Positions 1-64,000 of a stretch of 64,000 bases of DNA are shown here, one piece after another. Origin of the DNA: a virus. Numbering within the stretch: position 1 is the stretch's first letter; each line of letters starts with the position of its first letter. The notes under the pieces are model-generated. The model saw nothing but the letters and a program-made list of their open reading frames with translations. It was not told the DNA's origin and searched no databases. The position numbers were made by a program, and so were the translations under genes. Where the stretch lies: IMG/VR virus record IMGVR_UViG_3300027833_000013, positions 32,001 to 96,000 of that record; one strand, 5' to 3'.

Positions 1-1622
1 TTTAATTTAACTGTAGTAACTGCGTCAGTTACTTGTAGGTATTTTCTAAAGTCTTCGTCTGCATAAAACTGTTCGCCGGAAGTTCCTACATAACCTCTAT
101 CCTGTGTAGTAACACCGCCTTTAAGTACTTCATTGAATGTGTATATTACTTCATTGTCAGTTGTGTTAGTAATTAATAATATGTCTGCACTATCATAGTT
201 TCCAATAAATTTAACATATCCTGCGCCAGTATCTTCAAACGTCGGTAATGCTGTTAATCCTGTTGTAATTACGTTAACAATAACAGAAACTAATGTGTCA
301 ATCCTAGCAGTCGCAGTTACACCTTCGTATACTATTGTAGTATCTGTAACTTGATCAACAAGTCCTAATTTAGGCCAAATAACTTCTGGCATAATATAAT
401 CAGTAATTAAATCACCGATGTGTGCATGTGTATCAATTTCTGGTACTCTGTTACCGTCTACTTGAGCAGTTTCTCCGTCCCAGTACTTTTTAGCATACTT
501 ACTAGTTACACTGTTTCCGCCATATCTTAAATCATTTAAATATCCAGTTAAGATATAACCTAAATCTCTTTCACATTTAGCTTGGTTGTATGTGTATGTT
601 AATGGCCAACAAACATCAAGCACAATTTGAGCCTTTGCTGTATCAATTGCTGCCTTGGCAGTTTGTATTGATGTAGACGCCCACGTAAGTCCTGGCACTG
701 TTCTAGTTAATGCATCTAACGAACTAGTTCCACTTTCTACAACATCTGCCACAATATCAATTAATTCGGAACATAAAATTCCTGTAGCACTGTCTGCATT
801 TGTTCCTGATGTTACTTGAACTTCTGTATTTCCAGAACTTACAGTAACCGTTTCACCTTTAACTACTTTATCAATAACTGTTTGTAAATGTCTATATGCC
901 GCAACAGTTTGTGCTTGATGTTCAGCTGTAATACCTGTGTTGCCACTTGCCGCATAATTATTAAAGAATTTAGCACTATCATAGCTTGCACTATTTCCGC
1001 CATATAAGATATCGTACGTTGCGGCATATAATGCATATTTTGTATCTCTAGTACACTTAGCAATATCATGATTGTGTGCTGGATAAGTTACGTCAACCCA
1101 TGCATTAACTTCGGCTGCCATAAAGTCTAAGTTTGCAAGTATTTTACTTTTAGCGGCAATGACATCAGCAGTAGCATCTGACGGATTTGTGTAAGTTGGT
1201 GCATTAGCATTAGCTCTTCCATTTTGTGCAATGTCGTCAACCTCAACAAAGAATGCATTTGATCTTGAAACAGCATCAGCATCGGCTACTACTTGAGTAA
1301 GTGCGGCAACTGCTAATTTAGCTCTAGCAATTGTTCTGTACACAGTTGGAGATAAATCTAAACTGTTAACTTCTGCAAGTCCTAAAAAGTATGCGTTATA
1401 CGTTGACTCTAGTCCGACATCCCAAGCAACTCCGTCAATCATATATCCTATATCACGGTGACATTTTGTTGCATCTATAACTTCTTTATTAATATAAGCA
1501 ATACTTTCTGCAAGTAAAAAAGCTCTATTTGCTTTAAGTAATGAGTATGCATTAGGGAAAAGGTTTTCCGCATATCCCATTCCAGGTTTAAATTTGTAAT
1601 TATTAATTCTCTTCTTTGCCAC
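1..1622 (-). CDS. Large virion/appendage protein, partial (runs off the left edge), with three KCxRD helical repeats
   Basis: Absent from the ORF track, presumably because it has no stop in the window. Partial manual translation from GTG at 1622 (AGGA upstream): MAKKRINNYKFKPGMGYAENLFPNAYSLLKANRAFLLAESIAYI...KCHRDIGYMIDGVAWD...KCTRDTKYALYAATYDILYGGNS...KCERDLGYILTGYLNDLRYGGNS. Confidence 0.8.
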   Translation of the reverse strand, partial: MAKKRINNYKFKPGMGYAENLFPNAYSLLKANRAFLLAESIAYINKEVIDATKCHRDIGYMIDGVAWDVGLESTYNAYFLGLAEVNSLDLSPTVYRTIARAKLAVAALTQVVADADAVSRSNAFFVEVDDIAQNGRANANAPTYTNPSDATADVIAAKSKILANLDFMAAEVNAWVDVTYPAHNHDIAKCTRDTKYALYAATYDILYGGNSASYDSAKFFNNYAASGNTGITAEHQAQTVAAYRHLQTVIDKVVKGETVTVSSGNTEVQVTSGTNADSATGILCSELIDIVADVVESGTSSLDALTRTVPGLTWASTSIQTAKAAIDTAKAQIVLDVCWPLTYTYNQAKCERDLGYILTGYLNDLRYGGNSVTSKYAKKYWDGETAQVDGNRVPEIDTHAHIGDLITDYIMPEVIWPKLGLVDQVTDTTIVYEGVTATARIDTLVSVIVNVITTGLTALPTFEDTGAGYVKFIGNYDSADILLITNTTDNEVIYTFNEVLKGGVTTQDRGYVGTSGEQFYADEDFRKYLQVTDAVTTVKL

Positions 1623-1625
1623 GTT

Positions 1626-2585
1626 CTAAATTCCTAATGCAATTGCAAGTGCCGTTGCTGTTGAGTCTACGTACTTCTTATTACTTATGTCAGTTGAAGC
1701 AGTAGCATCCTTAGTCACGGTAGCCGCAGTAAATGCCGCTGTTGAAGGAGATGTTGCTCCTATCGTAGTTTTGTTAATAGTAGTATCTGTTACCGGAACA
1801 GTAGATCCTAATGTTGTAATAATGCCACTTTGGCTTCCTCCTACAACAATTTCAATTTTATTTCCTGCGTCTAAAACAATGTTTGTTCCAGCAGTAAATG
1901 ATGCTACGCCTAATCCGTTTGCATTAATGCCAGTTGCAGTTAGTGTACCGCCTACAAACATATCTTTAGTAACACTTGCGCCGCCTGCAACTGTTAGCGC
2001 ACCTTCGCCTATTTTAGTTGAATTAGCAGTTGATGTTACTGCTAATGTTAATAAGCCTGATGCTCCAGTAACTACTAAGTCGCTAAAACTACCTGTGCCT
2101 GTTACTATTGGATCAACTACTGTAATAGTGCCCTTTGGTGTACCGTCTGCATCACCATAATATAATGTTGCAGGTGCATCGGCAGCAACTGAAATAACAA
2201 CTTTACCTGAAGTTTTACCTTGGGCCGCAAATCCTTGTGATATTATATTGTCTGTTGCAGTATGTGCTATACCTGTGTTGTAAAGTGTCGAACCGTCTGT
2301 ATTAATTAAATTAAATGTAATAGTTGATAGTGCAAGTGTAAAAGAGTATGATGTGCCTCTAGTAAATTCTATAGACGGATTATTAGATGCAGGAACAGTA
2401 AAATCGTCACTTGCTAATCTAAAATTAGAACTTACTTCTGTTACAGAGTAATCACCTGCACTGCTAGAAGTGCTTCCGCCAACATACTGTAACGAAGTAA
2501 CAACGACATTACCTGTTTCATCGACAGTAAATCCCGGACTCTTAAATCCATGATCTGATTCAAATTGACGGTATTCTATAGCCAC
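1626..2585 (-). CDS. Fibre-like virion protein with degenerate cupredoxin-like segment and C-terminal ALAIALG tail
   Basis: T/G/S-rich; NPSIEFTRGTSYSF...APATLYY segment; NKKYVD...ATALAIALGI end. Start moved to GTG 2585 because GGAG lies 8 nt upstream. Confidence 0.65.
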   Translation of the reverse strand: MAIEYRQFESDHGFKSPGFTVDETGNVVVTSLQYVGGSTSSSAGDYSVTEVSSNFRLASDDFTVPASNNPSIEFTRGTSYSFTLALSTITFNLINTDGSTLYNTGIAHTATDNIISQGFAAQGKTSGKVVISVAADAPATLYYGDADGTPKGTITVVDPIVTGTGSFSDLVVTGASGLLTLAVTSTANSTKIGEGALTVAGGASVTKDMFVGGTLTATGINANGLGVASFTAGTNIVLDAGNKIEIVVGGSQSGIITTLGSTVPVTDTTINKTTIGATSPSTAAFTAATVTKDATASTDISNKKYVDSTATALAIALGI

Positions 2586-2606
2586 TCGACACACTCCAAT
2601 ATAATG

Positions 2607-2614
2607 TATTTATC
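2607..2614 (-). promoter_or_regulatory. T4-type late promoter (GATAAATA)
   Basis: NATAAATA motif just upstream of the gene; the motif recurs before most late genes in the window. Confidence 0.7.
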
Positions 2615-2624
2615 CACTTTTGTA

Positions 2625-3014
2625 TTACGTATGGCTACGGAAATATGTTGCAGAAAAATATGCCTTTGCTCCTTTATCTGCAGGAGTTTTAGGGTTAAGA
2701 ATTAGTTCAACGTAAGAATTTGTTACAGAAGCAGTAATTGTAACTAAGTCACGTGTTGTGCTTGCCCTTCCGTATACTACCACCGACGCACTATTTGGCG
2801 ATGCTGTTAGTAATACCTTAATTACTTCTTTAATATCTTTACCTAGTTCAACGTTAAGTGTATATTCGGCAGAAGAAAAATCGCCCATGTGCCAACGATC
2901 GATTGCTAGATCTTGTTGAACGTTTTGCCACAATCCTTCATAAGAGAAGTGCGTACTACCTTTTAACAAGATAGTATTTCGCAGGCCTTTTTTTAGAAAC
3001 TTAGTTAAATCCAT
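2625..3014 (-). CDS. Small beta-rich virion structural protein
   Basis: 129 aa ORF with its own late promoter (GATAAATA 3039-3046), in a structural context. Confidence 0.5.
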   Translation of the reverse strand: MDLTKFLKKGLRNTILLKGSTHFSYEGLWQNVQQDLAIDRWHMGDFSSAEYTLNVELGKDIKEVIKVLLTASPNSASVVVYGRASTTRDLVTITASVTNSYVELILNPKTPADKGAKAYFSATYFRSHT

Positions 3015-3050
3015 TATAGTATCCTAATGTCTATAATGTATTTATCGACA

Positions 3051-4862
3051 TTAAGTATTGACAACCGTTACAAGTTTTCCAAATTCAGGCAAATATAAAT
3101 ATTCGATTTCGCTTTGCTGTAGTGTCCAAATAGCATCTTCAAGTGTTTCAACTAAAGGTTCACCGCCTAAGTTAAAGCTAGTATTAAAGATAATTGGACA
3201 TCCTGTCTTTTCTTTGAATGCTTTAATTAATGCGTAGTACAAAGGATTTTGTTCTTCAGTAACGGTTTGAATACGGCAAGTTCCGTCTACGTGAATAATA
3301 CTTGGAATCTTTTCTGCAATACCAGGCTGGCAATTTACAGCATACATCATATGTGGACTATTTTCCATGCCGCGTAAATCAAACCATTCATGTACGTCTT
3401 CTTCTAAGATACTACCAGCAAATGGACGAAAGTATTCACGATGCTTAACTTCGTTAACAAAGTCTTTTCCATCTTCAAATGTAGGATCAAATAGTACACT
3501 TCTGTTGCCTAACGCACGTGGTCCGTTTTCACTCTTGCCTTGGAACAAGGTAACAATCTTTTTCTGTGTTAGTAATTCTACTATATCAGAGTCAGATGCA
3601 TCAGTAATAGTAACACCGCTAACATTTGTTTTAGTAACAATGTCGTCTAGTGTATAATTATTGTCAGGTCCTAAGTATAATGACTGTGTTTGCTTAACTT
3701 TAGAATCTTCTTCTAACCCGTACCAAAACATCATTGCCGCACCCATTGCTGTGCCGGCATCATTTGATACTGGTTCAACATATATCTCAATTCCGTCGTC
3801 TTTAAGGGCGTCTAAATAATGATAGTTAGCAACACAGTTTAATCCGTAGCCACCACTAATAACTACTTTTTTCTTACCAGTTTCGTTTACAGCATGTCTT
3901 ATTAGTTGAACAACTTGGTCTTGTGTTTCGATTTGACATGCATATGCCATATCCCGTCTGCTTTCTAAATGTGTTAAGTCTTCATCTTGTTTTTCCATTT
4001 GATTAACTTCATTTAAAAATTGGTAAATTCCACTATTTACTATAGCACCATTAGGATAATTAGGGACAATAACATTTCTGTTTGACAACGGGTAAATTGA
4101 TTCACTATCAAACAATTTAGGGATTGCATCATTTGGTTTACCATATGGAAATAATCCCATAGTCTTGCCTGCTTCAATGCCGCTCCATCCACAGTATTGT
4201 GTTACTGCTTCGTACACTTTAACAATACCTGCTCTATCACTTACGATAGCAGTATGCGTTTGGCCGTTTTCACCAAACATATCTGATGGCATTGTTGTGC
4301 CTCCGCCTGGGATTGGTTCTCTAGTACCGTATACTTTAAACTTGGTACTAAAATCTGCAGGATAATCACAGTCAATAATACTCTCAACTTCCCAACTCAT
4401 TATTTGTTCGTTGTTTATAGCTAATGGTATGAACGTACCTGCGCCATCAACAATTACACTTACTGCGCTATCAAATCCGCTTCTATAAAATGCACATGCA
4501 CTATGGAGTTTGTGATGCATAAATGCTAAGTCAACAACTTGTGGATGATCATAAGATGTTGTGTTTGCTTTTTGATCAATTAGGCCTAATTTACGTGCTA
4601 AGCCGGTATACATATCATCGCCACTGTAATCAATTTTGCCGGCAGTTTCTTTTAACGGTTGTGTATGTGCAATTACAAGATAGTCAATTTTATCAGTATA
4701 ATCTAAAATCTTAACCATACTTGCAAATGGCCCGCCGTCGTACTTTTGCCTAGACAGTCTTTCTTCTTCTACTGAAAATACAACTTCTCCATCTTTAAGT
4801 AAACATACTCCGGAGTTATGTCCTCTTGCAATTGCCGCAATCCAAATTGGTTTAGTGCTCAT
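3051..4862 (-). CDS. O-carbamoyltransferase, NodU/CmcH/TobZ family
   Basis: Motifs EEERLSRQKY, HHKLH, AGKTMGL, GGYGLNCVAN, NDAGTAMG, GPRALGNRS, KHREYFRPFA, HVDGTCRIQTV, NTSFN. Confidence 0.93.
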   Translation of the reverse strand: MSTKPIWIAAIARGHNSGVCLLKDGEVVFSVEEERLSRQKYDGGPFASMVKILDYTDKIDYLVIAHTQPLKETAGKIDYSGDDMYTGLARKLGLIDQKANTTSYDHPQVVDLAFMHHKLHSACAFYRSGFDSAVSVIVDGAGTFIPLAINNEQIMSWEVESIIDCDYPADFSTKFKVYGTREPIPGGGTTMPSDMFGENGQTHTAIVSDRAGIVKVYEAVTQYCGWSGIEAGKTMGLFPYGKPNDAIPKLFDSESIYPLSNRNVIVPNYPNGAIVNSGIYQFLNEVNQMEKQDEDLTHLESRRDMAYACQIETQDQVVQLIRHAVNETGKKKVVISGGYGLNCVANYHYLDALKDDGIEIYVEPVSNDAGTAMGAAMMFWYGLEEDSKVKQTQSLYLGPDNNYTLDDIVTKTNVSGVTITDASDSDIVELLTQKKIVTLFQGKSENGPRALGNRSVLFDPTFEDGKDFVNEVKHREYFRPFAGSILEEDVHEWFDLRGMENSPHMMYAVNCQPGIAEKIPSIIHVDGTCRIQTVTEEQNPLYYALIKAFKEKTGCPIIFNTSFNLGGEPLVETLEDAIWTLQQSEIEYLYLPEFGKLVTVVNT

Positions 4863-5732
4863 TTAAAATCCTCTGTATTTGTTACCTTGCCATTCAGGCA
4901 AGTCTTTATAAATTGTTTCACAAAACAAATTAAAGTCTTTGTGCGTATCTTTGTACATTGTGTTAACTTTATCTATCCATTTTTTTGATATTTTACTTAA
5001 ATCCTGGCTATTATTAATCTTAGGTTTTACTTGGGTTAGTAAATATTCTGCATGTTGATCAATACTAGGATGCCTGTCAGTAATAGTCTTAAATTTATTA
5101 TTAACTCCAAGAAACTTATAATGGGGAATACTACTATTCCACGCAGTAGTGCCAACTGGTTTAATCCAGTTATTATTAGAAATTAATTCTTTGTAGATTG
5201 ATAAATTGGGCATGTCACTCCATATATTATCAGTACTGCCTACTTCGCCGTGCAAACTGTCTGGATAATCTGAATTCATTTTTTCAATTTCTCCCATACT
5301 AGTCATATACCAATTGCAATCTATACTTTTTAAAAGTCCTTGTGCTAATACAATATTGTTTAACATGTGCATAGTATAACTAGTTTCGTCCCAAAATGTC
5401 TTAATCCAGTTATCGTCATAAAGTTCGGCATTAATATAATTAAAAATACTTCCGCAAGTTTTCCAGCCAACGTTAGAACTAACGCCTCTGCGACGATCAT
5501 CAGTTGTATGATAATCATTTCTTAAATGACTAGTCCATTGAATAATTACCGTATCATTTTTTGTAATATGTTCTCTAGCATGGAGTTCAACTAAGCGTTC
5601 GCATATTGCACGATTACCTAATCCTGGATATCCCCAGTTTTCATATACTTCAAACTCTGTGCCTAACATATCAGCCCAGGTAGGCCAAGCATAATTTGTA
5701 AAACTACAACCTAATACAAAGAGTCTTGACAT
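4863..5732 (-). CDS. SGNH/GDSL-like hydrolase or acyltransferase
   Basis: N-terminal LGCSFT (GDS-like block I), N-x-G-x-x-G-x-G-N block, IIQWT, C-terminal DRHPS (D-x-H). Confidence 0.6.
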   Translation of the reverse strand: MSRLFVLGCSFTNYAWPTWADMLGTEFEVYENWGYPGLGNRAICERLVELHAREHITKNDTVIIQWTSHLRNDYHTTDDRRRGVSSNVGWKTCGSIFNYINAELYDDNWIKTFWDETSYTMHMLNNIVLAQGLLKSIDCNWYMTSMGEIEKMNSDYPDSLHGEVGSTDNIWSDMPNLSIYKELISNNNWIKPVGTTAWNSSIPHYKFLGVNNKFKTITDRHPSIDQHAEYLLTQVKPKINNSQDLSKISKKWIDKVNTMYKDTHKDFNLFCETIYKDLPEWQGNKYRGF

Positions 5733-6734
5733 TTAAGTATCTTTAGACTCTGTTACAACAGTTTCTTGAATAGCAACTGGTTCGGCATCACTGCTAGTAT
5801 GTATTAGTGTACCATTAACAACACCGACTACATAATTAACAATTTTGTCATCCATTGCCATTAAACTTTCGTTTGAACGATTTGTTGATTCTTCTTGGGT
5901 GATACGAATTGGATCGTAAATTCTAGTAGTTTCACCCAAGTCTAATACGGTAAAGTTGTCTGCGTACGGATAGGAAACATTTACTGGAAATGTCGATCCG
6001 TGTACCGCAGTAGTTGTAGTACCTACACAGTATGCTAAATGTTGTCCAACACTATCGCAACCTAAAAAGTGATCAGCATATTTAATCATTGATGCCCATT
6101 GTCTTATATTCAATCCTTCAGGCATAGCTATTTCGTTTTTTAAACCTTCGCCTTTAAGATCAATTTTAAGTTCGCTCATCATAACAATAGCGTAATCTTT
6201 TTCTAGATCCTTTAGCATTAACTTTACATCTTTAAATTCAAAACTTCTAGCAGTATGATCAACTGGAGTGTCGTCGATAATCTCAATGCCGCGACCAAAT
6301 GGTTGAATTACTAATAATTTTTCTTTTTTAAGTTTCTCTTTAACTTCATTGATTAGCCTGCGACCTACAAGTAATTCTTCTTTGCTAAGTTTCATTGTAG
6401 GTTTAGGTAATTCTCGCACACCTTGGTTATTTAACTCAATATCAAATGCTTGTGCTAGACTGCACTTTTGATTATAATATTCCCAAACTCTGTATGGTTC
6501 TGGATATACTACATCTCTACTTTTTAATACATCTTTAAATAAATTTTTGTGCCACGGGTCGTAAGCCCTTGCATCTAATGTCGGGTGGCCTTTGAACATA
6601 TCAGTTCCGCCTTCGCACACAATTACAAAGTCAGTATCACCCGAATCTTGTTCGTATAATTCTAGTGCTGGGATGGAACACAGCATTCTGCCTGCGCCCC
6701 CGTTTAAAAAAAATGCTTTTGATCTAGTTGTCAT
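5733..6734 (-). CDS. Glycosyltransferase, GT-B / GT9 (heptosyltransferase)-like
   Basis: N-terminal GGAG...SIPAL, VIQPFG, and IKYADHFLGCDSVGQHLAYCVG, which resembles the GT9 DSGxxHxA motif. Confidence 0.7.
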   Translation of the reverse strand: MTTRSKAFFLNGGAGRMLCSIPALELYEQDSGDTDFVIVCEGGTDMFKGHPTLDARAYDPWHKNLFKDVLKSRDVVYPEPYRVWEYYNQKCSLAQAFDIELNNQGVRELPKPTMKLSKEELLVGRRLINEVKEKLKKEKLLVIQPFGRGIEIIDDTPVDHTARSFEFKDVKLMLKDLEKDYAIVMMSELKIDLKGEGLKNEIAMPEGLNIRQWASMIKYADHFLGCDSVGQHLAYCVGTTTTAVHGSTFPVNVSYPYADNFTVLDLGETTRIYDPIRITQEESTNRSNESLMAMDDKIVNYVVGVVNGTLIHTSSDAEPVAIQETVVTESKDT

Positions 6735-6754
6735 GTTACCTCGTTATACTCCAT

Positions 6755-6810
6755 AAAAAAAGACTGGGTCCAATAATATATATCAAGTATACACCATGAA
6801 CCCAGTCTTT
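6755..6810 (-). terminator. 14-bp hairpin followed by a U-tract (terminator/attenuator-like)
   Basis: Minus strand AAAGACTGGGTTCA-(24 nt)-TGGACCCAGTCTTT-TTTT between the structural genes and the enzyme cassette. Confidence 0.55.
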
Positions 6811-6833
6811 ACTGGATTGAGATAATAGTTAAC

Positions 6834-7544
6834 TTAGCCGTTAGCTTCTGGCAACTCGTAGTGCGGTAATGGTGCTTCAGGAAATGGTATTTTCCAATGA
6901 TTAATACCTGCGTATCTCACGTCTGCTGCCACTTCTTTTAACCAAACTGATCTGCTTTTTAAGAGTGCTATATCACTAGCAGATAATCCTGCTATACAAG
7001 TTTCATCTGCTACTGCCAAGTCAAGAACTCTTGCTTGTTCAGTACAGCTATCAAGTACACTCTGACGTGAGTTTACGTGCTCTCTAAGAACCGGTCCAGC
7101 CCATGTATTAGTTTGTGAGTTATATGTTAAACTTTCAGACCAATGTAAGTGCGCTAACATACCTGTTGTGCCTTCGTACTGATGAGTCCAAGTCCACGTA
7201 GTACCGTTAGCACATGTAATTTCTTCTTCGTAATCTTCAACATCTGGATGCGTATATTCATGCGTAATGTATGCACATCTCATTGCCATTTCGGCACTTT
7301 CATGTGAATCGATTAAAAGATAATCATATATGTCATGTTCATAATACTGTGGATCAATTGATCGATCATCTAAACTGTCTGATCTTCCGCCTTCTCGAAC
7401 TTGATCATCATCAAGGTCAATTTGACATAATACATATCTAGGTCCTGTGTACACACACTCAAATGTATCATCTGAGTCTGCATTAGGACTATATGGTTGT
7501 TCTGGTAACGCTACTGTGAACGTTGTTTGTGTAAATGTTGCCAT
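6834..7544 (-). CDS. Putative fibre assembly chaperone-like protein
   Basis: Acidic 236 aa protein directly after the Cys-rich fibre genes; C-terminal helix ending WKIPFPEAP resembles the Pro-rich ends of tail-fibre assembly proteins. Confidence 0.4.
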   Translation of the reverse strand: MATFTQTTFTVALPEQPYSPNADSDDTFECVYTGPRYVLCQIDLDDDQVREGGRSDSLDDRSIDPQYYEHDIYDYLLIDSHESAEMAMRCAYITHEYTHPDVEDYEEEITCANGTTWTWTHQYEGTTGMLAHLHWSESLTYNSQTNTWAGPVLREHVNSRQSVLDSCTEQARVLDLAVADETCIAGLSASDIALLKSRSVWLKEVAADVRYAGINHWKIPFPEAPLPHYELPEANG

Positions 7545-7568
7545 TGTTTTTCTCTCTCCAATTTTAAT

Positions 7569-8531
7569 TTATGTTGCGACAAATCTAATTTTAATTATAG
7601 CATCGCCGCCTGCCCAACCGTTATCTCTAACGCCTGAACAAGGTGTAGCCGCTGGCCCGCCGGATCCGTGTGGTACGTACATTGTACAACCTTGTGTATC
7701 GTAGCACTGGCATATTCTTGCACCGTCCCAGCACTCAGTCCATGACGTACCTTGACTCGGCATACGACTCATTGCGTTTAGTGCTTGTATATATCCCTGG
7801 AACCCCATACCTGACCACTCAGAGTGGCCGTTGTCACTATCAAGACCATAAGAAACAACTCCGCCACATTCACTAAAGTATCCAGGAGCAATTGGAACAT
7901 GGTGTATTGTACTACAGTTACAGTTTGGATAACAGTGCCAGTAAGTACTGCAACCAATGTTTCCCATTTTGTTTTGGCCACTGTCTCCACCGTATGCACA
8001 TGCACACCAAGCACCTGGACAATGGTTACATACAAGTCCACAATATCCACTGTATGTTGTTCCGCAAAAGCCGTTCGCCATCATACAACATCTACGTGCT
8101 GTACCTGTAGTACAGAAACTAGTTCCTGATCTACCGCCTTCGGCACATATACAACCGTTTGTGCCGCCAGCTGTCCAACACGCCATTCCAGCTTCCGAAC
8201 ATCCTCTGTTACAAAGTCCATTACCTCTACAACTTTTGCCTGCTCGCATACAAATGTAACAGCCACTTGCCATTGCCAAATTGCTTCTTTTAACATAAGC
8301 TCCGCTGTTTCCAGGCAATGTTGCTGTACAACAGCACTGTCTCGAGCCCGATCCGCCTGCGCCGATTACTTCTAATTCTACTGTTCCTGCTGCCGGTGCA
8401 ATCCAACAATGACAGCCACCGTATGTAGTATAATCAGTAACAGTAGAAAATGCAAACATTTTACCTGTTTCTAAATTATCTTCAGCCGCTGGAGGCGATC
8501 GTGTTGCTAATATTGATTGTAATGATGCCAT
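7569..8531 (-). CDS. Cys/Gly-rich virion protein, paralogue 1
   Basis: 32 Cys in 320 aa by hand count; glycine-rich domain signature CWIAP..GTVELEVIGAGGSG and C-terminal GGDAIIKIRF. Confidence 0.75.
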   Translation of the reverse strand: MASLQSILATRSPPAAEDNLETGKMFAFSTVTDYTTYGGCHCWIAPAAGTVELEVIGAGGSGSRQCCCTATLPGNSGAYVKRSNLAMASGCYICMRAGKSCRGNGLCNRGCSEAGMACWTAGGTNGCICAEGGRSGTSFCTTGTARRCCMMANGFCGTTYSGYCGLVCNHCPGAWCACAYGGDSGQNKMGNIGCSTYWHCYPNCNCSTIHHVPIAPGYFSECGGVVSYGLDSDNGHSEWSGMGFQGYIQALNAMSRMPSQGTSWTECWDGARICQCYDTQGCTMYVPHGSGGPAATPCSGVRDNGWAGGDAIIKIRFVAT

Positions 8532-8542
8532 CTAGCTACTCC

Positions 8543-9499
8543 TTAATTCTCTATAAACTTAATTCTAATTGCACCTTGGCCACCTCTGTGACCATGGTCT
8601 CTTACGCCAGGACAAGGAAATGCTCCGTGTCCGCCAACACCATAAGGAACAGTACTTTGACATCCGTTAGTGTTATAACACCCACAGCTCATGTCGCTTC
8701 TATAACATGCTTTCCATGGTATTCCACTTCCTGGTGATCTACCTGCACCTGCTAACATTGCAACAGTTTGTCCGTAACCCATACCTGACCAACGCGACGC
8801 TGAACTGTCATTTGAGTTAGCAAATCCAACAACTCCGCCGCACTCTGCAATCATTCCTGGAGGAAATGCAACATATGATCTAAAGAAACAAATGCATCCT
8901 GGGTAACAACCATGATAACCCATACAACTAATATTTCCGCATCTATTTACATCTCCGCCATATGCAATAGCGTCCCATTGTCCTGAACATTGGTTACAAA
9001 TAGTACCGCATTGCGGTCCTACGTTAGTATTACAAAATCCGCCAGCGGTAAAGCAACAGTATAATGCTGTGTTAGTCGAACAATAGCTAACTCCGCCTTT
9101 GCCGCCTCTAGCACATAGACATCCGTTAGTAGATGTACTCGTCCAACAAACTGTTGACGGTTCTGAGCATCCTCTAAAACATAGTGCATCTGAGTTACCA
9201 CAAGCAAACCCTGTACACCCGTATAGGAAATTGCCTGTGTTCATTGTAATTGTTTTCTTTGCATATGACCCTGAATTACCAGGAATGCCGCCACCGCAAC
9301 AACACATCTTTGCACCACTGCCGCCCGCGCCCCAAACTTCAATTTGGGCTGAACCTGTAGATGTAGGACACCAACACCAGCATCTGCATGCCTTAGTATA
9401 GGTATTGCCTTCGGTGAAGCTATAAATCTTGCCAGTCTCTAAGTTATTCTCTCCGCTAGTTGGAAGCTTCGCCTTTAATAATGTTTCTAATGATGCCAT
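8543..9499 (-). CDS. Cys/Gly-rich virion protein, paralogue 2
   Basis: Colinear with paralogues 1 and 3 (MASL..LL, NLETGKI, WGAGGSG..CCC, GGD, SRWSG, CxCY, CPGVRDHG). Confidence 0.75.
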   Translation of the reverse strand: MASLETLLKAKLPTSGENNLETGKIYSFTEGNTYTKACRCWCWCPTSTGSAQIEVWGAGGSGAKMCCCGGGIPGNSGSYAKKTITMNTGNFLYGCTGFACGNSDALCFRGCSEPSTVCWTSTSTNGCLCARGGKGGVSYCSTNTALYCCFTAGGFCNTNVGPQCGTICNQCSGQWDAIAYGGDVNRCGNISCMGYHGCYPGCICFFRSYVAFPPGMIAECGGVVGFANSNDSSASRWSGMGYGQTVAMLAGAGRSPGSGIPWKACYRSDMSCGCYNTNGCQSTVPYGVGGHGAFPCPGVRDHGHRGGQGAIRIKFIEN

Positions 9500-9527
9500 A
9501 CCTGTTTATCCTTTTTTGTACGATTAC

Positions 9528-9860
9528 TTATACTGCGCCAATGATCCAACCGTATGTGCTACCACTATACGTTAGAGTAACAATTGCGCCGGATACGTCA
9601 ATGGTTAAATCTTCAGTTGCTCCATTAATTTTAGCACTGTTACGCCCAATAGTAATATTGTTAGATTGTGCATTACCTGCAATGTCTAATATTTGTATTG
9701 TGTCGCCTACAAGCACCGACGAAACTGCCGGTAATGTAATAGTATATGCAGAACTAGCCATATTAGCTAATATCCTGTCATTTACTACAGCACTATAAGT
9801 AGTACTAATTTCTCTGTTTGTAACACCGGCTGTACCGATTGTTGTAATATATCTTCCCAT
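9528..9860 (-). CDS. Small fibre-junction-like structural protein
   Basis: TITLPA..VGDTIQILD.AG...NNITIGRN..KING...DLTID...TLTY...YGW pattern typical of tail-fibre joint domains. Confidence 0.55.
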   Translation of the reverse strand: MGRYITTIGTAGVTNREISTTYSAVVNDRILANMASSAYTITLPAVSSVLVGDTIQILDIAGNAQSNNITIGRNSAKINGATEDLTIDVSGAIVTLTYSGSTYGWIIGAV

Positions 9861-9881
9861 GGTTGTTTTTCCTTTTAAGTA

Positions 9882-10205
9882 TTAAGTAGCGGTTGAGGTT
9901 TCAATCCCCATTACTACAGCTGAAATATTTGCCGAACTGCAATATGCAACTATTTTTTGCGTGGCAGCTAGAACAATACCTGTTCTCTCTAGCACCCCTT
10001 TAGCAAGAATTTCTACATCATACTCGATGTATTCGCCGTTTGTCGGTGTATCTAAAGCCGCTACTGCAATACGCATTGTTACTGCTTGGTTGCCTCTATT
10101 AACAAGGTTTAACGAAGCAATTGTATATGTGTCTGCTGGACATGCATATACAGTTGTGTTTGTTGCTCCGGATAAATCCGCTTGTCCTAGTCTTCCTGTT
10201 GCCAT
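9882..10205 (-). CDS. About 110 aa beta-sandwich adaptor-like protein, paralogue A
   Basis: Similar in size and pattern to 21013..21342 and 32379..32717. Confidence 0.5.
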   Translation of the reverse strand: MATGRLGQADLSGATNTTVYACPADTYTIASLNLVNRGNQAVTMRIAVAALDTPTNGEYIEYDVEILAKGVLERTGIVLAATQKIVAYCSSANISAVVMGIETSTAT

Positions 10206-10220
10206 TTTCTCTTCTCCATT

Positions 10221-13200
10221 TTAGTTCAGTAAGAACATCTGTAATGCTACTGGTGCACCAGTTATCCCACCTTTGAAGTTCACAACATTATTTATGTTAA
10301 TTGGACCTCCACTAGTAGTAGATATTTGATTTTCAGTAATTTCAATTACACCTGCTGTTACACTGTTAACATTCAAAGTAGCAACACCGCCACCAATTTG
10401 TGATGTAATATAAGTTTTAATTGCTTTTTGTGTTGGTACAATACTGTCACTATCTGCACTGAATGTACCGTCTGTACTAAATTCACTAATAACTGCGCCT
10501 GCGCCGCCTAATGCAACACTACCTAGTTGTAGTTCATTTAGTCCACTAATATTAAACGCTTCAACGTTTAGTGTAGCAATACCCGTAGCCTGTTCAACGT
10601 TGAACAATCCGCCAACCCTAAAGTTACCATCTTGGTCAGTACTTGTGTAAAATACTCGTCCGCCGCCAAAGTTATTTGTTTCAACTAATGGATCAGGAGC
10701 TGATAATGGATCCTGTGGGTAATTAGTATTAGTAAAGTTACCAGTACCAATGTCTAAGAAATCGTGCCCTGTTAATCGTACTTGACTAAAACGTCTTCTT
10801 ATTGTAATTGCATCTAAGTGCGGTGGACGTTCGTCTGCCTCTAATTTAGGACTAATTTGAAGCAATGCACTATACGGGCCGTTGCCTACTAAGTTAGTAA
10901 TTGCTACTAGTTTATACCATGTATTTGACCTACTTGCAAATTCTACGTTCGAACCTTTTTGCGGAATTACTGATAAATTATCAACTCTTACTTTAGTACC
11001 AGTTTGATTAATATCAGCAAAACCGTCACCGTCTATAGTAGCCGTTGCTGTAATATATCCCGAGCCTCTATTAGAGAACGTAGGTTGTCTTAATACTCCG
11101 TTACCTACTCTAACAGTGTGTGCCATTTCAATAGTATTATTTGGATCTACTAGTGTCATTACCGGTGGACTAGATATACTATATCCTGTGCCCGGTTCAA
11201 TGATTCTAATTTCAATAACTTTCTCATCTGATACTCTTGCTCTACCCCTAGCCCTAATTCCACTTGCTGGTGCTTCAAATATCACCCTCGGTGATATAAT
11301 ATATGCAGTTGTTGAATCTAGAGTTGATGCTATAGCTGAACCAATTGCATGATTCCAACCTGCTGTACCATCTGAGTCTTTAAATACTGTTGCTACTTTA
11401 CTGCCGGAGTTAAATGTACCAATAACACCATATTGTCCAGCACCTAATCCACTAGTAATATAAATGCTCATTCCGTTGTATGCACCTGTTGCATTAACAT
11501 CAGTTGCCGCTAAACTAATTTGTGTTGTGTTGCCTGCTTGTGCATTACTTGCAACTTCTTTATATCCGTCTCCGCCATAAGTAGTACTGTCTGAATCAAT
11601 TTGTACTTCAAACACACCACCTGTTGCAATATTAGTAGCACTAACTGCCGCTCCAAATCCGTCTCCTCCAATAGAGTAACGAGTGGCAGCACCTATTGTT
11701 GCAACATCAAATGTACAGTTAGCCGCGCCACCACCACCAACTAAACTATCAACAACTGTAATAGTATCGTTTTCTGCGTGTCCCGTTCCGCCTTTAACAA
11801 CTGATACTGCATAAGTGCCATTAGATTCGACTTGTAGTGAAAATTCTTGTCCTGTGCCTGATCCTGTACTCGTTCCAACAATGCCATGATATGTTCCTTG
11901 AACTCGAAGATTATCAAATCCACTAACTGTGTCAACAGTTAATATAGATGATGTTTGCTCAGTAGTATATCCTTGGCCTGCATTTAAATATTCAAACTGT
12001 AATACTTGTGCTGATCCATCAGTAAATACTGCCGCAACTTGCGCTTCAAGTTGTTGGTTATCAATTCTACCTGTTACAGGAGTTTCAGTTGCATCAATAC
12101 CTTCAGCTACTGATCCAAAATCACCATAAGAGTTGTTACCGTTAGTAGCACGAACTTTACCACCTGATTCTGCAAGGTAGCCAATGTGGCAATAGTAAGT
12201 AAACACAGAAACAAGTTCTGCTCTGCCCAATTCGCTAACCCAAAAGCCAATGCCGTCACTTAAAATCTGTGTAAAGTCGTTTGCAACAATACTGTCATTG
12301 CCGCCGTTGTGTATTGAACCGTCTACTTTTAAACCAATACACGCTGTACCAAAGTTTGATACGTTTTGTACGTATGGGGACTTATTAATAATCCATCCGC
12401 GTGTATCGTCTGGACCCCAACCTGGATCTAAACTTACAAATGCGCCTGCGCTTGGACGCTTAGTACCAAACGAGTTTGCACTACTTAAAGTACCTTCTAA
12501 TCCACTTAATGAACAGTTTCTTAAACCAGTGCCGTTGCGCATATAAAACATATCTTCTAGTTGATTGTTTGCAACTGAGTTAATATAAAAACGTCCTGCC
12601 ATAAACACGTTATAGTTTGAATCGTATATTAAGTCTATTTTAACTGCATCAAGATATCGGTTGACATCACGTGTACAGGCTGCTATAGTATATGAGTAAC
12701 TTCCGTACGTTGCCGCAATATAAGCATGAACCTCTGCAATCATATATGCTCTGTTTTGTTCGAGCACTTCTACAGCGTAAGTGTATCCAGTAGATGTTAT
12801 AGGAGTATTAGATCCTCGATATAGCGGAACTGTACTATCTCCAGATGCTCCGTTAATACCGTAATCAATATAATCAGCTAATTCAGTAAATAAGTTTGAT
12901 GCATATGCACCTGCTGCCGAACTACCTGCTGGACGAGTTACTACTTGTGTTGCCGAGTTTCCTGATGACTCTGTAACATTTGCGTTTGTTACAATGCTTG
13001 AAGCTATTGCCGCTAGTCTTGCAATTGCCGCTAAACTTTTTGGAACATCTTCAGATGAAGTAACAGTTCCTGCAGGGCTAATTTTAGTTGAGCGCAATTC
13101 ATCGCCTACAACCGCTGTATCTTCAGGTACTCTAATTGGAAGTGTTTCAAAGAATTGTCCTGTTTTCACAAATACTGTTTTTTGCGCACGAGTCTCTTTT

Positions 13201-15305
13201 GGTATTCCAGTAATAACGCCTGCTGTAATTGCCGCTGTTGTAATACCAATTAAGTTATTTACAACAGTTTGTATACCAACAGTTTCTGTAAGTGTCGCTG
13301 GTTTAATTTGTGTAATCGGAGTAGCTACACTGTTTAGTGTTTGGTAGTTAGCTGCCGGGTCTACTTTACTTAATACTGCATCTGTTAATGTAGCAAGGTA
13401 ATTAAGTGCCGCTACTGTTTCTGCTGTTTGGCCTGCTACATAACTTGCACCTTCTGGTGTAAAATAAGCAAGTGCAGATTGTCTGTTTTTAACATTTCCG
13501 CCGTGACTAATATCCCATACAAGTGCATCAATAAGTATACCTGCATCTCTACGACAAGTTTCTTTAGTATATGTAAAGCTACTCGTGAACGGTGATCTGT
13601 TATTAGCAATACCGTAGTCAATCCATTCAACCACTTCAGCTTGCATAAACGCTCTGTTTTGTGCTAATATTTCTCTATCTGCAACAGCAAATGCGCCCTT
13701 TTCAATTTGTTCACATGCAAACCGTATAGACTTAAATGGCCTATCTAATGTAATGCCGTAGTCAGGTGCATCGCCGTCGACTCCTTTAACAGAATCACAG
13801 AAGTAAACATGATTTACATATCCAAAGTATGTCCATTCAGGCGCTGTTGCCGCATCATTAACTTTTAATATTTGGCCTGGTTTTCCAACTGGTAAACGTG
13901 CTGGTCCTGATCCACCGTAATAAAGTATGTCGCCTGCTGTTGTTAGGTTACCGGATTCAGCACCACCTGATAAGAAATTCCAATATGTTCCTGCTGTGTC
14001 AGTTGTAGGATCATTAACTCCTGTGCTCGATGTGTGTGCTAAAATACAAATATATGCATTAACTCCTGACGAAACAACATCGCCTGCATCGTAAAATGTA
14101 GAGTTAGTATATGCCGATTTCCATGCCGCGCCTTCATTTAACTTTTCCCAATAGCTTGCGTTTGGAGGACGCTGTCCGTTTGAGTTTGCAGTAGCTAGAT
14201 ACGTGTAGCCACCTAGTCTTACAACGTCACCAGTTCTATAATCTTCATTAGCACTGTCATCTCCATAATCACCACGTAAGTTAAATCCAGTTACAAATAC
14301 TTGCCAGTCGCTTGGTTGTTCTGCTGGTTTTTTCTCTACGTTATTTGTTCTAGCAATATATGTATATCCGCCGTAAGTTACAATGTCGCCTGGTTGATAT
14401 TCTGAGTATGCTCCCCAAGTATCTTCAAATTCTAATCCTGCAACAAACACCGACCAGTTAGATTGATCTAATCTTAAATTTTCATGTGTTGCATTTGATG
14501 TATGATGTCCTGTACAAATCCAAGTTCCGCCTGAATCTTTTACTACATCATTAATTTTATAACGATATGCATTTGCCCATTCGCCTAAGTATTCAATGCC
14601 CTTGTGGAAGTAATCCCACTTTGACTGATCTGCTTCTAGACCACTTGCTGCCGTAGCTGCCGAAGTATGTCCTACGTTGGCTCTATAAACTTGTCCGCCA
14701 TATCTAGCTAAGTCGCCTACCCGATAACGTGTGCTAATTTGCCATACGTCTTTCCAGTCTTGACCATCGCTCATCATGTCCCATTTAACTTGATCTGCTT
14801 CTAGTCCAGTAGTAGTAGTAGACGAACTTACGTGATATACTGTACAAATATAAATTCTAGATCCATACTTTACAATATCATTTACTTTATAACGAGTATT
14901 TATTGCCCAATTAGCTTTGTAATCAAATCCTTCTGAAAACAGATCCCAATATGCCGCAGTACTGTCATCGCCTAAATTACTTTCAAGCCCACCAATGATA
15001 TCATCATCGGAAATGTGTCCTGTATTTGCAATATACAGTAACCCACCGTATTTCACAACATCATTAATTTTATAAACTGTTTGTGCAGTCCAATCGCCCT
15101 TCCAAGTTTGGCCGTCGGAAAATTGTTGCCATTTGGGTGTTGCATTATTCAAGTCTAACATAAAGTCAGTTTGTGCAATGTGCCCAACAACACATATAAA
15201 CGTTTTACCGCCATATCTTACTACATCATCTTTGTAGTAAGTGGTAGAGGAAGACCATTCGTCTTTCCAAATAAACCTAATTCTACCTAACTTAAACTCT
15301 GCCAT
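10221..15305 (-). CDS. Giant fibre/spike protein: N-terminal W/Y repeats, beta-helix, two CxRD helical inserts
   Basis: Repeats W.G.W....Y...D.V.YGG..Y....H.S (CBM5/12-like); GDELRST, SPYVQNV, ANDFTQ and STDQDGNFRVG shared with 15369..20252. Start set at MAEFKLG (15305) from paralogue alignment, RBS and promoter 15330-15337. Confidence 0.8.
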   Translation of the reverse strand: MAEFKLGRIRFIWKDEWSSSTTYYKDDVVRYGGKTFICVVGHIAQTDFMLDLNNATPKWQQFSDGQTWKGDWTAQTVYKINDVVKYGGLLYIANTGHISDDDIIGGLESNLGDDSTAAYWDLFSEGFDYKANWAINTRYKVNDIVKYGSRIYICTVYHVSSSTTTTGLEADQVKWDMMSDGQDWKDVWQISTRYRVGDLARYGGQVYRANVGHTSAATAASGLEADQSKWDYFHKGIEYLGEWANAYRYKINDVVKDSGGTWICTGHHTSNATHENLRLDQSNWSVFVAGLEFEDTWGAYSEYQPGDIVTYGGYTYIARTNNVEKKPAEQPSDWQVFVTGFNLRGDYGDDSANEDYRTGDVVRLGGYTYLATANSNGQRPPNASYWEKLNEGAAWKSAYTNSTFYDAGDVVSSGVNAYICILAHTSSTGVNDPTTDTAGTYWNFLSGGAESGNLTTAGDILYYGGSGPARLPVGKPGQILKVNDAATAPEWTYFGYVNHVYFCDSVKGVDGDAPDYGITLDRPFKSIRFACEQIEKGAFAVADREILAQNRAFMQAEVVEWIDYGIANNRSPFTSSFTYTKETCRRDAGILIDALVWDISHGGNVKNRQSALAYFTPEGASYVAGQTAETVAALNYLATLTDAVLSKVDPAANYQTLNSVATPITQIKPATLTETVGIQTVVNNLIGITTAAITAGVITGIPKETRAQKTVFVKTGQFFETLPIRVPEDTAVVGDELRSTKISPAGTVTSSEDVPKSLAAIARLAAIASSIVTNANVTESSGNSATQVVTRPAGSSAAGAYASNLFTELADYIDYGINGASGDSTVPLYRGSNTPITSTGYTYAVEVLEQNRAYMIAEVHAYIAATYGSYSYTIAACTRDVNRYLDAVKIDLIYDSNYNVFMAGRFYINSVANNQLEDMFYMRNGTGLRNCSLSGLEGTLSSANSFGTKRPSAGAFVSLDPGWGPDDTRGWIINKSPYVQNVSNFGTACIGLKVDGSIHNGGNDSIVANDFTQILSDGIGFWVSELGRAELVSVFTYYCHIGYLAESGGKVRATNGNNSYGDFGSVAEGIDATETPVTGRIDNQQLEAQVAAVFTDGSAQVLQFEYLNAGQGYTTEQTSSILTVDTVSGFDNLRVQGTYHGIVGTSTGSGTGQEFSLQVESNGTYAVSVVKGGTGHAENDTITVVDSLVGGGGAANCTFDVATIGAATRYSIGGDGFGAAVSATNIATGGVFEVQIDSDSTTYGGDGYKEVASNAQAGNTTQISLAATDVNATGAYNGMSIYITSGLGAGQYGVIGTFNSGSKVATVFKDSDGTAGWNHAIGSAIASTLDSTTAYIISPRVIFEAPASGIRARGRARVSDEKVIEIRIIEPGTGYSISSPPVMTLVDPNNTIEMAHTVRVGNGVLRQPTFSNRGSGYITATATIDGDGFADINQTGTKVRVDNLSVIPQKGSNVEFASRSNTWYKLVAITNLVGNGPYSALLQISPKLEADERPPHLDAITIRRRFSQVRLTGHDFLDIGTGNFTNTNYPQDPLSAPDPLVETNNFGGGRVFYTSTDQDGNFRVGGLFNVEQATGIATLNVEAFNISGLNELQLGSVALGGAGAVISEFSTDGTFSADSDSIVPTQKAIKTYITSQIGGGVATLNVNSVTAGVIEITENQISTTSGGPININNVVNFKGGITGAPVALQMFLLN

Positions 15306-15368
15306 CAGTGACTCCAATATTATTAATAGTATTTATCAAAACCCTATGCTCCTCAATCTTTATTATAA

Positions 15369-18300
15369 TCATGCTCCGTTACCGCCTGCAAAGAATGCAT
15401 TTGTTAACATATCACCTTGTACTCCGTGAGCAACTCCTGGTTCGGTCGGATCACCTTGTATGTTCACTGGAACAAGAAAGTTAATTGCTCCGTTTAACGG
15501 TGTAAATATTTTATTACCTGATATACTGATGTTACCTGCATTTAATCTATTAACAGCTACATCAGAACCACCACTTGAAATACGTGACTTAACATATATT
15601 CCAATTGCTTTTTGTGTAGGCACAATGTTATTGGAGTTTGCTGTAAATGTACCATCTGTACTAAACTCTCTAATAACAGCACCTGTACCACCAAGTACAA
15701 CACCGCCTAGGCTCAACTCGTCTAATCCATTTAGATCAAAGAAACTTGCATTAATCGAAATAGTACCTGTCGACTGCTCAACTTCAAATAACTCACCAAC
15801 TCTAAAGTTACCATCCTGATCAGTACTTGTATAGAAAACACGACCACCATTAAATTGTAGCACTTCGTAATATTGTTGTGGTTCGTTTACTGCATTAAAT
15901 CCAAACAAATATAAACTTGGATACGCTGTATCGCCAAAGTTACCTGATCCAATATCTAAAAAGTCGTGTCCAGTAAGTCTAATTTGGCTATATTTTTCTC
16001 GCAACGTAAGTATTGTTCCATGTTCTGGCGATTCTTGTCTACCAATACCTGGGCTAATTTGAAACTTAGCTTCAATATTAGGAGCAGTGCCCGAGGAAGA
16101 TAATAATTTAACAATATAGTAAGTAACTCCGTCGATGCCAGCAATAGCAATATTATCTCCAGGTCCGGGCATTTTAGTTAAACTGCTCATAATCAAAGTA
16201 TCTGTTATTTGTAATTGTTCTGCAAATCCGTCTCCAAGTATAGTAGCAGTTGCACTAAAATATCCTGTGCCTCTGCTAGTATAAGTTGGCCATCCAAGTA
16301 CTCCATTATTAACTGATGCCCTTGTAGTTACATCTAATGTAGATTTGGGGTCAAATACTGTTATTGCTGGGAGAAACGCACTATCATAATAACTACCTGG
16401 GTTGCTTATAACAAATGATTGAATTCTATTACTTGCAACAATTGCTATTGCTTCTGCCTTTGCACCTGTTGCAATTCTAAGGAACTCATTTGAATCCTCA
16501 GCTACGCCTACCCATACACCATTATTTGCGGCAATACCTGTCCAGTCTTTAGCATCTGGTGATACTTTAGAAGTCCAACTATAACCATCTCTACTGTATG
16601 CAACAATGTCCGATAACGGATGTAGTGCTACAAACAATCCTTGATTATACGCAAGATCTCTCCATTTGCCTGTTTCCATAGATCCTGCAAACCAAGTAAT
16701 GCCATCATAGCTAACGGCTGTTGGGCATCTTGAACTATCGTCTTTTTCGCATACAGCAACAAATCTATCATTTCCGTATACTACTCTGTTCCATTCTTGA
16801 CTTGACGGAAGTGCAGTTTCAGTCCACGTAGACCCACTGTTTGTACTATACATAGCTTTATTTCCGCCACCTTGTATCATAACAAATGTTCCGCCACCGT
16901 ATGCAACACTAGCCCAGTCAGCCGTAACACTTACTGTTATAGTATTCCAAGAACTTCCGCTACTAGTTGATCGTGCAATTGAAGCTGTACCTGTGCTATC
17001 GCCTGTTCTGCCTACAGCAATCCAATTTGCTCCAGTCTCGTCGCCTTCTACATCGCTCCAGTCTAACGTAGCAGGTAATGTAGATGATGCCCAGGTTGTC
17101 CCATCTTGTGAATATAACGCTTTATTTCCATCTTCAGCTACGACAACATATTTGCCCCCAGCTGACCCAATAGCTTCCCACTGTCCTGATGTTGGGAATG
17201 TAAGCGGGCTCCAAGCCATTCCGTCTGTACTAATGGCCCCAGTTGCTGTATTTTTTGCTACTGTTACAAATCCTCCAGATGATCCGTATGCTACTGCACT
17301 CCACGGTTGCTCTGATGGAGCAGTTTGATTGGCAGCGGCAAATCCAGGCTCAGGAATAATTACCCTTGGTTCAATTACATAATACGAACTATCGTCTAGA
17401 GCTGTCACAATTGGCATACCTGTAACATGTTCCCATCCTGGTTCACCATTTGTTTCGTTTTCGCAAAGTACTTGTTTAATATCTTCTCTAAAGTTTTGGA
17501 TCTTTGCATATTGTCCTGCACCAGTTCCGGAAGATATACGTATACGCATCCCTTCATATAATGCAGAGGTTCCAGTATCAGCACCGGATAATATAATTTT
17601 AACTGCATCTCCCGATTGTGCTTTGTTCAACAAGTATTGATAATTTGCGCCACCAATAAAGTTTGAATCTTCTTCTGATGCAAATATTTCACTAATGCCA
17701 CCTTGTCTAAATTCAGTGTATGTTGGGTCTGCATTAATGCCTACACTTGTTAGTGTAACTGTAGCATTAGTATAATCCTGACCACAATGTGTGTACCCAA
17801 AGCCGTGTACTTCGTTTTGATCTGAATACACATTGTTAATAATAGCTTGGCTTGATCTGTTGTTTACCGAAGCAGTTGCCGGAACTTCTTCAACATTAAA
17901 TCCTTCAGCAACTGAGCCGTACAATCCGTACGAGTTGTTTCCGTTTAATGCACGTATTTTTCCGCCTGCAGTACACAAGTAACCAATATGACAATAATAA
18001 GTAAACACTGACACAAGCTCTGAAAGACCGTCGGCGTTAACCCAGTATCCAATCCCATCACTTAAAATTTGTGTAAAGTCGTTTGCAACCATTGACTTAT
18101 TGCCGCCGTTGTGCAATGCTCCGTCAATTTTCATTCCAATACAACCTGTGCCAAATGTAGTTACGTTTTGTACGTATGGTGATTTACTAGTAATCCATGC
18201 ATACTCGGCATCAGGGCCTGTAGCAGGATCTAATGAAACATATGCGCCTGCTGACGGGCGGCTGGTTAAATTATCATTAGGAGTACCTAGTGTACCAGAT

Positions 18301-20252
18301 AATCCTTGCAATGTCATATTGCGTAATCCAGACCCGTTGTGCATTAAAAACATGTTTGATGATTCATATCCCGTAGCCGGAAATATTGTAGTACTTCTTA
18401 ATTCGTCGCCTACTATAGCTGTATCTGCCGGAACAATAATCGGTAATACTTCGTTATAAGTGCCAGTTGCTATAAATATTGTTGCAGGAGCTCGGGCCGC
18501 GACATCACCTCTAATATATTGACATGCATAGTTAACTGAAGCATATGGAGTTGCCGCTGTCGAACCAAAGCCAACAGCATCAGTGCCGTCAGTTGACACA
18601 TAATAAACTTTTACAACTTCGTTTAACGATTCCCATTTAAGTGTAGATTCGTTATTTACTTTTATTACATGTCCTGCGTTACCTATACTAAGATTAACCG
18701 GACCTATTGTGCTACCATCTTCATTAGTATTAAAAGTACGAACATCACCTCTATATCTTAATGCGTTAGTTGCTGCCGGGGTTGAAGAGCCAAAGTATAT
18801 TTTCCAGTAATCAAATGCGCCTGTTTCTGCATCGGTATCAAATTTGGGTCTTGCTTCGAATATATTACTATAATGTTGTGTTTTACAAATATATGTATTA
18901 CTTTGATCCATAACAACATCACCTGGATAGTATTGTAAATATGTACTATCAGACGCATCATCGACTGTTTGCCAACCGCCGTATTCTCTCCATTCACCTT
19001 TCCATTGTATACCTGTTTGAAGTAGCAACCATTTTGTTAATCCAAATGTTTGACTGTTTTCGTCATCATTAATTGGATCTGAAATTAAGTCACCGGGTTC
19101 TACTAAATCACTTGAGATAATAACTTCTCTAGCTTCATAAAGATATGCACCTTTCCTTACAACGCTACCAACAGGATACGTTTGCGTTATATCCCAGTCG
19201 CCTTTCATTTTATAGCCTCTGGTTAATAATTCCCAGTCTGCATCTTCTACGTCTTGTAATACGCCGTTTTCATAAGGAAATACTCCGATATTAATTGTTA
19301 AAGAAGTATACGAATAGCCACCATATGTTGCAATATCGCCAGGTTGATAAACTACACCGGCATCCCATTCTGTTTCGTAGCCAAGTCCTGGTATCCATAA
19401 ATCCCAATCATCAACTGGATTAAAAGTACCAGAGCCACTCATGCCTCGTCTTGCTTTGTATAAACTAGAACCGTATTTTACAATATCATTAGTTTTATGA
19501 TACGATCCGGTCCACTCGCCTTTGTATTCAATGCCTTCGTGAACTAATTCCCATTTTGCTACTGAAGAATCTAAACCTAGCTCTGTGCCAATGCCTTCTG
19601 CAACTTGATCATTACTAGTGTGACCTATTGTACATCTATAAACATTACCGCCATATCTTACTATATCATCTTTGATATACCTAGATCCAACTGTCCAGTT
19701 ATTTTTCCAAAAGTCACTACGTTGCATTATTGTCCACTTAGACTGATCAGCTTCTAATCCTGCAATAGTAGATGCTGATTGATGATCTATTAAACATATA
19801 TAAACAATTCCGTTATATCGAATTGTATCATTTTTCTTGTATTCAGTAAATGCCGACCATAAATTTAACCAATTGTAACCTTTAGCAAAAGGTGTCCATT
19901 TATTTTGATCAGCTTCTAATCCCAATGCTACACTTGCTGAACTAGAATGACTGTCAATACAACTATATAAAATTCCTCTATATTTTATTAAGTCATTTAC
20001 TTTATAAAATGTAGATGGTAACCAATTACCTTTCCAGTCTTTGCCGTCAGCTACTTGTTCCCATTTAGGAGTCGATTCGCCTGCAACAAGAAAGTCTAAA
20101 TCGTTATTAAAGTCTGCAGATGCTGTGTGACTAATCAAAGAAACAAACGTTTTACCACCATATGAAACTATGTCATCTTTAATATACGCTGTACTTGCAA
20201 CCCATGGGCCTTTCCAATTATACCGTATTCTATCAATTCTAAATTCTGCCAT
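15369..20252 (-). CDS. Giant fibre/spike protein paralogue with a beta-propeller-like insert
   Basis: Same architecture as 10221..15305; insert of WxxVAYG/S.DG.TW repeats at about 16480-17330. Confidence 0.8.
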   Translation of the reverse strand: MAEFRIDRIRYNWKGPWVASTAYIKDDIVSYGGKTFVSLISHTASADFNNDLDFLVAGESTPKWEQVADGKDWKGNWLPSTFYKVNDLIKYRGILYSCIDSHSSSASVALGLEADQNKWTPFAKGYNWLNLWSAFTEYKKNDTIRYNGIVYICLIDHQSASTIAGLEADQSKWTIMQRSDFWKNNWTVGSRYIKDDIVRYGGNVYRCTIGHTSNDQVAEGIGTELGLDSSVAKWELVHEGIEYKGEWTGSYHKTNDIVKYGSSLYKARRGMSGSGTFNPVDDWDLWIPGLGYETEWDAGVVYQPGDIATYGGYSYTSLTINIGVFPYENGVLQDVEDADWELLTRGYKMKGDWDITQTYPVGSVVRKGAYLYEAREVIISSDLVEPGDLISDPINDDENSQTFGLTKWLLLQTGIQWKGEWREYGGWQTVDDASDSTYLQYYPGDVVMDQSNTYICKTQHYSNIFEARPKFDTDAETGAFDYWKIYFGSSTPAATNALRYRGDVRTFNTNEDGSTIGPVNLSIGNAGHVIKVNNESTLKWESLNEVVKVYYVSTDGTDAVGFGSTAATPYASVNYACQYIRGDVAARAPATIFIATGTYNEVLPIIVPADTAIVGDELRSTTIFPATGYESSNMFLMHNGSGLRNMTLQGLSGTLGTPNDNLTSRPSAGAYVSLDPATGPDAEYAWITSKSPYVQNVTTFGTGCIGMKIDGALHNGGNKSMVANDFTQILSDGIGYWVNADGLSELVSVFTYYCHIGYLCTAGGKIRALNGNNSYGLYGSVAEGFNVEEVPATASVNNRSSQAIINNVYSDQNEVHGFGYTHCGQDYTNATVTLTSVGINADPTYTEFRQGGISEIFASEEDSNFIGGANYQYLLNKAQSGDAVKIILSGADTGTSALYEGMRIRISSGTGAGQYAKIQNFREDIKQVLCENETNGEPGWEHVTGMPIVTALDDSSYYVIEPRVIIPEPGFAAANQTAPSEQPWSAVAYGSSGGFVTVAKNTATGAISTDGMAWSPLTFPTSGQWEAIGSAGGKYVVVAEDGNKALYSQDGTTWASSTLPATLDWSDVEGDETGANWIAVGRTGDSTGTASIARSTSSGSSWNTITVSVTADWASVAYGGGTFVMIQGGGNKAMYSTNSGSTWTETALPSSQEWNRVVYGNDRFVAVCEKDDSSRCPTAVSYDGITWFAGSMETGKWRDLAYNQGLFVALHPLSDIVAYSRDGYSWTSKVSPDAKDWTGIAANNGVWVGVAEDSNEFLRIATGAKAEAIAIVASNRIQSFVISNPGSYYDSAFLPAITVFDPKSTLDVTTRASVNNGVLGWPTYTSRGTGYFSATATILGDGFAEQLQITDTLIMSSLTKMPGPGDNIAIAGIDGVTYYIVKLLSSSGTAPNIEAKFQISPGIGRQESPEHGTILTLREKYSQIRLTGHDFLDIGSGNFGDTAYPSLYLFGFNAVNEPQQYYEVLQFNGGRVFYTSTDQDGNFRVGELFEVEQSTGTISINASFFDLNGLDELSLGGVVLGGTGAVIREFSTDGTFTANSNNIVPTQKAIGIYVKSRISSGGSDVAVNRLNAGNISISGNKIFTPLNGAINFLVPVNIQGDPTEPGVAHGVQGDMLTNAFFAGGNGA

Positions 20253-20267
20253 TTTTCTTCCTAATCT

Positions 20268-21002
20268 TTAAGTAAGTGTATTTATTTGGCCGCCCATGCC
20301 ACTATGATTTACACAATAATAATAAAGTGTTGGTGCGTTTACTGGAATTTGTATCTTAACATATGCGCCTTCAACTCCTGCTACGCCTAATATAGTAACT
20401 CCTGTAGTATATTCTACGCCGCCTGCGTGTATTCCGTTTGGCGTTGTTGAAAATCTAATTGGGTGTGTATTATTAGATGCATTTGCTTGACCAAATGTAT
20501 ATGTCTGTCCTTCAAATAAGTTAAGTGTAGGACTAACAATATCATTAAGATATAACTTGTTCCCTGTGCCGTATTCGTTAGTACCACTAGCAACTGTCAC
20601 TTTAAAGTGTGTGGGATTGTAGTCTGTAAGTCCATCTGTACTTACACCAGTAGGGTATGTATAAGGTCTATTAAATCTAACAACTAGTTCACCCTCGTCA
20701 TTAATATAATAATATAAATGTCTGTCGTCCCATCTTAATTGCTCATATTTTAAATTTTCATAAACATAATCGTGGTTTTGATCACGTCCTTCAAAAAAGT
20801 CAACGCCTTGCTCAAAATCATTATAGTTTTTTTCTGGGTCACCTGGAGTATTAATTTGAATAGTTACATCTGGATCCATTTGGTCTTCTTTTGTGAAAAA
20901 TAATTCACCATCGTCTGTTCTGCGCAATCCGTAAAAGAATCTACCGTCTAATCCATTTAGTACATTATCTGCACCGTTACCAAAATATGCTGAGTTTGAC
21001 AT
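20268..21002 (-). CDS. Virion protein with C-terminal cupredoxin/plastocyanin-like domain
   Basis: NTHPIRF ... APTLYYYCVNHSGMGG, i.e. a His...Cys-x2-His-x2-Met type-1 copper ligand pattern. Confidence 0.65.
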   Translation of the reverse strand: MSNSAYFGNGADNVLNGLDGRFFYGLRRTDDGELFFTKEDQMDPDVTIQINTPGDPEKNYNDFEQGVDFFEGRDQNHDYVYENLKYEQLRWDDRHLYYYINDEGELVVRFNRPYTYPTGVSTDGLTDYNPTHFKVTVASGTNEYGTGNKLYLNDIVSPTLNLFEGQTYTFGQANASNNTHPIRFSTTPNGIHAGGVEYTTGVTILGVAGVEGAYVKIQIPVNAPTLYYYCVNHSGMGGQINTLT

Positions 21003-21012
21003 CTGCTACCCC

Positions 21013-21342
21013 TTATACTATATCTACGTAACTTATAATAGCATCACAACTATCATTTAAATTACTTTGTATTAGCAATGAATTGTTTGCAGGGATAATT
21101 AATTTTTCTCCCCCAAGCATTGCTTTAAAACTACTGTTCGGTGCTACCATTACGTCTTTCATAAAGTAGCCTTCTACACTTGTATCGTCTTTAACATAGA
21201 TATTTACATTTACTGCAAAGTCTGTTATGTTTGCAACGTTAATGCCTAGCACAGTTGCATTAGTTGATCCGTCACTTGCAAACACTTCGATCTTCTGTGT
21301 TCCAATACTCTTAATAATTTTATTTCTAAAAAATGTTGCCAT
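21013..21342 (-). CDS. About 110 aa adaptor-like protein, paralogue B
   Basis: T.VLG.NVAN...GEKLII pattern shared with paralogues A and C. Confidence 0.5.
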   Translation of the reverse strand: MATFFRNKIIKSIGTQKIEVFASDGSTNATVLGINVANITDFAVNVNIYVKDDTSVEGYFMKDVMVAPNSSFKAMLGGEKLIIPANNSLLIQSNLNDSCDAIISYVDIV

Positions 21343-21346
21343 ATCT

Positions 21347-24300
21347 TTATCCTAATGCTAAAACGTATTCTAATGCTAATGCTTCAGCATCACTAAAACT
21401 AATGCCGCCGCTGGAACCTGCAACTGATACCCAGTTAGTTCCGTCAAATATTTCTACTCGAGCCGCTGTTGTATTATATCGTGTCATCCCAACTTCTGAA
21501 TCTGCAAGAAGTGGTCTTGCTCCATCAGCGCCGCTCGGAATAACAATTCCTTTTGTACCTGCAAACTTAAAATAACCATTACCTGTTGTTTCAAAAATAG
21601 TTCTAGAATTCGAAACAGTATTTGTAATAGTATTATCTTTAATACTAAAGTTATCTATTACAACACTACCAGTGCCGTTAGCAAGTAAGTTTAAGTCTGT
21701 ATTAGTACTTAGCGTTGTAATAGTACTGCCGCTAATTTCTATATCATCTACTTCTAATTTGTTTGTGTAAAACTTGGTTGCATCTAAACTAGCAGTGAGC
21801 GAGCCGCTATTATAAAATCTAATAATATTATCATTTGCACCTGGTGTATTTTCTGTTGTAATATACGTATCATTATCACTATCTTTTAAAGATGTGCTTA
21901 ACTCAACCCAGCTACCGTTGTACCCTTCAAACTTGTTAGTCGTTGTATTATAACGTGTCATACCAGTTACTGGGCTTGTATTTCTCTGTGCAGTAGTGCC
22001 TTTTGGTAGTATCATAGCATCAGTACTAGTAACTTGCATTATACCCGATGCCGGAGTTAATATCATGTCGCCGTCTGTACTTAAAACATTTGTATTAAAA
22101 CTAAAGTTTCCTGTAGTAACACTCCCTGTGCCATTTGCTCGTAATTCTAAATCACTGTTACTATCAGTTGTAGTAATAAAGTTGTCGTCTATTAATATAT
22201 CACCAGTAGTAAAACTACTTGCTGTAATTCTTCCTGTGCTATCTAATTCGTTAAGGGTTACTGTCCCAATAATTGTAAGATCATTTGAAATAACAACATT
22301 ATTATTTGGAATACTAATATTACCAGTGCCGTTAGCACGTAGCTCTAAATTACTATTACTAGCAGTAGTAGTAATGAAGTTATCGTCTATTCTAATATCT
22401 TCAAAGTTTGCAATACCAGTTACAGTTAATGTGCCGGTAATTAACGCATCGCCTGTATTAAATTGCCCACTAGTTTGTACATTTGAAAAGTTTGTAGTAC
22501 CATTAACAGTTAGGTTATTTGTAACAACAACATCGTTGTTTGGTATAAGAACATCTCCAGTACCGTTTGCTCGTAATTCTAAATTACTATTAGATTGCGT
22601 TGTTGTAATAATGTTATCATTAATTTCAATGTCTTCAAAGTCAACTTGACCTAATATAGTCATGGTATCGTTAACTACAATATTTTTTACCGTGACATCA
22701 CCAGCAGTTACAGAATCTAGTAATGTATTTCCACTTACTGTTAGATTATTGTCAATTACTACGTTACTTGATGAAACTCTAACAACACCTGCACCAACTG
22801 CTTCTAGTTCTAAATCACTATTAGTATCAGTTGTTCTTAATAAGTTTCCAGTAATTTGTATGTTTTCAAAAAACGCTTGCCCCAATATAGAAGTAGTACC
22901 AGTTACATTTAAGTTTCCACTTATTGTTGCTGTGTCACTAACGTTTAAGTTTTGTGGAGTAAACGCACCTAATACGTTTAAGTTCTGTTCAATAACTAAG
23001 TTATTACCCGGTAATCTAATAACACCTGTGCCATTGGCACGTAATTCTAAATCACTATTAGTATCAGTTGTACTAATAATGTTGTCGTCGATTTGTATGT
23101 TTTCAAATTGAAATGCACCAGCAACACTTAATGTATTAACAGATAAGCTGTTGGCTGTAATATTTCCACTTGCTGTAAGATTAGAAAGTGTTGTTGTTCC
23201 GGCAACACTTATATTACCAGTAACTTCTAAATCACTACTAGGTATAATAACATCACCTGTACCAGCAGTTCCTATTTCTAAATCGCTGTTTGTATCTGTT
23301 GTACTAATTGTATTATTTTGAATATTAATATTTTCAAAACTTGCTTGCCCGGCAATAGTTACGCCGCCGGATACATTTAAATCTCCTGCTACAGTAGTTG
23401 ATCCTACAGTTTGAGTTATGTTACCGGTCACTTGTAAATCGTCTTGTGCAACTACGTTTCCGGCAAAGGTTGCAGTTGAATCAAACTGTGTTGTTCCGCT
23501 AACTGTAAAGTTATTATTTGGAATTGACACTGTTCCCGAGCCATTTGCACTAAGTTCCAAATCGCTGTTAGATTCTGTTGTGCGTATTTTATTTCCGGTT
23601 ATTAAGATACCGTCAATATCTAATACGTTTGCATAGACATTATTCCACCGCTTAGTAATTGAACCTAAGTTATATACTGCATCTAAGTTTGGAATTAAGT
23701 TACTGTCGATGTCTCCAGTAAATTGTATACCATCAGTATCTGCATCACCGATAGTGATGTCTCCGCCAATTGTAACATTTCCTGTTACATCTAAGTTTCC
23801 TGTTATGCTAGTATTGTCAGCAAGCACTATACTTCCTGACACACTTGCTATTGTCATATCAGTAGTAAGTGTCTTTATTGTACTACCTTGGATTCTAAAG
23901 TCGCCAGTTTCAATCTTAGTACCATCAATAAAGGTTGTGTCCGAGCCTGTTTGGAACGTTAAACCGTTAGTAGTAATAACTTCTAAGTTTGCTGTATTAA
24001 ATTGAACTTGGCCTGTTTCTTGATCAACAAAAAATGCATCACCAACTCTAAAGTCACCCCTATGGTCAACACTAGTAAAGTTAACCTTAGCTGAGTTAGC
24101 TTCGACTACTTCATTAGCTTGTACAACTGTTGACTTATCATTATCAATAGCTTTGCCGTTGCCAATATATGCAAAGTTTTGTCCAACCAAATACATAATA
24201 ACACCAGGGCCGTCGCCGTATGCTCCGTATGTACCATACACGTTTGCACTGCCAATTGATCTAAGTTCTCCGCCAAAGTCTGTAACATCAAATAAGTCAA

Positions 24301-26476
24301 TATAGTTTGCAGTTGCTCCGCCACTAAATTCAATTTTTTGGGCAATCTTAACATCTTCAACAAAGATTGTTGTTGCATTGTCTCCGTTAAAGTGTGCTAA
24401 AAATACAGTGTCTGCATCGCCAACTAGTGCCGCTGTTGCAACTGTAAATCCACTATCTGAACTATATCTAGAACTTGAACTAATTCTTACATCGTCAATA
24501 TATCCGTCAACGCCTTGCTCGCCTGCAAATGTTGCGCCAAGTCTTACTGGCTTACTTGTTCCATAATTGTTATTATCAAGTATTGCAGTGCCTATCATAG
24601 CACCGTCTAAATATAATTTAGTAGTATTAAAGAATCTACTTACAGCAATATGATGCCATGTATTTGCTGATAATGTTCCGCCTGTTATACGAGTTACATC
24701 TGCTACGTTAAATTCAAGTGCAGTACCATTAACTAATAATGTTGGAGTAATATCTGTTGCCAATCCTGCACGTAAATCAAATACTGTTTTTATACCAGTA
24801 ACATTATCTAGTCTAATAAAACATTCTAAAGTAAAGTCGTCTGTGCCAAATCCAAAGTCATCATTTGCACTCATACTTACGTAATCGCCATCACCGTCTA
24901 ATAACAAACTAGCGTTGCCAAATTTCTCTTGTGCTTGGCTAAGTTGGGCATTGCCTACTGCACTTTGATTCTTTGAGGAGCGTTGTGTAACTTCTGCAAC
25001 ACCAGTAACCTTTCCGTTTATATAGAATTTTCCATCTGCATCCTTACTAGCAATAGTGCCGGTTCCTAACACAGTACTGCCGTCAACACTTTTTAAATTA
25101 AATGTTTCTGCGGCAGCAAATGATCCAGTTAATCCACTTACTCGTATAGCAGTTTGTCCTGCCCCTTTTAATCCAGTTGATCCATCAACTGCATATAATC
25201 CTTTTGATGCAAAATATGTAAAGCTATTAAGCCATTCAATTCGACTACCGTTTGTAATTGTGAGACTATCTACGCCAGGAGTAATAAATGTTACTGCATG
25301 GAATAAACACCCTGCTTCTTTACTAGTTGCATGAGCTAATGCTCCATCTAAGTATGCACCTTTGCCAGCATCTCCTTGATCAAACCCTCTTGGATCTCCT
25401 GCACTAGTTACACTACCTGCTGTTATTACACTTACATTTCTAATATACGGGCTTCTAGAAGTTACAATAATATTGGTTGCAAATTTAAATGCATAACCTT
25501 CGTTTGTACCGCTGTTAAAGAAAAAGTCTTTAACAGTTAACTCTTCAATAGTAACTTCGCCGTTAAGTAAAAATGCATCATTATTATTGGTGCCAGCTGT
25601 TGGTGTAATATTAACACTACGCATACTATGCCCTTGTACAGTTATTCCTGCAGGCACAGTTAATGGAAATATTTCTTCGTAGCTTCCTGGAAATATATGT
25701 ATAGTATCACCAGCCGAAGCCAGTGTTAATGCTTTTGTTATTGTTAATACTGAATTGTTTTGGTGTGCACCGGCATTAGAGTCATTACCGTTTTTAGAAA
25801 CATAAAATATATTGCCATGTATTGATGCTAAGTTAACTCCGCCTACATTTAATGAAGTACTATTGATATTAGTAGCATTAACTGTAGTTGCCCAAGTATT
25901 ATCCCACCGCTTTCCTGTACTACCTAAGTTGTATGTACTGTTTGCATCAGGAATAATATCACTAGCTAGTTCTGCATTAATAACAATGTTATCAGTGTCT
26001 GCATCACCTAATGTAATATTACCGTTTGCTGTAATATTACCTGTAGCATGCAAGTTACCAGTAACATTAGTGTTTGTTAATAACTCAATGGTACCAGTAC
26101 CATTGGCGTCTATTTCTAAATTGGCATTAGATTCGTTTGTAGAAATAGTATTCCCTACAAGTTCTAAACTGTCAACTACTAATCTATTTTGATAAAAAAC
26201 TTCATCAGCTGTACCTAATTGTACGTGGCCGTTTGGATTAGAAATGCCATTACCACTAAGTTGAATGTTTCCAACTGTTAGCGATCCAGTTGCTCGTAAA
26301 TTAGTAGCGTTAAGTGTTCCTGCTATATCTAAGTCGTACTGCGGTGATGTTGTATTAACACCGATGCGACTGTTGTTCACATCTAGATATAATAGATCCG
26401 TCTCAAATGCTAAGTCTACCCCGTTTCGAACGAGATTTGACTTTAAGAGCGGACCGGATATGCGACCTACAGCCAT
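21347..26476 (-). CDS. Long tail-fibre-like protein with beta-helix, LamG/ConA-like domain and about 70 aa shaft repeats
   Basis: Repeats FENIQI.DNIISTTDTNSDLELRANGTG; DFTLECFIR...WHHIAV...GYIDDVRIS (LamG); GMTRYNT domains. Confidence 0.8.
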   Translation of the reverse strand: MAVGRISGPLLKSNLVRNGVDLAFETDLLYLDVNNSRIGVNTTSPQYDLDIAGTLNATNLRATGSLTVGNIQLSGNGISNPNGHVQLGTADEVFYQNRLVVDSLELVGNTISTNESNANLEIDANGTGTIELLTNTNVTGNLHATGNITANGNITLGDADTDNIVINAELASDIIPDANSTYNLGSTGKRWDNTWATTVNATNINSTSLNVGGVNLASIHGNIFYVSKNGNDSNAGAHQNNSVLTITKALTLASAGDTIHIFPGSYEEIFPLTVPAGITVQGHSMRSVNITPTAGTNNNDAFLLNGEVTIEELTVKDFFFNSGTNEGYAFKFATNIIVTSRSPYIRNVSVITAGSVTSAGDPRGFDQGDAGKGAYLDGALAHATSKEAGCLFHAVTFITPGVDSLTITNGSRIEWLNSFTYFASKGLYAVDGSTGLKGAGQTAIRVSGLTGSFAAAETFNLKSVDGSTVLGTGTIASKDADGKFYINGKVTGVAEVTQRSSKNQSAVGNAQLSQAQEKFGNASLLLDGDGDYVSMSANDDFGFGTDDFTLECFIRLDNVTGIKTVFDLRAGLATDITPTLLVNGTALEFNVADVTRITGGTLSANTWHHIAVSRFFNTTKLYLDGAMIGTAILDNNNYGTSKPVRLGATFAGEQGVDGYIDDVRISSSSRYSSDSGFTVATAALVGDADTVFLAHFNGDNATTIFVEDVKIAQKIEFSGGATANYIDLFDVTDFGGELRSIGSANVYGTYGAYGDGPGVIMYLVGQNFAYIGNGKAIDNDKSTVVQANEVVEANSAKVNFTSVDHRGDFRVGDAFFVDQETGQVQFNTANLEVITTNGLTFQTGSDTTFIDGTKIETGDFRIQGSTIKTLTTDMTIASVSGSIVLADNTSITGNLDVTGNVTIGGDITIGDADTDGIQFTGDIDSNLIPNLDAVYNLGSITKRWNNVYANVLDIDGILITGNKIRTTESNSDLELSANGSGTVSIPNNNFTVSGTTQFDSTATFAGNVVAQDDLQVTGNITQTVGSTTVAGDLNVSGGVTIAGQASFENINIQNNTISTTDTNSDLEIGTAGTGDVIIPSSDLEVTGNISVAGTTTLSNLTASGNITANSLSVNTLSVAGAFQFENIQIDDNIISTTDTNSDLELRANGTGVIRLPGNNLVIEQNLNVLGAFTPQNLNVSDTATISGNLNVTGTTSILGQAFFENIQITGNLLRTTDTNSDLELEAVGAGVVRVSSSNVVIDNNLTVSGNTLLDSVTAGDVTVKNIVVNDTMTILGQVDFEDIEINDNIITTTQSNSNLELRANGTGDVLIPNNDVVVTNNLTVNGTTNFSNVQTSGQFNTGDALITGTLTVTGIANFEDIRIDDNFITTTASNSNLELRANGTGNISIPNNNVVISNDLTIIGTVTLNELDSTGRITASSFTTGDILIDDNFITTTDSNSDLELRANGTGSVTTGNFSFNTNVLSTDGDMILTPASGIMQVTSTDAMILPKGTTAQRNTSPVTGMTRYNTTTNKFEGYNGSWVELSTSLKDSDNDTYITTENTPGANDNIIRFYNSGSLTASLDATKFYTNKLEVDDIEISGSTITTLSTNTDLNLLANGTGSVVIDNFSIKDNTITNTVSNSRTIFETTGNGYFKFAGTKGIVIPSGADGARPLLADSEVGMTRYNTTAARVEIFDGTNWVSVAGSSGGISFSDAEALALEYVLALG

Positions 26477-26592
26477 CTTTACTCCTCAGTACGGGGATCC
26501 TGTCCCTCTAGCCACCTTACGTTGCGGGCTAACCACAGTCTGATAACAAAGATACATTTTAGGTCATATCTTTGTTATATAATGTATTTATG
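26477..26592 (-). promoter_or_regulatory. Late promoter (CATAAATA 26585-26592) plus structured 5' leader
   Basis: 13-bp hairpin, possible H-type pseudoknot, GGGA-CAGGA-UCCC hairpin and a hairpin containing the RBS. Confidence 0.55.
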
Positions 26593-26613
26593 TGATTATG
26601 ATAAATGTGGCTA

Positions 26614-29600
26614 CTAGCCAAAGATTATGGTGTAAGTGTTCAACAAATCTTCCATATCTGATTGTGATGCCGCGCCACCACTTCCAACGGCTGTAGCCCA
26701 AGTACTACCGGTAAACACTTCTAGATATGAAAGTTCAGTGTTATATCTAGTGTGCCCTGTTTCGGGAGATGCCTCTCTGCTAGCAGAGTTACCCGAAGGT
26801 ATTACTATTGCTTTATCGTCTACAAATCTTGTAAATCCTGTACCACTATTTGCAAATGATACAACACTTCCATCTGCTATAATTAAATTATCTTCAAATT
26901 GTGCGTCACTGAATGTAACTCTAGCATGTCTTGCATCTAATGTAAGATCTGTATTTGCATTAGTAACTGTAATGTTATTACTATCTAATGTAATACCACT
27001 AAGTTCAACTTTTTCAAATTCAGTTTTATTATTACTAGTAAATTTAGCAATAATATTGTTGTTTATTTTAAAATTAATATCGTTACTAATTCCAATATTT
27101 GATAATTCAATACCTGTACGATAATCGTCTGATAGTAATGCGCTACTTAATACATTATTTGTTGCAGGGCCGTATCCAACAAATTGGTTAATAGATGTAT
27201 TATATCTAACAGTTCCTGTTGTCGGTGATGAACTTCTTTGTGCAGTTGTACCTTTTGGCATTATCATAGAACCAGTAGTATTAATTGTTAATACATCAGT
27301 TGGATTTAATTGTAAATTGCCGCTATTATTTGTAAGAATATTTGTACTAACCAATAATCCATTATAATTAACTATTCCACTTCCATTTGCTCTAAGTTCT
27401 AAGTTGCTATTAGATATTGTTGTTTCTATAAAGTTATCATCTATCTGTATATTACCTAATACTTCTAACGCTCCTAAATCTACATCATTTTGTATATTAA
27501 TATTATTTGCGTAAAGTTTTCCGCCAACGGTAATATCGTTAGTTATTACAACATCTTCGTTCATAGAAATAGTACCTGTTCCGCTAGCACGTAATTCTAA
27601 ATCTGTATCAGTAACAATAGTATTAAATGTATTACCACTTATTCTTACTTTATCAAAGTTTGCTTTAAGTGTCGGAGTACCTGTTGTATTTAAATTATCA
27701 GTTGTAAGATTAACTCCTTCATAATTGTCTTGGACAGTAATACTACCAATTGTAATTGTTCCAGCAACTGTAATACCGTTTTCAATAATAACATCTTCAC
27801 CAAGTGTAACATTGCCTGTTCCATTGGCACGTAATTCTAAATTGGCATTTGAATCTTTGGCACTAATTACATTTCCACTTAATGAAATTCCTTCAAATAT
27901 ACTACTACCTACTCCTGTAATACCAGTTGCAGTTATATTATTAGCAGTAAAGGTATTTGTTACTGTTGTACTTTGTAATGACGTTGCTTGTAAGGTTGTC
28001 AAATTATTACTTACAACAAAGTTTTCTTTAATTTTTACATTGCCAGTACCAGTAGCACTAAATGTTAAATCACTGTTACTGTTAGTTGTAGAAACTTTAT
28101 TGCCGCTAAACATAATATCTTCAAATATAATTTGTTTATTAACTGAATTTAGTGTCTGTACTATTAAGTTTTTAGCGCCTAAATTATTTGTTGATGTTGT
28201 TGCTACACTACTAGTTGTTGGAGTTATTACATCAGCCGCTAATTCAACATTAGACTTAAATCTAATAATTCCAGTCCCAGCGGCTCTAAGTACTAAGTCA
28301 CTATTACTACTTCTAGTTGATATTATATTATCAGCTATAGCAACATCTTCTATTACTGCATCGCCCGTTAGCGCAACCGCACCTATATATTCTTCTGCAA
28401 TTAATCGATCTAATCCCAACACATTTGCTAAACTAAAACTAGCAACGGGTGCTATTAAATCTCGACCAAGTACTAAGTCTGATAATATTTTAACATTGCC
28501 AGTGCCTGCCGGAATAAATTGTAAATCATTATTTCCAGAAGTGCCTTGTATAGTATCTCCAATAAATGTTATGTTATCAAACACAACAGCACCTTGTGCG
28601 GTTAATGTAGATGCCGATGTAGTAAGCAAAGTTGCATTATTACTTGTAATATCATTAGCTACAGATAAATTTCCAGTTATTCCAATTGCACCAGCTATTG
28701 TATTTGTTGATCCTGTAGTTTGTGTAAATGTATTATAAAATCTAATAGGACTAGTTACAGATACATTTCCGTTGCCTGAAGATTCTAATTCTAATACGGA
28801 ATTAGAATCACTTGTTGATATTGCATTACCTAGTATATTGACATTATCAAGATATGCATTGTTTACTTTTAATTCATTCCAACGCTTTGCACTATTACCA
28901 AAATTAAATGTATTAAGGTTAGGTATTAAATTCCCGTCAATGTCGGCATTAAAGTCTATTGTGTCGGTATCTGCATTTCCTAATCTTACTAACGTACCGC
29001 CTAGTGTGACGTTACCAGTAACATCTAAATTTCCTTGTATTTCGGTATTGCTCGTGAGTGCAATGTCTCCTGCGTTAGCATCTATAGTTAATGTACCTAC
29101 AATTGATTCCATTGTAGATCCAGAAAATCTAATAAAGTCTGTTTCAACTTTTTCGCCTTTAAGCTGTACAGTTTGTCCGCCTGTTGTTACTGATAACTTT
29201 TCAACTCCACTAAAGTCAAAGTTAGTTGAGTCAATAACGGTTCTGCCAGTCTGTTGATTTACTGACAATGCTGAGCCTACACGATAAGTTCCTGATTGGT
29301 CTAAAGAAGTATATACTATTGTGCTATCGTTTAATTCTATTGTTTCGTTTGTTTGTATGTGTAATGTTTTATCATTACTTGTGTTACTACCTGCACCAAT
29401 GTATCCAAAATTATGATTTATTAAATAGATAATGCTGGCAGCGCCATCAGCTACAATGCCTTTGGTGCCGTATACATTTGCACTACCAATACATCGTATT
29501 TCTGCTCCAAACTTTGCACCCTGTCCTGCTTGGCCTGTAGATCCTTGCTCAGTTTTAATACCTATTGATGCAAAGTAAGCAAAAGAATTTAACCATTCAA

Positions 29601-30852
29601 TTCTTACACCGTTTTTAGCTGTTAAGCTCTGTTGACCTGGAGTAATAAATGTTGCCGCATGAAATAACATGCTTGCTTCTTTAGATACTGTTGTAACACT
29701 GGCGCCGTCAACAAGTGCTCCTCGTCCTGCATCGCCCTGATTAAAACCCCTTGGGTCGCTTGAATTAGTTATACTGCCTTTTGTAATAACTGTACAATTT
29801 CTAATATAAGGACTTCTAGAAGTTACAACACTATTTGCAGAATATCTAAATCCGTATCCAGTATCACTGCCACTGTTGTAATAAAAATCCTTAATAGTTA
29901 AGTTTTCAATAGTTACTTCGCCATTAACTAAAAATGCGTCATTTGAATCAGTTGCACCTGATGGAGTAATAATAACGTTACGCATATCTTGTCCAGTTAT
30001 TGTTACGTTTACTGGTACAGTTAAAGGAAACGTTTCTACATAAGTTCCTGGTGATATATGTATTGTATCACCACTAGATGCTAATGTAATTGCATGTGCT
30101 AAAGTTAGTACCGGATCAAGTTGATGTACACCGTCATTGCTATCACTTCCGTTTTTTGCAACATATACAATATTGCCCTGTGTTGTTGTAATATTAACAC
30201 TATTAACAATTGCTGCCGATGCTGTAATATCAGTTGCAGTTACACCATCACTCCAAAGATTTTGCCAACGCTTTGTAGTACTACCTAAGTTATATGTTGC
30301 AGTGTCGTCGGGTTCTATATCTGATGTTAATTCACCTGCTAATGTTAAACTGTCAGTATCGTCATTACCTATAACAATATTTCCGTTAGCTGTAATATTG
30401 CCTGTTGCATGTAAATTGCCAGTTACATTAGTGTCAGTAAGTAACTCAATAGTTCCTGTCCCGTTTGGCTGTATTTCAACATCAGCATTACTTAGGTAAC
30501 TATATATTCTATTAGTTTGTAGTATTAACTGATCAGTTCCTATACCAGTAGCAACTACTCCGGCAGTACCAGTAAATGTAATTGGGCCGCTTAATGAAGA
30601 TATACCTAAAGGTGTAACTTGTAAGTTACCTACTTGAACTAAATTAGTTGATCTTAGATTTGTTGCGCGGGCAGTGCCATTTACTGACACTGCTTGAGAA
30701 GGTGAAAGAGTATTAACGCCAAGTTTACTATTAACTACGTCAAGTTTAAGTACAGGTGTACTAGCATTTTCATTTCTAAAATCTAGGTTTACATTTTGTC
30801 TTAGAAGATTTTCTTCTAAAAGCGGACCACTTATTCTACCTAATTGCGCCAT
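26614..30852 (-). CDS. Long tail-fibre-like protein, paralogue of 21347..26476 without the LamG insert
   Basis: Shared GRISGPLL N-terminus, RSPYIRN, RIEWLNSF, NLELRANGTG repeats; late promoter GATAAATA 30875-30882. Confidence 0.8.
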   Translation of the reverse strand: MAQLGRISGPLLEENLLRQNVNLDFRNENASTPVLKLDVVNSKLGVNTLSPSQAVSVNGTARATNLRSTNLVQVGNLQVTPLGISSLSGPITFTGTAGVVATGIGTDQLILQTNRIYSYLSNADVEIQPNGTGTIELLTDTNVTGNLHATGNITANGNIVIGNDDTDSLTLAGELTSDIEPDDTATYNLGSTTKRWQNLWSDGVTATDITASAAIVNSVNITTTQGNIVYVAKNGSDSNDGVHQLDPVLTLAHAITLASSGDTIHISPGTYVETFPLTVPVNVTITGQDMRNVIITPSGATDSNDAFLVNGEVTIENLTIKDFYYNSGSDTGYGFRYSANSVVTSRSPYIRNCTVITKGSITNSSDPRGFNQGDAGRGALVDGASVTTVSKEASMLFHAATFITPGQQSLTAKNGVRIEWLNSFAYFASIGIKTEQGSTGQAGQGAKFGAEIRCIGSANVYGTKGIVADGAASIIYLINHNFGYIGAGSNTSNDKTLHIQTNETIELNDSTIVYTSLDQSGTYRVGSALSVNQQTGRTVIDSTNFDFSGVEKLSVTTGGQTVQLKGEKVETDFIRFSGSTMESIVGTLTIDANAGDIALTSNTEIQGNLDVTGNVTLGGTLVRLGNADTDTIDFNADIDGNLIPNLNTFNFGNSAKRWNELKVNNAYLDNVNILGNAISTSDSNSVLELESSGNGNVSVTSPIRFYNTFTQTTGSTNTIAGAIGITGNLSVANDITSNNATLLTTSASTLTAQGAVVFDNITFIGDTIQGTSGNNDLQFIPAGTGNVKILSDLVLGRDLIAPVASFSLANVLGLDRLIAEEYIGAVALTGDAVIEDVAIADNIISTRSSNSDLVLRAAGTGIIRFKSNVELAADVITPTTSSVATTSTNNLGAKNLIVQTLNSVNKQIIFEDIMFSGNKVSTTNSNSDLTFSATGTGNVKIKENFVVSNNLTTLQATSLQSTTVTNTFTANNITATGITGVGSSIFEGISLSGNVISAKDSNANLELRANGTGNVTLGEDVIIENGITVAGTITIGSITVQDNYEGVNLTTDNLNTTGTPTLKANFDKVRISGNTFNTIVTDTDLELRASGTGTISMNEDVVITNDITVGGKLYANNINIQNDVDLGALEVLGNIQIDDNFIETTISNSNLELRANGSGIVNYNGLLVSTNILTNNSGNLQLNPTDVLTINTTGSMIMPKGTTAQRSSSPTTGTVRYNTSINQFVGYGPATNNVLSSALLSDDYRTGIELSNIGISNDINFKINNNIIAKFTSNNKTEFEKVELSGITLDSNNITVTNANTDLTLDARHARVTFSDAQFEDNLIIADGSVVSFANSGTGFTRFVDDKAIVIPSGNSASREASPETGHTRYNTELSYLEVFTGSTWATAVGSGGAASQSDMEDLLNTYTIIFG

Positions 30853-30896
30853 ACGAATTCCTTAACTGTTACAGTATTTATCGGAATTTATGTTGT

Positions 30897-31853
30897 TTAG
30901 CTTTCGATGTATTTCATCCGTACTGCTCCGCTACCGCCGCGCCAGCCGTGATCTCTAACACCTGGGCATGGATTTGAAGCAGGGCCGCCTGAACCATAAG
31001 GTACGTGTTGCTGACAACCCAACATTTCATAACACTGACACGCTCTGTTACCCATCCAACACGAGCCGTGAAACACGCCTGTGGCTGGATTTCTACTTGC
31101 CGCGTTAAGTGCATTTACATATTGATGCATTCCTTGGCCCGACCAACGTGAGTAAGGATTATCGTCTTCAGTAGCGTAAGTTACTGTTGTACCTTTTGTA
31201 CTTATTACGTTTGCCGGCAATGCAACATGGAAGTAGAACATACAAGTACAAGCAGGATAGCATCCAAGGAAACTTGCACAACTATAAGGACCACAGCAAT
31301 TAACATCACCGCCGTATGAACATGGAGTAAATCCTCCACTACACATATTACATACTATTCCACAGTTCGGACCTCTGTTTGTTGTGCAAAATCCTGCCGC
31401 TCTAAAGCAACAGTACATACTAGGTGTTGTTGAGCAAATACTATTTCCGCCTTTGCCACCTTGTACACACATACAACCGTTTGTACTTGAACTAAACCAA
31501 CATACTGCTGAATTTGATCCACATCCTCTGTCACAAAGCGATGAGGCATTTCCGCAAGATTTGCCCATACATCCACAAGCTCTATTGCCCGATGTTACGT
31601 TATATGATTTTTTACCATACGCTGCCGCATTACCAGGAATGCCGTGACCACAGCAACACATTCTAGAACCCGAGCCGCCTGCGCCCCACATTTCTAAGTC
31701 TACTGTTCCGGTTCCCGGTGCAATCCAACAAAAGCCGTGACACATACATCCGTACATTGATCCGTTGTCATATGCCCAAATTTTACCTTGTTCGAGGTTA
31801 CCTTCCGCTTGGGTAAAGTTTTTGCTACCTAGTAACGATTTTAGTGATGCCAT
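30897..31853 (-). CDS. Cys/Gly-rich virion protein, paralogue 3
   Basis: Colinear with 7569..8531 and 8543..9499. Confidence 0.75.
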   Translation of the reverse strand: MASLKSLLGSKNFTQAEGNLEQGKIWAYDNGSMYGCMCHGFCWIAPGTGTVDLEMWGAGGSGSRMCCCGHGIPGNAAAYGKKSYNVTSGNRACGCMGKSCGNASSLCDRGCGSNSAVCWFSSSTNGCMCVQGGKGGNSICSTTPSMYCCFRAAGFCTTNRGPNCGIVCNMCSGGFTPCSYGGDVNCCGPYSCASFLGCYPACTCMFYFHVALPANVISTKGTTVTYATEDDNPYSRWSGQGMHQYVNALNAASRNPATGVFHGSCWMGNRACQCYEMLGCQQHVPYGSGGPASNPCPGVRDHGWRGGSGAVRMKYIES

Positions 31854-31874
31854 TTGTACGTATCTCCTGTTATT

Positions 31875-32375
31875 TTATTTATCAAAGTTATGAAGCACTG
31901 TAACTGGCTTACCGATCGGAGGTGCTGACGTAAATCTAATATACCAGCCTGCACCTTTACCTGCTGGATTTTGTATTAAGTCATAGTTTGTAATTGCAAT
32001 TTGAAATACAGTTTCTACTAGCACTAATATGTTTTGTGCGGCTAAAGGAACTGGACTATCATTATCTCCATTGTTTAACGGACCAAAATCAACTTCGCTT
32101 GCATCACCTACACCTAAATTTTGCTGTACAATATTTACAGGCTCTTGTCTTTTTAATTTAGCCCATGTACCGTTTGCATAAGATTCATGCGCCGAAGTTT
32201 CTGTATTATATCTAATCATTCCGTTAGCTGGAAACACTGGACGACTTGCAGTATTACCCATAGGAACTACTACTGCTTGTTCGCCACCTAACTGAACAAT
32301 TTGATTAATGTCATATTTAACACCAACTGCTTTAATGTTTCTTACGCTTGTACTTTGTGCTTTGATTAATCTCAT
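31875..32375 (-). CDS. Structural protein with a GMIRYNT fibre domain
   Basis: VPMGNTASRP...GMIRYNTET motif also found at the C-termini of the long fibres. Confidence 0.55.
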   Translation of the reverse strand: MRLIKAQSTSVRNIKAVGVKYDINQIVQLGGEQAVVVPMGNTASRPVFPANGMIRYNTETSAHESYANGTWAKLKRQEPVNIVQQNLGVGDASEVDFGPLNNGDNDSPVPLAAQNILVLVETVFQIAITNYDLIQNPAGKGAGWYIRFTSAPPIGKPVTVLHNFDK

Positions 32376-32378
32376 TTG

Positions 32379-32717
32379 TTATACTTCCAAGAAGCTTACT
32401 GTTGCGCTCAAGTTAGTAGGAGATTGTGATATCATTACAATTTTGTCACCTGCGTCTAGTACAACCTTTTCACTGTCAAATGTAAACGTTTCGCCGGCAG
32501 GTAATGAAAGATCATTAATTACCATGTTGGCATTACCTTTAGCACTTCCGCTTGCTATAAAGTGCATGTCAAACATTGTTTCGCCATGTTCTAAGTGCAG
32601 TGGGTTAGTTGCTTCGGTATTACATACCATAATTGTTAGTACTGCATACGTTTTACCTGCGGGTACAAGTAATACATTAGTATCAGTACTTCCTATTGCT
32701 GTGCTTGTTATCGCCAT
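32379..32717 (-). CDS. About 110 aa adaptor-like protein, paralogue C
   Basis: AVLTIMVCN...SEKVVLDAGDKI pattern. Confidence 0.5.
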   Translation of the reverse strand: MAITSTAIGSTDTNVLLVPAGKTYAVLTIMVCNTEATNPLHLEHGETMFDMHFIASGSAKGNANMVINDLSLPAGETFTFDSEKVVLDAGDKIVMISQSPTNLSATVSFLEV

Positions 32718-32729
32718 TTCGTTTCCTTT

Positions 32730-33689
32730 TTAAAACAACATACTCAATAAAAGAGCATTCTGTCTACTTATTATTTCACCTTCTTTAGAAGCACTGTGTT
32801 TGAAAAACAATCCAGTACCACCTGATGCAGGTGCTTTTACGTATACTTTAAGACCATCTGTCGGGATTGCTGGATCAGAGCTTTGTAACGTTAATGTGAA
32901 GTTATCTTTAACTACAACTCCGCCAGTGCCTTGTGATTCTAAAATTAAATCAGTGTCAGATGCAGTAGTTGATATAATATTATCTTGGAATCTAAAGTCT
33001 TCAAACTCAACTCTATTTCCAAAAATTTGACCTTTAGGAATATTATCAATTTGGAAAGTAACTACACTAGGTGCACCACTTACTTCTGTATCTCTAACTT
33101 CTACATATGATTTACTAGCAGAACCTTCTTCTATTCTTCTTTGAAAGGTACTAGTAAGTTGTGTTACAATTGTATCATCAACATATTTTTTGTTAGGAAT
33201 ATCATCATCATCTGTAATTTGTGTTTCATAGTTATTTGTACCAGTAACACTTATTACGCCTGTCCCAGAGTTGATTAAATATAAATTACCGCCGCCAGTT
33301 GATACACTATTAATACGCAGTCCTTGCAAAGTACCTGAAGCATTTACAAAAGTAAATCCTCCAGTTATAGTAGTTTCACTAATTGGATCTACCCATGTAA
33401 CAGTTTCGTCAAATACAAGTTTTGCATCAGGCAAACTGCCTCTGTCTAATTGTATTCCTGATTGAGTAAGTGTAATGCCTGTACCTTGTTCACCTTCATT
33501 AAGTGTAATAATATTATCTTTTAAATTTAAATTTGATGAACTAACTTGCGTTGTGTTACCATTAACTACTAAGTCTCCTGTAATCGTAACAGTGCCTAGT
33601 GCAAGTCCGGTATCTAATGTAATATTACCAGAGGATTGAACTTTAATTTTATAATCACTATTTGGCAAGGCTAAAATTTTAGTAGACAT
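32730..33689 (-). CDS. Fibre/collar-like structural protein
   Basis: VTITGDLVVNG, DNIITLN, PNKKYVD, DNIIST..DTDLILE motifs shared with the fibres. Confidence 0.55.
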   Translation of the reverse strand: MSTKILALPNSDYKIKVQSSGNITLDTGLALGTVTITGDLVVNGNTTQVSSSNLNLKDNIITLNEGEQGTGITLTQSGIQLDRGSLPDAKLVFDETVTWVDPISETTITGGFTFVNASGTLQGLRINSVSTGGGNLYLINSGTGVISVTGTNNYETQITDDDDIPNKKYVDDTIVTQLTSTFQRRIEEGSASKSYVEVRDTEVSGAPSVVTFQIDNIPKGQIFGNRVEFEDFRFQDNIISTTASDTDLILESQGTGGVVVKDNFTLTLQSSDPAIPTDGLKVYVKAPASGGTGLFFKHSASKEGEIISRQNALLLSMLF

Positions 33690-33710
33690 TTATAATTCCT
33701 ATTGTATTTG

Positions 33711-33734
33711 GAGTGGGGAATTTCTCCCCCACTC
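33711..33734 (-). terminator. Stable GAAA-tetraloop hairpin (processing, stability or terminator element)
   Basis: GAGTGGGGGA-GAAA-TTCCCCACTC on the minus strand; no clear U-tract. Confidence 0.5.
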
Positions 33735-33754
33735 TATAAGTCTTCTTAAGATGC

Positions 33755-34216
33755 TTATGCGTCTTCAGTGAAGTCGTCGTCATCAGTTCCGATTAATGTA
33801 TTTTGGTCGCCAGCTTCTTCAACCTGCGCCGCACCATCGGTAGTACTAGTTGCAAAGTTCCAAGGAACACTCTTGCCATCATAAGCATTACTACCTGTAG
33901 CACTTGGTGCTGACAAAGTAGCTTTGCGTCCAGAAATTTTACTTACTGTGTATGTTTCTGCATCGTCCATTTTGAATGAAATAGCCATCTCACCTGCCGC
34001 TAATGCCGCTGGTAATTTACCAGTTGTTAGCGTACAAGTAAATTCGCCTGCTGTTTCAATTTCTTCGCATACAAATTTCTTTGATGCTTTTTGCTTTACA
34101 ATATAACCTTCTTTAACTGCTGTTCCGTTATGAAAGTTTACTTTGATTTCGTTGCCGCCAGATGTAGGACCTACGCCTGCAACTCCAAACAATCTCTTAT
34201 TTAATGGTCTACCCAT
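33755..34216 (-). CDS. Late protein downstream of the major capsid gene (possible head decoration protein)
   Basis: Strong RBS AGGAG and its own late promoter (GATAAATA 34304-34311); function inferred from position only. Confidence 0.45.
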   Translation of the reverse strand: MGRPLNKRLFGVAGVGPTSGGNEIKVNFHNGTAVKEGYIVKQKASKKFVCEEIETAGEFTCTLTTGKLPAALAAGEMAISFKMDDAETYTVSKISGRKATLSAPSATGSNAYDGKSVPWNFATSTTDGAAQVEEAGDQNTLIGTDDDDFTEDA

Positions 34217-34320
34217 TTGTTTCTCCTAAGTTACGTTCTATGTAATACGCAGTGGGTCAATTCTGCATAAGTCCGTATTATACGGCACGATTTACGACAT
34301 AAGTATTTATCAGAAAAGAG

Positions 34321-34350
34321 AAAAGGTCCACGCTAGGTGAACCTTTTTTT
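34321..34350 (-). terminator. Rho-independent terminator after the tRNA
   Basis: GGTTCAC-CTAGC-GTGGACC-TTTT on the minus strand, with A/T tracts on both sides. Confidence 0.75.
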
Positions 34351-34353
34351 ATA

Positions 34354-34427
34354 TGGAGCGGGTACGGAGAATCGAACTCCGGTCTAAAGGTTGGAAACCT
34401 TCAGCTCTACCATTAAGCTATACCCGC
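34354..34427 (-). tRNA. tRNA-Gly (anticodon TCC), CCA encoded
   Basis: GCGGGTA-TA-GCTTAATGGTAGAGC-T-GAAGG-TT-TCC-AA-CCTTT-AGAC-CGGAG-TTCGATT-CTCCG-TACCCGC-T-CCA cloverleaf. Confidence 0.96.
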
Positions 34428-34439
34428 ATAGTTATGTAT

Positions 34440-34468
34440 ATAATAGCACTAATAAAAATGTTTGTCAA
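34440..34468 (-). promoter_or_regulatory. Sigma70-type promoter for tRNA-Gly
   Basis: TTGACA-17 nt-TATTAT with a TGn extended -10. Confidence 0.75.
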
Positions 34469-34490
34469 CCAGTTAACAAAAAAAAGTCAT

Positions 34491-34520
34491 AAAAAAACAG
34501 GACCCGTAGGCCCTGTTTTT
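34491..34520 (-). terminator. Rho-independent terminator of the capsid operon
   Basis: ACAGGGCC-TACG-GGTCCTGT-TTTTTT (C-UACG-G tetraloop). Confidence 0.85.
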
Positions 34521-34536
34521 AATTTTAAAGCAAAGT

Positions 34537-35709
34537 TTAGCTAAAGCTAACGTTTGCAGATGTAATAGCAACATTTGCTAAGTAATCAGCGGCATTACCC
34601 AAAGATGATGCTGTGTTTGACAACTCAACATAACCATAACGAGTCATAAAGCTAACTACTGGTTCAAATGTGGACGGATCCATTACTACACCACTTGACA
34701 TCAACGGGATGTATGGGCAATAAAATGCTGGAGCATCTGATTCACTTTGACCTTTATAACCAACAAGCGCCATAGCGTTATCGGCTGCATATGTATCTAC
34801 ATATACACGCATTGCGTTATTCAAAGTACCTACAAACTTAGTGTTTGTTGGAGCTTCAAAAGTTCCTTCAGTTGTACGTGCAAAAGCACTTGTTGTAGCA
34901 GACTGTAGGATTGTTAACGCAAATGGGCTAACAACACAATAGTTACCAGCGCCTCTACGTGTACGCTGAGCGATCAAGTTAGCCGCTCTGTTGATTTGAA
35001 CTGCCAATGCGGCATGCTCGTCACCAACAAATGTTGCTGTACCTGATACAGCGGCTTGGTTGTATGTTTGTACAGCCGTGCCACTTAGCGAACGTAAAGA
35101 AGCAATAACTTCTTGGTCAATCTCAGCAGTAATCTCTTGTGCAAGAGCTGCCATGATTTCAGCTTCGACATCAATGCCGTGCTGTGCTTGTGCGTCCTGA
35201 GCTGATTCAAATGTCCAACGAGCGCTCAACTTACGAGTTTTCGCTTCAACAGTCTGTTTCAAGATCTGGATGCTTAGTTTGTTACCAGCAGTACCTTCAG
35301 ACAAGCTAGTTCCTTGTGCTTTACCAGCATCTGAACCGGCTGCATCACCAGAATAACCAACAGCAATTTTGAATGGGCTTAATGCTTCTTCGCCTGCTGT
35401 TGCATCATCTGCTGTGTCCGAATAACGTACACGTAACGTGTGGATCTGACCCACAGGTCCAGTCATTGGCTGTACGCCAACAAGTTCGTTTGCAATGACC
35501 GTAGGCATTACACGACGAATAACTGGTAGGATTACTCTGTTAAGAGTTGCGACATTACCGGCAGTAGTCGAACCAGCGGCTGATGTTTCAGACAAATACT
35601 TGCGTGTATTTTCTAAAGTTGCTGACATTACAGATTTCTTAGTTCCTGTAAGGCCTTCCATCAATGCTGTTTTCGTCTCTTGCCAGCGACTTTCTAATAG
35701 TTCCGACAT
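34537..35709 (-). CDS. gp23: Major capsid protein (T4 gp23 family)
   Basis: LVGVQPMTGPVG, VEAKTRKLSARWT.E.AQD, EITAEIDQE, FYCPYIPL, FMTRYG motifs. Confidence 0.97.
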   Translation of the reverse strand: MSELLESRWQETKTALMEGLTGTKKSVMSATLENTRKYLSETSAAGSTTAGNVATLNRVILPVIRRVMPTVIANELVGVQPMTGPVGQIHTLRVRYSDTADDATAGEEALSPFKIAVGYSGDAAGSDAGKAQGTSLSEGTAGNKLSIQILKQTVEAKTRKLSARWTFESAQDAQAQHGIDVEAEIMAALAQEITAEIDQEVIASLRSLSGTAVQTYNQAAVSGTATFVGDEHAALAVQINRAANLIAQRTRRGAGNYCVVSPFALTILQSATTSAFARTTEGTFEAPTNTKFVGTLNNAMRVYVDTYAADNAMALVGYKGQSESDAPAFYCPYIPLMSSGVVMDPSTFEPVVSFMTRYGYVELSNTASSLGNAADYLANVAITSANVSFS

Positions 35710-35719
35710 AATTATCTCC

Positions 35720-36814
35720 TTAATTTAATCCAGCTAAACGACGGATGTCAACGACATTTTCGTTTTGCTTTTGTCTACTAACGTTAGTTTCTTCTTTGTT
35801 GCCTGTGATTGCTTTGCCTTCTGTAAGCTGTGCCTTCTTCTTTGCTGGACTATTACCTTCAATAACTGTTGGTAGATACTTGCTAAACGCCGACTTTAGT
35901 TTCGGAGTTTGAACAGATTCCAGTAAGTCTGTCATTATTTCACGTTGTGCTTTGCCTAATGGCGCAATCAAATCGTGCATAATTTCTTTACGTTGAACTG
36001 ACTCGTTAATCTGCTTAATTTCAGCTGTCTTAGCTTCTGAAAGCGTTGTAGTCTTTTCAACAATTGTTTTAGCTTCTGATAGTTGACGATTTTTAGTATC
36101 GATAACTTTCATTAACTTAGCTGTTTCACTTTTTTCGTTTAAGTAGCTATTAGCATACTCAGACGCAAACGATTCAAACAACTTACGACCGAAGTCATTC
36201 TGTCTTGCAACTTCAATATCTTCCTTCAGTGTAGCAATCTCTTTATTCAAGTTCTTGCTTACTGTTTCAGATACTAACTTTGCACTCTTTTCAATAAAGT
36301 TAGTTTTAACCTTATTAAAGTGTGTCTTAGCTTCACGTACTAAACGTACTTTCGTTTCAGCTAGGTCTTTCTTATCTTCAGAAAACTCGTTTATTTCTTT
36401 AGCCAGAGCTTCTACTACAAATTCTTCAAGTTGTCCAAACTTAGTTGACATAACTTTCTGATCTTCGTGTAGTTCAGTTACTTCTTTTCCTAGCTGTTGC
36501 ATAACAAAACCTTTCATTAGGTCTGCGTTTTCACGCATCGCTACTGCATATTTTGCTTTTGCTTCTGCTAGTTGTTTGCGGTCTTCTGCAAACTCAGAAA
36601 TCTCTGCATTAAGACGCTCGGAAAGCATAGAATCAATGGATTCAACCATTTGACCCTTGTCATGCTCATACTTTTTAGCAAACTCTTCACGAAGTTCCGC
36701 AGTTACCTGCATCTTATTCGATTTAATTTTGCTATCCCAAGCTTCTTCTATTTGCGCTCTGATATCTTCAGAAACAACATCGTTTTCAAAGAGTGTTTTC
36801 AGTGCATCTATCAT
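35720..36814 (-). CDS. gp22: Prohead core scaffolding protein (gp22-like)
   Basis: Coiled-coil E/K-rich protein between protease and capsid; GRKLFESF motif, ends IRRLAGL. Confidence 0.85.
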   Translation of the reverse strand: MIDALKTLFENDVVSEDIRAQIEEAWDSKIKSNKMQVTAELREEFAKKYEHDKGQMVESIDSMLSERLNAEISEFAEDRKQLAEAKAKYAVAMRENADLMKGFVMQQLGKEVTELHEDQKVMSTKFGQLEEFVVEALAKEINEFSEDKKDLAETKVRLVREAKTHFNKVKTNFIEKSAKLVSETVSKNLNKEIATLKEDIEVARQNDFGRKLFESFASEYANSYLNEKSETAKLMKVIDTKNRQLSEAKTIVEKTTTLSEAKTAEIKQINESVQRKEIMHDLIAPLGKAQREIMTDLLESVQTPKLKSAFSKYLPTVIEGNSPAKKKAQLTEGKAITGNKEETNVSRQKQNENVVDIRRLAGLN

Positions 36815-36830
36815 ACTATTTTCTCCTAGT

Positions 36831-37448
36831 TCACTGGAGTTTGCTAATAATATTTATTAGCGATTCCTTAAGATACTTTTGTGCCTTTACATCGTGCTTT
36901 GTTGCCTGTGCTAATTCATATGCCTTCATTCCCCCACGTGCATTCATTAAATGTTCATAAATTGCTGTAGGATACGCACCAGGGGCACTAGGCTGAGCCA
37001 CAATGTCCACAGTGATTATTTCGAAATCGGTTACATCACCGCTTCCGTTAACTTCACCAGAGCCCCTACTGGAAACGCCAAGTTTAACGCCGTTTTCCAA
37101 CATTGTTTTAACTAGCAATCCCATAGGAGTTGGTAATATCTTCATTTTACCATAACCATTTGCATCTTCCATCCACATTTCTGTAATCATGTGAGATACA
37201 CGGTCAAGGTTAATATTAAGGCCTTCCGGATGATCTACTTCCCCAAGAACACTATATCCTCCAGTAACTTGATCGTTAAGAGTTTTGACAGCCCTACCAA
37301 TTTCATTAACGGGATACACACGCTGGTTAGCATTGCGCACACCGCCTTGAATGCAAATACCTTTCATATATAGGTCTTTGCCTTCATTAGCAGATTCTAC
37401 GACGATTTTCGCCTGGTCGAATGTCAAATGTTCTTGAATTAAGTTCAT
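36831..37448 (-). CDS. gp21: Prohead protease (gp21)
   Basis: NANQRVYP, GEVDHP, TPMG, LGVSSRGSG, DIVAQPSAPGAYP. Confidence 0.95.
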   Translation of the reverse strand: MNLIQEHLTFDQAKIVVESANEGKDLYMKGICIQGGVRNANQRVYPVNEIGRAVKTLNDQVTGGYSVLGEVDHPEGLNINLDRVSHMITEMWMEDANGYGKMKILPTPMGLLVKTMLENGVKLGVSSRGSGEVNGSGDVTDFEIITVDIVAQPSAPGAYPTAIYEHLMNARGGMKAYELAQATKHDVKAQKYLKESLINIISKLQ

Positions 37449-37458
37449 CTAGCTTTCC

Positions 37459-38400
37459 TTACTTGCCAATGATCGATTTTTTATCACTAGCTGTTTCGCC
37501 TGCGCCTTTTTTCTCAGCGCCGTGGCCTTTTGACATAGCTTTCATTGCTTTCCCTGCTTTTCCGCCTGGAACGTTTATGTTGCCCATGTTATCTTCTTTA
37601 GCACTTGGGTCAGCTAAGCCGCCTTTTGTACCTTCTGAATTGCTTTCGCCGCCAGCTACTATATTTGCTGATGTGCCATCGCCCATTTTGTTTGCACTTG
37701 CTGTTGGGGATTTAGTGTTTGCACCGTTGTCGCCCATTGTAGCATTTACTTTTTCAACATATTCACGCATTGTTTCAGTTTCTGATTTGTCAGCTTCTTC
37801 GACTTCTTCATCAGTTGCTTCTTCTACGTCAAGATCAAAACTCTCTTCTTCAGGAGCTTCTTCTTCGTCACTGTCGGCTTCGCCTTCAGCATCGTCTGTA
37901 TCGCCTTTTTCGTCATCATCGGAAGCCATATCGGTTCCCATTTCTGCATCAAAAGCCGCTTTTAACTTTTCAATTTCGTCTTGCAAGTCTGCAATGTCGT
38001 CTGCTACGTCACCTTCTGGTGCGTCATCAGCATCATCATCCATGTCCATTGGAGCATCATCGCCTGCTGGCATTTCAAGATCGCCCATCATGTCGTCTAC
38101 TGGATCTGCTTCAACTTCAAACTCGTCTAGGTCAAACCCTTCTTCAAGCTCTTCATCAGACTCATCAACTTCTTCATCTTCGTCTAAATCTTCGTCAGTT
38201 GCTTCGTCAACTTCTTCATCTGTAGTTTCATCAACTTCTTCATCAGTTGCTTCGTCAACTTCTAGATCATCTTCTAAAAGATTCTCATAAATATCTCTGG
38301 ATTTTTCTACTACTATTTCGTGAAATAGTGCTTCCGCTCCAGCGCGGTCTTCGTTAACTAATTTTTCGAGCATTTCCTCGAATTTATTACGGTCTGTCAT
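37459..38400 (-). CDS. Highly acidic prohead core protein (gp67/68-like position)
   Basis: A..LFH.IVVEKSR.IYE N-terminus, D/E-rich body, located between portal and protease; late-like GTAAATA at 38453-38459. Confidence 0.7.
   Translation of the reverse strand: MTDRNKFEEMLEKLVNEDRAGAEALFHEIVVEKSRDIYENLLEDDLEVDEATDEEVDETTDEEVDEATDEDLDEDEEVDESDEELEEGFDLDEFEVEADPVDDMMGDLEMPAGDDAPMDMDDDADDAPEGDVADDIADLQDEIEKLKAAFDAEMGTDMASDDDEKGDTDDAEGEADSDEEEAPEEESFDLDVEEATDEEVEEADKSETETMREYVEKVNATMGDNGANTKSPTASANKMGDGTSANIVAGGESNSEGTKGGLADPSAKEDNMGNINVPGGKAGKAMKAMSKGHGAEKKGAGETASDKKSIIGK
38190..38262. repeat. 24-bp tandem repeat encoding EVDE(A/T)TDE
   Basis: About 3 imperfect copies within the acidic core gene. 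Confidence 0.7.
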
Positions 38401-38500
38401 TTTTTCTTCTCCTAAAATGAAATATATTTACCTACGGGTAGGCTGTCAATTGTATTTACTCATAGTATGAAATATAGGTGTATAATAGGCTCAAAATGAG

Positions 38501-39109
38501 TCATTTTATAATATAGTTTCCTACATTAAATGAGTTAGTAAATTCTTTTACTGTTATATGGGTTAAATTTGCAAAATTGCCAAACGGTTCAGGTATAAAT
38601 GAGTCCTTATCTTCTATTACTCTTATATATCTCTTTTCGGGAGATTTCTGCATTACACTACATGTTTGACGTAACCAGTTGCCGAAATACGTTGCAGTAT
38701 CTTCACTTCTTTTGTAATTTGCAGTACTCGAGTATATGTTATTGACCCTCTTGCCTTCAGGTCCGATGCCTTTATAGTCAAACCCTAAAATATAAATTGT
38801 ATCGTGTGCATGCGAAGCCGCAAGATGTAATGCAGTTGGTCCGCTACTCCAACCTAACCCTGGATTAAAATAGTTAAACCCTCTATAAGATTCAAATGAT
38901 TTATTAAAGTTCGTCCATACCTGGCCTTCATGTTGATAACGATTTTGATTAATTTCATTAATCATTTTAATATCAACAGCTATAAGATAGTCCGGTTTGA
39001 ATTCCCTGTATACTGCATTACAAGCATACATTGTTCCGTATTTTTTTAAGGGTTCTAAAGGTATAGAGGATCGGCTAGTGCCGTTGCCCAATACAAACGC
39101 TACGCTCAA
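38501..39109 (-). CDS. Maf/CstII-like (sialyltransferase-fold) putative glycosyltransferase
   Basis: AFVLGNGTSR, YACNA, PDYLIAVD, SSGPTALHLA, IYILGFD motif series. Confidence 0.6.
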   Translation of the reverse strand: MSVAFVLGNGTSRSSIPLEPLKKYGTMYACNAVYREFKPDYLIAVDIKMINEINQNRYQHEGQVWTNFNKSFESYRGFNYFNPGLGWSSGPTALHLAASHAHDTIYILGFDYKGIGPEGKRVNNIYSSTANYKRSEDTATYFGNWLRQTCSVMQKSPEKRYIRVIEDKDSFIPEPFGNFANLTHITVKEFTNSFNVGNYIIK

Positions 39110-39112
39110 TTA

Positions 39113-39361
39113 TTATACTCCGCCGGCCTCTGCGTTAGCCGATAGTCCATACATTTGTCTAACAAATAACAATTCTTTCTCTTGTTCTTCAGTATGTAGT
39201 TCTGCGGCTTTCCTTACGCGATTAATCTGACGTAGTGTAAGTCTAGTTTTGCGTGTATCATCAAGATCTACGGGAGAGTCGTCAAGGTCAGCTTCGTAAC
39301 GCTTGTCGTCGACTGGATCAACAGTTTCTTTGTCAAAGTAAAATAGTTCACGTAGTATCAT
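39113..39361 (-). CDS. Small head-associated late protein
   Basis: MILRELF...DDTRKTRLTLRQIN; exact TATAAATA at 39367-39374, 5 nt upstream of the ATG. Confidence 0.55.
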   Translation of the reverse strand: MILRELFYFDKETVDPVDDKRYEADLDDSPVDLDDTRKTRLTLRQINRVRKAAELHTEEQEKELLFVRQMYGLSANAEAGGV

Positions 39362-39369
39362 ATAGTTAT

Positions 39370-41106
39370 TTATACAGTTGCGCCAGTATCTGCGCCTGCA
39401 TCTCCTGTTGCTGTGTCTGCTGTGTCAATGTCCAGGCCGCCGTCTACTGGCGCTTCATCTGCTGGTGCTTCATCTTCCATACTGCCCATGTCGCCGGCTA
39501 TTCCAGCACCACTAATACCAGCAGTTCTCATTTCGCCTTCTGCGTCAGCAGGTAATGTTTGTAAGTTTTCGTCATTTTCTTCTTTCCACAAACGTTCATT
39601 CTCAGCTACTTCTTCAGCACTTAATCCTAAGAAACGTTGTAATGCAAAACGATTAGAAATATAAGGTATAGCACTCATCTGTGTATATGTAGGTACACGA
39701 GCATTATCAATTTCACTTTGTCTATAGCTTGCAAAGTTTTGTGGTGGTTGAAAACGTAAATCAAACATTGCAGTATCAACATTAATACCTTTTTCAAGTA
39801 TATAACGTTTAAACTCTTGATTTAATTGCTCAACAACTAAGTTTTGTAGTCGTTCGCAATATGTGTTAAAGCGAAGTTCTTGAATATATGCTGTACCTAC
39901 TCTGCCGTCATTGTATTGTGCCGCGCTGTCATCAGCCCCTGTAGGTAGATAGCTGGAAGGAATTCGTAAGCCGCGTACGAGCTTATTAGTAAAATATCTA
40001 AGGTCATCAATTTCTCCAAGGTTAGTACCGCCTGGCAATGTTTCAACTTTTGATCCACGTCCTTCAGCAGTTTGCGGGAAGAAGTAATCTTCGTTCATTG
40101 ATAAAGGATTATAACTACTGTCTATAACATTAGTTCCTCCGCCTGTAGCACTTGGGATTCTGCGTTGGTGAATCTCAGTTTTTACACGCTCGACAAACTG
40201 CATCGCTAAGTGCGATGGCATGTTGCCAACATCAACATAGAACACCCTGCGTTCTGGAGCACGTTGTACTCTGTAGATGATAATAGCATCCTCTAGTAAT
40301 TCTTTTTGCTTGTATACTTTAAACACAGTTTCTAATAAGCTGTTACCAAATGGGTAGTTATTGTCTAATCCTTCTGATAAACTTAAATGTATAACATTAT
40401 CTGAGTCTACTGATAGTTCGCCGTCTTCAGTGCTGAATCTTGATCCAGATGCAGTAGGTGTATTACCTGCCATCCCTCTAACGCTTCCAGTACTGCCTAC
40501 AGCACCGCCGCCGCCATTAATTGTTCCGCTTGTTACATGCGGAGTAGTTGCAACCATATCTTTAAAGTTTAGATTAAAGTTTTTAATAACGTATTGTTCA
40601 GGAGTTTTACCGCTACTTTCGTTTACAATAATTCTACTAACGTTTGCACTATCTACATGAAACAATTTTTTAGTTTCTGGATCTCTTACAAAAAATTGAT
40701 CACCGTACTTAAACACGTTGCGTAATATTCTAAACATACGTGTTTCAAATTTGTTTAATTTGCACCATTGCTGTAAGTATTGTTGAATAATAGTTGTTTC
40801 TGAATTTGTAGATTTCTTTTTGAAGTCAATAGTAAATGGCGTTCTATTTTGTGTGTTTTGCTGTGAGCAAAACTCTGCTAATATGTCAAGGGCCGCATTA
40901 ACTTCTGAATCCATATCCATAGTATTATACTGTCCGTAACGTTCAACTCTATTAGGACTGCCTACATATACATCTGGCAAGTAGGAACTATACTTCGTTG
41001 TGGCAGGTCCGGGAGTAGAACCGTTGCGGCCTCCACCCAACGGCGAATAACTTCCGCCCATGTTGTCGCCTGTTTGTACAGGAGTAAAGTATTTTTTCCA
41101 ACTCAT
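39370..41106 (-). CDS. gp20: Portal vertex protein (gp20)
   Basis: LLEDAIIIYRVQRAPERRVFYVDVGNMP, EDYFFP..EGRGSKVETLPGG. Confidence 0.97.
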   Translation of the reverse strand: MSWKKYFTPVQTGDNMGGSYSPLGGGRNGSTPGPATTKYSSYLPDVYVGSPNRVERYGQYNTMDMDSEVNAALDILAEFCSQQNTQNRTPFTIDFKKKSTNSETTIIQQYLQQWCKLNKFETRMFRILRNVFKYGDQFFVRDPETKKLFHVDSANVSRIIVNESSGKTPEQYVIKNFNLNFKDMVATTPHVTSGTINGGGGAVGSTGSVRGMAGNTPTASGSRFSTEDGELSVDSDNVIHLSLSEGLDNNYPFGNSLLETVFKVYKQKELLEDAIIIYRVQRAPERRVFYVDVGNMPSHLAMQFVERVKTEIHQRRIPSATGGGTNVIDSSYNPLSMNEDYFFPQTAEGRGSKVETLPGGTNLGEIDDLRYFTNKLVRGLRIPSSYLPTGADDSAAQYNDGRVGTAYIQELRFNTYCERLQNLVVEQLNQEFKRYILEKGINVDTAMFDLRFQPPQNFASYRQSEIDNARVPTYTQMSAIPYISNRFALQRFLGLSAEEVAENERLWKEENDENLQTLPADAEGEMRTAGISGAGIAGDMGSMEDEAPADEAPVDGGLDIDTADTATGDAGADTGATV

Positions 41107-41123
41107 CGTGTTATTTTCCTTAT

Positions 41124-43622
41124 TTAGAAGCTACCTGAAGCTTCTCTAAAGCCTGTTCTATTGATAGTATTAGTTAATCTTGTAACTTCTATTAGTGTAT
41201 CTAGCTTAGTATTTAGTAGGGTTAGCTGATCTGAGCTACCTGTTCCGGCAGTGCCAGCAGTGCCGCTAGGCATTGTTGTATTACCTGCGTTATTGCCATT
41301 AGTGAACGGTAACCAACTGTTATCCTTAGTTAGCTCGTCGTTTATTTTTTCAAAAGAGTTACCAAGGCGTTCCATTTGATCGGCATATAATCTTAAACTA
41401 CTAACGTCTAAATCGTCACCAAATTTTGACAACGCTTCTAATGCAGTTCCGCTTAATTTTACATTCTCAATAGCTGTTGCATCAATGTTTTTAAACTTAT
41501 TAAGTCCTTCGACAATTTTATCAAAAGGTGAGTCAGCGCCAAAGAAACTAGTAATACTTTCTAGTACTCCGCCAGCAGTTAGTGATATTAGTGCAGGTCC
41601 TAGTAATCCTAATGATGTAGCAATTTCTGCAAAGTTTGTGGCTCCCTTCATGTTAGCCATTTTTTCAACACCTGCGGCAATCTTTTCAACGCCGTCTCCG
41701 GCTAAGTTAATGCCGTTTCCTGCAAGTGTTATTGCGGCGCCAGTACCAATAAGCATAGCTGTAAATACTGCGGCACCAATTGCTACTGGTCCGTTTGCAA
41801 ACATTCTAAACACTGAAGTAAGTGCTCTAAATCCTAGCGTAATAAGCCCACCGGCTGCAAGCAATCCGCCCAATGATGTTAATCCAGCTAAAAGAGCTGG
41901 GCCTGCAAGCATGCCTAAGAATTCACTTAACGCACCGCCTTCACGTTCGCCTGTTGCTTGTTGATCATGATCCGGTCCTTCCATTGCTCTTTTACCAAAT
42001 ATAACATCTTTAGCTAAGTTCATCAGTCCTGACATAGCTGTTGATATATGTGGAGATATTAGCTCACCAAGTTTACTTAATCCTGTTGATAGGTAGCCTC
42101 CTATAGTTTCCATTAAGTTACCTTCTTTAAAAGATTTAAGTAAATCACTCATCACAGTTGATATTCCTTCAACTACTGCATTTAGTCCGCCAGGACCATC
42201 ATCAGTAACAACACCATTAAATGCTGTTGTTAACGAACTCATCGCTGCCTGTACTGTATCAAAGACACCTGATGTAATTAATGCATCAGTAATACTATTT
42301 CTTAACTTAGTTACAGTGTTACTAAACAATAATGACTGTCTTGACCTTTCAGCTTCTTTATCAGCTTCTAGTGCTTTTGCCGCAATTTCTGCTTCTGTTA
42401 GTGCTACAACTGTGTTGCCTAACCCTAATAGTCTTGATTGTGTTTGGGCAAATACATCGCCATCAGCGGCCATTGCCGCAAGTACTAACTTTTCCGCATC
42501 AGTCTTGTTAATCATTACCTGCCTAGCTTTTTCCATTTCTATCGCCATTTGTTCCGCGGCTCCAGGAACTCCATCATGCAGGGCTTTGGCTGCGGCTGCG
42601 ATACCTGGGTTTAGATTTAGTAGGGCATTACCTGCTTCAGTATAAGGTATACCACCAGTAGCAATCATTTCTGTAACTGCTTCGCCAAGTTCCGCATCTC
42701 TTGATGTTAACATTGCTACTGTACTTTTAATTGCTAGTTGGGCTTGGGAACTCATTGTAGACATCACTAAAGCAAGCCTATCATCTCGAGCGGCGGCGTC
42801 CATCTGATCTTGTACTTCTTGTCTTGACTTGCCTGTAATTTTTGCAAGTTTGTCAATTTCTTTAATGTACGCCTGGGCAGATGCCGCGCCTGCCGCAGAT
42901 GTTAGCCCTTGAGTTCGTCCTAATCGTTGCTGTTGCCTCATGTAGCCAGCTGTAAATTCACCAACTTCTTCCATTTGCATACCCATAAGCAAAAATTGAT
43001 TAGCACTTTGAGATACTTGACTTTGCAATGCTACAAACATTTTAGCACCGTTACCAGCAGTGCCTCCTAGTTTTGCAAGGCCTTCACTATTGTTAGATAA
43101 GACAGTTTGGAAAGATTCAAAACTCATTCCGGTTTTTGTGGCTTGAAGTTTTGCTTCAAACAGAGAACCACCTAGGTCGATACCTACATTAGATAACTCT
43201 CTAAACGCATCAATTTGATTATCTAATACACTTACTAATAATTGGCCTACTCCGCCTATTACACCGCCAAATATAGGAATTGCACTTAGTGCGCCTGTTA
43301 TATGTTGTGTAAAGTCACTAAGTTTATCACCACCAAGCAATGCTTCACTTGCTAGGCCTTTTACCGCACCTGTAATCTGTGAAAAGCCTCTAGATAGTGC
43401 ATTGCCAGAACTATTTGCCGCTTCTTCTAATTCTTCTAATTCTTTAGTAGTTTTACCTGACTGTTTGGCTAATTCGTGTAAGTTGCCCGCGGCTTTGTTA
43501 TTGCCGCCTGAGGCACCTTTCCCTTCCATTACTTTTAATAATCGAACTAGTGTTGCTTCGGAGGCAGCGTTATTTAATTCTACTTCTTCTTGCCCAATCG
43601 TACCTGTTACTTTTTCAGCCAT
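41124..43622 (-). CDS. Tape measure protein (putative)
   Basis: Long alpha-helical A/G/L-rich protein with a hydrophobic C-terminal third. True start is probably MAEKVTG (43622), because the late promoter at 43682-43689 lies downstream of the track's start. Confidence 0.7.
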   Translation of the reverse strand: MAEKVTGTIGQEEVELNNAASEATLVRLLKVMEGKGASGGNNKAAGNLHELAKQSGKTTKELEELEEAANSSGNALSRGFSQITGAVKGLASEALLGGDKLSDFTQHITGALSAIPIFGGVIGGVGQLLVSVLDNQIDAFRELSNVGIDLGGSLFEAKLQATKTGMSFESFQTVLSNNSEGLAKLGGTAGNGAKMFVALQSQVSQSANQFLLMGMQMEEVGEFTAGYMRQQQRLGRTQGLTSAAGAASAQAYIKEIDKLAKITGKSRQEVQDQMDAAARDDRLALVMSTMSSQAQLAIKSTVAMLTSRDAELGEAVTEMIATGGIPYTEAGNALLNLNPGIAAAAKALHDGVPGAAEQMAIEMEKARQVMINKTDAEKLVLAAMAADGDVFAQTQSRLLGLGNTVVALTEAEIAAKALEADKEAERSRQSLLFSNTVTKLRNSITDALITSGVFDTVQAAMSSLTTAFNGVVTDDGPGGLNAVVEGISTVMSDLLKSFKEGNLMETIGGYLSTGLSKLGELISPHISTAMSGLMNLAKDVIFGKRAMEGPDHDQQATGEREGGALSEFLGMLAGPALLAGLTSLGGLLAAGGLITLGFRALTSVFRMFANGPVAIGAAVFTAMLIGTGAAITLAGNGINLAGDGVEKIAAGVEKMANMKGATNFAEIATSLGLLGPALISLTAGGVLESITSFFGADSPFDKIVEGLNKFKNIDATAIENVKLSGTALEALSKFGDDLDVSSLRLYADQMERLGNSFEKINDELTKDNSWLPFTNGNNAGNTTMPSGTAGTAGTGSSDQLTLLNTKLDTLIEVTRLTNTINRTGFREASGSF

Positions 43623-43649
43623 ATATTTCGGTTTCCTATTAAGTACGCA

Positions 43650-43689
43650 TATAAATATAAGAGATACATACTTGTATAATGTATTTATA
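43650..43689. promoter_or_regulatory. Two face-to-face TATAAATA late promoters
   Basis: TATAAATA on + at 43650-43657 and on - at 43682-43689. Confidence 0.75.
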
Positions 43690-43700
43690 CGGAGAATGAA

Positions 43701-44591
43701 ATGACAGAATTTAACGATTCGGGTATGACCCAAATGACAGCGCCGGGTGCTAACCCTTTAAAGAAATATTTTAGACAACCAAAGTTATATATTACGTTGC
43801 CTAGCAAAGGAAAATGGTATCCTAGCGGTACAATAGAAATGTTAGAAAATGGTGACTTAGCGGTCTTTGCTATGACCGCTAAAGACGAACTAACTTTAAA
43901 AACTCCTGATGCATTACTTAACGGCCAAGCAACTGTTGAGATAATACAAAGTTGTGTGCCCGGTATTAAAAATGCTTGGGCTGTTCCAAGCATTGACATT
44001 GATGCTTTGCTAATCGCTATACGTATTGCTACATATGGCGAAAATATGGATATCACAGTAACTCCGCCAGGATCTGAAGAAGAGAAATCATTTGCACTGA
44101 ATCTCAGAGAACTATTAGACACTATGGGACAATTTGATTTTGAGGAAGACGTTCCGTCGTTAGGAGAATTCCAAGTTAAGATTAGACCAGTAACTTATAA
44201 AGAGTTTACATCGGCATCATTAACTACATTTGAAGAAGAAAGAATGTTTAGAATTGTTAATGATGGTGAGATGGAGCAAGAAGAAAAGCTATCTCAATTC
44301 GGAAAAACGTTTAATAAAATTAGAGATCTAACTGTTGGTATGATTACAGATAGCATTGTATCAATTGCAGTTGACGATATGATTGTAACTGATAGGATGC
44401 ATATTACTGATTTCATTAGTAATGCAGACAAAGCGGTGTTTGATACCATTACTACACACATCGATAATGAAAAAAAGAAACATGCTATTAAGCCATTAAA
44501 AGTACAGTCAGAGCCTGAGGACATTGCAAATGGTGCTCCAGAAACTTACACAGTTCCAATTGCATTTGATCAATCAAATTTTTTCGCCTAA
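43701..44591 (+). CDS. gp26: gp26-like baseplate hub / tail assembly chaperone
   Basis: NPLKKYFRQP.LYITLPS.G, MTAKDE, DIDALLIAIRIATYGE, ends SNFFA. Confidence 0.8.
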   Translation: MTEFNDSGMTQMTAPGANPLKKYFRQPKLYITLPSKGKWYPSGTIEMLENGDLAVFAMTAKDELTLKTPDALLNGQATVEIIQSCVPGIKNAWAVPSIDIDALLIAIRIATYGENMDITVTPPGSEEEKSFALNLRELLDTMGQFDFEEDVPSLGEFQVKIRPVTYKEFTSASLTTFEEERMFRIVNDGEMEQEEKLSQFGKTFNKIRDLTVGMITDSIVSIAVDDMIVTDRMHITDFISNADKAVFDTITTHIDNEKKKHAIKPLKVQSEPEDIANGAPETYTVPIAFDQSNFFA

Positions 44592-44815
44592 GGATCGTCG
44601 ACTGGCCAGTTGATCGAATCCTAGAAGAAATTAGAGATTTAGAAGGCCAAGCAAAAGAGTTTCGTCATACAATATTAAAGATAATGTGGTATATGCGAGG
44701 TAGTATTTCAATGGACGAAGCGTTTATGCTTTCAACTGAAGATCGAGAAATTATTAACGACATAATTAAATCTAATTATGAAGATACTAAGAAGTCTGGA
44801 ATGCCTCTAATTTAA
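44579..44815 (+). CDS. gp51: gp51-like frame, likely expressed by -1 frameshift from the gp26-like gene
   Basis: Not in the track; manual translation FFRLRIVDWPVDRILEEIRDLEGQAKEFRHTILKIMWYMRGSISMDEAFMLSTEDREIINDIIKSNYEDTKKSGMPLI*. Confidence 0.7.
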   Translation, partial: FFRLRIVDWPVDRILEEIRDLEGQAKEFRHTILKIMWYMRGSISMDEAFMLSTEDREIINDIIKSNYEDTKKSGMPLI

Positions 44816-45426
44816 CTAGTTGCTGGTCCAACTGTTGGTGCTTTAGTACCCGATAACTGTGCTTTAATCTGATCTGCAATGCCAGATTTTTTAATTTCAT
44901 CTGCAATGCCGCCTATCATCTTAGTAGTTAGTGCGGCGCCAACAGCCCTAGGTGCCATTTTAGCAGTAGAATTATTTACCCATTGAGCACCTGCCCAAAC
45001 ATAAGTTTCACCGTCGTCGCCAGTTTCTAATTGCCCAGCACCTTTAGCTACTTTAATTTTTGGATTGGGCTTAGTGTTATTTTGTGTTTGGCCGTATTTA
45101 CTAAGTTTTTCATCTTTGTTTAGGTCTTTAAAGTTTTCACTACCTTCTGCACGTTTGATAAGTTTTTCAAGTTGTTGCACCATTACTGGATCGGACATTA
45201 TAGCTTCTAATCCCTTTGCAAAGGGTGCAATTTGTTTTGCTAAGTTAGCAGGTAATGCTTCGCCTTTAGAAACTTTATCCATTGCCTTACTCATTGTGCC
45301 TCCAGACCCTTTACCGCCTAACTTTTGTGCCATGCGTTTAGCACCTTGTGCAACTTTTTTTAGTTTGTCGTTAGGTGCTTCATTAAGAGTTTGTAATTCT
45401 AAATTAGTAATATCATTGACGTTCAT
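44812..45426 (-). CDS. Basic putative internal head protein
   Basis: MNVNDI...LNEAP N-terminus with an L-x-E site; K/A/G-rich. Confidence 0.45.
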   Translation of the reverse strand: MNVNDITNLELQTLNEAPNDKLKKVAQGAKRMAQKLGGKGSGGTMSKAMDKVSKGEALPANLAKQIAPFAKGLEAIMSDPVMVQQLEKLIKRAEGSENFKDLNKDEKLSKYGQTQNNTKPNPKIKVAKGAGQLETGDDGETYVWAGAQWVNNSTAKMAPRAVGAALTTKMIGGIADEIKKSGIADQIKAQLSGTKAPTVGPATS

Positions 45427-46007
45427 TATAACATCCCCGCTAGTGCTTTTTTATGCGCAACAGATAAGTTATTAATTTTATTTTGAAGCTCTGCAGGAAT
45501 TTTGGCAGGCTTTCCTGTTGCATTTGCTTTTGTTCCCGGACCGTTATTAGTAGTTCCGGGCTTTGTGCCTTTACCAACAGTCGACTTCATTCCTGTTTTA
45601 GCTTGCGCTTTGTTTAGTATTCCTGCTTTAGGATCTGCTTGAGTAGGTGCCGCTGCCGCATTGCCGCCAGTAAGTTTATTACGTGCCGCTTGCTTTAATA
45701 CGTCCATTACAGTTTTCTTATCTATAATTCCTTTAGGTAGCTGAACTCCGCCAGCAGATAAATTATTTTGTTTCATAAACGCGGCAAAATCAGTATCGGA
45801 CATATTTTTATCATTCTTGCCATTAATACCTTGCCATGTTTTTAATGTCTTGTATAATGCGTTTGCTTCTTTACCCATTTGGGCACTTCCTGCCATACGT
45901 TCAGCACCAGGCAATTTACCAACAGCGCCTTTAACTGCATTACCAATGCCACTAGTAGGAGCTTCGCTAATTTTTTTATCTTCATTTAAAATATCATAAA
46001 CGTTCAT
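45426..46007 (-). CDS. Basic putative internal head protein
   Basis: MNVYDILNE...ISEAP N-terminus; late-like CTAAATA at 46037-46043. Confidence 0.45.
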   Translation of the reverse strand: MNVYDILNEDKKISEAPTSGIGNAVKGAVGKLPGAERMAGSAQMGKEANALYKTLKTWQGINGKNDKNMSDTDFAAFMKQNNLSAGGVQLPKGIIDKKTVMDVLKQAARNKLTGGNAAAAPTQADPKAGILNKAQAKTGMKSTVGKGTKPGTTNNGPGTKANATGKPAKIPAELQNKINNLSVAHKKALAGML

Positions 46008-46029
46008 GAGTAGTCCTTAATAATATACT

Positions 46030-46566
46030 ATAAGTGTATTTAGTAGTTAGTGTATTAACTTCGTTAATACAAGTTATCGCTAACGCTCAAACTACTTACA
46101 CTTCGTTTTGATTAAATAATTTATAAATGAATTATAATTGCATTATTACGAATGTAATAATGTTTAAGTTTCATGTAGATTGTTTTAGTCAGACGGAACC
46201 TGTTTAAGGGTTCCATCTAATCTTGAGCTTCATGTGAGTCCGTCACAGCCGAGACATTGGAAGTAGGTAATTGTTTATACACAAAGTACAATGGGCTCTG
46301 ACCTTTCCCAACCTACGTCGACATTATGTTGCTTATAATATACAATGTACATTATATGTAACAATATTCCCTCGCTTCGTTCCTATTGCTAAAGAGTTTT
46401 TATGTACTGTGTTTGTGTTTTTCGACTGCCAACAATGCAATCTATATCAACCAGTGAGCCCAATTTGTTTGGTGGCTTCCTCCCTCTGGGGAGTCGATCA
46501 ATATGTACGTGTGCTTCTATACGAGAGCTTTTTCCACAGCGGTATTTCTAATCTGGCCCGCTAACC
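46030..46566 (-). ncRNA. Candidate large structured non-coding RNA or origin region
   Basis: About 520 nt with no credible CDS and many helices (see findings). Strand is inferred from the flanking genes. Confidence 0.45.
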
Positions 46567-47001
46567 TTATGTGTTGGAATGTTTTGCCTGTAAATGTTCT
46601 TTAAGAATTTTTGATCCGCCAACTCTAACATTTATGATACCGTTGTAGTATTCATCTGTTTCAAGTACTCTGCGTTCAAACTGCTCTCGTGCCTCTAAGT
46701 AACTTGCTATGCCTCTGCTAGGACAAATATGAATAATTTCTCTTATGAAATGTTCTTCGCCTAACTCTAAAACGTCTGCATTAAGTCTATCACTGGAACC
46801 GTAATAAGTTTGCCAGTCACTTTCTTTAGTACTACGTCTTTTGTTTTTCTTGCCTTTGAGTGGTTTCTTTGTTACTTTGAATTTTGCTAGTTTTTTGCCT
46901 ACGTATTTCATGCCATTGACTTTGTTTGTTATCAAGTAAACAAATGCTTCACAACCTTCTGGTAGTTCGTCTATTGTTTCGCCTTGATAAGTCCATTGCA
47001 T
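46567..47001 (-). CDS. Small GIY-YIG (Seg-like) endonuclease
   Basis: AFVYLITN..NGMKYVGKK, YYGSS, FIREI, E and YYN motifs; catalytic domain only. Confidence 0.85.
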   Translation of the reverse strand: MQWTYQGETIDELPEGCEAFVYLITNKVNGMKYVGKKLAKFKVTKKPLKGKKNKRRSTKESDWQTYYGSSDRLNADVLELGEEHFIREIIHICPSRGIASYLEAREQFERRVLETDEYYNGIINVRVGGSKILKEHLQAKHSNT

Positions 47002-47015
47002 ACAGATACTTACCG

Positions 47016-47222
47016 CTATTTGCCTTTTTCTGCCGCCTTTTTGGCTTTATACTTATCGTTGATCTCATCGCCTCTTATTTTAGCATGTTTTCTTATTTCT
47101 CTCAACCACTTTCTGCTTTCAGCATGTGTTCTATGAGACTCACGAGCTTCAAACTTTTCGTTCGCAGTAAAATAAGATAGATATGCCTTTACAAGCATGT
47201 CATGTGCATCATCTTCGATCAT
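47016..47222 (-). CDS. Small basic helical protein (Hc1/histone H1-like, putative DNA binding)
   Basis: ANEKF...ESRKWLREIRK...RGDEI pattern and K-rich tail. Confidence 0.4.
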   Translation of the reverse strand: MIEDDAHDMLVKAYLSYFTANEKFEARESHRTHAESRKWLREIRKHAKIRGDEINDKYKAKKAAEKGK

Positions 47223-48991
47223 TCTATAATCTCAATATCATTTTCATATGATGTAAATCCGTTTTCCTTAACAACTTTCATTACGTTATTAACTCTTCCA
47301 ATAAGCTCATCCTTGTGAGAGATAAGAAATACATTCTTTTCGCCTTCTCTAGCCATCTTCTTAAGGACACCTAACGAATTTTCAACACCAGCAGTGTCCA
47401 TACCACTATCAATAAGTTCATCAATAAATAATAAGTTAATCTTTTGATATAAACTTTCCCAAACGTCACGGAATGCAAAACTCATACCTAAGATAAGTCT
47501 GTTACGTTCTCCGCGTGACAAGTTATCAAAGTCTAAGTCTTGACCTAACTGAGTAATTTCAACATTTAAGTCATTTAAGAATACTACTTGATGTGGTAAG
47601 CCGAGTTTGTCAAGATACATTGAAAGTCTATTGTTAAGATACATCAAGTTCTGATCAATAATCTTTTTACGGATAAAACTATCTTTATTAGTAAGAAGTT
47701 TTAATAAGAAGTCTTGGTGTTCTTTAAAACTAGTAAGCTCGTTTACTATATTCCAGTTAATCTCTTGCATTGCACTATTGTTTAATTCATCAATTTGTGC
47801 TTGATAAGGGTCTAATTCTTGTTCTTTACTATTTAATGCTTGCTTTAAGCTATCTACGTTAGTCCTATGGTCGTATGCTTCTTTAGCAGTATCATAAAAT
47901 GTAGTAGGCTTACCGTTAATATCACCGATATCACCGAGCCCTTTTGTAACATCGTTTACTTTAATAGTAATCTCAGACTGATACGCAATAGCATCAACAA
48001 GTTCTTTAGATTTACGTTCTGCAATCTCTGCCTTTTTGTCTGCATGTAGCTCTTGACCACATGTATAACATGTTGCATCGTCTAGTTCTGCAATGTCTTT
48101 ATTTGCCTTTTCAACAGTCTTGTCGGCACGTACTAATGCTGGTTCTAATGTACTTAATTCTTTTTTAAGAGCCAAAATAGCATTGTTATGCTGTGTCCAA
48201 TTAGACAACTTTTCATGCGACTCTAGTTCAGTGTTAATATCTAAGTGTTCTAGTTGATCGATGCCTAATTGTAGTTTTTTTACGTCTTGTTCATTTTTAG
48301 AAAGCCATGCACGTTGTGTACTTTGTAAACTCTCAATAGTTCCGCCGATCTTTTCATTAGCACTTTGGATAGCATTAATTTTTAATGTTTCTTCTTGGAT
48401 AGCATCTTTAGTTTTCTTAGTTTGTTCTTTAAGTGTATCGGCTTTTTCACTAAGGATGGTAATACCAAGTAGTTGTTCAATAATTGCACGTTGGTCGTTC
48501 TGCCGCATACTTAAAAATGGTTCAGTATAGGTGTTTAGTGCAAGTATATGCTTAAACATATCGTGACTCATGTCAAGCAAGTCGTTAATAAACTCCTGAG
48601 TCTTGCGACTGTCACCTTGTGACTCGTCTGTCATCTCTTGTTCGTGCTCATCAACATAAAACTTTAGTACATTAGGTGAACGTCCGCGCTCGATACGATA
48701 GTCAACATTGTTTTTTTCAAAATGCAGTGTAACAAGCATGCCTTTTGAGTTTGTTTTGTTGATTAAGTTGTTTTTCTTAATGTTAGTAAGTGCAGTACCG
48801 TACAATGCATAAGACAATGCATTAATGATAGTAGTTTTACCAGTACCGTTACGTGATCCACTATCGTCGCCTCCTTGATCTAAGTTTTCGCCTAGAACTA
48901 GTGTTAGGTTGTCTTTGTCAAAGTCTACGGCTTGGGTCTGATTGCCTACACTCATAAAGTTACGTACTGTAAGGTCTTTAATTTTTATCAT
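47219..48991 (-). CDS. gp46: Recombination endonuclease ATPase subunit (gp46/SbcC/Rad50)
   Basis: NFMSVG, Walker A NGTGKT, CYTC zinc hook, LSRGE signature, FIDE Walker B, ISH. Confidence 0.95.
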   Translation of the reverse strand: MIKIKDLTVRNFMSVGNQTQAVDFDKDNLTLVLGENLDQGGDDSGSRNGTGKTTIINALSYALYGTALTNIKKNNLINKTNSKGMLVTLHFEKNNVDYRIERGRSPNVLKFYVDEHEQEMTDESQGDSRKTQEFINDLLDMSHDMFKHILALNTYTEPFLSMRQNDQRAIIEQLLGITILSEKADTLKEQTKKTKDAIQEETLKINAIQSANEKIGGTIESLQSTQRAWLSKNEQDVKKLQLGIDQLEHLDINTELESHEKLSNWTQHNNAILALKKELSTLEPALVRADKTVEKANKDIAELDDATCYTCGQELHADKKAEIAERKSKELVDAIAYQSEITIKVNDVTKGLGDIGDINGKPTTFYDTAKEAYDHRTNVDSLKQALNSKEQELDPYQAQIDELNNSAMQEINWNIVNELTSFKEHQDFLLKLLTNKDSFIRKKIIDQNLMYLNNRLSMYLDKLGLPHQVVFLNDLNVEITQLGQDLDFDNLSRGERNRLILGMSFAFRDVWESLYQKINLLFIDELIDSGMDTAGVENSLGVLKKMAREGEKNVFLISHKDELIGRVNNVMKVVKENGFTSYENDIEIIE

Positions 48992-49998
48992 AGTTCGTTA
49001 TAAATATCCATTAGCATCTTCTTATCGAAGTTGTCTGAGTCAATTGCATTAATTTCTCCTGCAACAATTTGATCTACGCTTTCGAATTGTGCAATGTCTA
49101 GTTCTGTATTAATGTCTTCTAACTGTTTTTGTGGAATTAAACTAATTTCACGACAGTTGTAAGTATTAATAAACGTTTCTTTAATAAAACTTGCCTCTTC
49201 AAAGCTAATAGGCAAGTCTAAGTTAACACGTAGATACATATTAGGTTTAATAATTGTATCTGCTTCGTCGATTAATTGACTTAGTTTAATAGTACGGTAC
49301 TTGGGACAGTCAGGCCAGTTAAGGTATACTGGCTCAGCATCGTTTTCTCTATCGAGTATCATCATACCACGGTCATCATCCCATGCATCTGCATAGTTGT
49401 GCGGAAACGCATTACCTAAGTAATGTACCACGCCTTGTTGCTGACGTTTATGGAAGTGTCCACTAAAAACATAAGACTGATTAGCAAAGTCTTCTGCTCT
49501 AAGCTCTCCGTGGTCGGGCATCTGTACCATAGCGTTCATATAGAAGCTAGGTAGCTCAAAATGCCCAAATATATATTTGCTTTTTAGCTTTTTAAGTTTC
49601 TTCCATTCGTCGCCTACTAACCAAGGCACAATAGTAACATCCTCGATTGTTGTAAGTTCGTCGATAAATGTAATACCTGGAATATGTTTTGCAAATGCAG
49701 TACTATTAACGTCACGCTTGTCTTTATAATACAAGTCGTGGTTACCATCAAAGAAGAAGAACTGCTCAAAGGCAGCTCCTAGCTTCTCCATACAACGGAT
49801 AGTAGCATCCATAGTTGTAAGATTTAAACTGTTTCTATTATGGTGCCAATCACCACAAAAAATACCAGTCTCACAACCGTTGGTTTTTGCTTGTTCAATA
49901 TACCAATCAACAAAGTCTTCACAATCTTGATTGTGCATCTTGCTATTACCTTTTAATCCCAAGTGGATGTCGGTAAAGACTGCGGCTTTTTTAAACAA
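48988..49998 (-). CDS. gp47: Recombination endonuclease nuclease subunit (gp47/SbcD/Mre11)
   Basis: DIHLG, GDWHH, GNHD, GHFE, SGHFH phosphoesterase motifs. Confidence 0.95.
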   Translation of the reverse strand: MFKKAAVFTDIHLGLKGNSKMHNQDCEDFVDWYIEQAKTNGCETGIFCGDWHHNRNSLNLTTMDATIRCMEKLGAAFEQFFFFDGNHDLYYKDKRDVNSTAFAKHIPGITFIDELTTIEDVTIVPWLVGDEWKKLKKLKSKYIFGHFELPSFYMNAMVQMPDHGELRAEDFANQSYVFSGHFHKRQQQGVVHYLGNAFPHNYADAWDDDRGMMILDRENDAEPVYLNWPDCPKYRTIKLSQLIDEADTIIKPNMYLRVNLDLPISFEEASFIKETFINTYNCREISLIPQKQLEDINTELDIAQFESVDQIVAGEINAIDSDNFDKKMLMDIYNEL

Positions 49999-50025
49999 AT
50001 TTACGTCCTCTATGATTCAACTAAC

Positions 50026-50054
50026 ATTATACAACAAAATCTCAATAAGATCAA
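50026..50054 (-). promoter_or_regulatory. Sigma70-type promoter for gp47/gp46
   Basis: TTGATC-17 nt-TATAAT. Confidence 0.7.
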
Positions 50055-50058
50055 TGAC

Positions 50059-50895
50059 TTATTTGGAAGATTTCATTTTATCGGTTTCTCGTTTCTGCTC
50101 TGCTTCCCATTGTCCTTGATTTTGTCTAGTAAAGCTAGGATTCATATTGTTCATTTCTAGAATGTCATCACGGATGTTCTGCGCACGTTTTTCAATATTA
50201 ATAACACGTACAAAACTATTAGTAACTGCGGCAGTGTAATATGCAAACGGATTATCCGACTTAGATTCATCAAACTGTAAACCAATTTGTGCTAATTGTA
50301 GAATAGCTTGTCCGCGCATTTCGTCGTTGTATGTGTAACCACGTACATTGCCTCGAGTAGCATAACGATCACAAAGTTTCATCCACATCATAGCAAGTTT
50401 ATTAGTTGCCTTTCCGTGTGTTTTGTCAAAATGTCCATTTTCCATGCCACCTGCCCAATGACTCTTTCCTACTAATATTAAATCACCGTCATCATTGTAC
50501 TTGTAATGATGAAAAGGTGGAAAATTAAGTTTTGTTTTAGTATCGGCAATAGTTTTTGGGTTCTTTTTACGTCCGGGCTCTTCTGGAATATGATCAAACG
50601 TCATTACACGGAAGATCAATTCTTCCTTAGTAATTGTTTTATAATCTACTTCGCATTCTGCTTGTTTAACTTTATGTCCCAAGCCTTTTCTCCGCTCAAA
50701 TTCAGCAGTCGACATTTTCTTTGCTTTAGCACGTTTAGCTTCAGCAACTGTTAGTCTATTAATTTTTCCAATATCAAGTACAATAAGATCAAACATAGCA
50801 TGTGATTCTTCTGTAAAACTACAGAATGTACTTTTTGATTTATGTATTTCTTTTAATATATCTTTGTTATTTAGGTAATTTACACGTCTAGCCAT
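50059..50895 (-). CDS. gp55: Late transcription sigma factor (gp55-like)
   Basis: NYLNNKD N-terminus; RGYTYNDEM, FDESKSDNPFAYYT...NSF.R.I..EKR. Confidence 0.85.
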   Translation of the reverse strand: MARRVNYLNNKDILKEIHKSKSTFCSFTEESHAMFDLIVLDIGKINRLTVAEAKRAKAKKMSTAEFERRKGLGHKVKQAECEVDYKTITKEELIFRVMTFDHIPEEPGRKKNPKTIADTKTKLNFPPFHHYKYNDDGDLILVGKSHWAGGMENGHFDKTHGKATNKLAMMWMKLCDRYATRGNVRGYTYNDEMRGQAILQLAQIGLQFDESKSDNPFAYYTAAVTNSFVRVINIEKRAQNIRDDILEMNNMNPSFTRQNQGQWEAEQKRETDKMKSSK

Positions 50896-50925
50896 TACTT
50901 CTCCAAGTTATAAGATGTTACATAC

Positions 50926-50954
50926 ATTATAATATACATACATTAAAAAGTCAA
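50926..50954 (-). promoter_or_regulatory. Sigma70-type promoter for gp55
   Basis: TTGACT-17 nt-TATAAT. Confidence 0.8.
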
Positions 50955-50961
50955 CTAAATA
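50955..50961 (+). promoter_or_regulatory. Late promoter for the baseplate operon
   Basis: CTAAATA upstream of AAGGAG and the ATG at 50983. Confidence 0.6.
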
Positions 50962-50982
50962 ACACTATAAGAAGGAGATATT

Positions 50983-51837
50983 ATGCCAGGTCGAAATCCA
51001 TTTACAAGTTTACAAGAAACTTTTGGTAGTGCTATTAATGTTGTAAGTACATTAAAAAGAACAGTAGACACTGTATCTGCGTTTGCCGACAACCCTTTAG
51101 GATTTATGAAAAACATTCGTAGTGCAAACCTCCAACCAGATGCAATGCCAACGTTTAAATCAAATACTAGTGCTATAGTTAAAAGTCCTAGAGGCGAAAA
51201 CGACTGGCGTGTAAGTTTAAGCGTTCCGCCTATAATGAAAGGAATGCCCAAAACATTATTACAGCCTTTAGTTAACACAAATAATAGAATGGTATTTCCT
51301 TTTACGCCGTCTATTATATTTTCTCATTCTGCAAGCTACAATGCATTGCAACCTACACATACTAATTATCCATTTTTTAACTATCAAAGTTCAGCTGTGG
51401 ACGCTATAACTATTGCAGGCGACTTTTTTGTTGAAAATGCAGAAGATGCAGAGTATTGGGTTGCGGCAGTTACTTATTTGCGTACTGTAACTAAAATGTT
51501 TTATGGCACCGGCGCGAATTTAGGTAATCCTCCGCCAATTATTAAACTAAATGGGTACGGAGAGTTTGTTTTTAACAATGTGCCGTGTGTAGTAACTGCA
51601 TTTAATATTGATTTACCGCAAGACGTGGATTATATTAAAACTACAATGGGAGGATCAACAACACCTGGCAATCATCATGCTGATCCTGTAACTACTGAAG
51701 GTGCCGATACATGGGTTCCAGCACAAAGTTTAATATCAGTAACAGTACAACCAATATACAGTAGAGCTAGACAAGCTGAATTTAATTTAAACGATTTTGT
51801 TAGTGGTAAACTAATAACAGGTAAAGGAATGATTTAA
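50983..51837 (+). CDS. Baseplate / tail-tube initiator-like protein
   Basis: FPFTP, HTNY, GNPPPIIKLNGYG, VPCVVT.F pattern; directly precedes the LysM-like gene. Confidence 0.65.
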   Translation: MPGRNPFTSLQETFGSAINVVSTLKRTVDTVSAFADNPLGFMKNIRSANLQPDAMPTFKSNTSAIVKSPRGENDWRVSLSVPPIMKGMPKTLLQPLVNTNNRMVFPFTPSIIFSHSASYNALQPTHTNYPFFNYQSSAVDAITIAGDFFVENAEDAEYWVAAVTYLRTVTKMFYGTGANLGNPPPIIKLNGYGEFVFNNVPCVVTAFNIDLPQDVDYIKTTMGGSTTPGNHHADPVTTEGADTWVPAQSLISVTVQPIYSRARQAEFNLNDFVSGKLITGKGMI

Positions 51838-52139
51838 TGGCAAGTTATAATAATTCTAGTCCGTGGGCAAATACAAAGGTTGTAGATCAAAGATATTTAG
51901 GATTGTTTCAAATCCGTCCTGTTCCTAAAGAAAGTGACGATGTATTATATGAAATTGAATCTCAATATACTCATAGGCCAGATTTATTAGCTTACGATCT
52001 ATACGGAAGTACAAAATTGTGGTGGGTATTTGCGCAAAGGAATATGGACACAATTAAAGACCCAATTTATGATATCGAAGCAGGCGTAGAAATTTATCTA
52101 CCAAAAGGACCTTCATTAAAACGCTTGTTAGGAATTTAA
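51837..52139 (+). CDS. gp53: Baseplate wedge protein gp53-like (LysM-like)
   Basis: RPDLLAYDLYGS.KLWWVFA.RN. Confidence 0.85.
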   Translation: MASYNNSSPWANTKVVDQRYLGLFQIRPVPKESDDVLYEIESQYTHRPDLLAYDLYGSTKLWWVFAQRNMDTIKDPIYDIEAGVEIYLPKGPSLKRLLGI

Positions 52140-52142
52140 AAG

Positions 52143-55100
52143 ATGCCACCTAATTTTAACGGACTGCGTAACAACATTGCTAGAAAAGTAAATTCAATTA
52201 AAGAATTGGTACCGGATATTTCATCAACGTTAGAAGGTGAAGTTTCTAAATTCACAAATGAACTAGCTTCTTTTGATTTTACTAAATCTGCAATAAACGT
52301 ATTAGGCATAAATGACGGTACTGCGGTTTCAAGTCTACTTAGTAAACTTAATGGACCGGGAGCAACAGCAGACTCTTTTAATTTTAAAAGCAATTTAAGT
52401 GCAAAACCTGGTCCAATTGGCACTACAAATAAGCCTGGAGAATTAGTTCCAGGTCAGAGTCCCGGTCCGTGGGCAAATGAACTTGAAGGCTTTGCTAGTA
52501 TGAATTGTTTAATGACACTTTCGGCATTAACTAAAGACGAAGTAAATGACCCTGATGGTACATATAGAAAATCCGGTGTTGCTGAAAATAGAATAATTTG
52601 TAGGAGCGGCGGCTCCGGTACTAAGAAAGTTAAAACTGCATACGAAAAGGTACTAGGAAAGACCCTAGAATTTTTCCTAGATGATTTAGAATTTAAATCA
52701 ATAATGGTGGCAGACAACGATGCTAGAAATTCTAATGTAACAACCCTAGCGTTTGAAGTTACTGAACCTTATAGTATGGGATTATTTTTAAATACTCTTA
52801 AGGCTGCGGCAACTTTAGGCGGCTATGCAAACTATATCGAAGCTACATACATGCTAACACTAGAATTTGTCGGTACGGACGAAGAGGGCAACATGGGAGT
52901 TGCTCCTTATTCTAGGAGATTTCTTCCAATTAAACTTAAGACTGTTAGGCTTAAAGTATCCGGCTCCGGCTCTGTCTACGCATGTACAGCATACTTGTCA
53001 AATGAACAAGCAATGCAAGATGCAGTACAGCAAGTAAAAACGGATATTGCAGTAACAGGAGCTACAGTTAGAGAACTATTGCAGTCAGGCGGCCAAAGTC
53101 TAACTACTATACTAAACACTAGATTGCTTGACATGCAAGATAAGGGACAAGTAAACGTTGCAGACCAATATGTTATTGTGTTTCCAGAAGACCGCACAAG
53201 TGCGACTGGAAGGCCTTCGGCTGCATCTAGCAATAGCTCTTCTGGAGCAACTATAAATCCATATGGATCTATGGCAGATGGTGAATTTGGCGGAATGGCT
53301 AGCTCTTCAAATCAATTAACACGAGCAGAATTAACAGAACAGTATAGATCTATTACAGGTGATAACGAAGGAGAAGTGCCACTAAATTACGACCAATATA
53401 TTAATAGTATTTCTGGCATTGTTAGATCGTCCACTGAATTTGGTTCTGCATTTAAAGATTATGCTAATAGTGATTTTGCAACAAATATAATTGGCCAAGC
53501 TGCCATTATTAATAATCCAGTTGAAGCAGGTCAGTCTCCGATGGGATCAATGCAGTATTCTCAAGAAAATATTGACAGGTACCCTATTTTCTCAAGAGGC
53601 TCAGCAGAATTACAAACTAGTGGCACTAATAGAATGTTTAAGTTTAGAGCAGGTGCACGAATACAAGATATAATCGAAGAAGTACTGTTAGTTAGTTCAT
53701 ATGGACAAGCACTTGCTGGACAACTTTCAGACATTACAAACCCTACAGGAATGGTTCAGTGGTACAGGATTGAAGCAGATACTTACACTGTTCCAGAAAA
53801 CACAGAAGTGCTTAGAACCGGCACAAGTCCTAACATTTATGTGTATAGAGTTGTGCCTTATATGGTGCATTCTAGCGTGTTTAGTAACCCAGCAACTCCG
53901 GCAGTTGGTATAGGAGCGTTAAAAGCTGAAGCGGCAAAAGAATATGAATATATTTACACTGGCAGAAATAAAGATATTTTAGATTTTGAGATTGATTATA
54001 GGTTTGCCTTCCAAGCAGGCGCTTTAGCAGATTCTGCGTCAAGTTCAGCTCAACAGCGACAAGGCAGTGCTGTGCAATCAACACCTAACCCACATTCTTC
54101 ATCTTATACAGCTGGTGGTGAATCAGCCGCTGAGTTTGTACCTGTGGAAGGTATGGTCTCACAAGTCGAAGTTATCAATGCAGGAGCAATAGCAGGCGGC
54201 GGCTCTGAAATAAGCAATGCAGAAATAAGCATCGCACGAAATTTTAATGACAGATTAGTTAACAGTAAAAATGATTTGCTAATGGCCGAACTAACAATTA
54301 TTGGTGATCCCTTTTATCTTAGTGATAACGGCGCAGGAAATTATCATGCCGGCGACACTTCGTATACTAATATGACCGAAGACGGCACGGCAAACTATTC
54401 CAACGGCCAGGTACACATTAATATATTATTTAGAACTCCGGTTGATATTGATGAAGATGTAGGAAATTATACATTTCCTGAAGACTTGCTATTAGTTGAA
54501 TCATTTAGCGGATTGTATATGGTTAAAACAGTTATGTCAACTATTAGTAAAAACCAATTTACTCAAACCCTATCACTGAATCGAGTTTTAAATCAGCAAG
54601 AGTCATCTACTACTGCAAATACTGGTATAATGGTTAGTACTACTGACGCAAGAGAATCATTAAATGAACGAGCACTTGACGTACAACGTATTGCAAGTGC
54701 GGCAATAAGTGAATTGAATTTTCCATCTAATATAATTGCATATCAAGACGAGTTAGCACAATTACTACCAAAAGTGCAGGAACTCGGAACTATAGCAGAA
54801 CAAGCCAAAGCCGCGTTAAATACTGATGAACTAGCACTATTTGGCAAAGTAGGTGAATTGGCAGAATCGCTAGAAGCTAGTATGGGCAACTTTGATATTG
54901 GCCAAGTCGGCCTTGACTTTGAAAATATTGAGCAAACATTAGGTCAATTTACAGGAATTAATTTGGATACTATTAAAACAAGTACATTACCTTCGTTAGG
55001 TACTATTGGCGCAAGTGTGTTACCATCCATACCGTTGCCAGGTGTAGGGTCATTAAATGCGGCAGCAAGTTTTGCACAGTCAAGAGGCGCAAGTGAATTA

Positions 55101-55262
55101 AATGCCTTAAATAGCAATCTAAGAGATAACATAGGCGGAGCAACAAGTGCTTTAACTGGACCACTTAGAACGATAGAGTTACCGGCCGTTAATTTGCCTA
55201 ATGTAGATTTAGGCGGCCAGCGGGTATTTAACACGCTAACTAATAGATGGGAAAGCTTCTAA
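52143..55262 (+). CDS. Baseplate hub protein (gp27-like position, enlarged)
   Basis: EPYSMG, KEYEYIYTG.N.DI, LTIIGDP, SGLY.V..V......FTQTL motifs; lies between gp53 and gp5. Confidence 0.65.
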   Translation: MPPNFNGLRNNIARKVNSIKELVPDISSTLEGEVSKFTNELASFDFTKSAINVLGINDGTAVSSLLSKLNGPGATADSFNFKSNLSAKPGPIGTTNKPGELVPGQSPGPWANELEGFASMNCLMTLSALTKDEVNDPDGTYRKSGVAENRIICRSGGSGTKKVKTAYEKVLGKTLEFFLDDLEFKSIMVADNDARNSNVTTLAFEVTEPYSMGLFLNTLKAAATLGGYANYIEATYMLTLEFVGTDEEGNMGVAPYSRRFLPIKLKTVRLKVSGSGSVYACTAYLSNEQAMQDAVQQVKTDIAVTGATVRELLQSGGQSLTTILNTRLLDMQDKGQVNVADQYVIVFPEDRTSATGRPSAASSNSSSGATINPYGSMADGEFGGMASSSNQLTRAELTEQYRSITGDNEGEVPLNYDQYINSISGIVRSSTEFGSAFKDYANSDFATNIIGQAAIINNPVEAGQSPMGSMQYSQENIDRYPIFSRGSAELQTSGTNRMFKFRAGARIQDIIEEVLLVSSYGQALAGQLSDITNPTGMVQWYRIEADTYTVPENTEVLRTGTSPNIYVYRVVPYMVHSSVFSNPATPAVGIGALKAEAAKEYEYIYTGRNKDILDFEIDYRFAFQAGALADSASSSAQQRQGSAVQSTPNPHSSSYTAGGESAAEFVPVEGMVSQVEVINAGAIAGGGSEISNAEISIARNFNDRLVNSKNDLLMAELTIIGDPFYLSDNGAGNYHAGDTSYTNMTEDGTANYSNGQVHINILFRTPVDIDEDVGNYTFPEDLLLVESFSGLYMVKTVMSTISKNQFTQTLSLNRVLNQQESSTTANTGIMVSTTDARESLNERALDVQRIASAAISELNFPSNIIAYQDELAQLLPKVQELGTIAEQAKAALNTDELALFGKVGELAESLEASMGNFDIGQVGLDFENIEQTLGQFTGINLDTIKTSTLPSLGTIGASVLPSIPLPGVGSLNAAASFAQSRGASELNALNSNLRDNIGGATSALTGPLRTIELPAVNLPNVDLGGQRVFNTLTNRWESF

Positions 55263-57970
55263 TGCCACCAAACAATAACCAAAACAATTTAAGATCTAAA
55301 CAACATATTGATCCTAGTTCACCGGGACCGTTTGAAGCTATTGTAGTTAATCATTTAGATCCTCACTATATGGGAACACTTCAAGTTGAACTATTAAAAC
55401 AGACAGGAGCAGGTAATCAACCTGAGCGATCAGGACAAATGATCGAAGCTAGATATTTAAGTCCGTTTTACGGCGTTACACCAACTGGAGCAACATCTGG
55501 AAATGAAGGATATAAAAATTCTCAAAAATCATATGGCTTTTGGGGAGTGCCGCCTGATATTGGAACTACAGTTTTAGTAATTCTTGTAGAACAAAGTTTG
55601 TCTAAAGCATTTTGGATAGGGTGTGTACAAGAAGAAAATATGAACTTTATGGTGCCAGGGTATGCTGGTACAGATAATTTATCTGATTACGGTAACCGAG
55701 CACCGTCAGCAGAATATAACAAACAGTTACAATCTGTAAAACTTAAAGATGCTACCAAATATAAAAAACCAGTACATGTTGATCTTGCAAGGTCATTAAT
55801 CCGGCAAGGATTAATATCTGACGATGTTAGAGGAATAACTACTTCAAGTGCTAGACGAGAAGTTCCTAGTGCTGTTTTTGGAATAAGCACTGGCGGCCCA
55901 GTAGACAAACGCACAGGTGCACCAAAAAGTGAAGTAGGACCAGTTGGTCAAAAAACTAATATACATACACATAGACTAGGTGGTTCGTCGTTTGTAATGG
56001 ATGACGGTGACGACAAGTTTATAAGAAAAGGTAAAGCAGAAGATACTCCAATGGAGTATGTAAGTTTAGAGGCAGGCGAAGTTGGCGGTGATCCCACATT
56101 ACCTGCTAATGAACTGTTGCGATTAAAAACTCGTACAGGCCATCAAATACTTTTGCACAATACTGAAGATTTAATTTACATTGGAAATGCAAAAGGTACA
56201 GCCTGGATTGAACTTACATCAAATGGTAAAATAGATATCTTTGCCGCAGATAGTATAAGTGTGCATACACAAGTTGATATGAATTTTACAGCAGATCGAG
56301 ATATAAATTTTGTTGCAGGACAAAACTTAAATATGGTAGTTGGACAAGACATCAAAGCTACTACAGGTTCTAATATGAATTTTGTTGTAGGTAAAAATGC
56401 TATGTGGAATGTAGGTGATAGTTACGATGTTGCCTCAGGCGGAAGTATATCGCAATATGCAGAAGGAAATTCTACATATACGTCAACTGGAAATGCCAAC
56501 TTTTTATCAGGAGCAGAAGTATTTATTGGTTCATCTGGCGGCAACGTCAACTTAGATGCTTGCAATAGTTTGAAGATAAATGCAGACCAAGAAGGTCATA
56601 TACATATTGGAACTGATTTACATATTACATCTAAAGGTGAAACAGACATCAAATCTACAGGCGAAATGGCTGTACAAAGTACTGCGGCTATGCGAATACA
56701 CAGCGAAGCAACATTAGATATACTTGGTGCTACTACAACTAAAGTTTCATCAACTGGTACATTAGATATTAATGGCGGTACTGCAATTAAGATGACAGGA
56801 TCATCAATTGACTTAAATGGACCATCTCCGGCGTCATTGGCAACGGCAGCCGGTGCAGAAACTGCGTTAGTTCCGGCAGCACCAACACCGCTTGCACCCG
56901 AACCAGCATCAGTAGCAGAACAAGCATCAAGAATACCACAGCACGAACCGTGGTATGAACACGAAAACTTAAATCCAACATTATATACTCCGGATAAAAC
57001 TAGAGCAAACACTGAACAACTTCCAACATTTGTGCCTCGTACTCCTGATACATTTGCTAAGTCAATTGGTACACCTATATTTGGCGCACCCCCAGTTGTG
57101 TCTAATAGAAGAAATTCTACGGGCGAGGTAGGTGTAACAACCCCTACTTCATATTACGGAGCATCTAGCACACCAGCGTATGACTCGCAGGAGTCATTAG
57201 GAATATCTCCTGCACCCGGTGCACCAGCATCTAGTGACATACGAGAACGAGCTAGAGTATTAGCATCAGCTATGCGAGCTGTAGGATTTACTGACGACGA
57301 AACGTTATTATCAATAATTGCAGTTTGTCATACTGAAAGTAGATTGCTACCTGCAGAAGAACTAAGTTATGGTAATAATACTAATAGCTATATTAGAAGT
57401 ATATTTAAAACAGCAACTAGGGGAGTTAGTGAAGCCGAACTTACTGCGGCCAAGTCTACAAAAACTTCTTTCTTTGAATTAGTATACGGTAACAATAATG
57501 CAAAAGGACGTGAACTAGGAAATCAATTTGATGGTGACGGTGGTGCATTTATTGGAAGAGGAATTATACAATTAACTGGCCGAGCAAATTATGAAAGATA
57601 CGGCAAAGCCGCAGGGCTTATTGACGAAGCATTAGTTGATGGACCCGACGGTACAAACAAAAACCCGAACGGCGTTACTGTAATTGCTAATCCTAGTTTA
57701 TTGGCTACTGATTTTGTAACAAGTTGTAACGTAGCCGCACAATATCTTAAAGATAGATACCGTCCTAATAGAGGCAGGGGAATATTAGGTGATCTAAGAC
57801 TATGTATTAATGCAGGCGGATATGATCATGCATATCCTAAAGACTTGCAATTTTTAAACGCAATTGATGCAACTTGGATACAAGAACCTCTACCTGAATC
57901 AGTACAAGGCATTGACGATAATGTTACTAACGCAGGCGGAACGCAAGAAAGAAGAAAAGGACCATTTTAA
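55262..57970 (+). CDS. gp5: Baseplate central spike (gp5/VgrG-like) with C-terminal GH19-like muramidase
   Basis: DP...G.LQV, PPDIGT.V.V OB-fold; RTGHQI; beta-helix repeats ending IDLN; HTES, GRGIIQLTGRANY, INAG (GH19). Start 55262 overlaps the upstream stop (TAATG). Confidence 0.85.
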   Translation: MPPNNNQNNLRSKQHIDPSSPGPFEAIVVNHLDPHYMGTLQVELLKQTGAGNQPERSGQMIEARYLSPFYGVTPTGATSGNEGYKNSQKSYGFWGVPPDIGTTVLVILVEQSLSKAFWIGCVQEENMNFMVPGYAGTDNLSDYGNRAPSAEYNKQLQSVKLKDATKYKKPVHVDLARSLIRQGLISDDVRGITTSSARREVPSAVFGISTGGPVDKRTGAPKSEVGPVGQKTNIHTHRLGGSSFVMDDGDDKFIRKGKAEDTPMEYVSLEAGEVGGDPTLPANELLRLKTRTGHQILLHNTEDLIYIGNAKGTAWIELTSNGKIDIFAADSISVHTQVDMNFTADRDINFVAGQNLNMVVGQDIKATTGSNMNFVVGKNAMWNVGDSYDVASGGSISQYAEGNSTYTSTGNANFLSGAEVFIGSSGGNVNLDACNSLKINADQEGHIHIGTDLHITSKGETDIKSTGEMAVQSTAAMRIHSEATLDILGATTTKVSSTGTLDINGGTAIKMTGSSIDLNGPSPASLATAAGAETALVPAAPTPLAPEPASVAEQASRIPQHEPWYEHENLNPTLYTPDKTRANTEQLPTFVPRTPDTFAKSIGTPIFGAPPVVSNRRNSTGEVGVTTPTSYYGASSTPAYDSQESLGISPAPGAPASSDIRERARVLASAMRAVGFTDDETLLSIIAVCHTESRLLPAEELSYGNNTNSYIRSIFKTATRGVSEAELTAAKSTKTSFFELVYGNNNAKGRELGNQFDGDGGAFIGRGIIQLTGRANYERYGKAAGLIDEALVDGPDGTNKNPNGVTVIANPSLLATDFVTSCNVAAQYLKDRYRPNRGRGILGDLRLCINAGGYDHAYPKDLQFLNAIDATWIQEPLPESVQGIDDNVTNAGGTQERRKGPF

Positions 57971-58738
57971 ATGTGTAATGTTTTTATACCAGAAGGTAAA
58001 GTTGTACGCCCAGGTACAATACAAGATTTAACTTCAGAAAGTGCATCGTTAGATTCGCAAGCATTTAATTATACAGGCGAAGCATCAAATCTTGAAGGCG
58101 ATTATCCAGGATCAATTGGCGGCCTAAATTCAAATTCTGGATCACCTATTGCATATGCTAATCCGGGCCCTGTTCCTAGCGGCCCTGGATACTTAAAAAT
58201 GAAAGCGTTACTTGATAATGTAATTTCAGCAGATTGGAAAGAAAAAGGCCGCCCGGGAAATCCTAATATCTTAGCCTGTTATGATGCTTGCGGACTATCT
58301 TATGATCGAGATACTGGATCAAGTGCTTATTATTGGTGTGCGGCATTTGTAAGTTATATACTAAAAACAGCAGGTATCCAAAGTCTAAGCTCAATGAGTA
58401 GTCAAGCATATCGAAATTATGGATCTGAAGTAGACTGGAGAACATTAGATAAAATTCGATATTTAGATATAGTAGTTTTTAAGTCTAAAACAAGAACCGG
58501 AGGACATATTGGATTTATTGTTGGTGCAGATGCAACGACTAATAAACTTAAAGTGTTAGGCGGAAACCAAGGAGACGATGCAAAAGTAACAACTTACAGT
58601 GTTGAAACCTCTAAACAGTATGTTATTAACATAAAGCGTAACTGGAACGTTCCTGCAGAATATGACAAGCCATTATTTGGCGAAAATAAATTAGATATAG
58701 ACGCTGTTTCAACAGGCACAAACAGCACTACAGTATAA
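57971..58738 (+). CDS. TIGR02594-like (CHAP/NlpC-type) cell-wall peptidase
   Basis: NPNI, WCAAFVS, DIVVF, GHIGF, LGGNQ. Confidence 0.8.
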   Translation: MCNVFIPEGKVVRPGTIQDLTSESASLDSQAFNYTGEASNLEGDYPGSIGGLNSNSGSPIAYANPGPVPSGPGYLKMKALLDNVISADWKEKGRPGNPNILACYDACGLSYDRDTGSSAYYWCAAFVSYILKTAGIQSLSSMSSQAYRNYGSEVDWRTLDKIRYLDIVVFKSKTRTGGHIGFIVGADATTNKLKVLGGNQGDDAKVTTYSVETSKQYVINIKRNWNVPAEYDKPLFGENKLDIDAVSTGTNSTTV

Positions 58739-58751
58739 GGCTAAATATAGT

Positions 58752-59201
58752 ATGAGCACATTAGAAAAGGATATGTACGAAAGAATTAAGGTGACTGGAG
58801 CAAAGAAAGCTCCATCACAGCCTAATTCTGCACGAGCATATAGAGGGTTAAGTACAACAAACCCAAATAACGCTTCGTCTACATTGTACGATCTTGCATT
58901 AATTAAGCAAGACTTAATAAATCACTTTCATATAAGACAAGGTGAAAAATTAGAAAACCCTGAGTTTGGTACAATTATATGGGAAGTGTTATTTGAACCA
59001 ATGACAGATGATTTAAAAGGCGCTATTGCAAAAAATGTCACTGATATTGTAAATTACGATCCGAGAGTTCAGGTAGATCTAGTAACTGTTGATGCATTTG
59101 AAACAGGTATTCAAATTGAATTAGACTTAACATATCTTCCTTACAACATATCTGAATCTATGCGCTTAACATTTGATGAAAGCAATGGATTAATATCGTA
59201 A
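58752..59201 (+). CDS. gp25: Baseplate wedge protein gp25
   Basis: LIKQDL.NHF.IRQGE..ENPEFG, YDPRV. Confidence 0.9.
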   Translation: MSTLEKDMYERIKVTGAKKAPSQPNSARAYRGLSTTNPNNASSTLYDLALIKQDLINHFHIRQGEKLENPEFGTIIWEVLFEPMTDDLKGAIAKNVTDIVNYDPRVQVDLVTVDAFETGIQIELDLTYLPYNISESMRLTFDESNGLIS

Positions 59202-59259
59202 ATTATATACGCACTTATCCTAAACTAATAAATACTGTGAGTGAAGGAAACCATAAACT

Positions 59260-62200
59260 ATGTCAACTACAGATAGACAAAACAGGTTATTAGTAGCCGA
59301 AAATTGGAAGCGTATATACCAAAGTTTTCGCAATGCTGATTTTCAAAGCTACGACTTTGATAACCTAAGAAGAACAATGATAGCATACCTTAGGACTAAT
59401 TATCCTGAGGATTTTAACGATTATATCGAGTCTAGCGAATATCTTGCGCTGATAGATTTAATTGCATTTTTAGGCCAAAATATTTCCTTCCGTATTGACC
59501 TAAATGCAAGAGAAAACTTTTTAGAATTAGCAGAGCGTAGAGAATCAGTTCTCCGTTTAGCACGGTTACTTTCTTACAACCCAAAACGTAACCAAGCGGC
59601 CCAGGGACTTTTAAAAGTAACAAGTGTTTCAACAACTGAAGAGGTTGTAGACAGTAATAACTTTAATTTAGCAAATCAACAAATACAATGGAACGACCCA
59701 ACTAACACAGATTGGTATGAGCAATTTATTAAAGTAATGAATTCTGCACTACCTGCTAATGGAACTTTTGGACGCCCACTTAAAAAAGAAATTGTCGACG
59801 GTGTTCCAAATGAACAGTACAGATTTAATGCTGTTAATACTGACATTCCGACATACGGATTTACTAAAACAGTACAAGGAAAATCACTACAATTTGAGGT
59901 AGTGTCTACAGATTTAAATACTGATACAAAAAACGCTGAAGAAGAAATTCCGTTGACTGCAAATAGTTTTGCGTATCTTTATAAAGACGATAGTCGCGGA
60001 CCTGCAAGTAGTAATACTGGATTCTTTTGTACTTTCAAACAAGGCTCATTAGATAGCGGACAATTTGTAGTTAATACTCCGACAACTAATCAAGTAATTG
60101 ATATCGATGCGGCAAACATTAATAACGATGATGTTTGGCTTTACAAGTTAGATGCATCTGGACAAGAGTCAGAATATTGGACAAAGGTTGATGCTGTTGA
60201 AGGCAACAATATTATCTATAATAGTGTTAGTAAAAAAATTAGATCAGTTTACAGTGTACTTACTCGAGTAAGTGATAGAATTAGTTTAGTGTTTTCAGAC
60301 GGTACATTTGGAGAACTACCACAAGGCGTATTTAAAGTATTTTACCGTACTAGTAATAATCAAAGTTATGTAATTAAACCAACCGACATGACAGGAATTC
60401 AAATTAAAGTCCCTTATTTAAGTAGAAGTAATACTGTTGAAACAATTACGCTTAATTTAGAATTAAAATATACTGTTGCTAATAGTTCTACAAGCGAAAC
60501 TAACGAAAGCATTAAGCAAAATGCACCTTCGACTTATTATACCCAAAATAGAATGGTAACAGCAGAAGACTACAACGTTGCTCCGTTAGGCATAAGTCAA
60601 GACATTATTAAAGTAAAATCAGTTAATAGATTTGCAAGTGGAATTAGTAGATATTATGATTTGTTAGATGCAACTGGAAAATATAGTAGTACAAATTTGT
60701 ATGCAAATGACGGCATTATATATAAAGAAAATTTAGTTAATAAAGATAGCTTTACCTATATAACACAAACAGACATTGAAAGTGCTATTACAAATAAAAT
60801 AGAACCTATTTTAAAAGATCGAAGAGTTTTAAATTATTACCTAACAAACTTTACAAAAGTTATTACATCTGATTTAAAAGCAGAGTGGGTACAAACTACT
60901 AGCGACACTAATAGAGGGACAGGACACTTAATAGACGAAAGTGATGTAAAGTACAAAGTTGGTACTTTTACAGCAAACAACCTGCGCTTACTAGAAGCAG
61001 GGTCGCTTCTTAAGTTTGAAGCCCCAACAGGTTACCACTTCTTAGTAGGTGATAAGACAACATTAATTGCAGGAGCAGTCGGCGCACCTAATACACTAAT
61101 GTATAAGTGGGTAAAAGTAATTAGTGTAAATGGCGACGGTACTACAAACACTACATCGGGCCTAGGACCTATTGTGCTTAACGATAGTATTCCGACACAG
61201 GCGCTATTAACAGAAATTAGACCTAAACTAACTACAAGTATTAATGATTCAGTTAAAGTACAAATTATTGACCAAGCATTTGCAAATAATACATTTGGAC
61301 TGCGCTATGATGTTGGTACTAGACAGTGGAGACTTATTACTGAAGTAAACTTAGATACAATTAGTGATTTTAGTACAGGAAAAACCGGCGATGTTAGCAG
61401 TCAAAACTTAGATGCAAGTTGGTTATTATGGTTTAAAACTGACGGCGAAAAATACAATATTACATATCGGGCAATGCGTTATGTATATGAAAGTGATAAC
61501 GAAATTAAATTCTATTACGATAGCAGTGATAAAATTTATGATAATAAAACTGGTAAAATTATTAAAGATAAAATTCAAGTATTAAGTATTAATACACAGC
61601 CTATGTTAACTTTACCGTTTACATCTGACTACAATTTTGAAATTACAAAAGAATATAGAGATGCCGACGGCTATGTAGATTCAAAGAAAGTAGAAATATC
61701 ATTCTTTGATGCTGATGATGACGGCGTAGTTGATAATCCAGGATCGTTTGTTGACATTGTTAATGAAACTGTTTCCCCTACTACAAAGTATATATTTCAA
61801 AAGAAATACACTACAACCGACGGTGTTGAAGATTATCAATATGTAACACAAACGTCACAAAACATATTAGTGCTTACATCTGAATCGGCTATAGGAGCAT
61901 ATAGTTCTTATGATGCATTAACTATCTTTTTCGCAATTGACACAGGGTTATTCAAACAGTTATCGTCAGATAAACTTTTACTAACGCAAATATCAAATTT
62001 TAAAGCATTTATTGGTAGAGCAGATTTAAAATTTAGATATGTACATGCCGCAGATAATAACAAGCGGATTGATCCTAGTAGTACCAACTTAATAGACACG
62101 TACTTGTTAACAAGATTGTATGACACCAGTTACAGAAAATGGCTAAATGGTGATCTTACAACAAAGCCATTACCGCCTAGCAGTGATCAACTGTATAGAA

Positions 62201-62736
62201 GTTACGGCGCTGAGTTAGATAAGATTAAAAGTATTAGTGACGAAGTAATATACCATCCAGTAAAGTACAAAATACTTTTTGGATCAGCCGCGGAGAATAG
62301 TTTGCAAGCAACGTTTAAAATTGTTAAAAATACAGAAACTGTATCCAACGATAATGAAGTAAAGTCAAATGTAATTAATGCAATGAATGAATATTTTAGT
62401 TTGGAAAACTGGGAGTTTGGTGAATCATTTTACTTCTCAGAACTCTCAACTTACATAATGAATCAACTTGCACCTTCAATTAGTTCTATAGTAATTGTTC
62501 CAAGCGACGACTTACTATCATTTGGATCGTTGTATGAAATAAACTCAGAATCTGATGAAATTTTCATAAGTGGTGCAACTGTAGAAAATGTAGAAATAAT
62601 AGATACTATTACTGCAACTAAACTAAAATCCTCAGGCACTGTTATTACAGCAAGCACTGAAGTTTCAAATACTGGAATACAAAGTTCGAGTACTGCATAT
62701 ACGTCCACTATCAACACCGGAGGCTCGAGCTACTAA
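59260..62736 (+). CDS. gp6: Baseplate wedge protein gp6-like
   Basis: YDFDNLR, ENFLE.A.RRESV..LA..L.Y.P, FSDG.FG..P, QNRMVTAEDY; late promoter AATAAATA 59227-59234. Confidence 0.88.
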   Translation: MSTTDRQNRLLVAENWKRIYQSFRNADFQSYDFDNLRRTMIAYLRTNYPEDFNDYIESSEYLALIDLIAFLGQNISFRIDLNARENFLELAERRESVLRLARLLSYNPKRNQAAQGLLKVTSVSTTEEVVDSNNFNLANQQIQWNDPTNTDWYEQFIKVMNSALPANGTFGRPLKKEIVDGVPNEQYRFNAVNTDIPTYGFTKTVQGKSLQFEVVSTDLNTDTKNAEEEIPLTANSFAYLYKDDSRGPASSNTGFFCTFKQGSLDSGQFVVNTPTTNQVIDIDAANINNDDVWLYKLDASGQESEYWTKVDAVEGNNIIYNSVSKKIRSVYSVLTRVSDRISLVFSDGTFGELPQGVFKVFYRTSNNQSYVIKPTDMTGIQIKVPYLSRSNTVETITLNLELKYTVANSSTSETNESIKQNAPSTYYTQNRMVTAEDYNVAPLGISQDIIKVKSVNRFASGISRYYDLLDATGKYSSTNLYANDGIIYKENLVNKDSFTYITQTDIESAITNKIEPILKDRRVLNYYLTNFTKVITSDLKAEWVQTTSDTNRGTGHLIDESDVKYKVGTFTANNLRLLEAGSLLKFEAPTGYHFLVGDKTTLIAGAVGAPNTLMYKWVKVISVNGDGTTNTTSGLGPIVLNDSIPTQALLTEIRPKLTTSINDSVKVQIIDQAFANNTFGLRYDVGTRQWRLITEVNLDTISDFSTGKTGDVSSQNLDASWLLWFKTDGEKYNITYRAMRYVYESDNEIKFYYDSSDKIYDNKTGKIIKDKIQVLSINTQPMLTLPFTSDYNFEITKEYRDADGYVDSKKVEISFFDADDDGVVDNPGSFVDIVNETVSPTTKYIFQKKYTTTDGVEDYQYVTQTSQNILVLTSESAIGAYSSYDALTIFFAIDTGLFKQLSSDKLLLTQISNFKAFIGRADLKFRYVHAADNNKRIDPSSTNLIDTYLLTRLYDTSYRKWLNGDLTTKPLPPSSDQLYRSYGAELDKIKSISDEVIYHPVKYKILFGSAAENSLQATFKIVKNTETVSNDNEVKSNVINAMNEYFSLENWEFGESFYFSELSTYIMNQLAPSISSIVIVPSDDLLSFGSLYEINSESDEIFISGATVENVEIIDTITATKLKSSGTVITASTEVSNTGIQSSSTAYTSTINTGGSSY

Positions 62737-64000
62737 TGGCTTATAATGATGACCAAAACGAATATCCACTTCCAGTTAATGGCAAATCTAATAGAAAGTC
62801 TGCGGAGTTACTTCCGAGATACTTCCGTACTGAGACAAATACTAAGTTTTTAAACGCAACATTAGATCAGGTTACTACGCCTGGCACTGCAAAAAAACTT
62901 AATGGGTATTATGGCAGAAAAACTGCAAATGCATATTCTCCTAAAGATATCTATTTAGGAGATGTTACAGCTCAACGAGAAACTTATCAGTTAGAACCGT
63001 CGTTAATATCTAAAGACTTACTCGGCAATGTATTATTTTATAAAGATTATAATGATTTTAGAAATCAACTTAGTGTATTAGGCGGTAGTGTATCAAATGA
63101 AAGTTTATTAAACAGCCAAGAGTACTATGCATGGAACCCTAATTTAGATTGGGATAAACTTGCTAACTTTAGAGAATATTACTGGTTACCAAATGGTCCT
63201 GCAAACGTAACAGTCTTTGGCCAAAATGATGATGTAACTAGTACGTACACAGTTTCAAGTGTAGATAATTTAGGCAATAGAGGATACACATTTAACGGTA
63301 ATTTAACACAAAATCCAACATTAGAATTATATAGAGGTCAAACTTACATATTTGATATAGATGCCGCTGGGTTGCCACTTACTTTCAGAACATCGAGAGC
63401 TATCGAAAGCGATAACGAGTATGCAATCGGCATAACTAATTCAGGAACTGATACTGGATCGATTACGTTTACTGTGCCACTTGAAGCACCAGACAGATTA
63501 TACTATGTTGCCCAAACAGATATTAATACTGGTGGAACAATTAGAATTGCAGATATAGAATCAAACACTTCTATAGATGTTGCAACTGATATTTTAAATA
63601 AAAAAACATACACTACTGCAAATGGATTTGCATTAATGAATGGTATGAAAATTAAGTTTGAAGGAACTGTTACTCCTGAAATATATGCAACCAATACCTG
63701 GTATGTTGAAGGTGTCGGTGACAAGATTAAATTAATTAAAGATACTGATCTTACTATTCCGCAAGCATATTCCGCAGACATCAATGTATTGTTTGATGCT
63801 AATCCTTTTGATAATTTACCTTATAGTAGAGCAAACTCTTATAGTGCAACAAAAGATTATATTGTTATTAATCGTAGTTCACCTGATAAAAGTGCTTGGG
63901 CAAGAAACAACAGATGGTTCCACAAATCAGTGCTTGAAAAAACAGCTGAACTAAATGGTGAAGTATTTAACATTGATCAAAGTGCAAGAGCAAAGCGTCC
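62736..64000 (+). CDS. Large baseplate protein (gp7-like position), partial
   Basis: Not in the track; ATG overlaps the gp6 stop; MAYNDDQNEYPLP...LLPRYFRT..N.KFL...YQLEP...NFREYYWLP; appears open to the window end. Confidence 0.7.
   Translation, partial: MAYNDDQNEYPLPVNGKSNRKSAELLPRYFRTETNTKFLNATLDQVTTPGTAKKLNGYYGRKTANAYSPKDIYLGDVTAQRETYQLEPSLISKDLLGNVLFYKDYNDFRNQLSVLGGSVSNESLLNSQEYYAWNPNLDWDKLANFREYYWLPNGPANVTVFGQNDDVTSTYTVSSVDNLGNRGYTFNGNLTQNPTLELYRGQTYIFDIDAAGLPLTFRTSRAIESDNEYAIGITNSGTDTGSITFTVPLEAPDRLYYVAQTDINTGGTIRIADIESNTSIDVATDILNKKTYTTANGFALMNGMKIKFEGTVTPEIYATNTWYVEGVGDKIKLIKDTDLTIPQAYSADINVLFDANPFDNLPYSRANSYSATKDYIVINRSSPDKSAWARNNRWFHKSVLEKTAELNGEVFNIDQSARAKR

Follow-up and report, generated by a model that had tools for sequence, protein, structure and literature searches.

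The gene module and its transcription signals

We analysed a stretch of 64,000 nucleotides (the window) from the genome of an uncultured T4-like marine cyanophage. Near one end lie two Cys-rich genes, a partner gene (p236), three enzyme genes and flanking fibre genes, every one on the minus strand, and a third Cys-rich gene lies some way off:

10289..10295, minus strand: T4-type late-promoter-like motif (cATAAATA), 84 nt upstream of the s107 start
9882..10205, minus strand: s107, 107 aa, first gene of the module in every case
9528..9860, minus strand: s110, 110 aa, matching C-terminal parts of tail, tail-fibre and tail-spike PHROGs (phrog_31104, 1e-17)
8543..9499, minus strand: CysA, 318 aa, putative fibre-tip protein (phrog_4205; predicted fold)
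7569..8531, minus strand: CysB, 320 aa, paralogue of CysA (45% identity)
6834..7544, minus strand: p236, 236 aa, acidic, Cys-poor (recognised by synteny)
6751..6810, minus strand: hairpin plus T7, terminator- or attenuator-like, between p236 and the GT9-like gene
5733..6734, minus strand: GT9 (heptosyltransferase)-like glycosyltransferase, 333 aa (donor motif, family matches)
4863..5732, minus strand: SGNH-fold esterase/acyltransferase-like protein, 289 aa (AF2 model, Foldseek, conserved residues)
3051..4862, minus strand: NodU/CmcH/TobZ-type O-carbamoyltransferase, 603 aa (Pfam, PDB relatives, motifs)
2625..3014, minus strand: p129, conserved, 129 aa, with its own ATAAATA motif at 3039-3045
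1626..2594, minus strand: p322, Gly/Thr-rich, fibre-like, with an ATAAATA motif upstream at 2607-2613
3..1622, minus strand: N-terminal 540 aa of a 2477-aa fibre protein, the rest of which lies beyond the window
30897..31853, minus strand: CysC, third Cys-rich paralogue, 318 aa, 33 Cys, 52% identical to CysA

An earlier note, made from the letters of the window, had described two Cys-rich genes and a partner gene followed by three enzyme genes joined by TAAATG and then by structural genes again, and the open reading frames and junctions agree with this description. The GT9-like, SGNH-like and carbamoyltransferase genes follow one another in that order with 0 bases from stop to start (TAAATG at both junctions), a gap of 99 nt separates p236 from the GT9-like gene, and the structural genes resume at p129, which is followed by p322 and the N-terminus of the 2477-aa fibre protein. 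The cATAAATA motif is likely the start of the fibre-tip transcription unit, whose first gene, s107, has the same distribution among phages as the GT9-like gene. CysC, which like the ADP-heptose operon described below had been overlooked, carries a late-promoter-like gATAAATA 24 nt upstream (31875-31882).

The hairpin between p236 and the enzymes consists of a ∼22 bp stem followed by T7 (MFE −35.8 kcal/mol, z −6.0); it is conserved across 31 distinct relatives, where compensatory changes preserve the pairing, and its loop contains a conserved TATATA(A/T)T motif. Its sequence resembles that of an intrinsic terminator or attenuator. No ATAAATA late-promoter motif precedes the GT9-like gene in this window, S-CAM1-type relatives have late-promoter-like motifs directly ahead of that gene, and some relatives have a sigma70-like TTGTAC-17-TATAAT within the hairpin, from which the enzymes would be expressed early. 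The late timing that had been expected for the whole module is supported for the fibre unit and CysC by the motifs before them; for the enzymes it is put in doubt by the hairpin and by the missing motif here.

The Cys-rich proteins and their partner

CysA and CysB each contain 32 Cys (10.0% in both cases), together with 17.6% and 15.9% Gly, respectively. This is far above the background, as family-assigned ORFs from related loci (n = 648, 200 aa or longer) have a median Cys content of 1.3%. The Cys-rich proteins of this family also carry an invariant CCC. In the AF2 model of CysA (pLDDT 82, pTM 0.80) a helix at residues 4–11 is followed by a TNF-like and glycine-rich domain. This model superimposed on the fibre protein gp24 of phage Pam3 (7ypx_A) with a VIA Z of 15.9 (rmsd 2.9 Å over 193 residues), and it also matched 7yfw_a of Pam3 (Z 15.6), the tail tip of Bxb1 (9d93_Qb, Z 12.4) and the glycine-rich domain of ALK/LTK (Z 8–9), in a comparison in which unrelated rows score Z 4 or less. 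Among viral predicted structures it resembles those labelled 'glycine-rich domain', minor tail or tail fibre. Because the predicted fold is like that of the receptor-binding tip of Pam3 gp24, the Cys-rich proteins are, judged from the model, short receptor-binding tail-fibre tips of the Pam3 gp24 type, so that their earlier label 'structural' holds.

The likeness to Pam3 gp24/gp25 (7ypx, 7yfw; PMC9608196) comprises the N-terminal helix, the TNF-like/glycine-rich tip and an adjoining partner gene. The sequence identity to gp24 is only 16%, however, and the proteins described here differ from gp24 in having 32–33 Cys each with the invariant CCC, in occurring as 2–3 paralogues per phage and in being coupled to sugar enzymes. 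The partner p236 has 41 acidic versus 13 basic residues and accompanies the Cys-rich genes in every case. Its likeness to Pam3 gp25 is one of neighbour position only, and by this analogy (PMC9608196) it is a candidate fibre-assembly chaperone; Atlas feature matches of 0.87–0.88 to clusters with Phage_tail_APC or Caudo_TAP point the same way, and the previous description of p236 as 'chaperone-like' survives as a weak lead.

Three enzymes and a probable supply of ADP-heptose

The identities that had been proposed for the three enzymes were upheld by family matches, fold and motifs. The GT9-like protein of the window scores 20.5 bits against PF01075, below the cut-off of 22, while 19 of 21 homologues match this family (best E 2.7e-8) and many homologues in databases have a precomputed assignment to PF01075 or the JGI label 'ADP-heptose:LPS heptosyltransferase'. 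The sequences thus suggest a divergent GT9 heptosyltransferase-like protein, an assignment that is weak for the window protein taken alone. The C-terminal ADP-heptose-binding motif D-[ST]-x-x-x-H-[LIV]-A is present as GCDSVGQHLAY (residues 226–236), which aligns with VDTGLSHLTAAL of WaaC and NDSGLMHVAAAL of WaaF and in which D227, S228, G230, Q231 and H232 are invariant among homologues. At the N-terminus the catalytic Asp of the G-D loop (WaaC Asp13) is absent: in MAFFT as well as in pairwise alignment, G15-R16 falls on G12-D13 of WaaC. Compared with shuffled sequences, the score of the N-terminal alignment to WaaC stands out by ∼3 sd for the window protein and by 4.8 sd for the homologue from phage HJ05. 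All 21 homologues compared share R16. Since Arg replaces the canonical catalytic Asp, activity is not assured; E41, D45 and H50, which are among ∼80 invariant columns of the family, are possible alternative bases. Distant homologues that have the G-R loop as well are found inside tail-gene blocks of Aeromonas phage HJ05 and of Vibrio Schitoviridae, where they adjoin the Cys-richest large tail proteins (23 Cys in 559 aa and 41 Cys in 925 aa); the Vibrio homologues are truncated to 244 aa.

The product of the second enzyme gene is, by its AF2 model (pLDDT 92.7, pTM 0.92), clearly a true SGNH-fold protein. Its top Foldseek matches in the PDB are all SGNH/GDSL proteins (TesA, rhamnogalacturonan acetylesterase, PatB; E ∼1e-4, probability 1.0), and the block I Ser, the oxyanion Gly and Asn and the block V His are all present: 58 distant relatives (27–50% identity) all share S10, G39 and H221, and N40 is kept in at least 90% of them. 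The acid is found as D219-x-H221 instead of the usual DxxH and is not kept family-wide. We found no Pfam match for this protein and no PDB match by sequence or profile, and DUF6071 was weakly matched by only 2 of the 58 relatives. The gene is an accessory member of the module: 17 of the 80 related loci have it.

For the third gene, an intact NodU/TobZ-type O-carbamoyltransferase is strongly supported by sequence comparison. Both Pfam domains score above their cut-offs (Carbam_trans_C 2e-59, 200 bits; Carbam_trans_N 7.5e-27, 95 bits), the PDB relatives are 7xb6, NovN, GdmN and TobZ (E 1e-61 to 1e-42), and H116-x3-H120, D139, GPRALGNRS at 447 and TSFN at 561 can be read in the sequence. We take H116-x3-H120/D139 to be metal-binding and GPRALG to be the carbamoyl-phosphate site, presuming that they correspond to the TobZ residues of Parthier et al. 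2012.

An operon for ADP-heptose synthesis (HldE, GmhB-like, HldD-like, cupin) lies just beyond the window, at a distance of ∼7 kb (G000 21283-26192), convergent and at the far end of the gene for the 2477-aa fibre protein. In S-CAM1, P-SSM2 and 11 IMG/VR loci it stands directly behind the carbamoyltransferase. Together with the PF01075 matches and the donor motif, it allows the 'glycan' of the earlier note to be specified further: the transferred sugar is most likely heptose. The canonical acceptors of GT9 enzymes, Kdo and heptose, are reported to be missing from cyanobacterial LPS (PMC4390846), and we propose that the phage makes its own ADP-heptose for this reason.

Coupling of the enzymes to the fibre genes and its interpretation

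Of the IMG/VR loci, 69 have 4.5 kb of flank or more, and in every one of these 2–3 Cys-rich ORFs accompany the GT9-like gene at a median distance of 781 nt; the carbamoyltransferase is found in 75/75 loci. Among the isolates, GT9-like and Cys-rich genes occur together in S-CAM1, P-SSM2 and S-SSM7 and are both missing from Syn9, S-PM2, S-SM1, S-SZBM1, S-SSM5, S-RIM44 and P-SSM7, so that 10/10 isolates are concordant. The four proteome-studied cyanophages that we checked, with a positive control included (Syn9, S-PM2, S-SM1 and S-SZBM1), all lack the cassette. The adjacency persists at 44% GT9 identity (P-SSM2), under a different gene order, and in loci L059 and L062, where the enzyme module is inverted. 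The coupling between enzymes and fibres that a gene-neighbourhood check was to reveal is therefore present across deep divergence and module inversion. The 80 loci are mutually related and were picked by similarity, and the strict linkage may reflect inheritance of one block, as s107 shares the distribution. As to whether the enzymes also occur independently of the fibre genes, the GT9-like gene never does in the 69 loci and 10 isolates, whereas carbamoyltransferase paralogues do so in other cyanophages. Accessory enzymes differ by clade: 17 loci have the SGNH gene, 13 have an extra GT9-like gene, and others carry an additional carbamoyltransferase or a 2OG oxygenase, as expected for glycan diversification.

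We favour, with about an even chance of its being correct, the view that the module decorates the phage's own fibres with carbamoyl-heptose. The three Cys-rich paralogues would be short fibres made late, each with an N-terminal docking helix and a TNF-like/glycine-rich tip, and p236 would probably assist their folding. The HldE, GmhB-like, HldD-like and cupin operon of the phage would supply ADP-heptose, from which the GT9-like enzyme would transfer heptose to a virion protein, most likely the Cys-rich fibre tips. The TobZ-type enzyme would then O-carbamoylate the sugar, in the way suggested for WapO and the 7-O-carbamoyl-heptose of the Pseudomonas LPS core, and in this clade the SGNH-fold enzyme would add or remove an O-acyl group. 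The tips that recognise the host would end up with a variable glycan coat. Behind this picture stand the gene identities, the folds, the linkage and the late-promoter motifs of the fibre genes; the donor sugar, the acceptor, the sequence of the steps and the benefit of the decoration are what we infer. An S-linkage of the sugar to the cysteines, as previously suggested, found no indication in the analysis.

Alternatively, the enzymes might put carbamoyl-heptose on a surface glycan of the host during infection, the fibre genes being neighbours by accident; this would offer the phage a block to superinfection or keep progeny from sticking to debris. We regard it as the less probable explanation, although a serious one. 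GT9 enzymes classically act on LPS cores, many homologues bear the JGI label given above, and the published reading of these genes is that of LPS or cell-wall genes (PMC3037559; PMC12801897). The hairpin splits the enzyme operon from the fibre genes, the inversion of this operon in two loci indicates a separate unit, and the possible sigma70-type promoter of some relatives would fit as well. On the other hand, the LPS of cyanobacteria, if without Kdo and heptose as reported (PMC4390846), would offer no canonical acceptor, the GT9-like gene was never without Cys-rich fibre genes in the 69 loci and 10 isolates, the distant Aeromonas and Vibrio phage homologues are likewise within tail-gene blocks, and S-CAM1-type relatives have late-promoter-like motifs right before the GT9-like gene. 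The previous dismissal of host LPS gains support as regards canonical LPS heptosylation, while remodelling of the host envelope in general stays a rival.

Fibre decoration also presupposes that the GT9-like protein is active. With its general base lost, it could instead be a sugar-nucleotide- or fibre-binding assembly factor, with the carbamoyltransferase and SGNH enzymes acting elsewhere, for example on a small molecule or metabolite. The invariant Arg in place of the catalytic Asp of WaaC (and of TibC, by published superposition), the score below the Pfam cut-off and the truncated Vibrio homologues speak for this. We consider it improbable, because the donor-binding motif and the invariant columns with the possible bases are kept, and because the strict partnership with the carbamoyltransferase and the frequent one with ADP-heptose synthesis genes would make little sense without transfer. 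Least probable is that heptose and/or carbamoyl is added to 5-hydroxymethylcytosine of the phage DNA. A phage 5hmC carbamoyltransferase of the same family exists (PMC8670742), phage GT-B enzymes can attach heptose to 5hmC (bioRxiv 10.1101/2023.12.21.572611), and some cyanophage carbamoyltransferase paralogues adjoin ThyX (S-RIM44, Sf-CH3). However, we found no ThyA-like hydroxymethylase (PF00303) in the record or in the complete genomes of S-CAM1, P-SSM2 and S-SSM7, and no C5-methyltransferase (PF00145) in the record, so that the earlier exclusion of DNA modification gains in strength. Moreover, the published DNA heptosyltransferase resembles T4 beta-GT and not GT9 (bioRxiv 10.1101/2023.12.21.572611), the neighbours here are fibre genes without nucleotide-metabolism genes, and GT9-linked carbamoyltransferases are at least 44% identical to that of the window while those in other contexts are at most 40% identical.

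The cassette corresponds to the cyanomyovirus 'LPS gene' cassette T4-GC 302-308 of P-SSM2, S-SSM7, S-CAM1/3 and P-SSM5 (Sullivan et al. 2010, PMC3037559). The GT9-like proteins (44–55% identical) and carbamoyltransferases (47–63%) are orthologous and the upstream order is common to both (tail fibre, two small genes, 2–3 Cys-rich genes, partner), while in our phage the ADP-heptose genes stand apart in the convergent operon and an inserted SGNH-fold gene parts the GT9-like gene from that for the carbamoyltransferase. Published work leaves the function of these 'LPS genes' open, possibly as 'stuffer DNA', and we found no paper tying them to Cys-rich fibre genes.

For protein heptosylation, the best mechanistic precedent by analogy is TibC/Aah (PMC4358343), GT-B heptosyltransferases that transfer from ADP-heptose onto a beta-rich surface adhesin encoded next door; TibC (BAHT) performs protein O-heptosylation. 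TibC differs in its catalytic Asp110, its iron-finger and its dodecameric ring, whereas the Arg of the phage enzyme aligns with WaaC Asp13, equated to TibC Asp110 by the published superposition, and the kinship seen is that to the GT9 family in general. The same pairing of GT9 and NodU-type enzymes, with the same likely product chemistry, is found in Pseudomonas (WaaC/WaaF and WapO, PA5005), for which carbamoyl-heptose has been proposed as the product (PMC8005017). There the acceptor is Kdo-lipid A in a bacterium, while here the genes are viral and lie among fibre genes. Mycobacteriophage virions are reportedly glycosylated by phage-encoded glycosyltransferases whose genes lie beside structural genes (Freeman et al. 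2023, as cited in PMC12801897). The glycosyltransferase families, sugars and targets (capsid, tail tube) are said to differ from those of the cyanophage cassette, and virion glycosylation was demonstrated there by experiment, whereas here it is read from the genes.

Organization of the fibre module and its enzymes

The window (positions 32001-96000 of an IMG/VR virus record, 169 kb long; nearest isolates, T4-like cyanomyoviruses in the family Kyanoviridae) carries the genes considered here on the minus strand throughout. In transcription order, with the separate third Cys-rich paralogue last, they are:

First gene, before s107, minus strand: 1698-aa fibre protein
Between the 1698-aa fibre protein and CysA, minus strand: s107 then s110, small proteins opening the module
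8543-9499, minus strand: CysA, Cys-rich protein with 32 Cys (10%) and 16-18% Gly
7569-8531, minus strand: CysB, Cys-rich paralogue with 32 Cys (10%) and 16-18% Gly
6834-7544, minus strand: p236, acidic partner, followed by a 99-nt gap
5733-6734, minus strand: GT9-like (heptosyltransferase-like glycosyltransferase) gene, first of three enzymes
4863-5732, minus strand: SGNH-like gene, between the GT9-like gene and the carbamoyltransferase
3051-4862, minus strand: carbamoyltransferase, last of three enzymes
3' of the carbamoyltransferase, minus strand: p129, p322 and the start of a 2477-aa fibre protein, in that order
30897-31853, minus strand: CysC, third Cys-rich paralogue

The junctions between the three enzyme genes are TAAATG with zero spacer, and the layout observed in the earlier note (two Cys-rich genes, three enzymes so joined, then structural genes again) was correct in every particular. 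The background Cys content is 1.3% (median of 648 neighbouring ORFs, each 200 aa or longer).

Judged by their predicted fold, the Cys-rich proteins are tail-fibre tips. An AlphaFold model of CysA built from 63 homologues (pLDDT 82, pTM 0.80) best matched the fibre protein gp24 of cyanophage Pam3 (Z 15.9, rmsd 2.9 Å, 193 residues); it also matched a mycobacteriophage Bxb1 tail-tip chain (Z 12.4) and the glycine-rich (TG) domain of ALK/LTK (Z 8-9), with unrelated rows of the same comparison at Z ≤4. Among predicted viral structures the model matched the S-CAM3 and P-SSM2 orthologues and many proteins named 'glycine-rich domain', minor tail or tail fibre. Pam3 gp24 has an N-terminal docking helix followed by a TNF-like plus glycine-rich receptor-binding tip, and depends on the chaperone gp25, encoded by the adjoining gene (PMC9608196); the N-terminal helix is common to the CysA model (residues 4-11). 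Within the Cys-rich family, C66-C67-C68 and C129 are among the invariant positions. Cys66-68, invariant in the 63 family members, occupy the position of the poly-Gly run of ordinary glycine-rich domains, and the motif MCCCG directly after WGAGGSGA is kept in CysA, CysB and CysC. p236 invariably accompanies the Cys-rich genes in the fetched loci, and the one clue to its function comes from weak language-model matches (scores 0.87-0.88) to clusters with tail-assembly-chaperone families. Thus 'structural', as the Cys-rich genes had been called, holds by fold, while 'chaperone-like' for p236 is plausible by position only. A tblastn search with CysA and p236 against 50,697 phage records gave no match, which we attribute to filtering or divergence because the Cys-rich family was found by profile in S-CAM1, P-SSM2 and S-SSM7. 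The supplements of Sullivan 2010 contain no proteomic evidence for T4-GC 297-302 (PMC3037559).

In the carbamoyltransferase both Pfam domains scored well above their cut-offs, the motifs H116-x3-H120, D139, GPRALGNRS and TSFN were found, and the solved relatives include TobZ, GdmN and NovN. Two cyanophage genome papers describe the carbamoyltransferase of this type as a pyrimidine-synthesis enzyme of the pyrBI kind (PMC9146016, PMC10436341); we rejected this assignment, as the domain content is of the NodU/TobZ type and not of the aspartate carbamoyltransferase type. The GT9-like protein itself reached 20.5 bits against PF01075, just under the cut-off of 22, and 19/21 homologues match that family; more than 4000 database clusters (90% identity) match the GT9-like family profile, many of them named ADP-heptose:LPS heptosyltransferase. 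Profile and multiple alignments placed its donor motif GCDSVGQHLAY on VDTGLSHL and NDSGLMHV of the E. coli heptosyltransferases WaaC and WaaF, and its G15-R16 on WaaC G12-D13. WaaC and the protein O-heptosyltransferase TibC use Asp as the general base (PMC4358343). Since the Arg at this position (Arg16) is invariant in 21 homologues, the WaaC/TibC general base is missing. Searching PDB sequences with the GT9-like and the SGNH-like protein, by sequence and by profile, returned nothing usable. The SGNH-like protein had no sequence-family match. Its relatives numbered 1340 clusters by profile search, and a model based on 58 of these (pLDDT 92.7) had only SGNH/GDSL enzymes as its top PDB matches; Ser10, Gly39 and His221 are invariant, with Asn40 nearly so.

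Coupling across relatives and supply of the sugar

We fetched 80 IMG/VR loci around GT9-like homologues (54-90% identity), a sample picked by similarity whose members are related to one another. Where 4.5 kb or more of flanking sequence was available (69 loci), two to three Cys-rich, Gly-rich ORFs were present in 69/69, their median distance to the GT9-like gene being 781 nt, and the carbamoyltransferase was present in 75/75 loci with enough downstream sequence. An SGNH gene occurred in 17 of the 80, a second GT9-like gene in 13 and heptose genes within the flank in 11. Even where the GT9-like/SGNH/carbamoyltransferase module is flipped with respect to the fibre genes (L059 and L062, 10001-17807), it still adjoins them; the Cys-rich proteins of these two loci are a short form of 250-256 aa. 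By profile, S-CAM1 has three Cys-rich copies, P-SSM2 two and S-SSM7 three, all at the cassette, and Syn9, S-PM2, S-SM1, S-SZBM1, S-SSM5, S-RIM44 and P-SSM7 have none; the GT9-like gene is likewise absent from these seven. The neighbourhood comparison proposed in the earlier note was concordant in all 69 well-flanked loci and all ten isolates, and the coupling of the fibre genes with the enzymes is real. The small protein s107 has an identical distribution, so block inheritance accounts for part of the pattern.

The accessory genes vary. A second GT9-like paralogue, 51% identical, lies 3' of the carbamoyltransferase in L054 (12736-13686) and 12 other loci, all of them without an SGNH gene, and S-SSM7 carries in its place a 2OG oxygenase together with a second carbamoyltransferase of shorter length (L088:13049-14622). 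Carbamoyltransferase paralogues of at most 40% identity are found elsewhere in other cyanophages, beside ThyX, 2OG oxygenases or psbA. In S-RIM44 the paralogue is split into two ORFs directly 3' of ThyX (L096:3364-5607), and likewise in Sf-CH3 (H59); this context is unlike the fibre-linked one and closer to that of DNA-modifying carbamoyltransferases.

Just outside the window, convergent with the 2477-aa fibre gene, lies an ADP-heptose operon (21283-26192 of the whole record; L086:6284-11193). It encodes an HldE-like kinase/nucleotidyltransferase, an HldD-like epimerase, a HAD phosphatase, a cupin, two 2OG-Fe(II) oxygenases and a 263-aa unassigned protein (L086:7965-8756); no SIS-type GmhA was found in it. 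The two oxygenases could yield hydroxylated acceptor residues as a candidate product. Both are of the prolyl-hydroxylase type, and a NUDIX gene lies directly upstream of the operon (L086:5789-6262). The same heptose genes stand directly 3' of the carbamoyltransferase in S-CAM1, P-SSM2 and 11 IMG/VR loci. Cyanobacterial LPS is reportedly devoid of Kdo and heptose (PMC4390846), which would be why the phage carries the pathway itself. In the LPS core of Pseudomonas, a 7-O-carbamoyl-heptose has been proposed from a GT9 enzyme and a NodU-type carbamoyltransferase (PMC8005017). As the phage cassette has the same pairing, carbamoyl-heptose is the likeliest product by analogy, probably with clade-specific O-acyl tailoring.

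Candidate acceptors of the sugar

The earlier note had the enzymes build a carbamoylated or acylated glycan on the adjacent fibre proteins, possibly through their cysteines. That interpretation is partly supported. Its fibre-enzyme coupling stood and the sugar is probably carbamoyl-heptose; the fibre acceptor is putative, and we hold decoration of the phage's own fibres, the likeliest reading, to be an even call. Remodelling of the host envelope, the published reading (PMC3037559; PMC12801897), seems to us a good deal less probable; with Kdo and heptose reportedly missing from cyanobacterial LPS, the canonical GT9 acceptor is removed. DNA hypermodification has precedents in a 5hmC carbamoyltransferase (PMC8670742) and in heptose on 5hmC (bioRxiv 2023.12.21.572611), but a ThyA-like hydroxymethylase is absent from this record and from three complete cassette-bearing genomes, a C5-methyltransferase is absent from this record, and the cassette neighbours are fibre genes, all of which makes this reading very improbable. 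The missing catalytic Asp would fit a non-catalytic GT9-like protein, but the donor site is conserved and the carbamoyltransferase is an obligate partner, which makes this unlikely.

Within fibre decoration, a long shot is that GT9-like proteins whose general-base Asp is replaced by Arg are S-glycosyltransferases that put (carbamoyl-)heptose on fibre-tip Cys thiols, a modification common to cyanomyoviruses, Aeromonas myoviruses and Vibrio N4-like phages. The S-linkage itself is speculation, with circumstantial hints in the exchange of Asp for Arg and in neighbours rich in Cys across three phage lineages. GT9-like homologues (~25% identical) that share the G-G-x-G-R loop and have a canonical D-T/S-x-x-x-H-I-A-A motif are located within the tail-gene blocks of two further groups of phages (Aeromonas, Vibrio):

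L087:5303-7918, Aeromonas phage HJ05: homologue 3' of a 559-aa fibre-like protein with 23 Cys
L098:4998-8519, Vibrio phage SBP1 (Schitoviridae): homologue 5' of a 925-aa tail protein with 41 Cys
L099:5001-5738: distant homologue with the G-R loop in a tail-gene block

The HJ05 protein has the highest Cys content of that phage's ORFs of at least 200 aa (genome median 0.9%). Profile comparison of the Cys-rich family with its Cys-rich C-terminus was not significant (probability 0.4), so the resemblance is compositional and positional only; homology of the Aeromonas and Vibrio Cys-rich regions to the cyanophage family was unsupported by profile comparison. The association of GT9-like homologues with Cys-rich tail proteins across phage groups is thus suggestive.

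The cassette genes are already catalogued as 'LPS genes' in published cyanophage genomes, and we found no paper in the literature tying them to Pam3-type fibre tips rich in Cys. Ocean metagenomes contain the GT9-like family in great abundance, and it sits in the host-recognition module of cyanophages infecting Prochlorococcus and Synechococcus. If receptor-binding tips are self-glycosylated, the 'LPS' auxiliary genes that large cyanophages carry, for two decades without an explanation, would belong to virion construction; the known phage virion modifications would gain protein heptosylation and sugar carbamoylation; and glycan variation (SGNH, second GT9-like protein, second carbamoyltransferase) would act as a new dimension in host range, stability or evasion of host defence. 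Published annotations of the carbamoyltransferase as a pyrimidine-synthesis gene would be corrected.

Expression signals

Late-promoter-like motifs of the T4 type are located upstream of s107 (by 84 nt) and of CysC (by 24 nt); in this window the GT9-like gene has no ATAAATA motif ahead of it. The 99-nt gap before that gene holds a 22-bp hairpin followed by T7 (6751-6810, minus strand; -35.8 kcal/mol, z -6.0). A sigma70/terminator scan of the gap listed no promoter and missed this long-loop hairpin. It is kept in 31 distinct relatives (including the intergenic regions of L006-L056) with many compensatory changes, for example a pair at which 13 sequences have C-G and 17 have U-A, and its loop carries a TATATA(A/T)T motif. 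From these signals the enzyme genes are predicted to be an expression unit distinct from the fibre genes; attenuated read-through from the late fibre promoter and an early promoter are both possible sources of its transcription. One subgroup has a sigma70-like promoter, TTGTAC-17-TATAAT, within the hairpin, where terminator and promoter may overlap. In S-CAM1-type relatives, a terminator followed by CATAAATA or CTAAATA late-type motifs takes the place of that arrangement.
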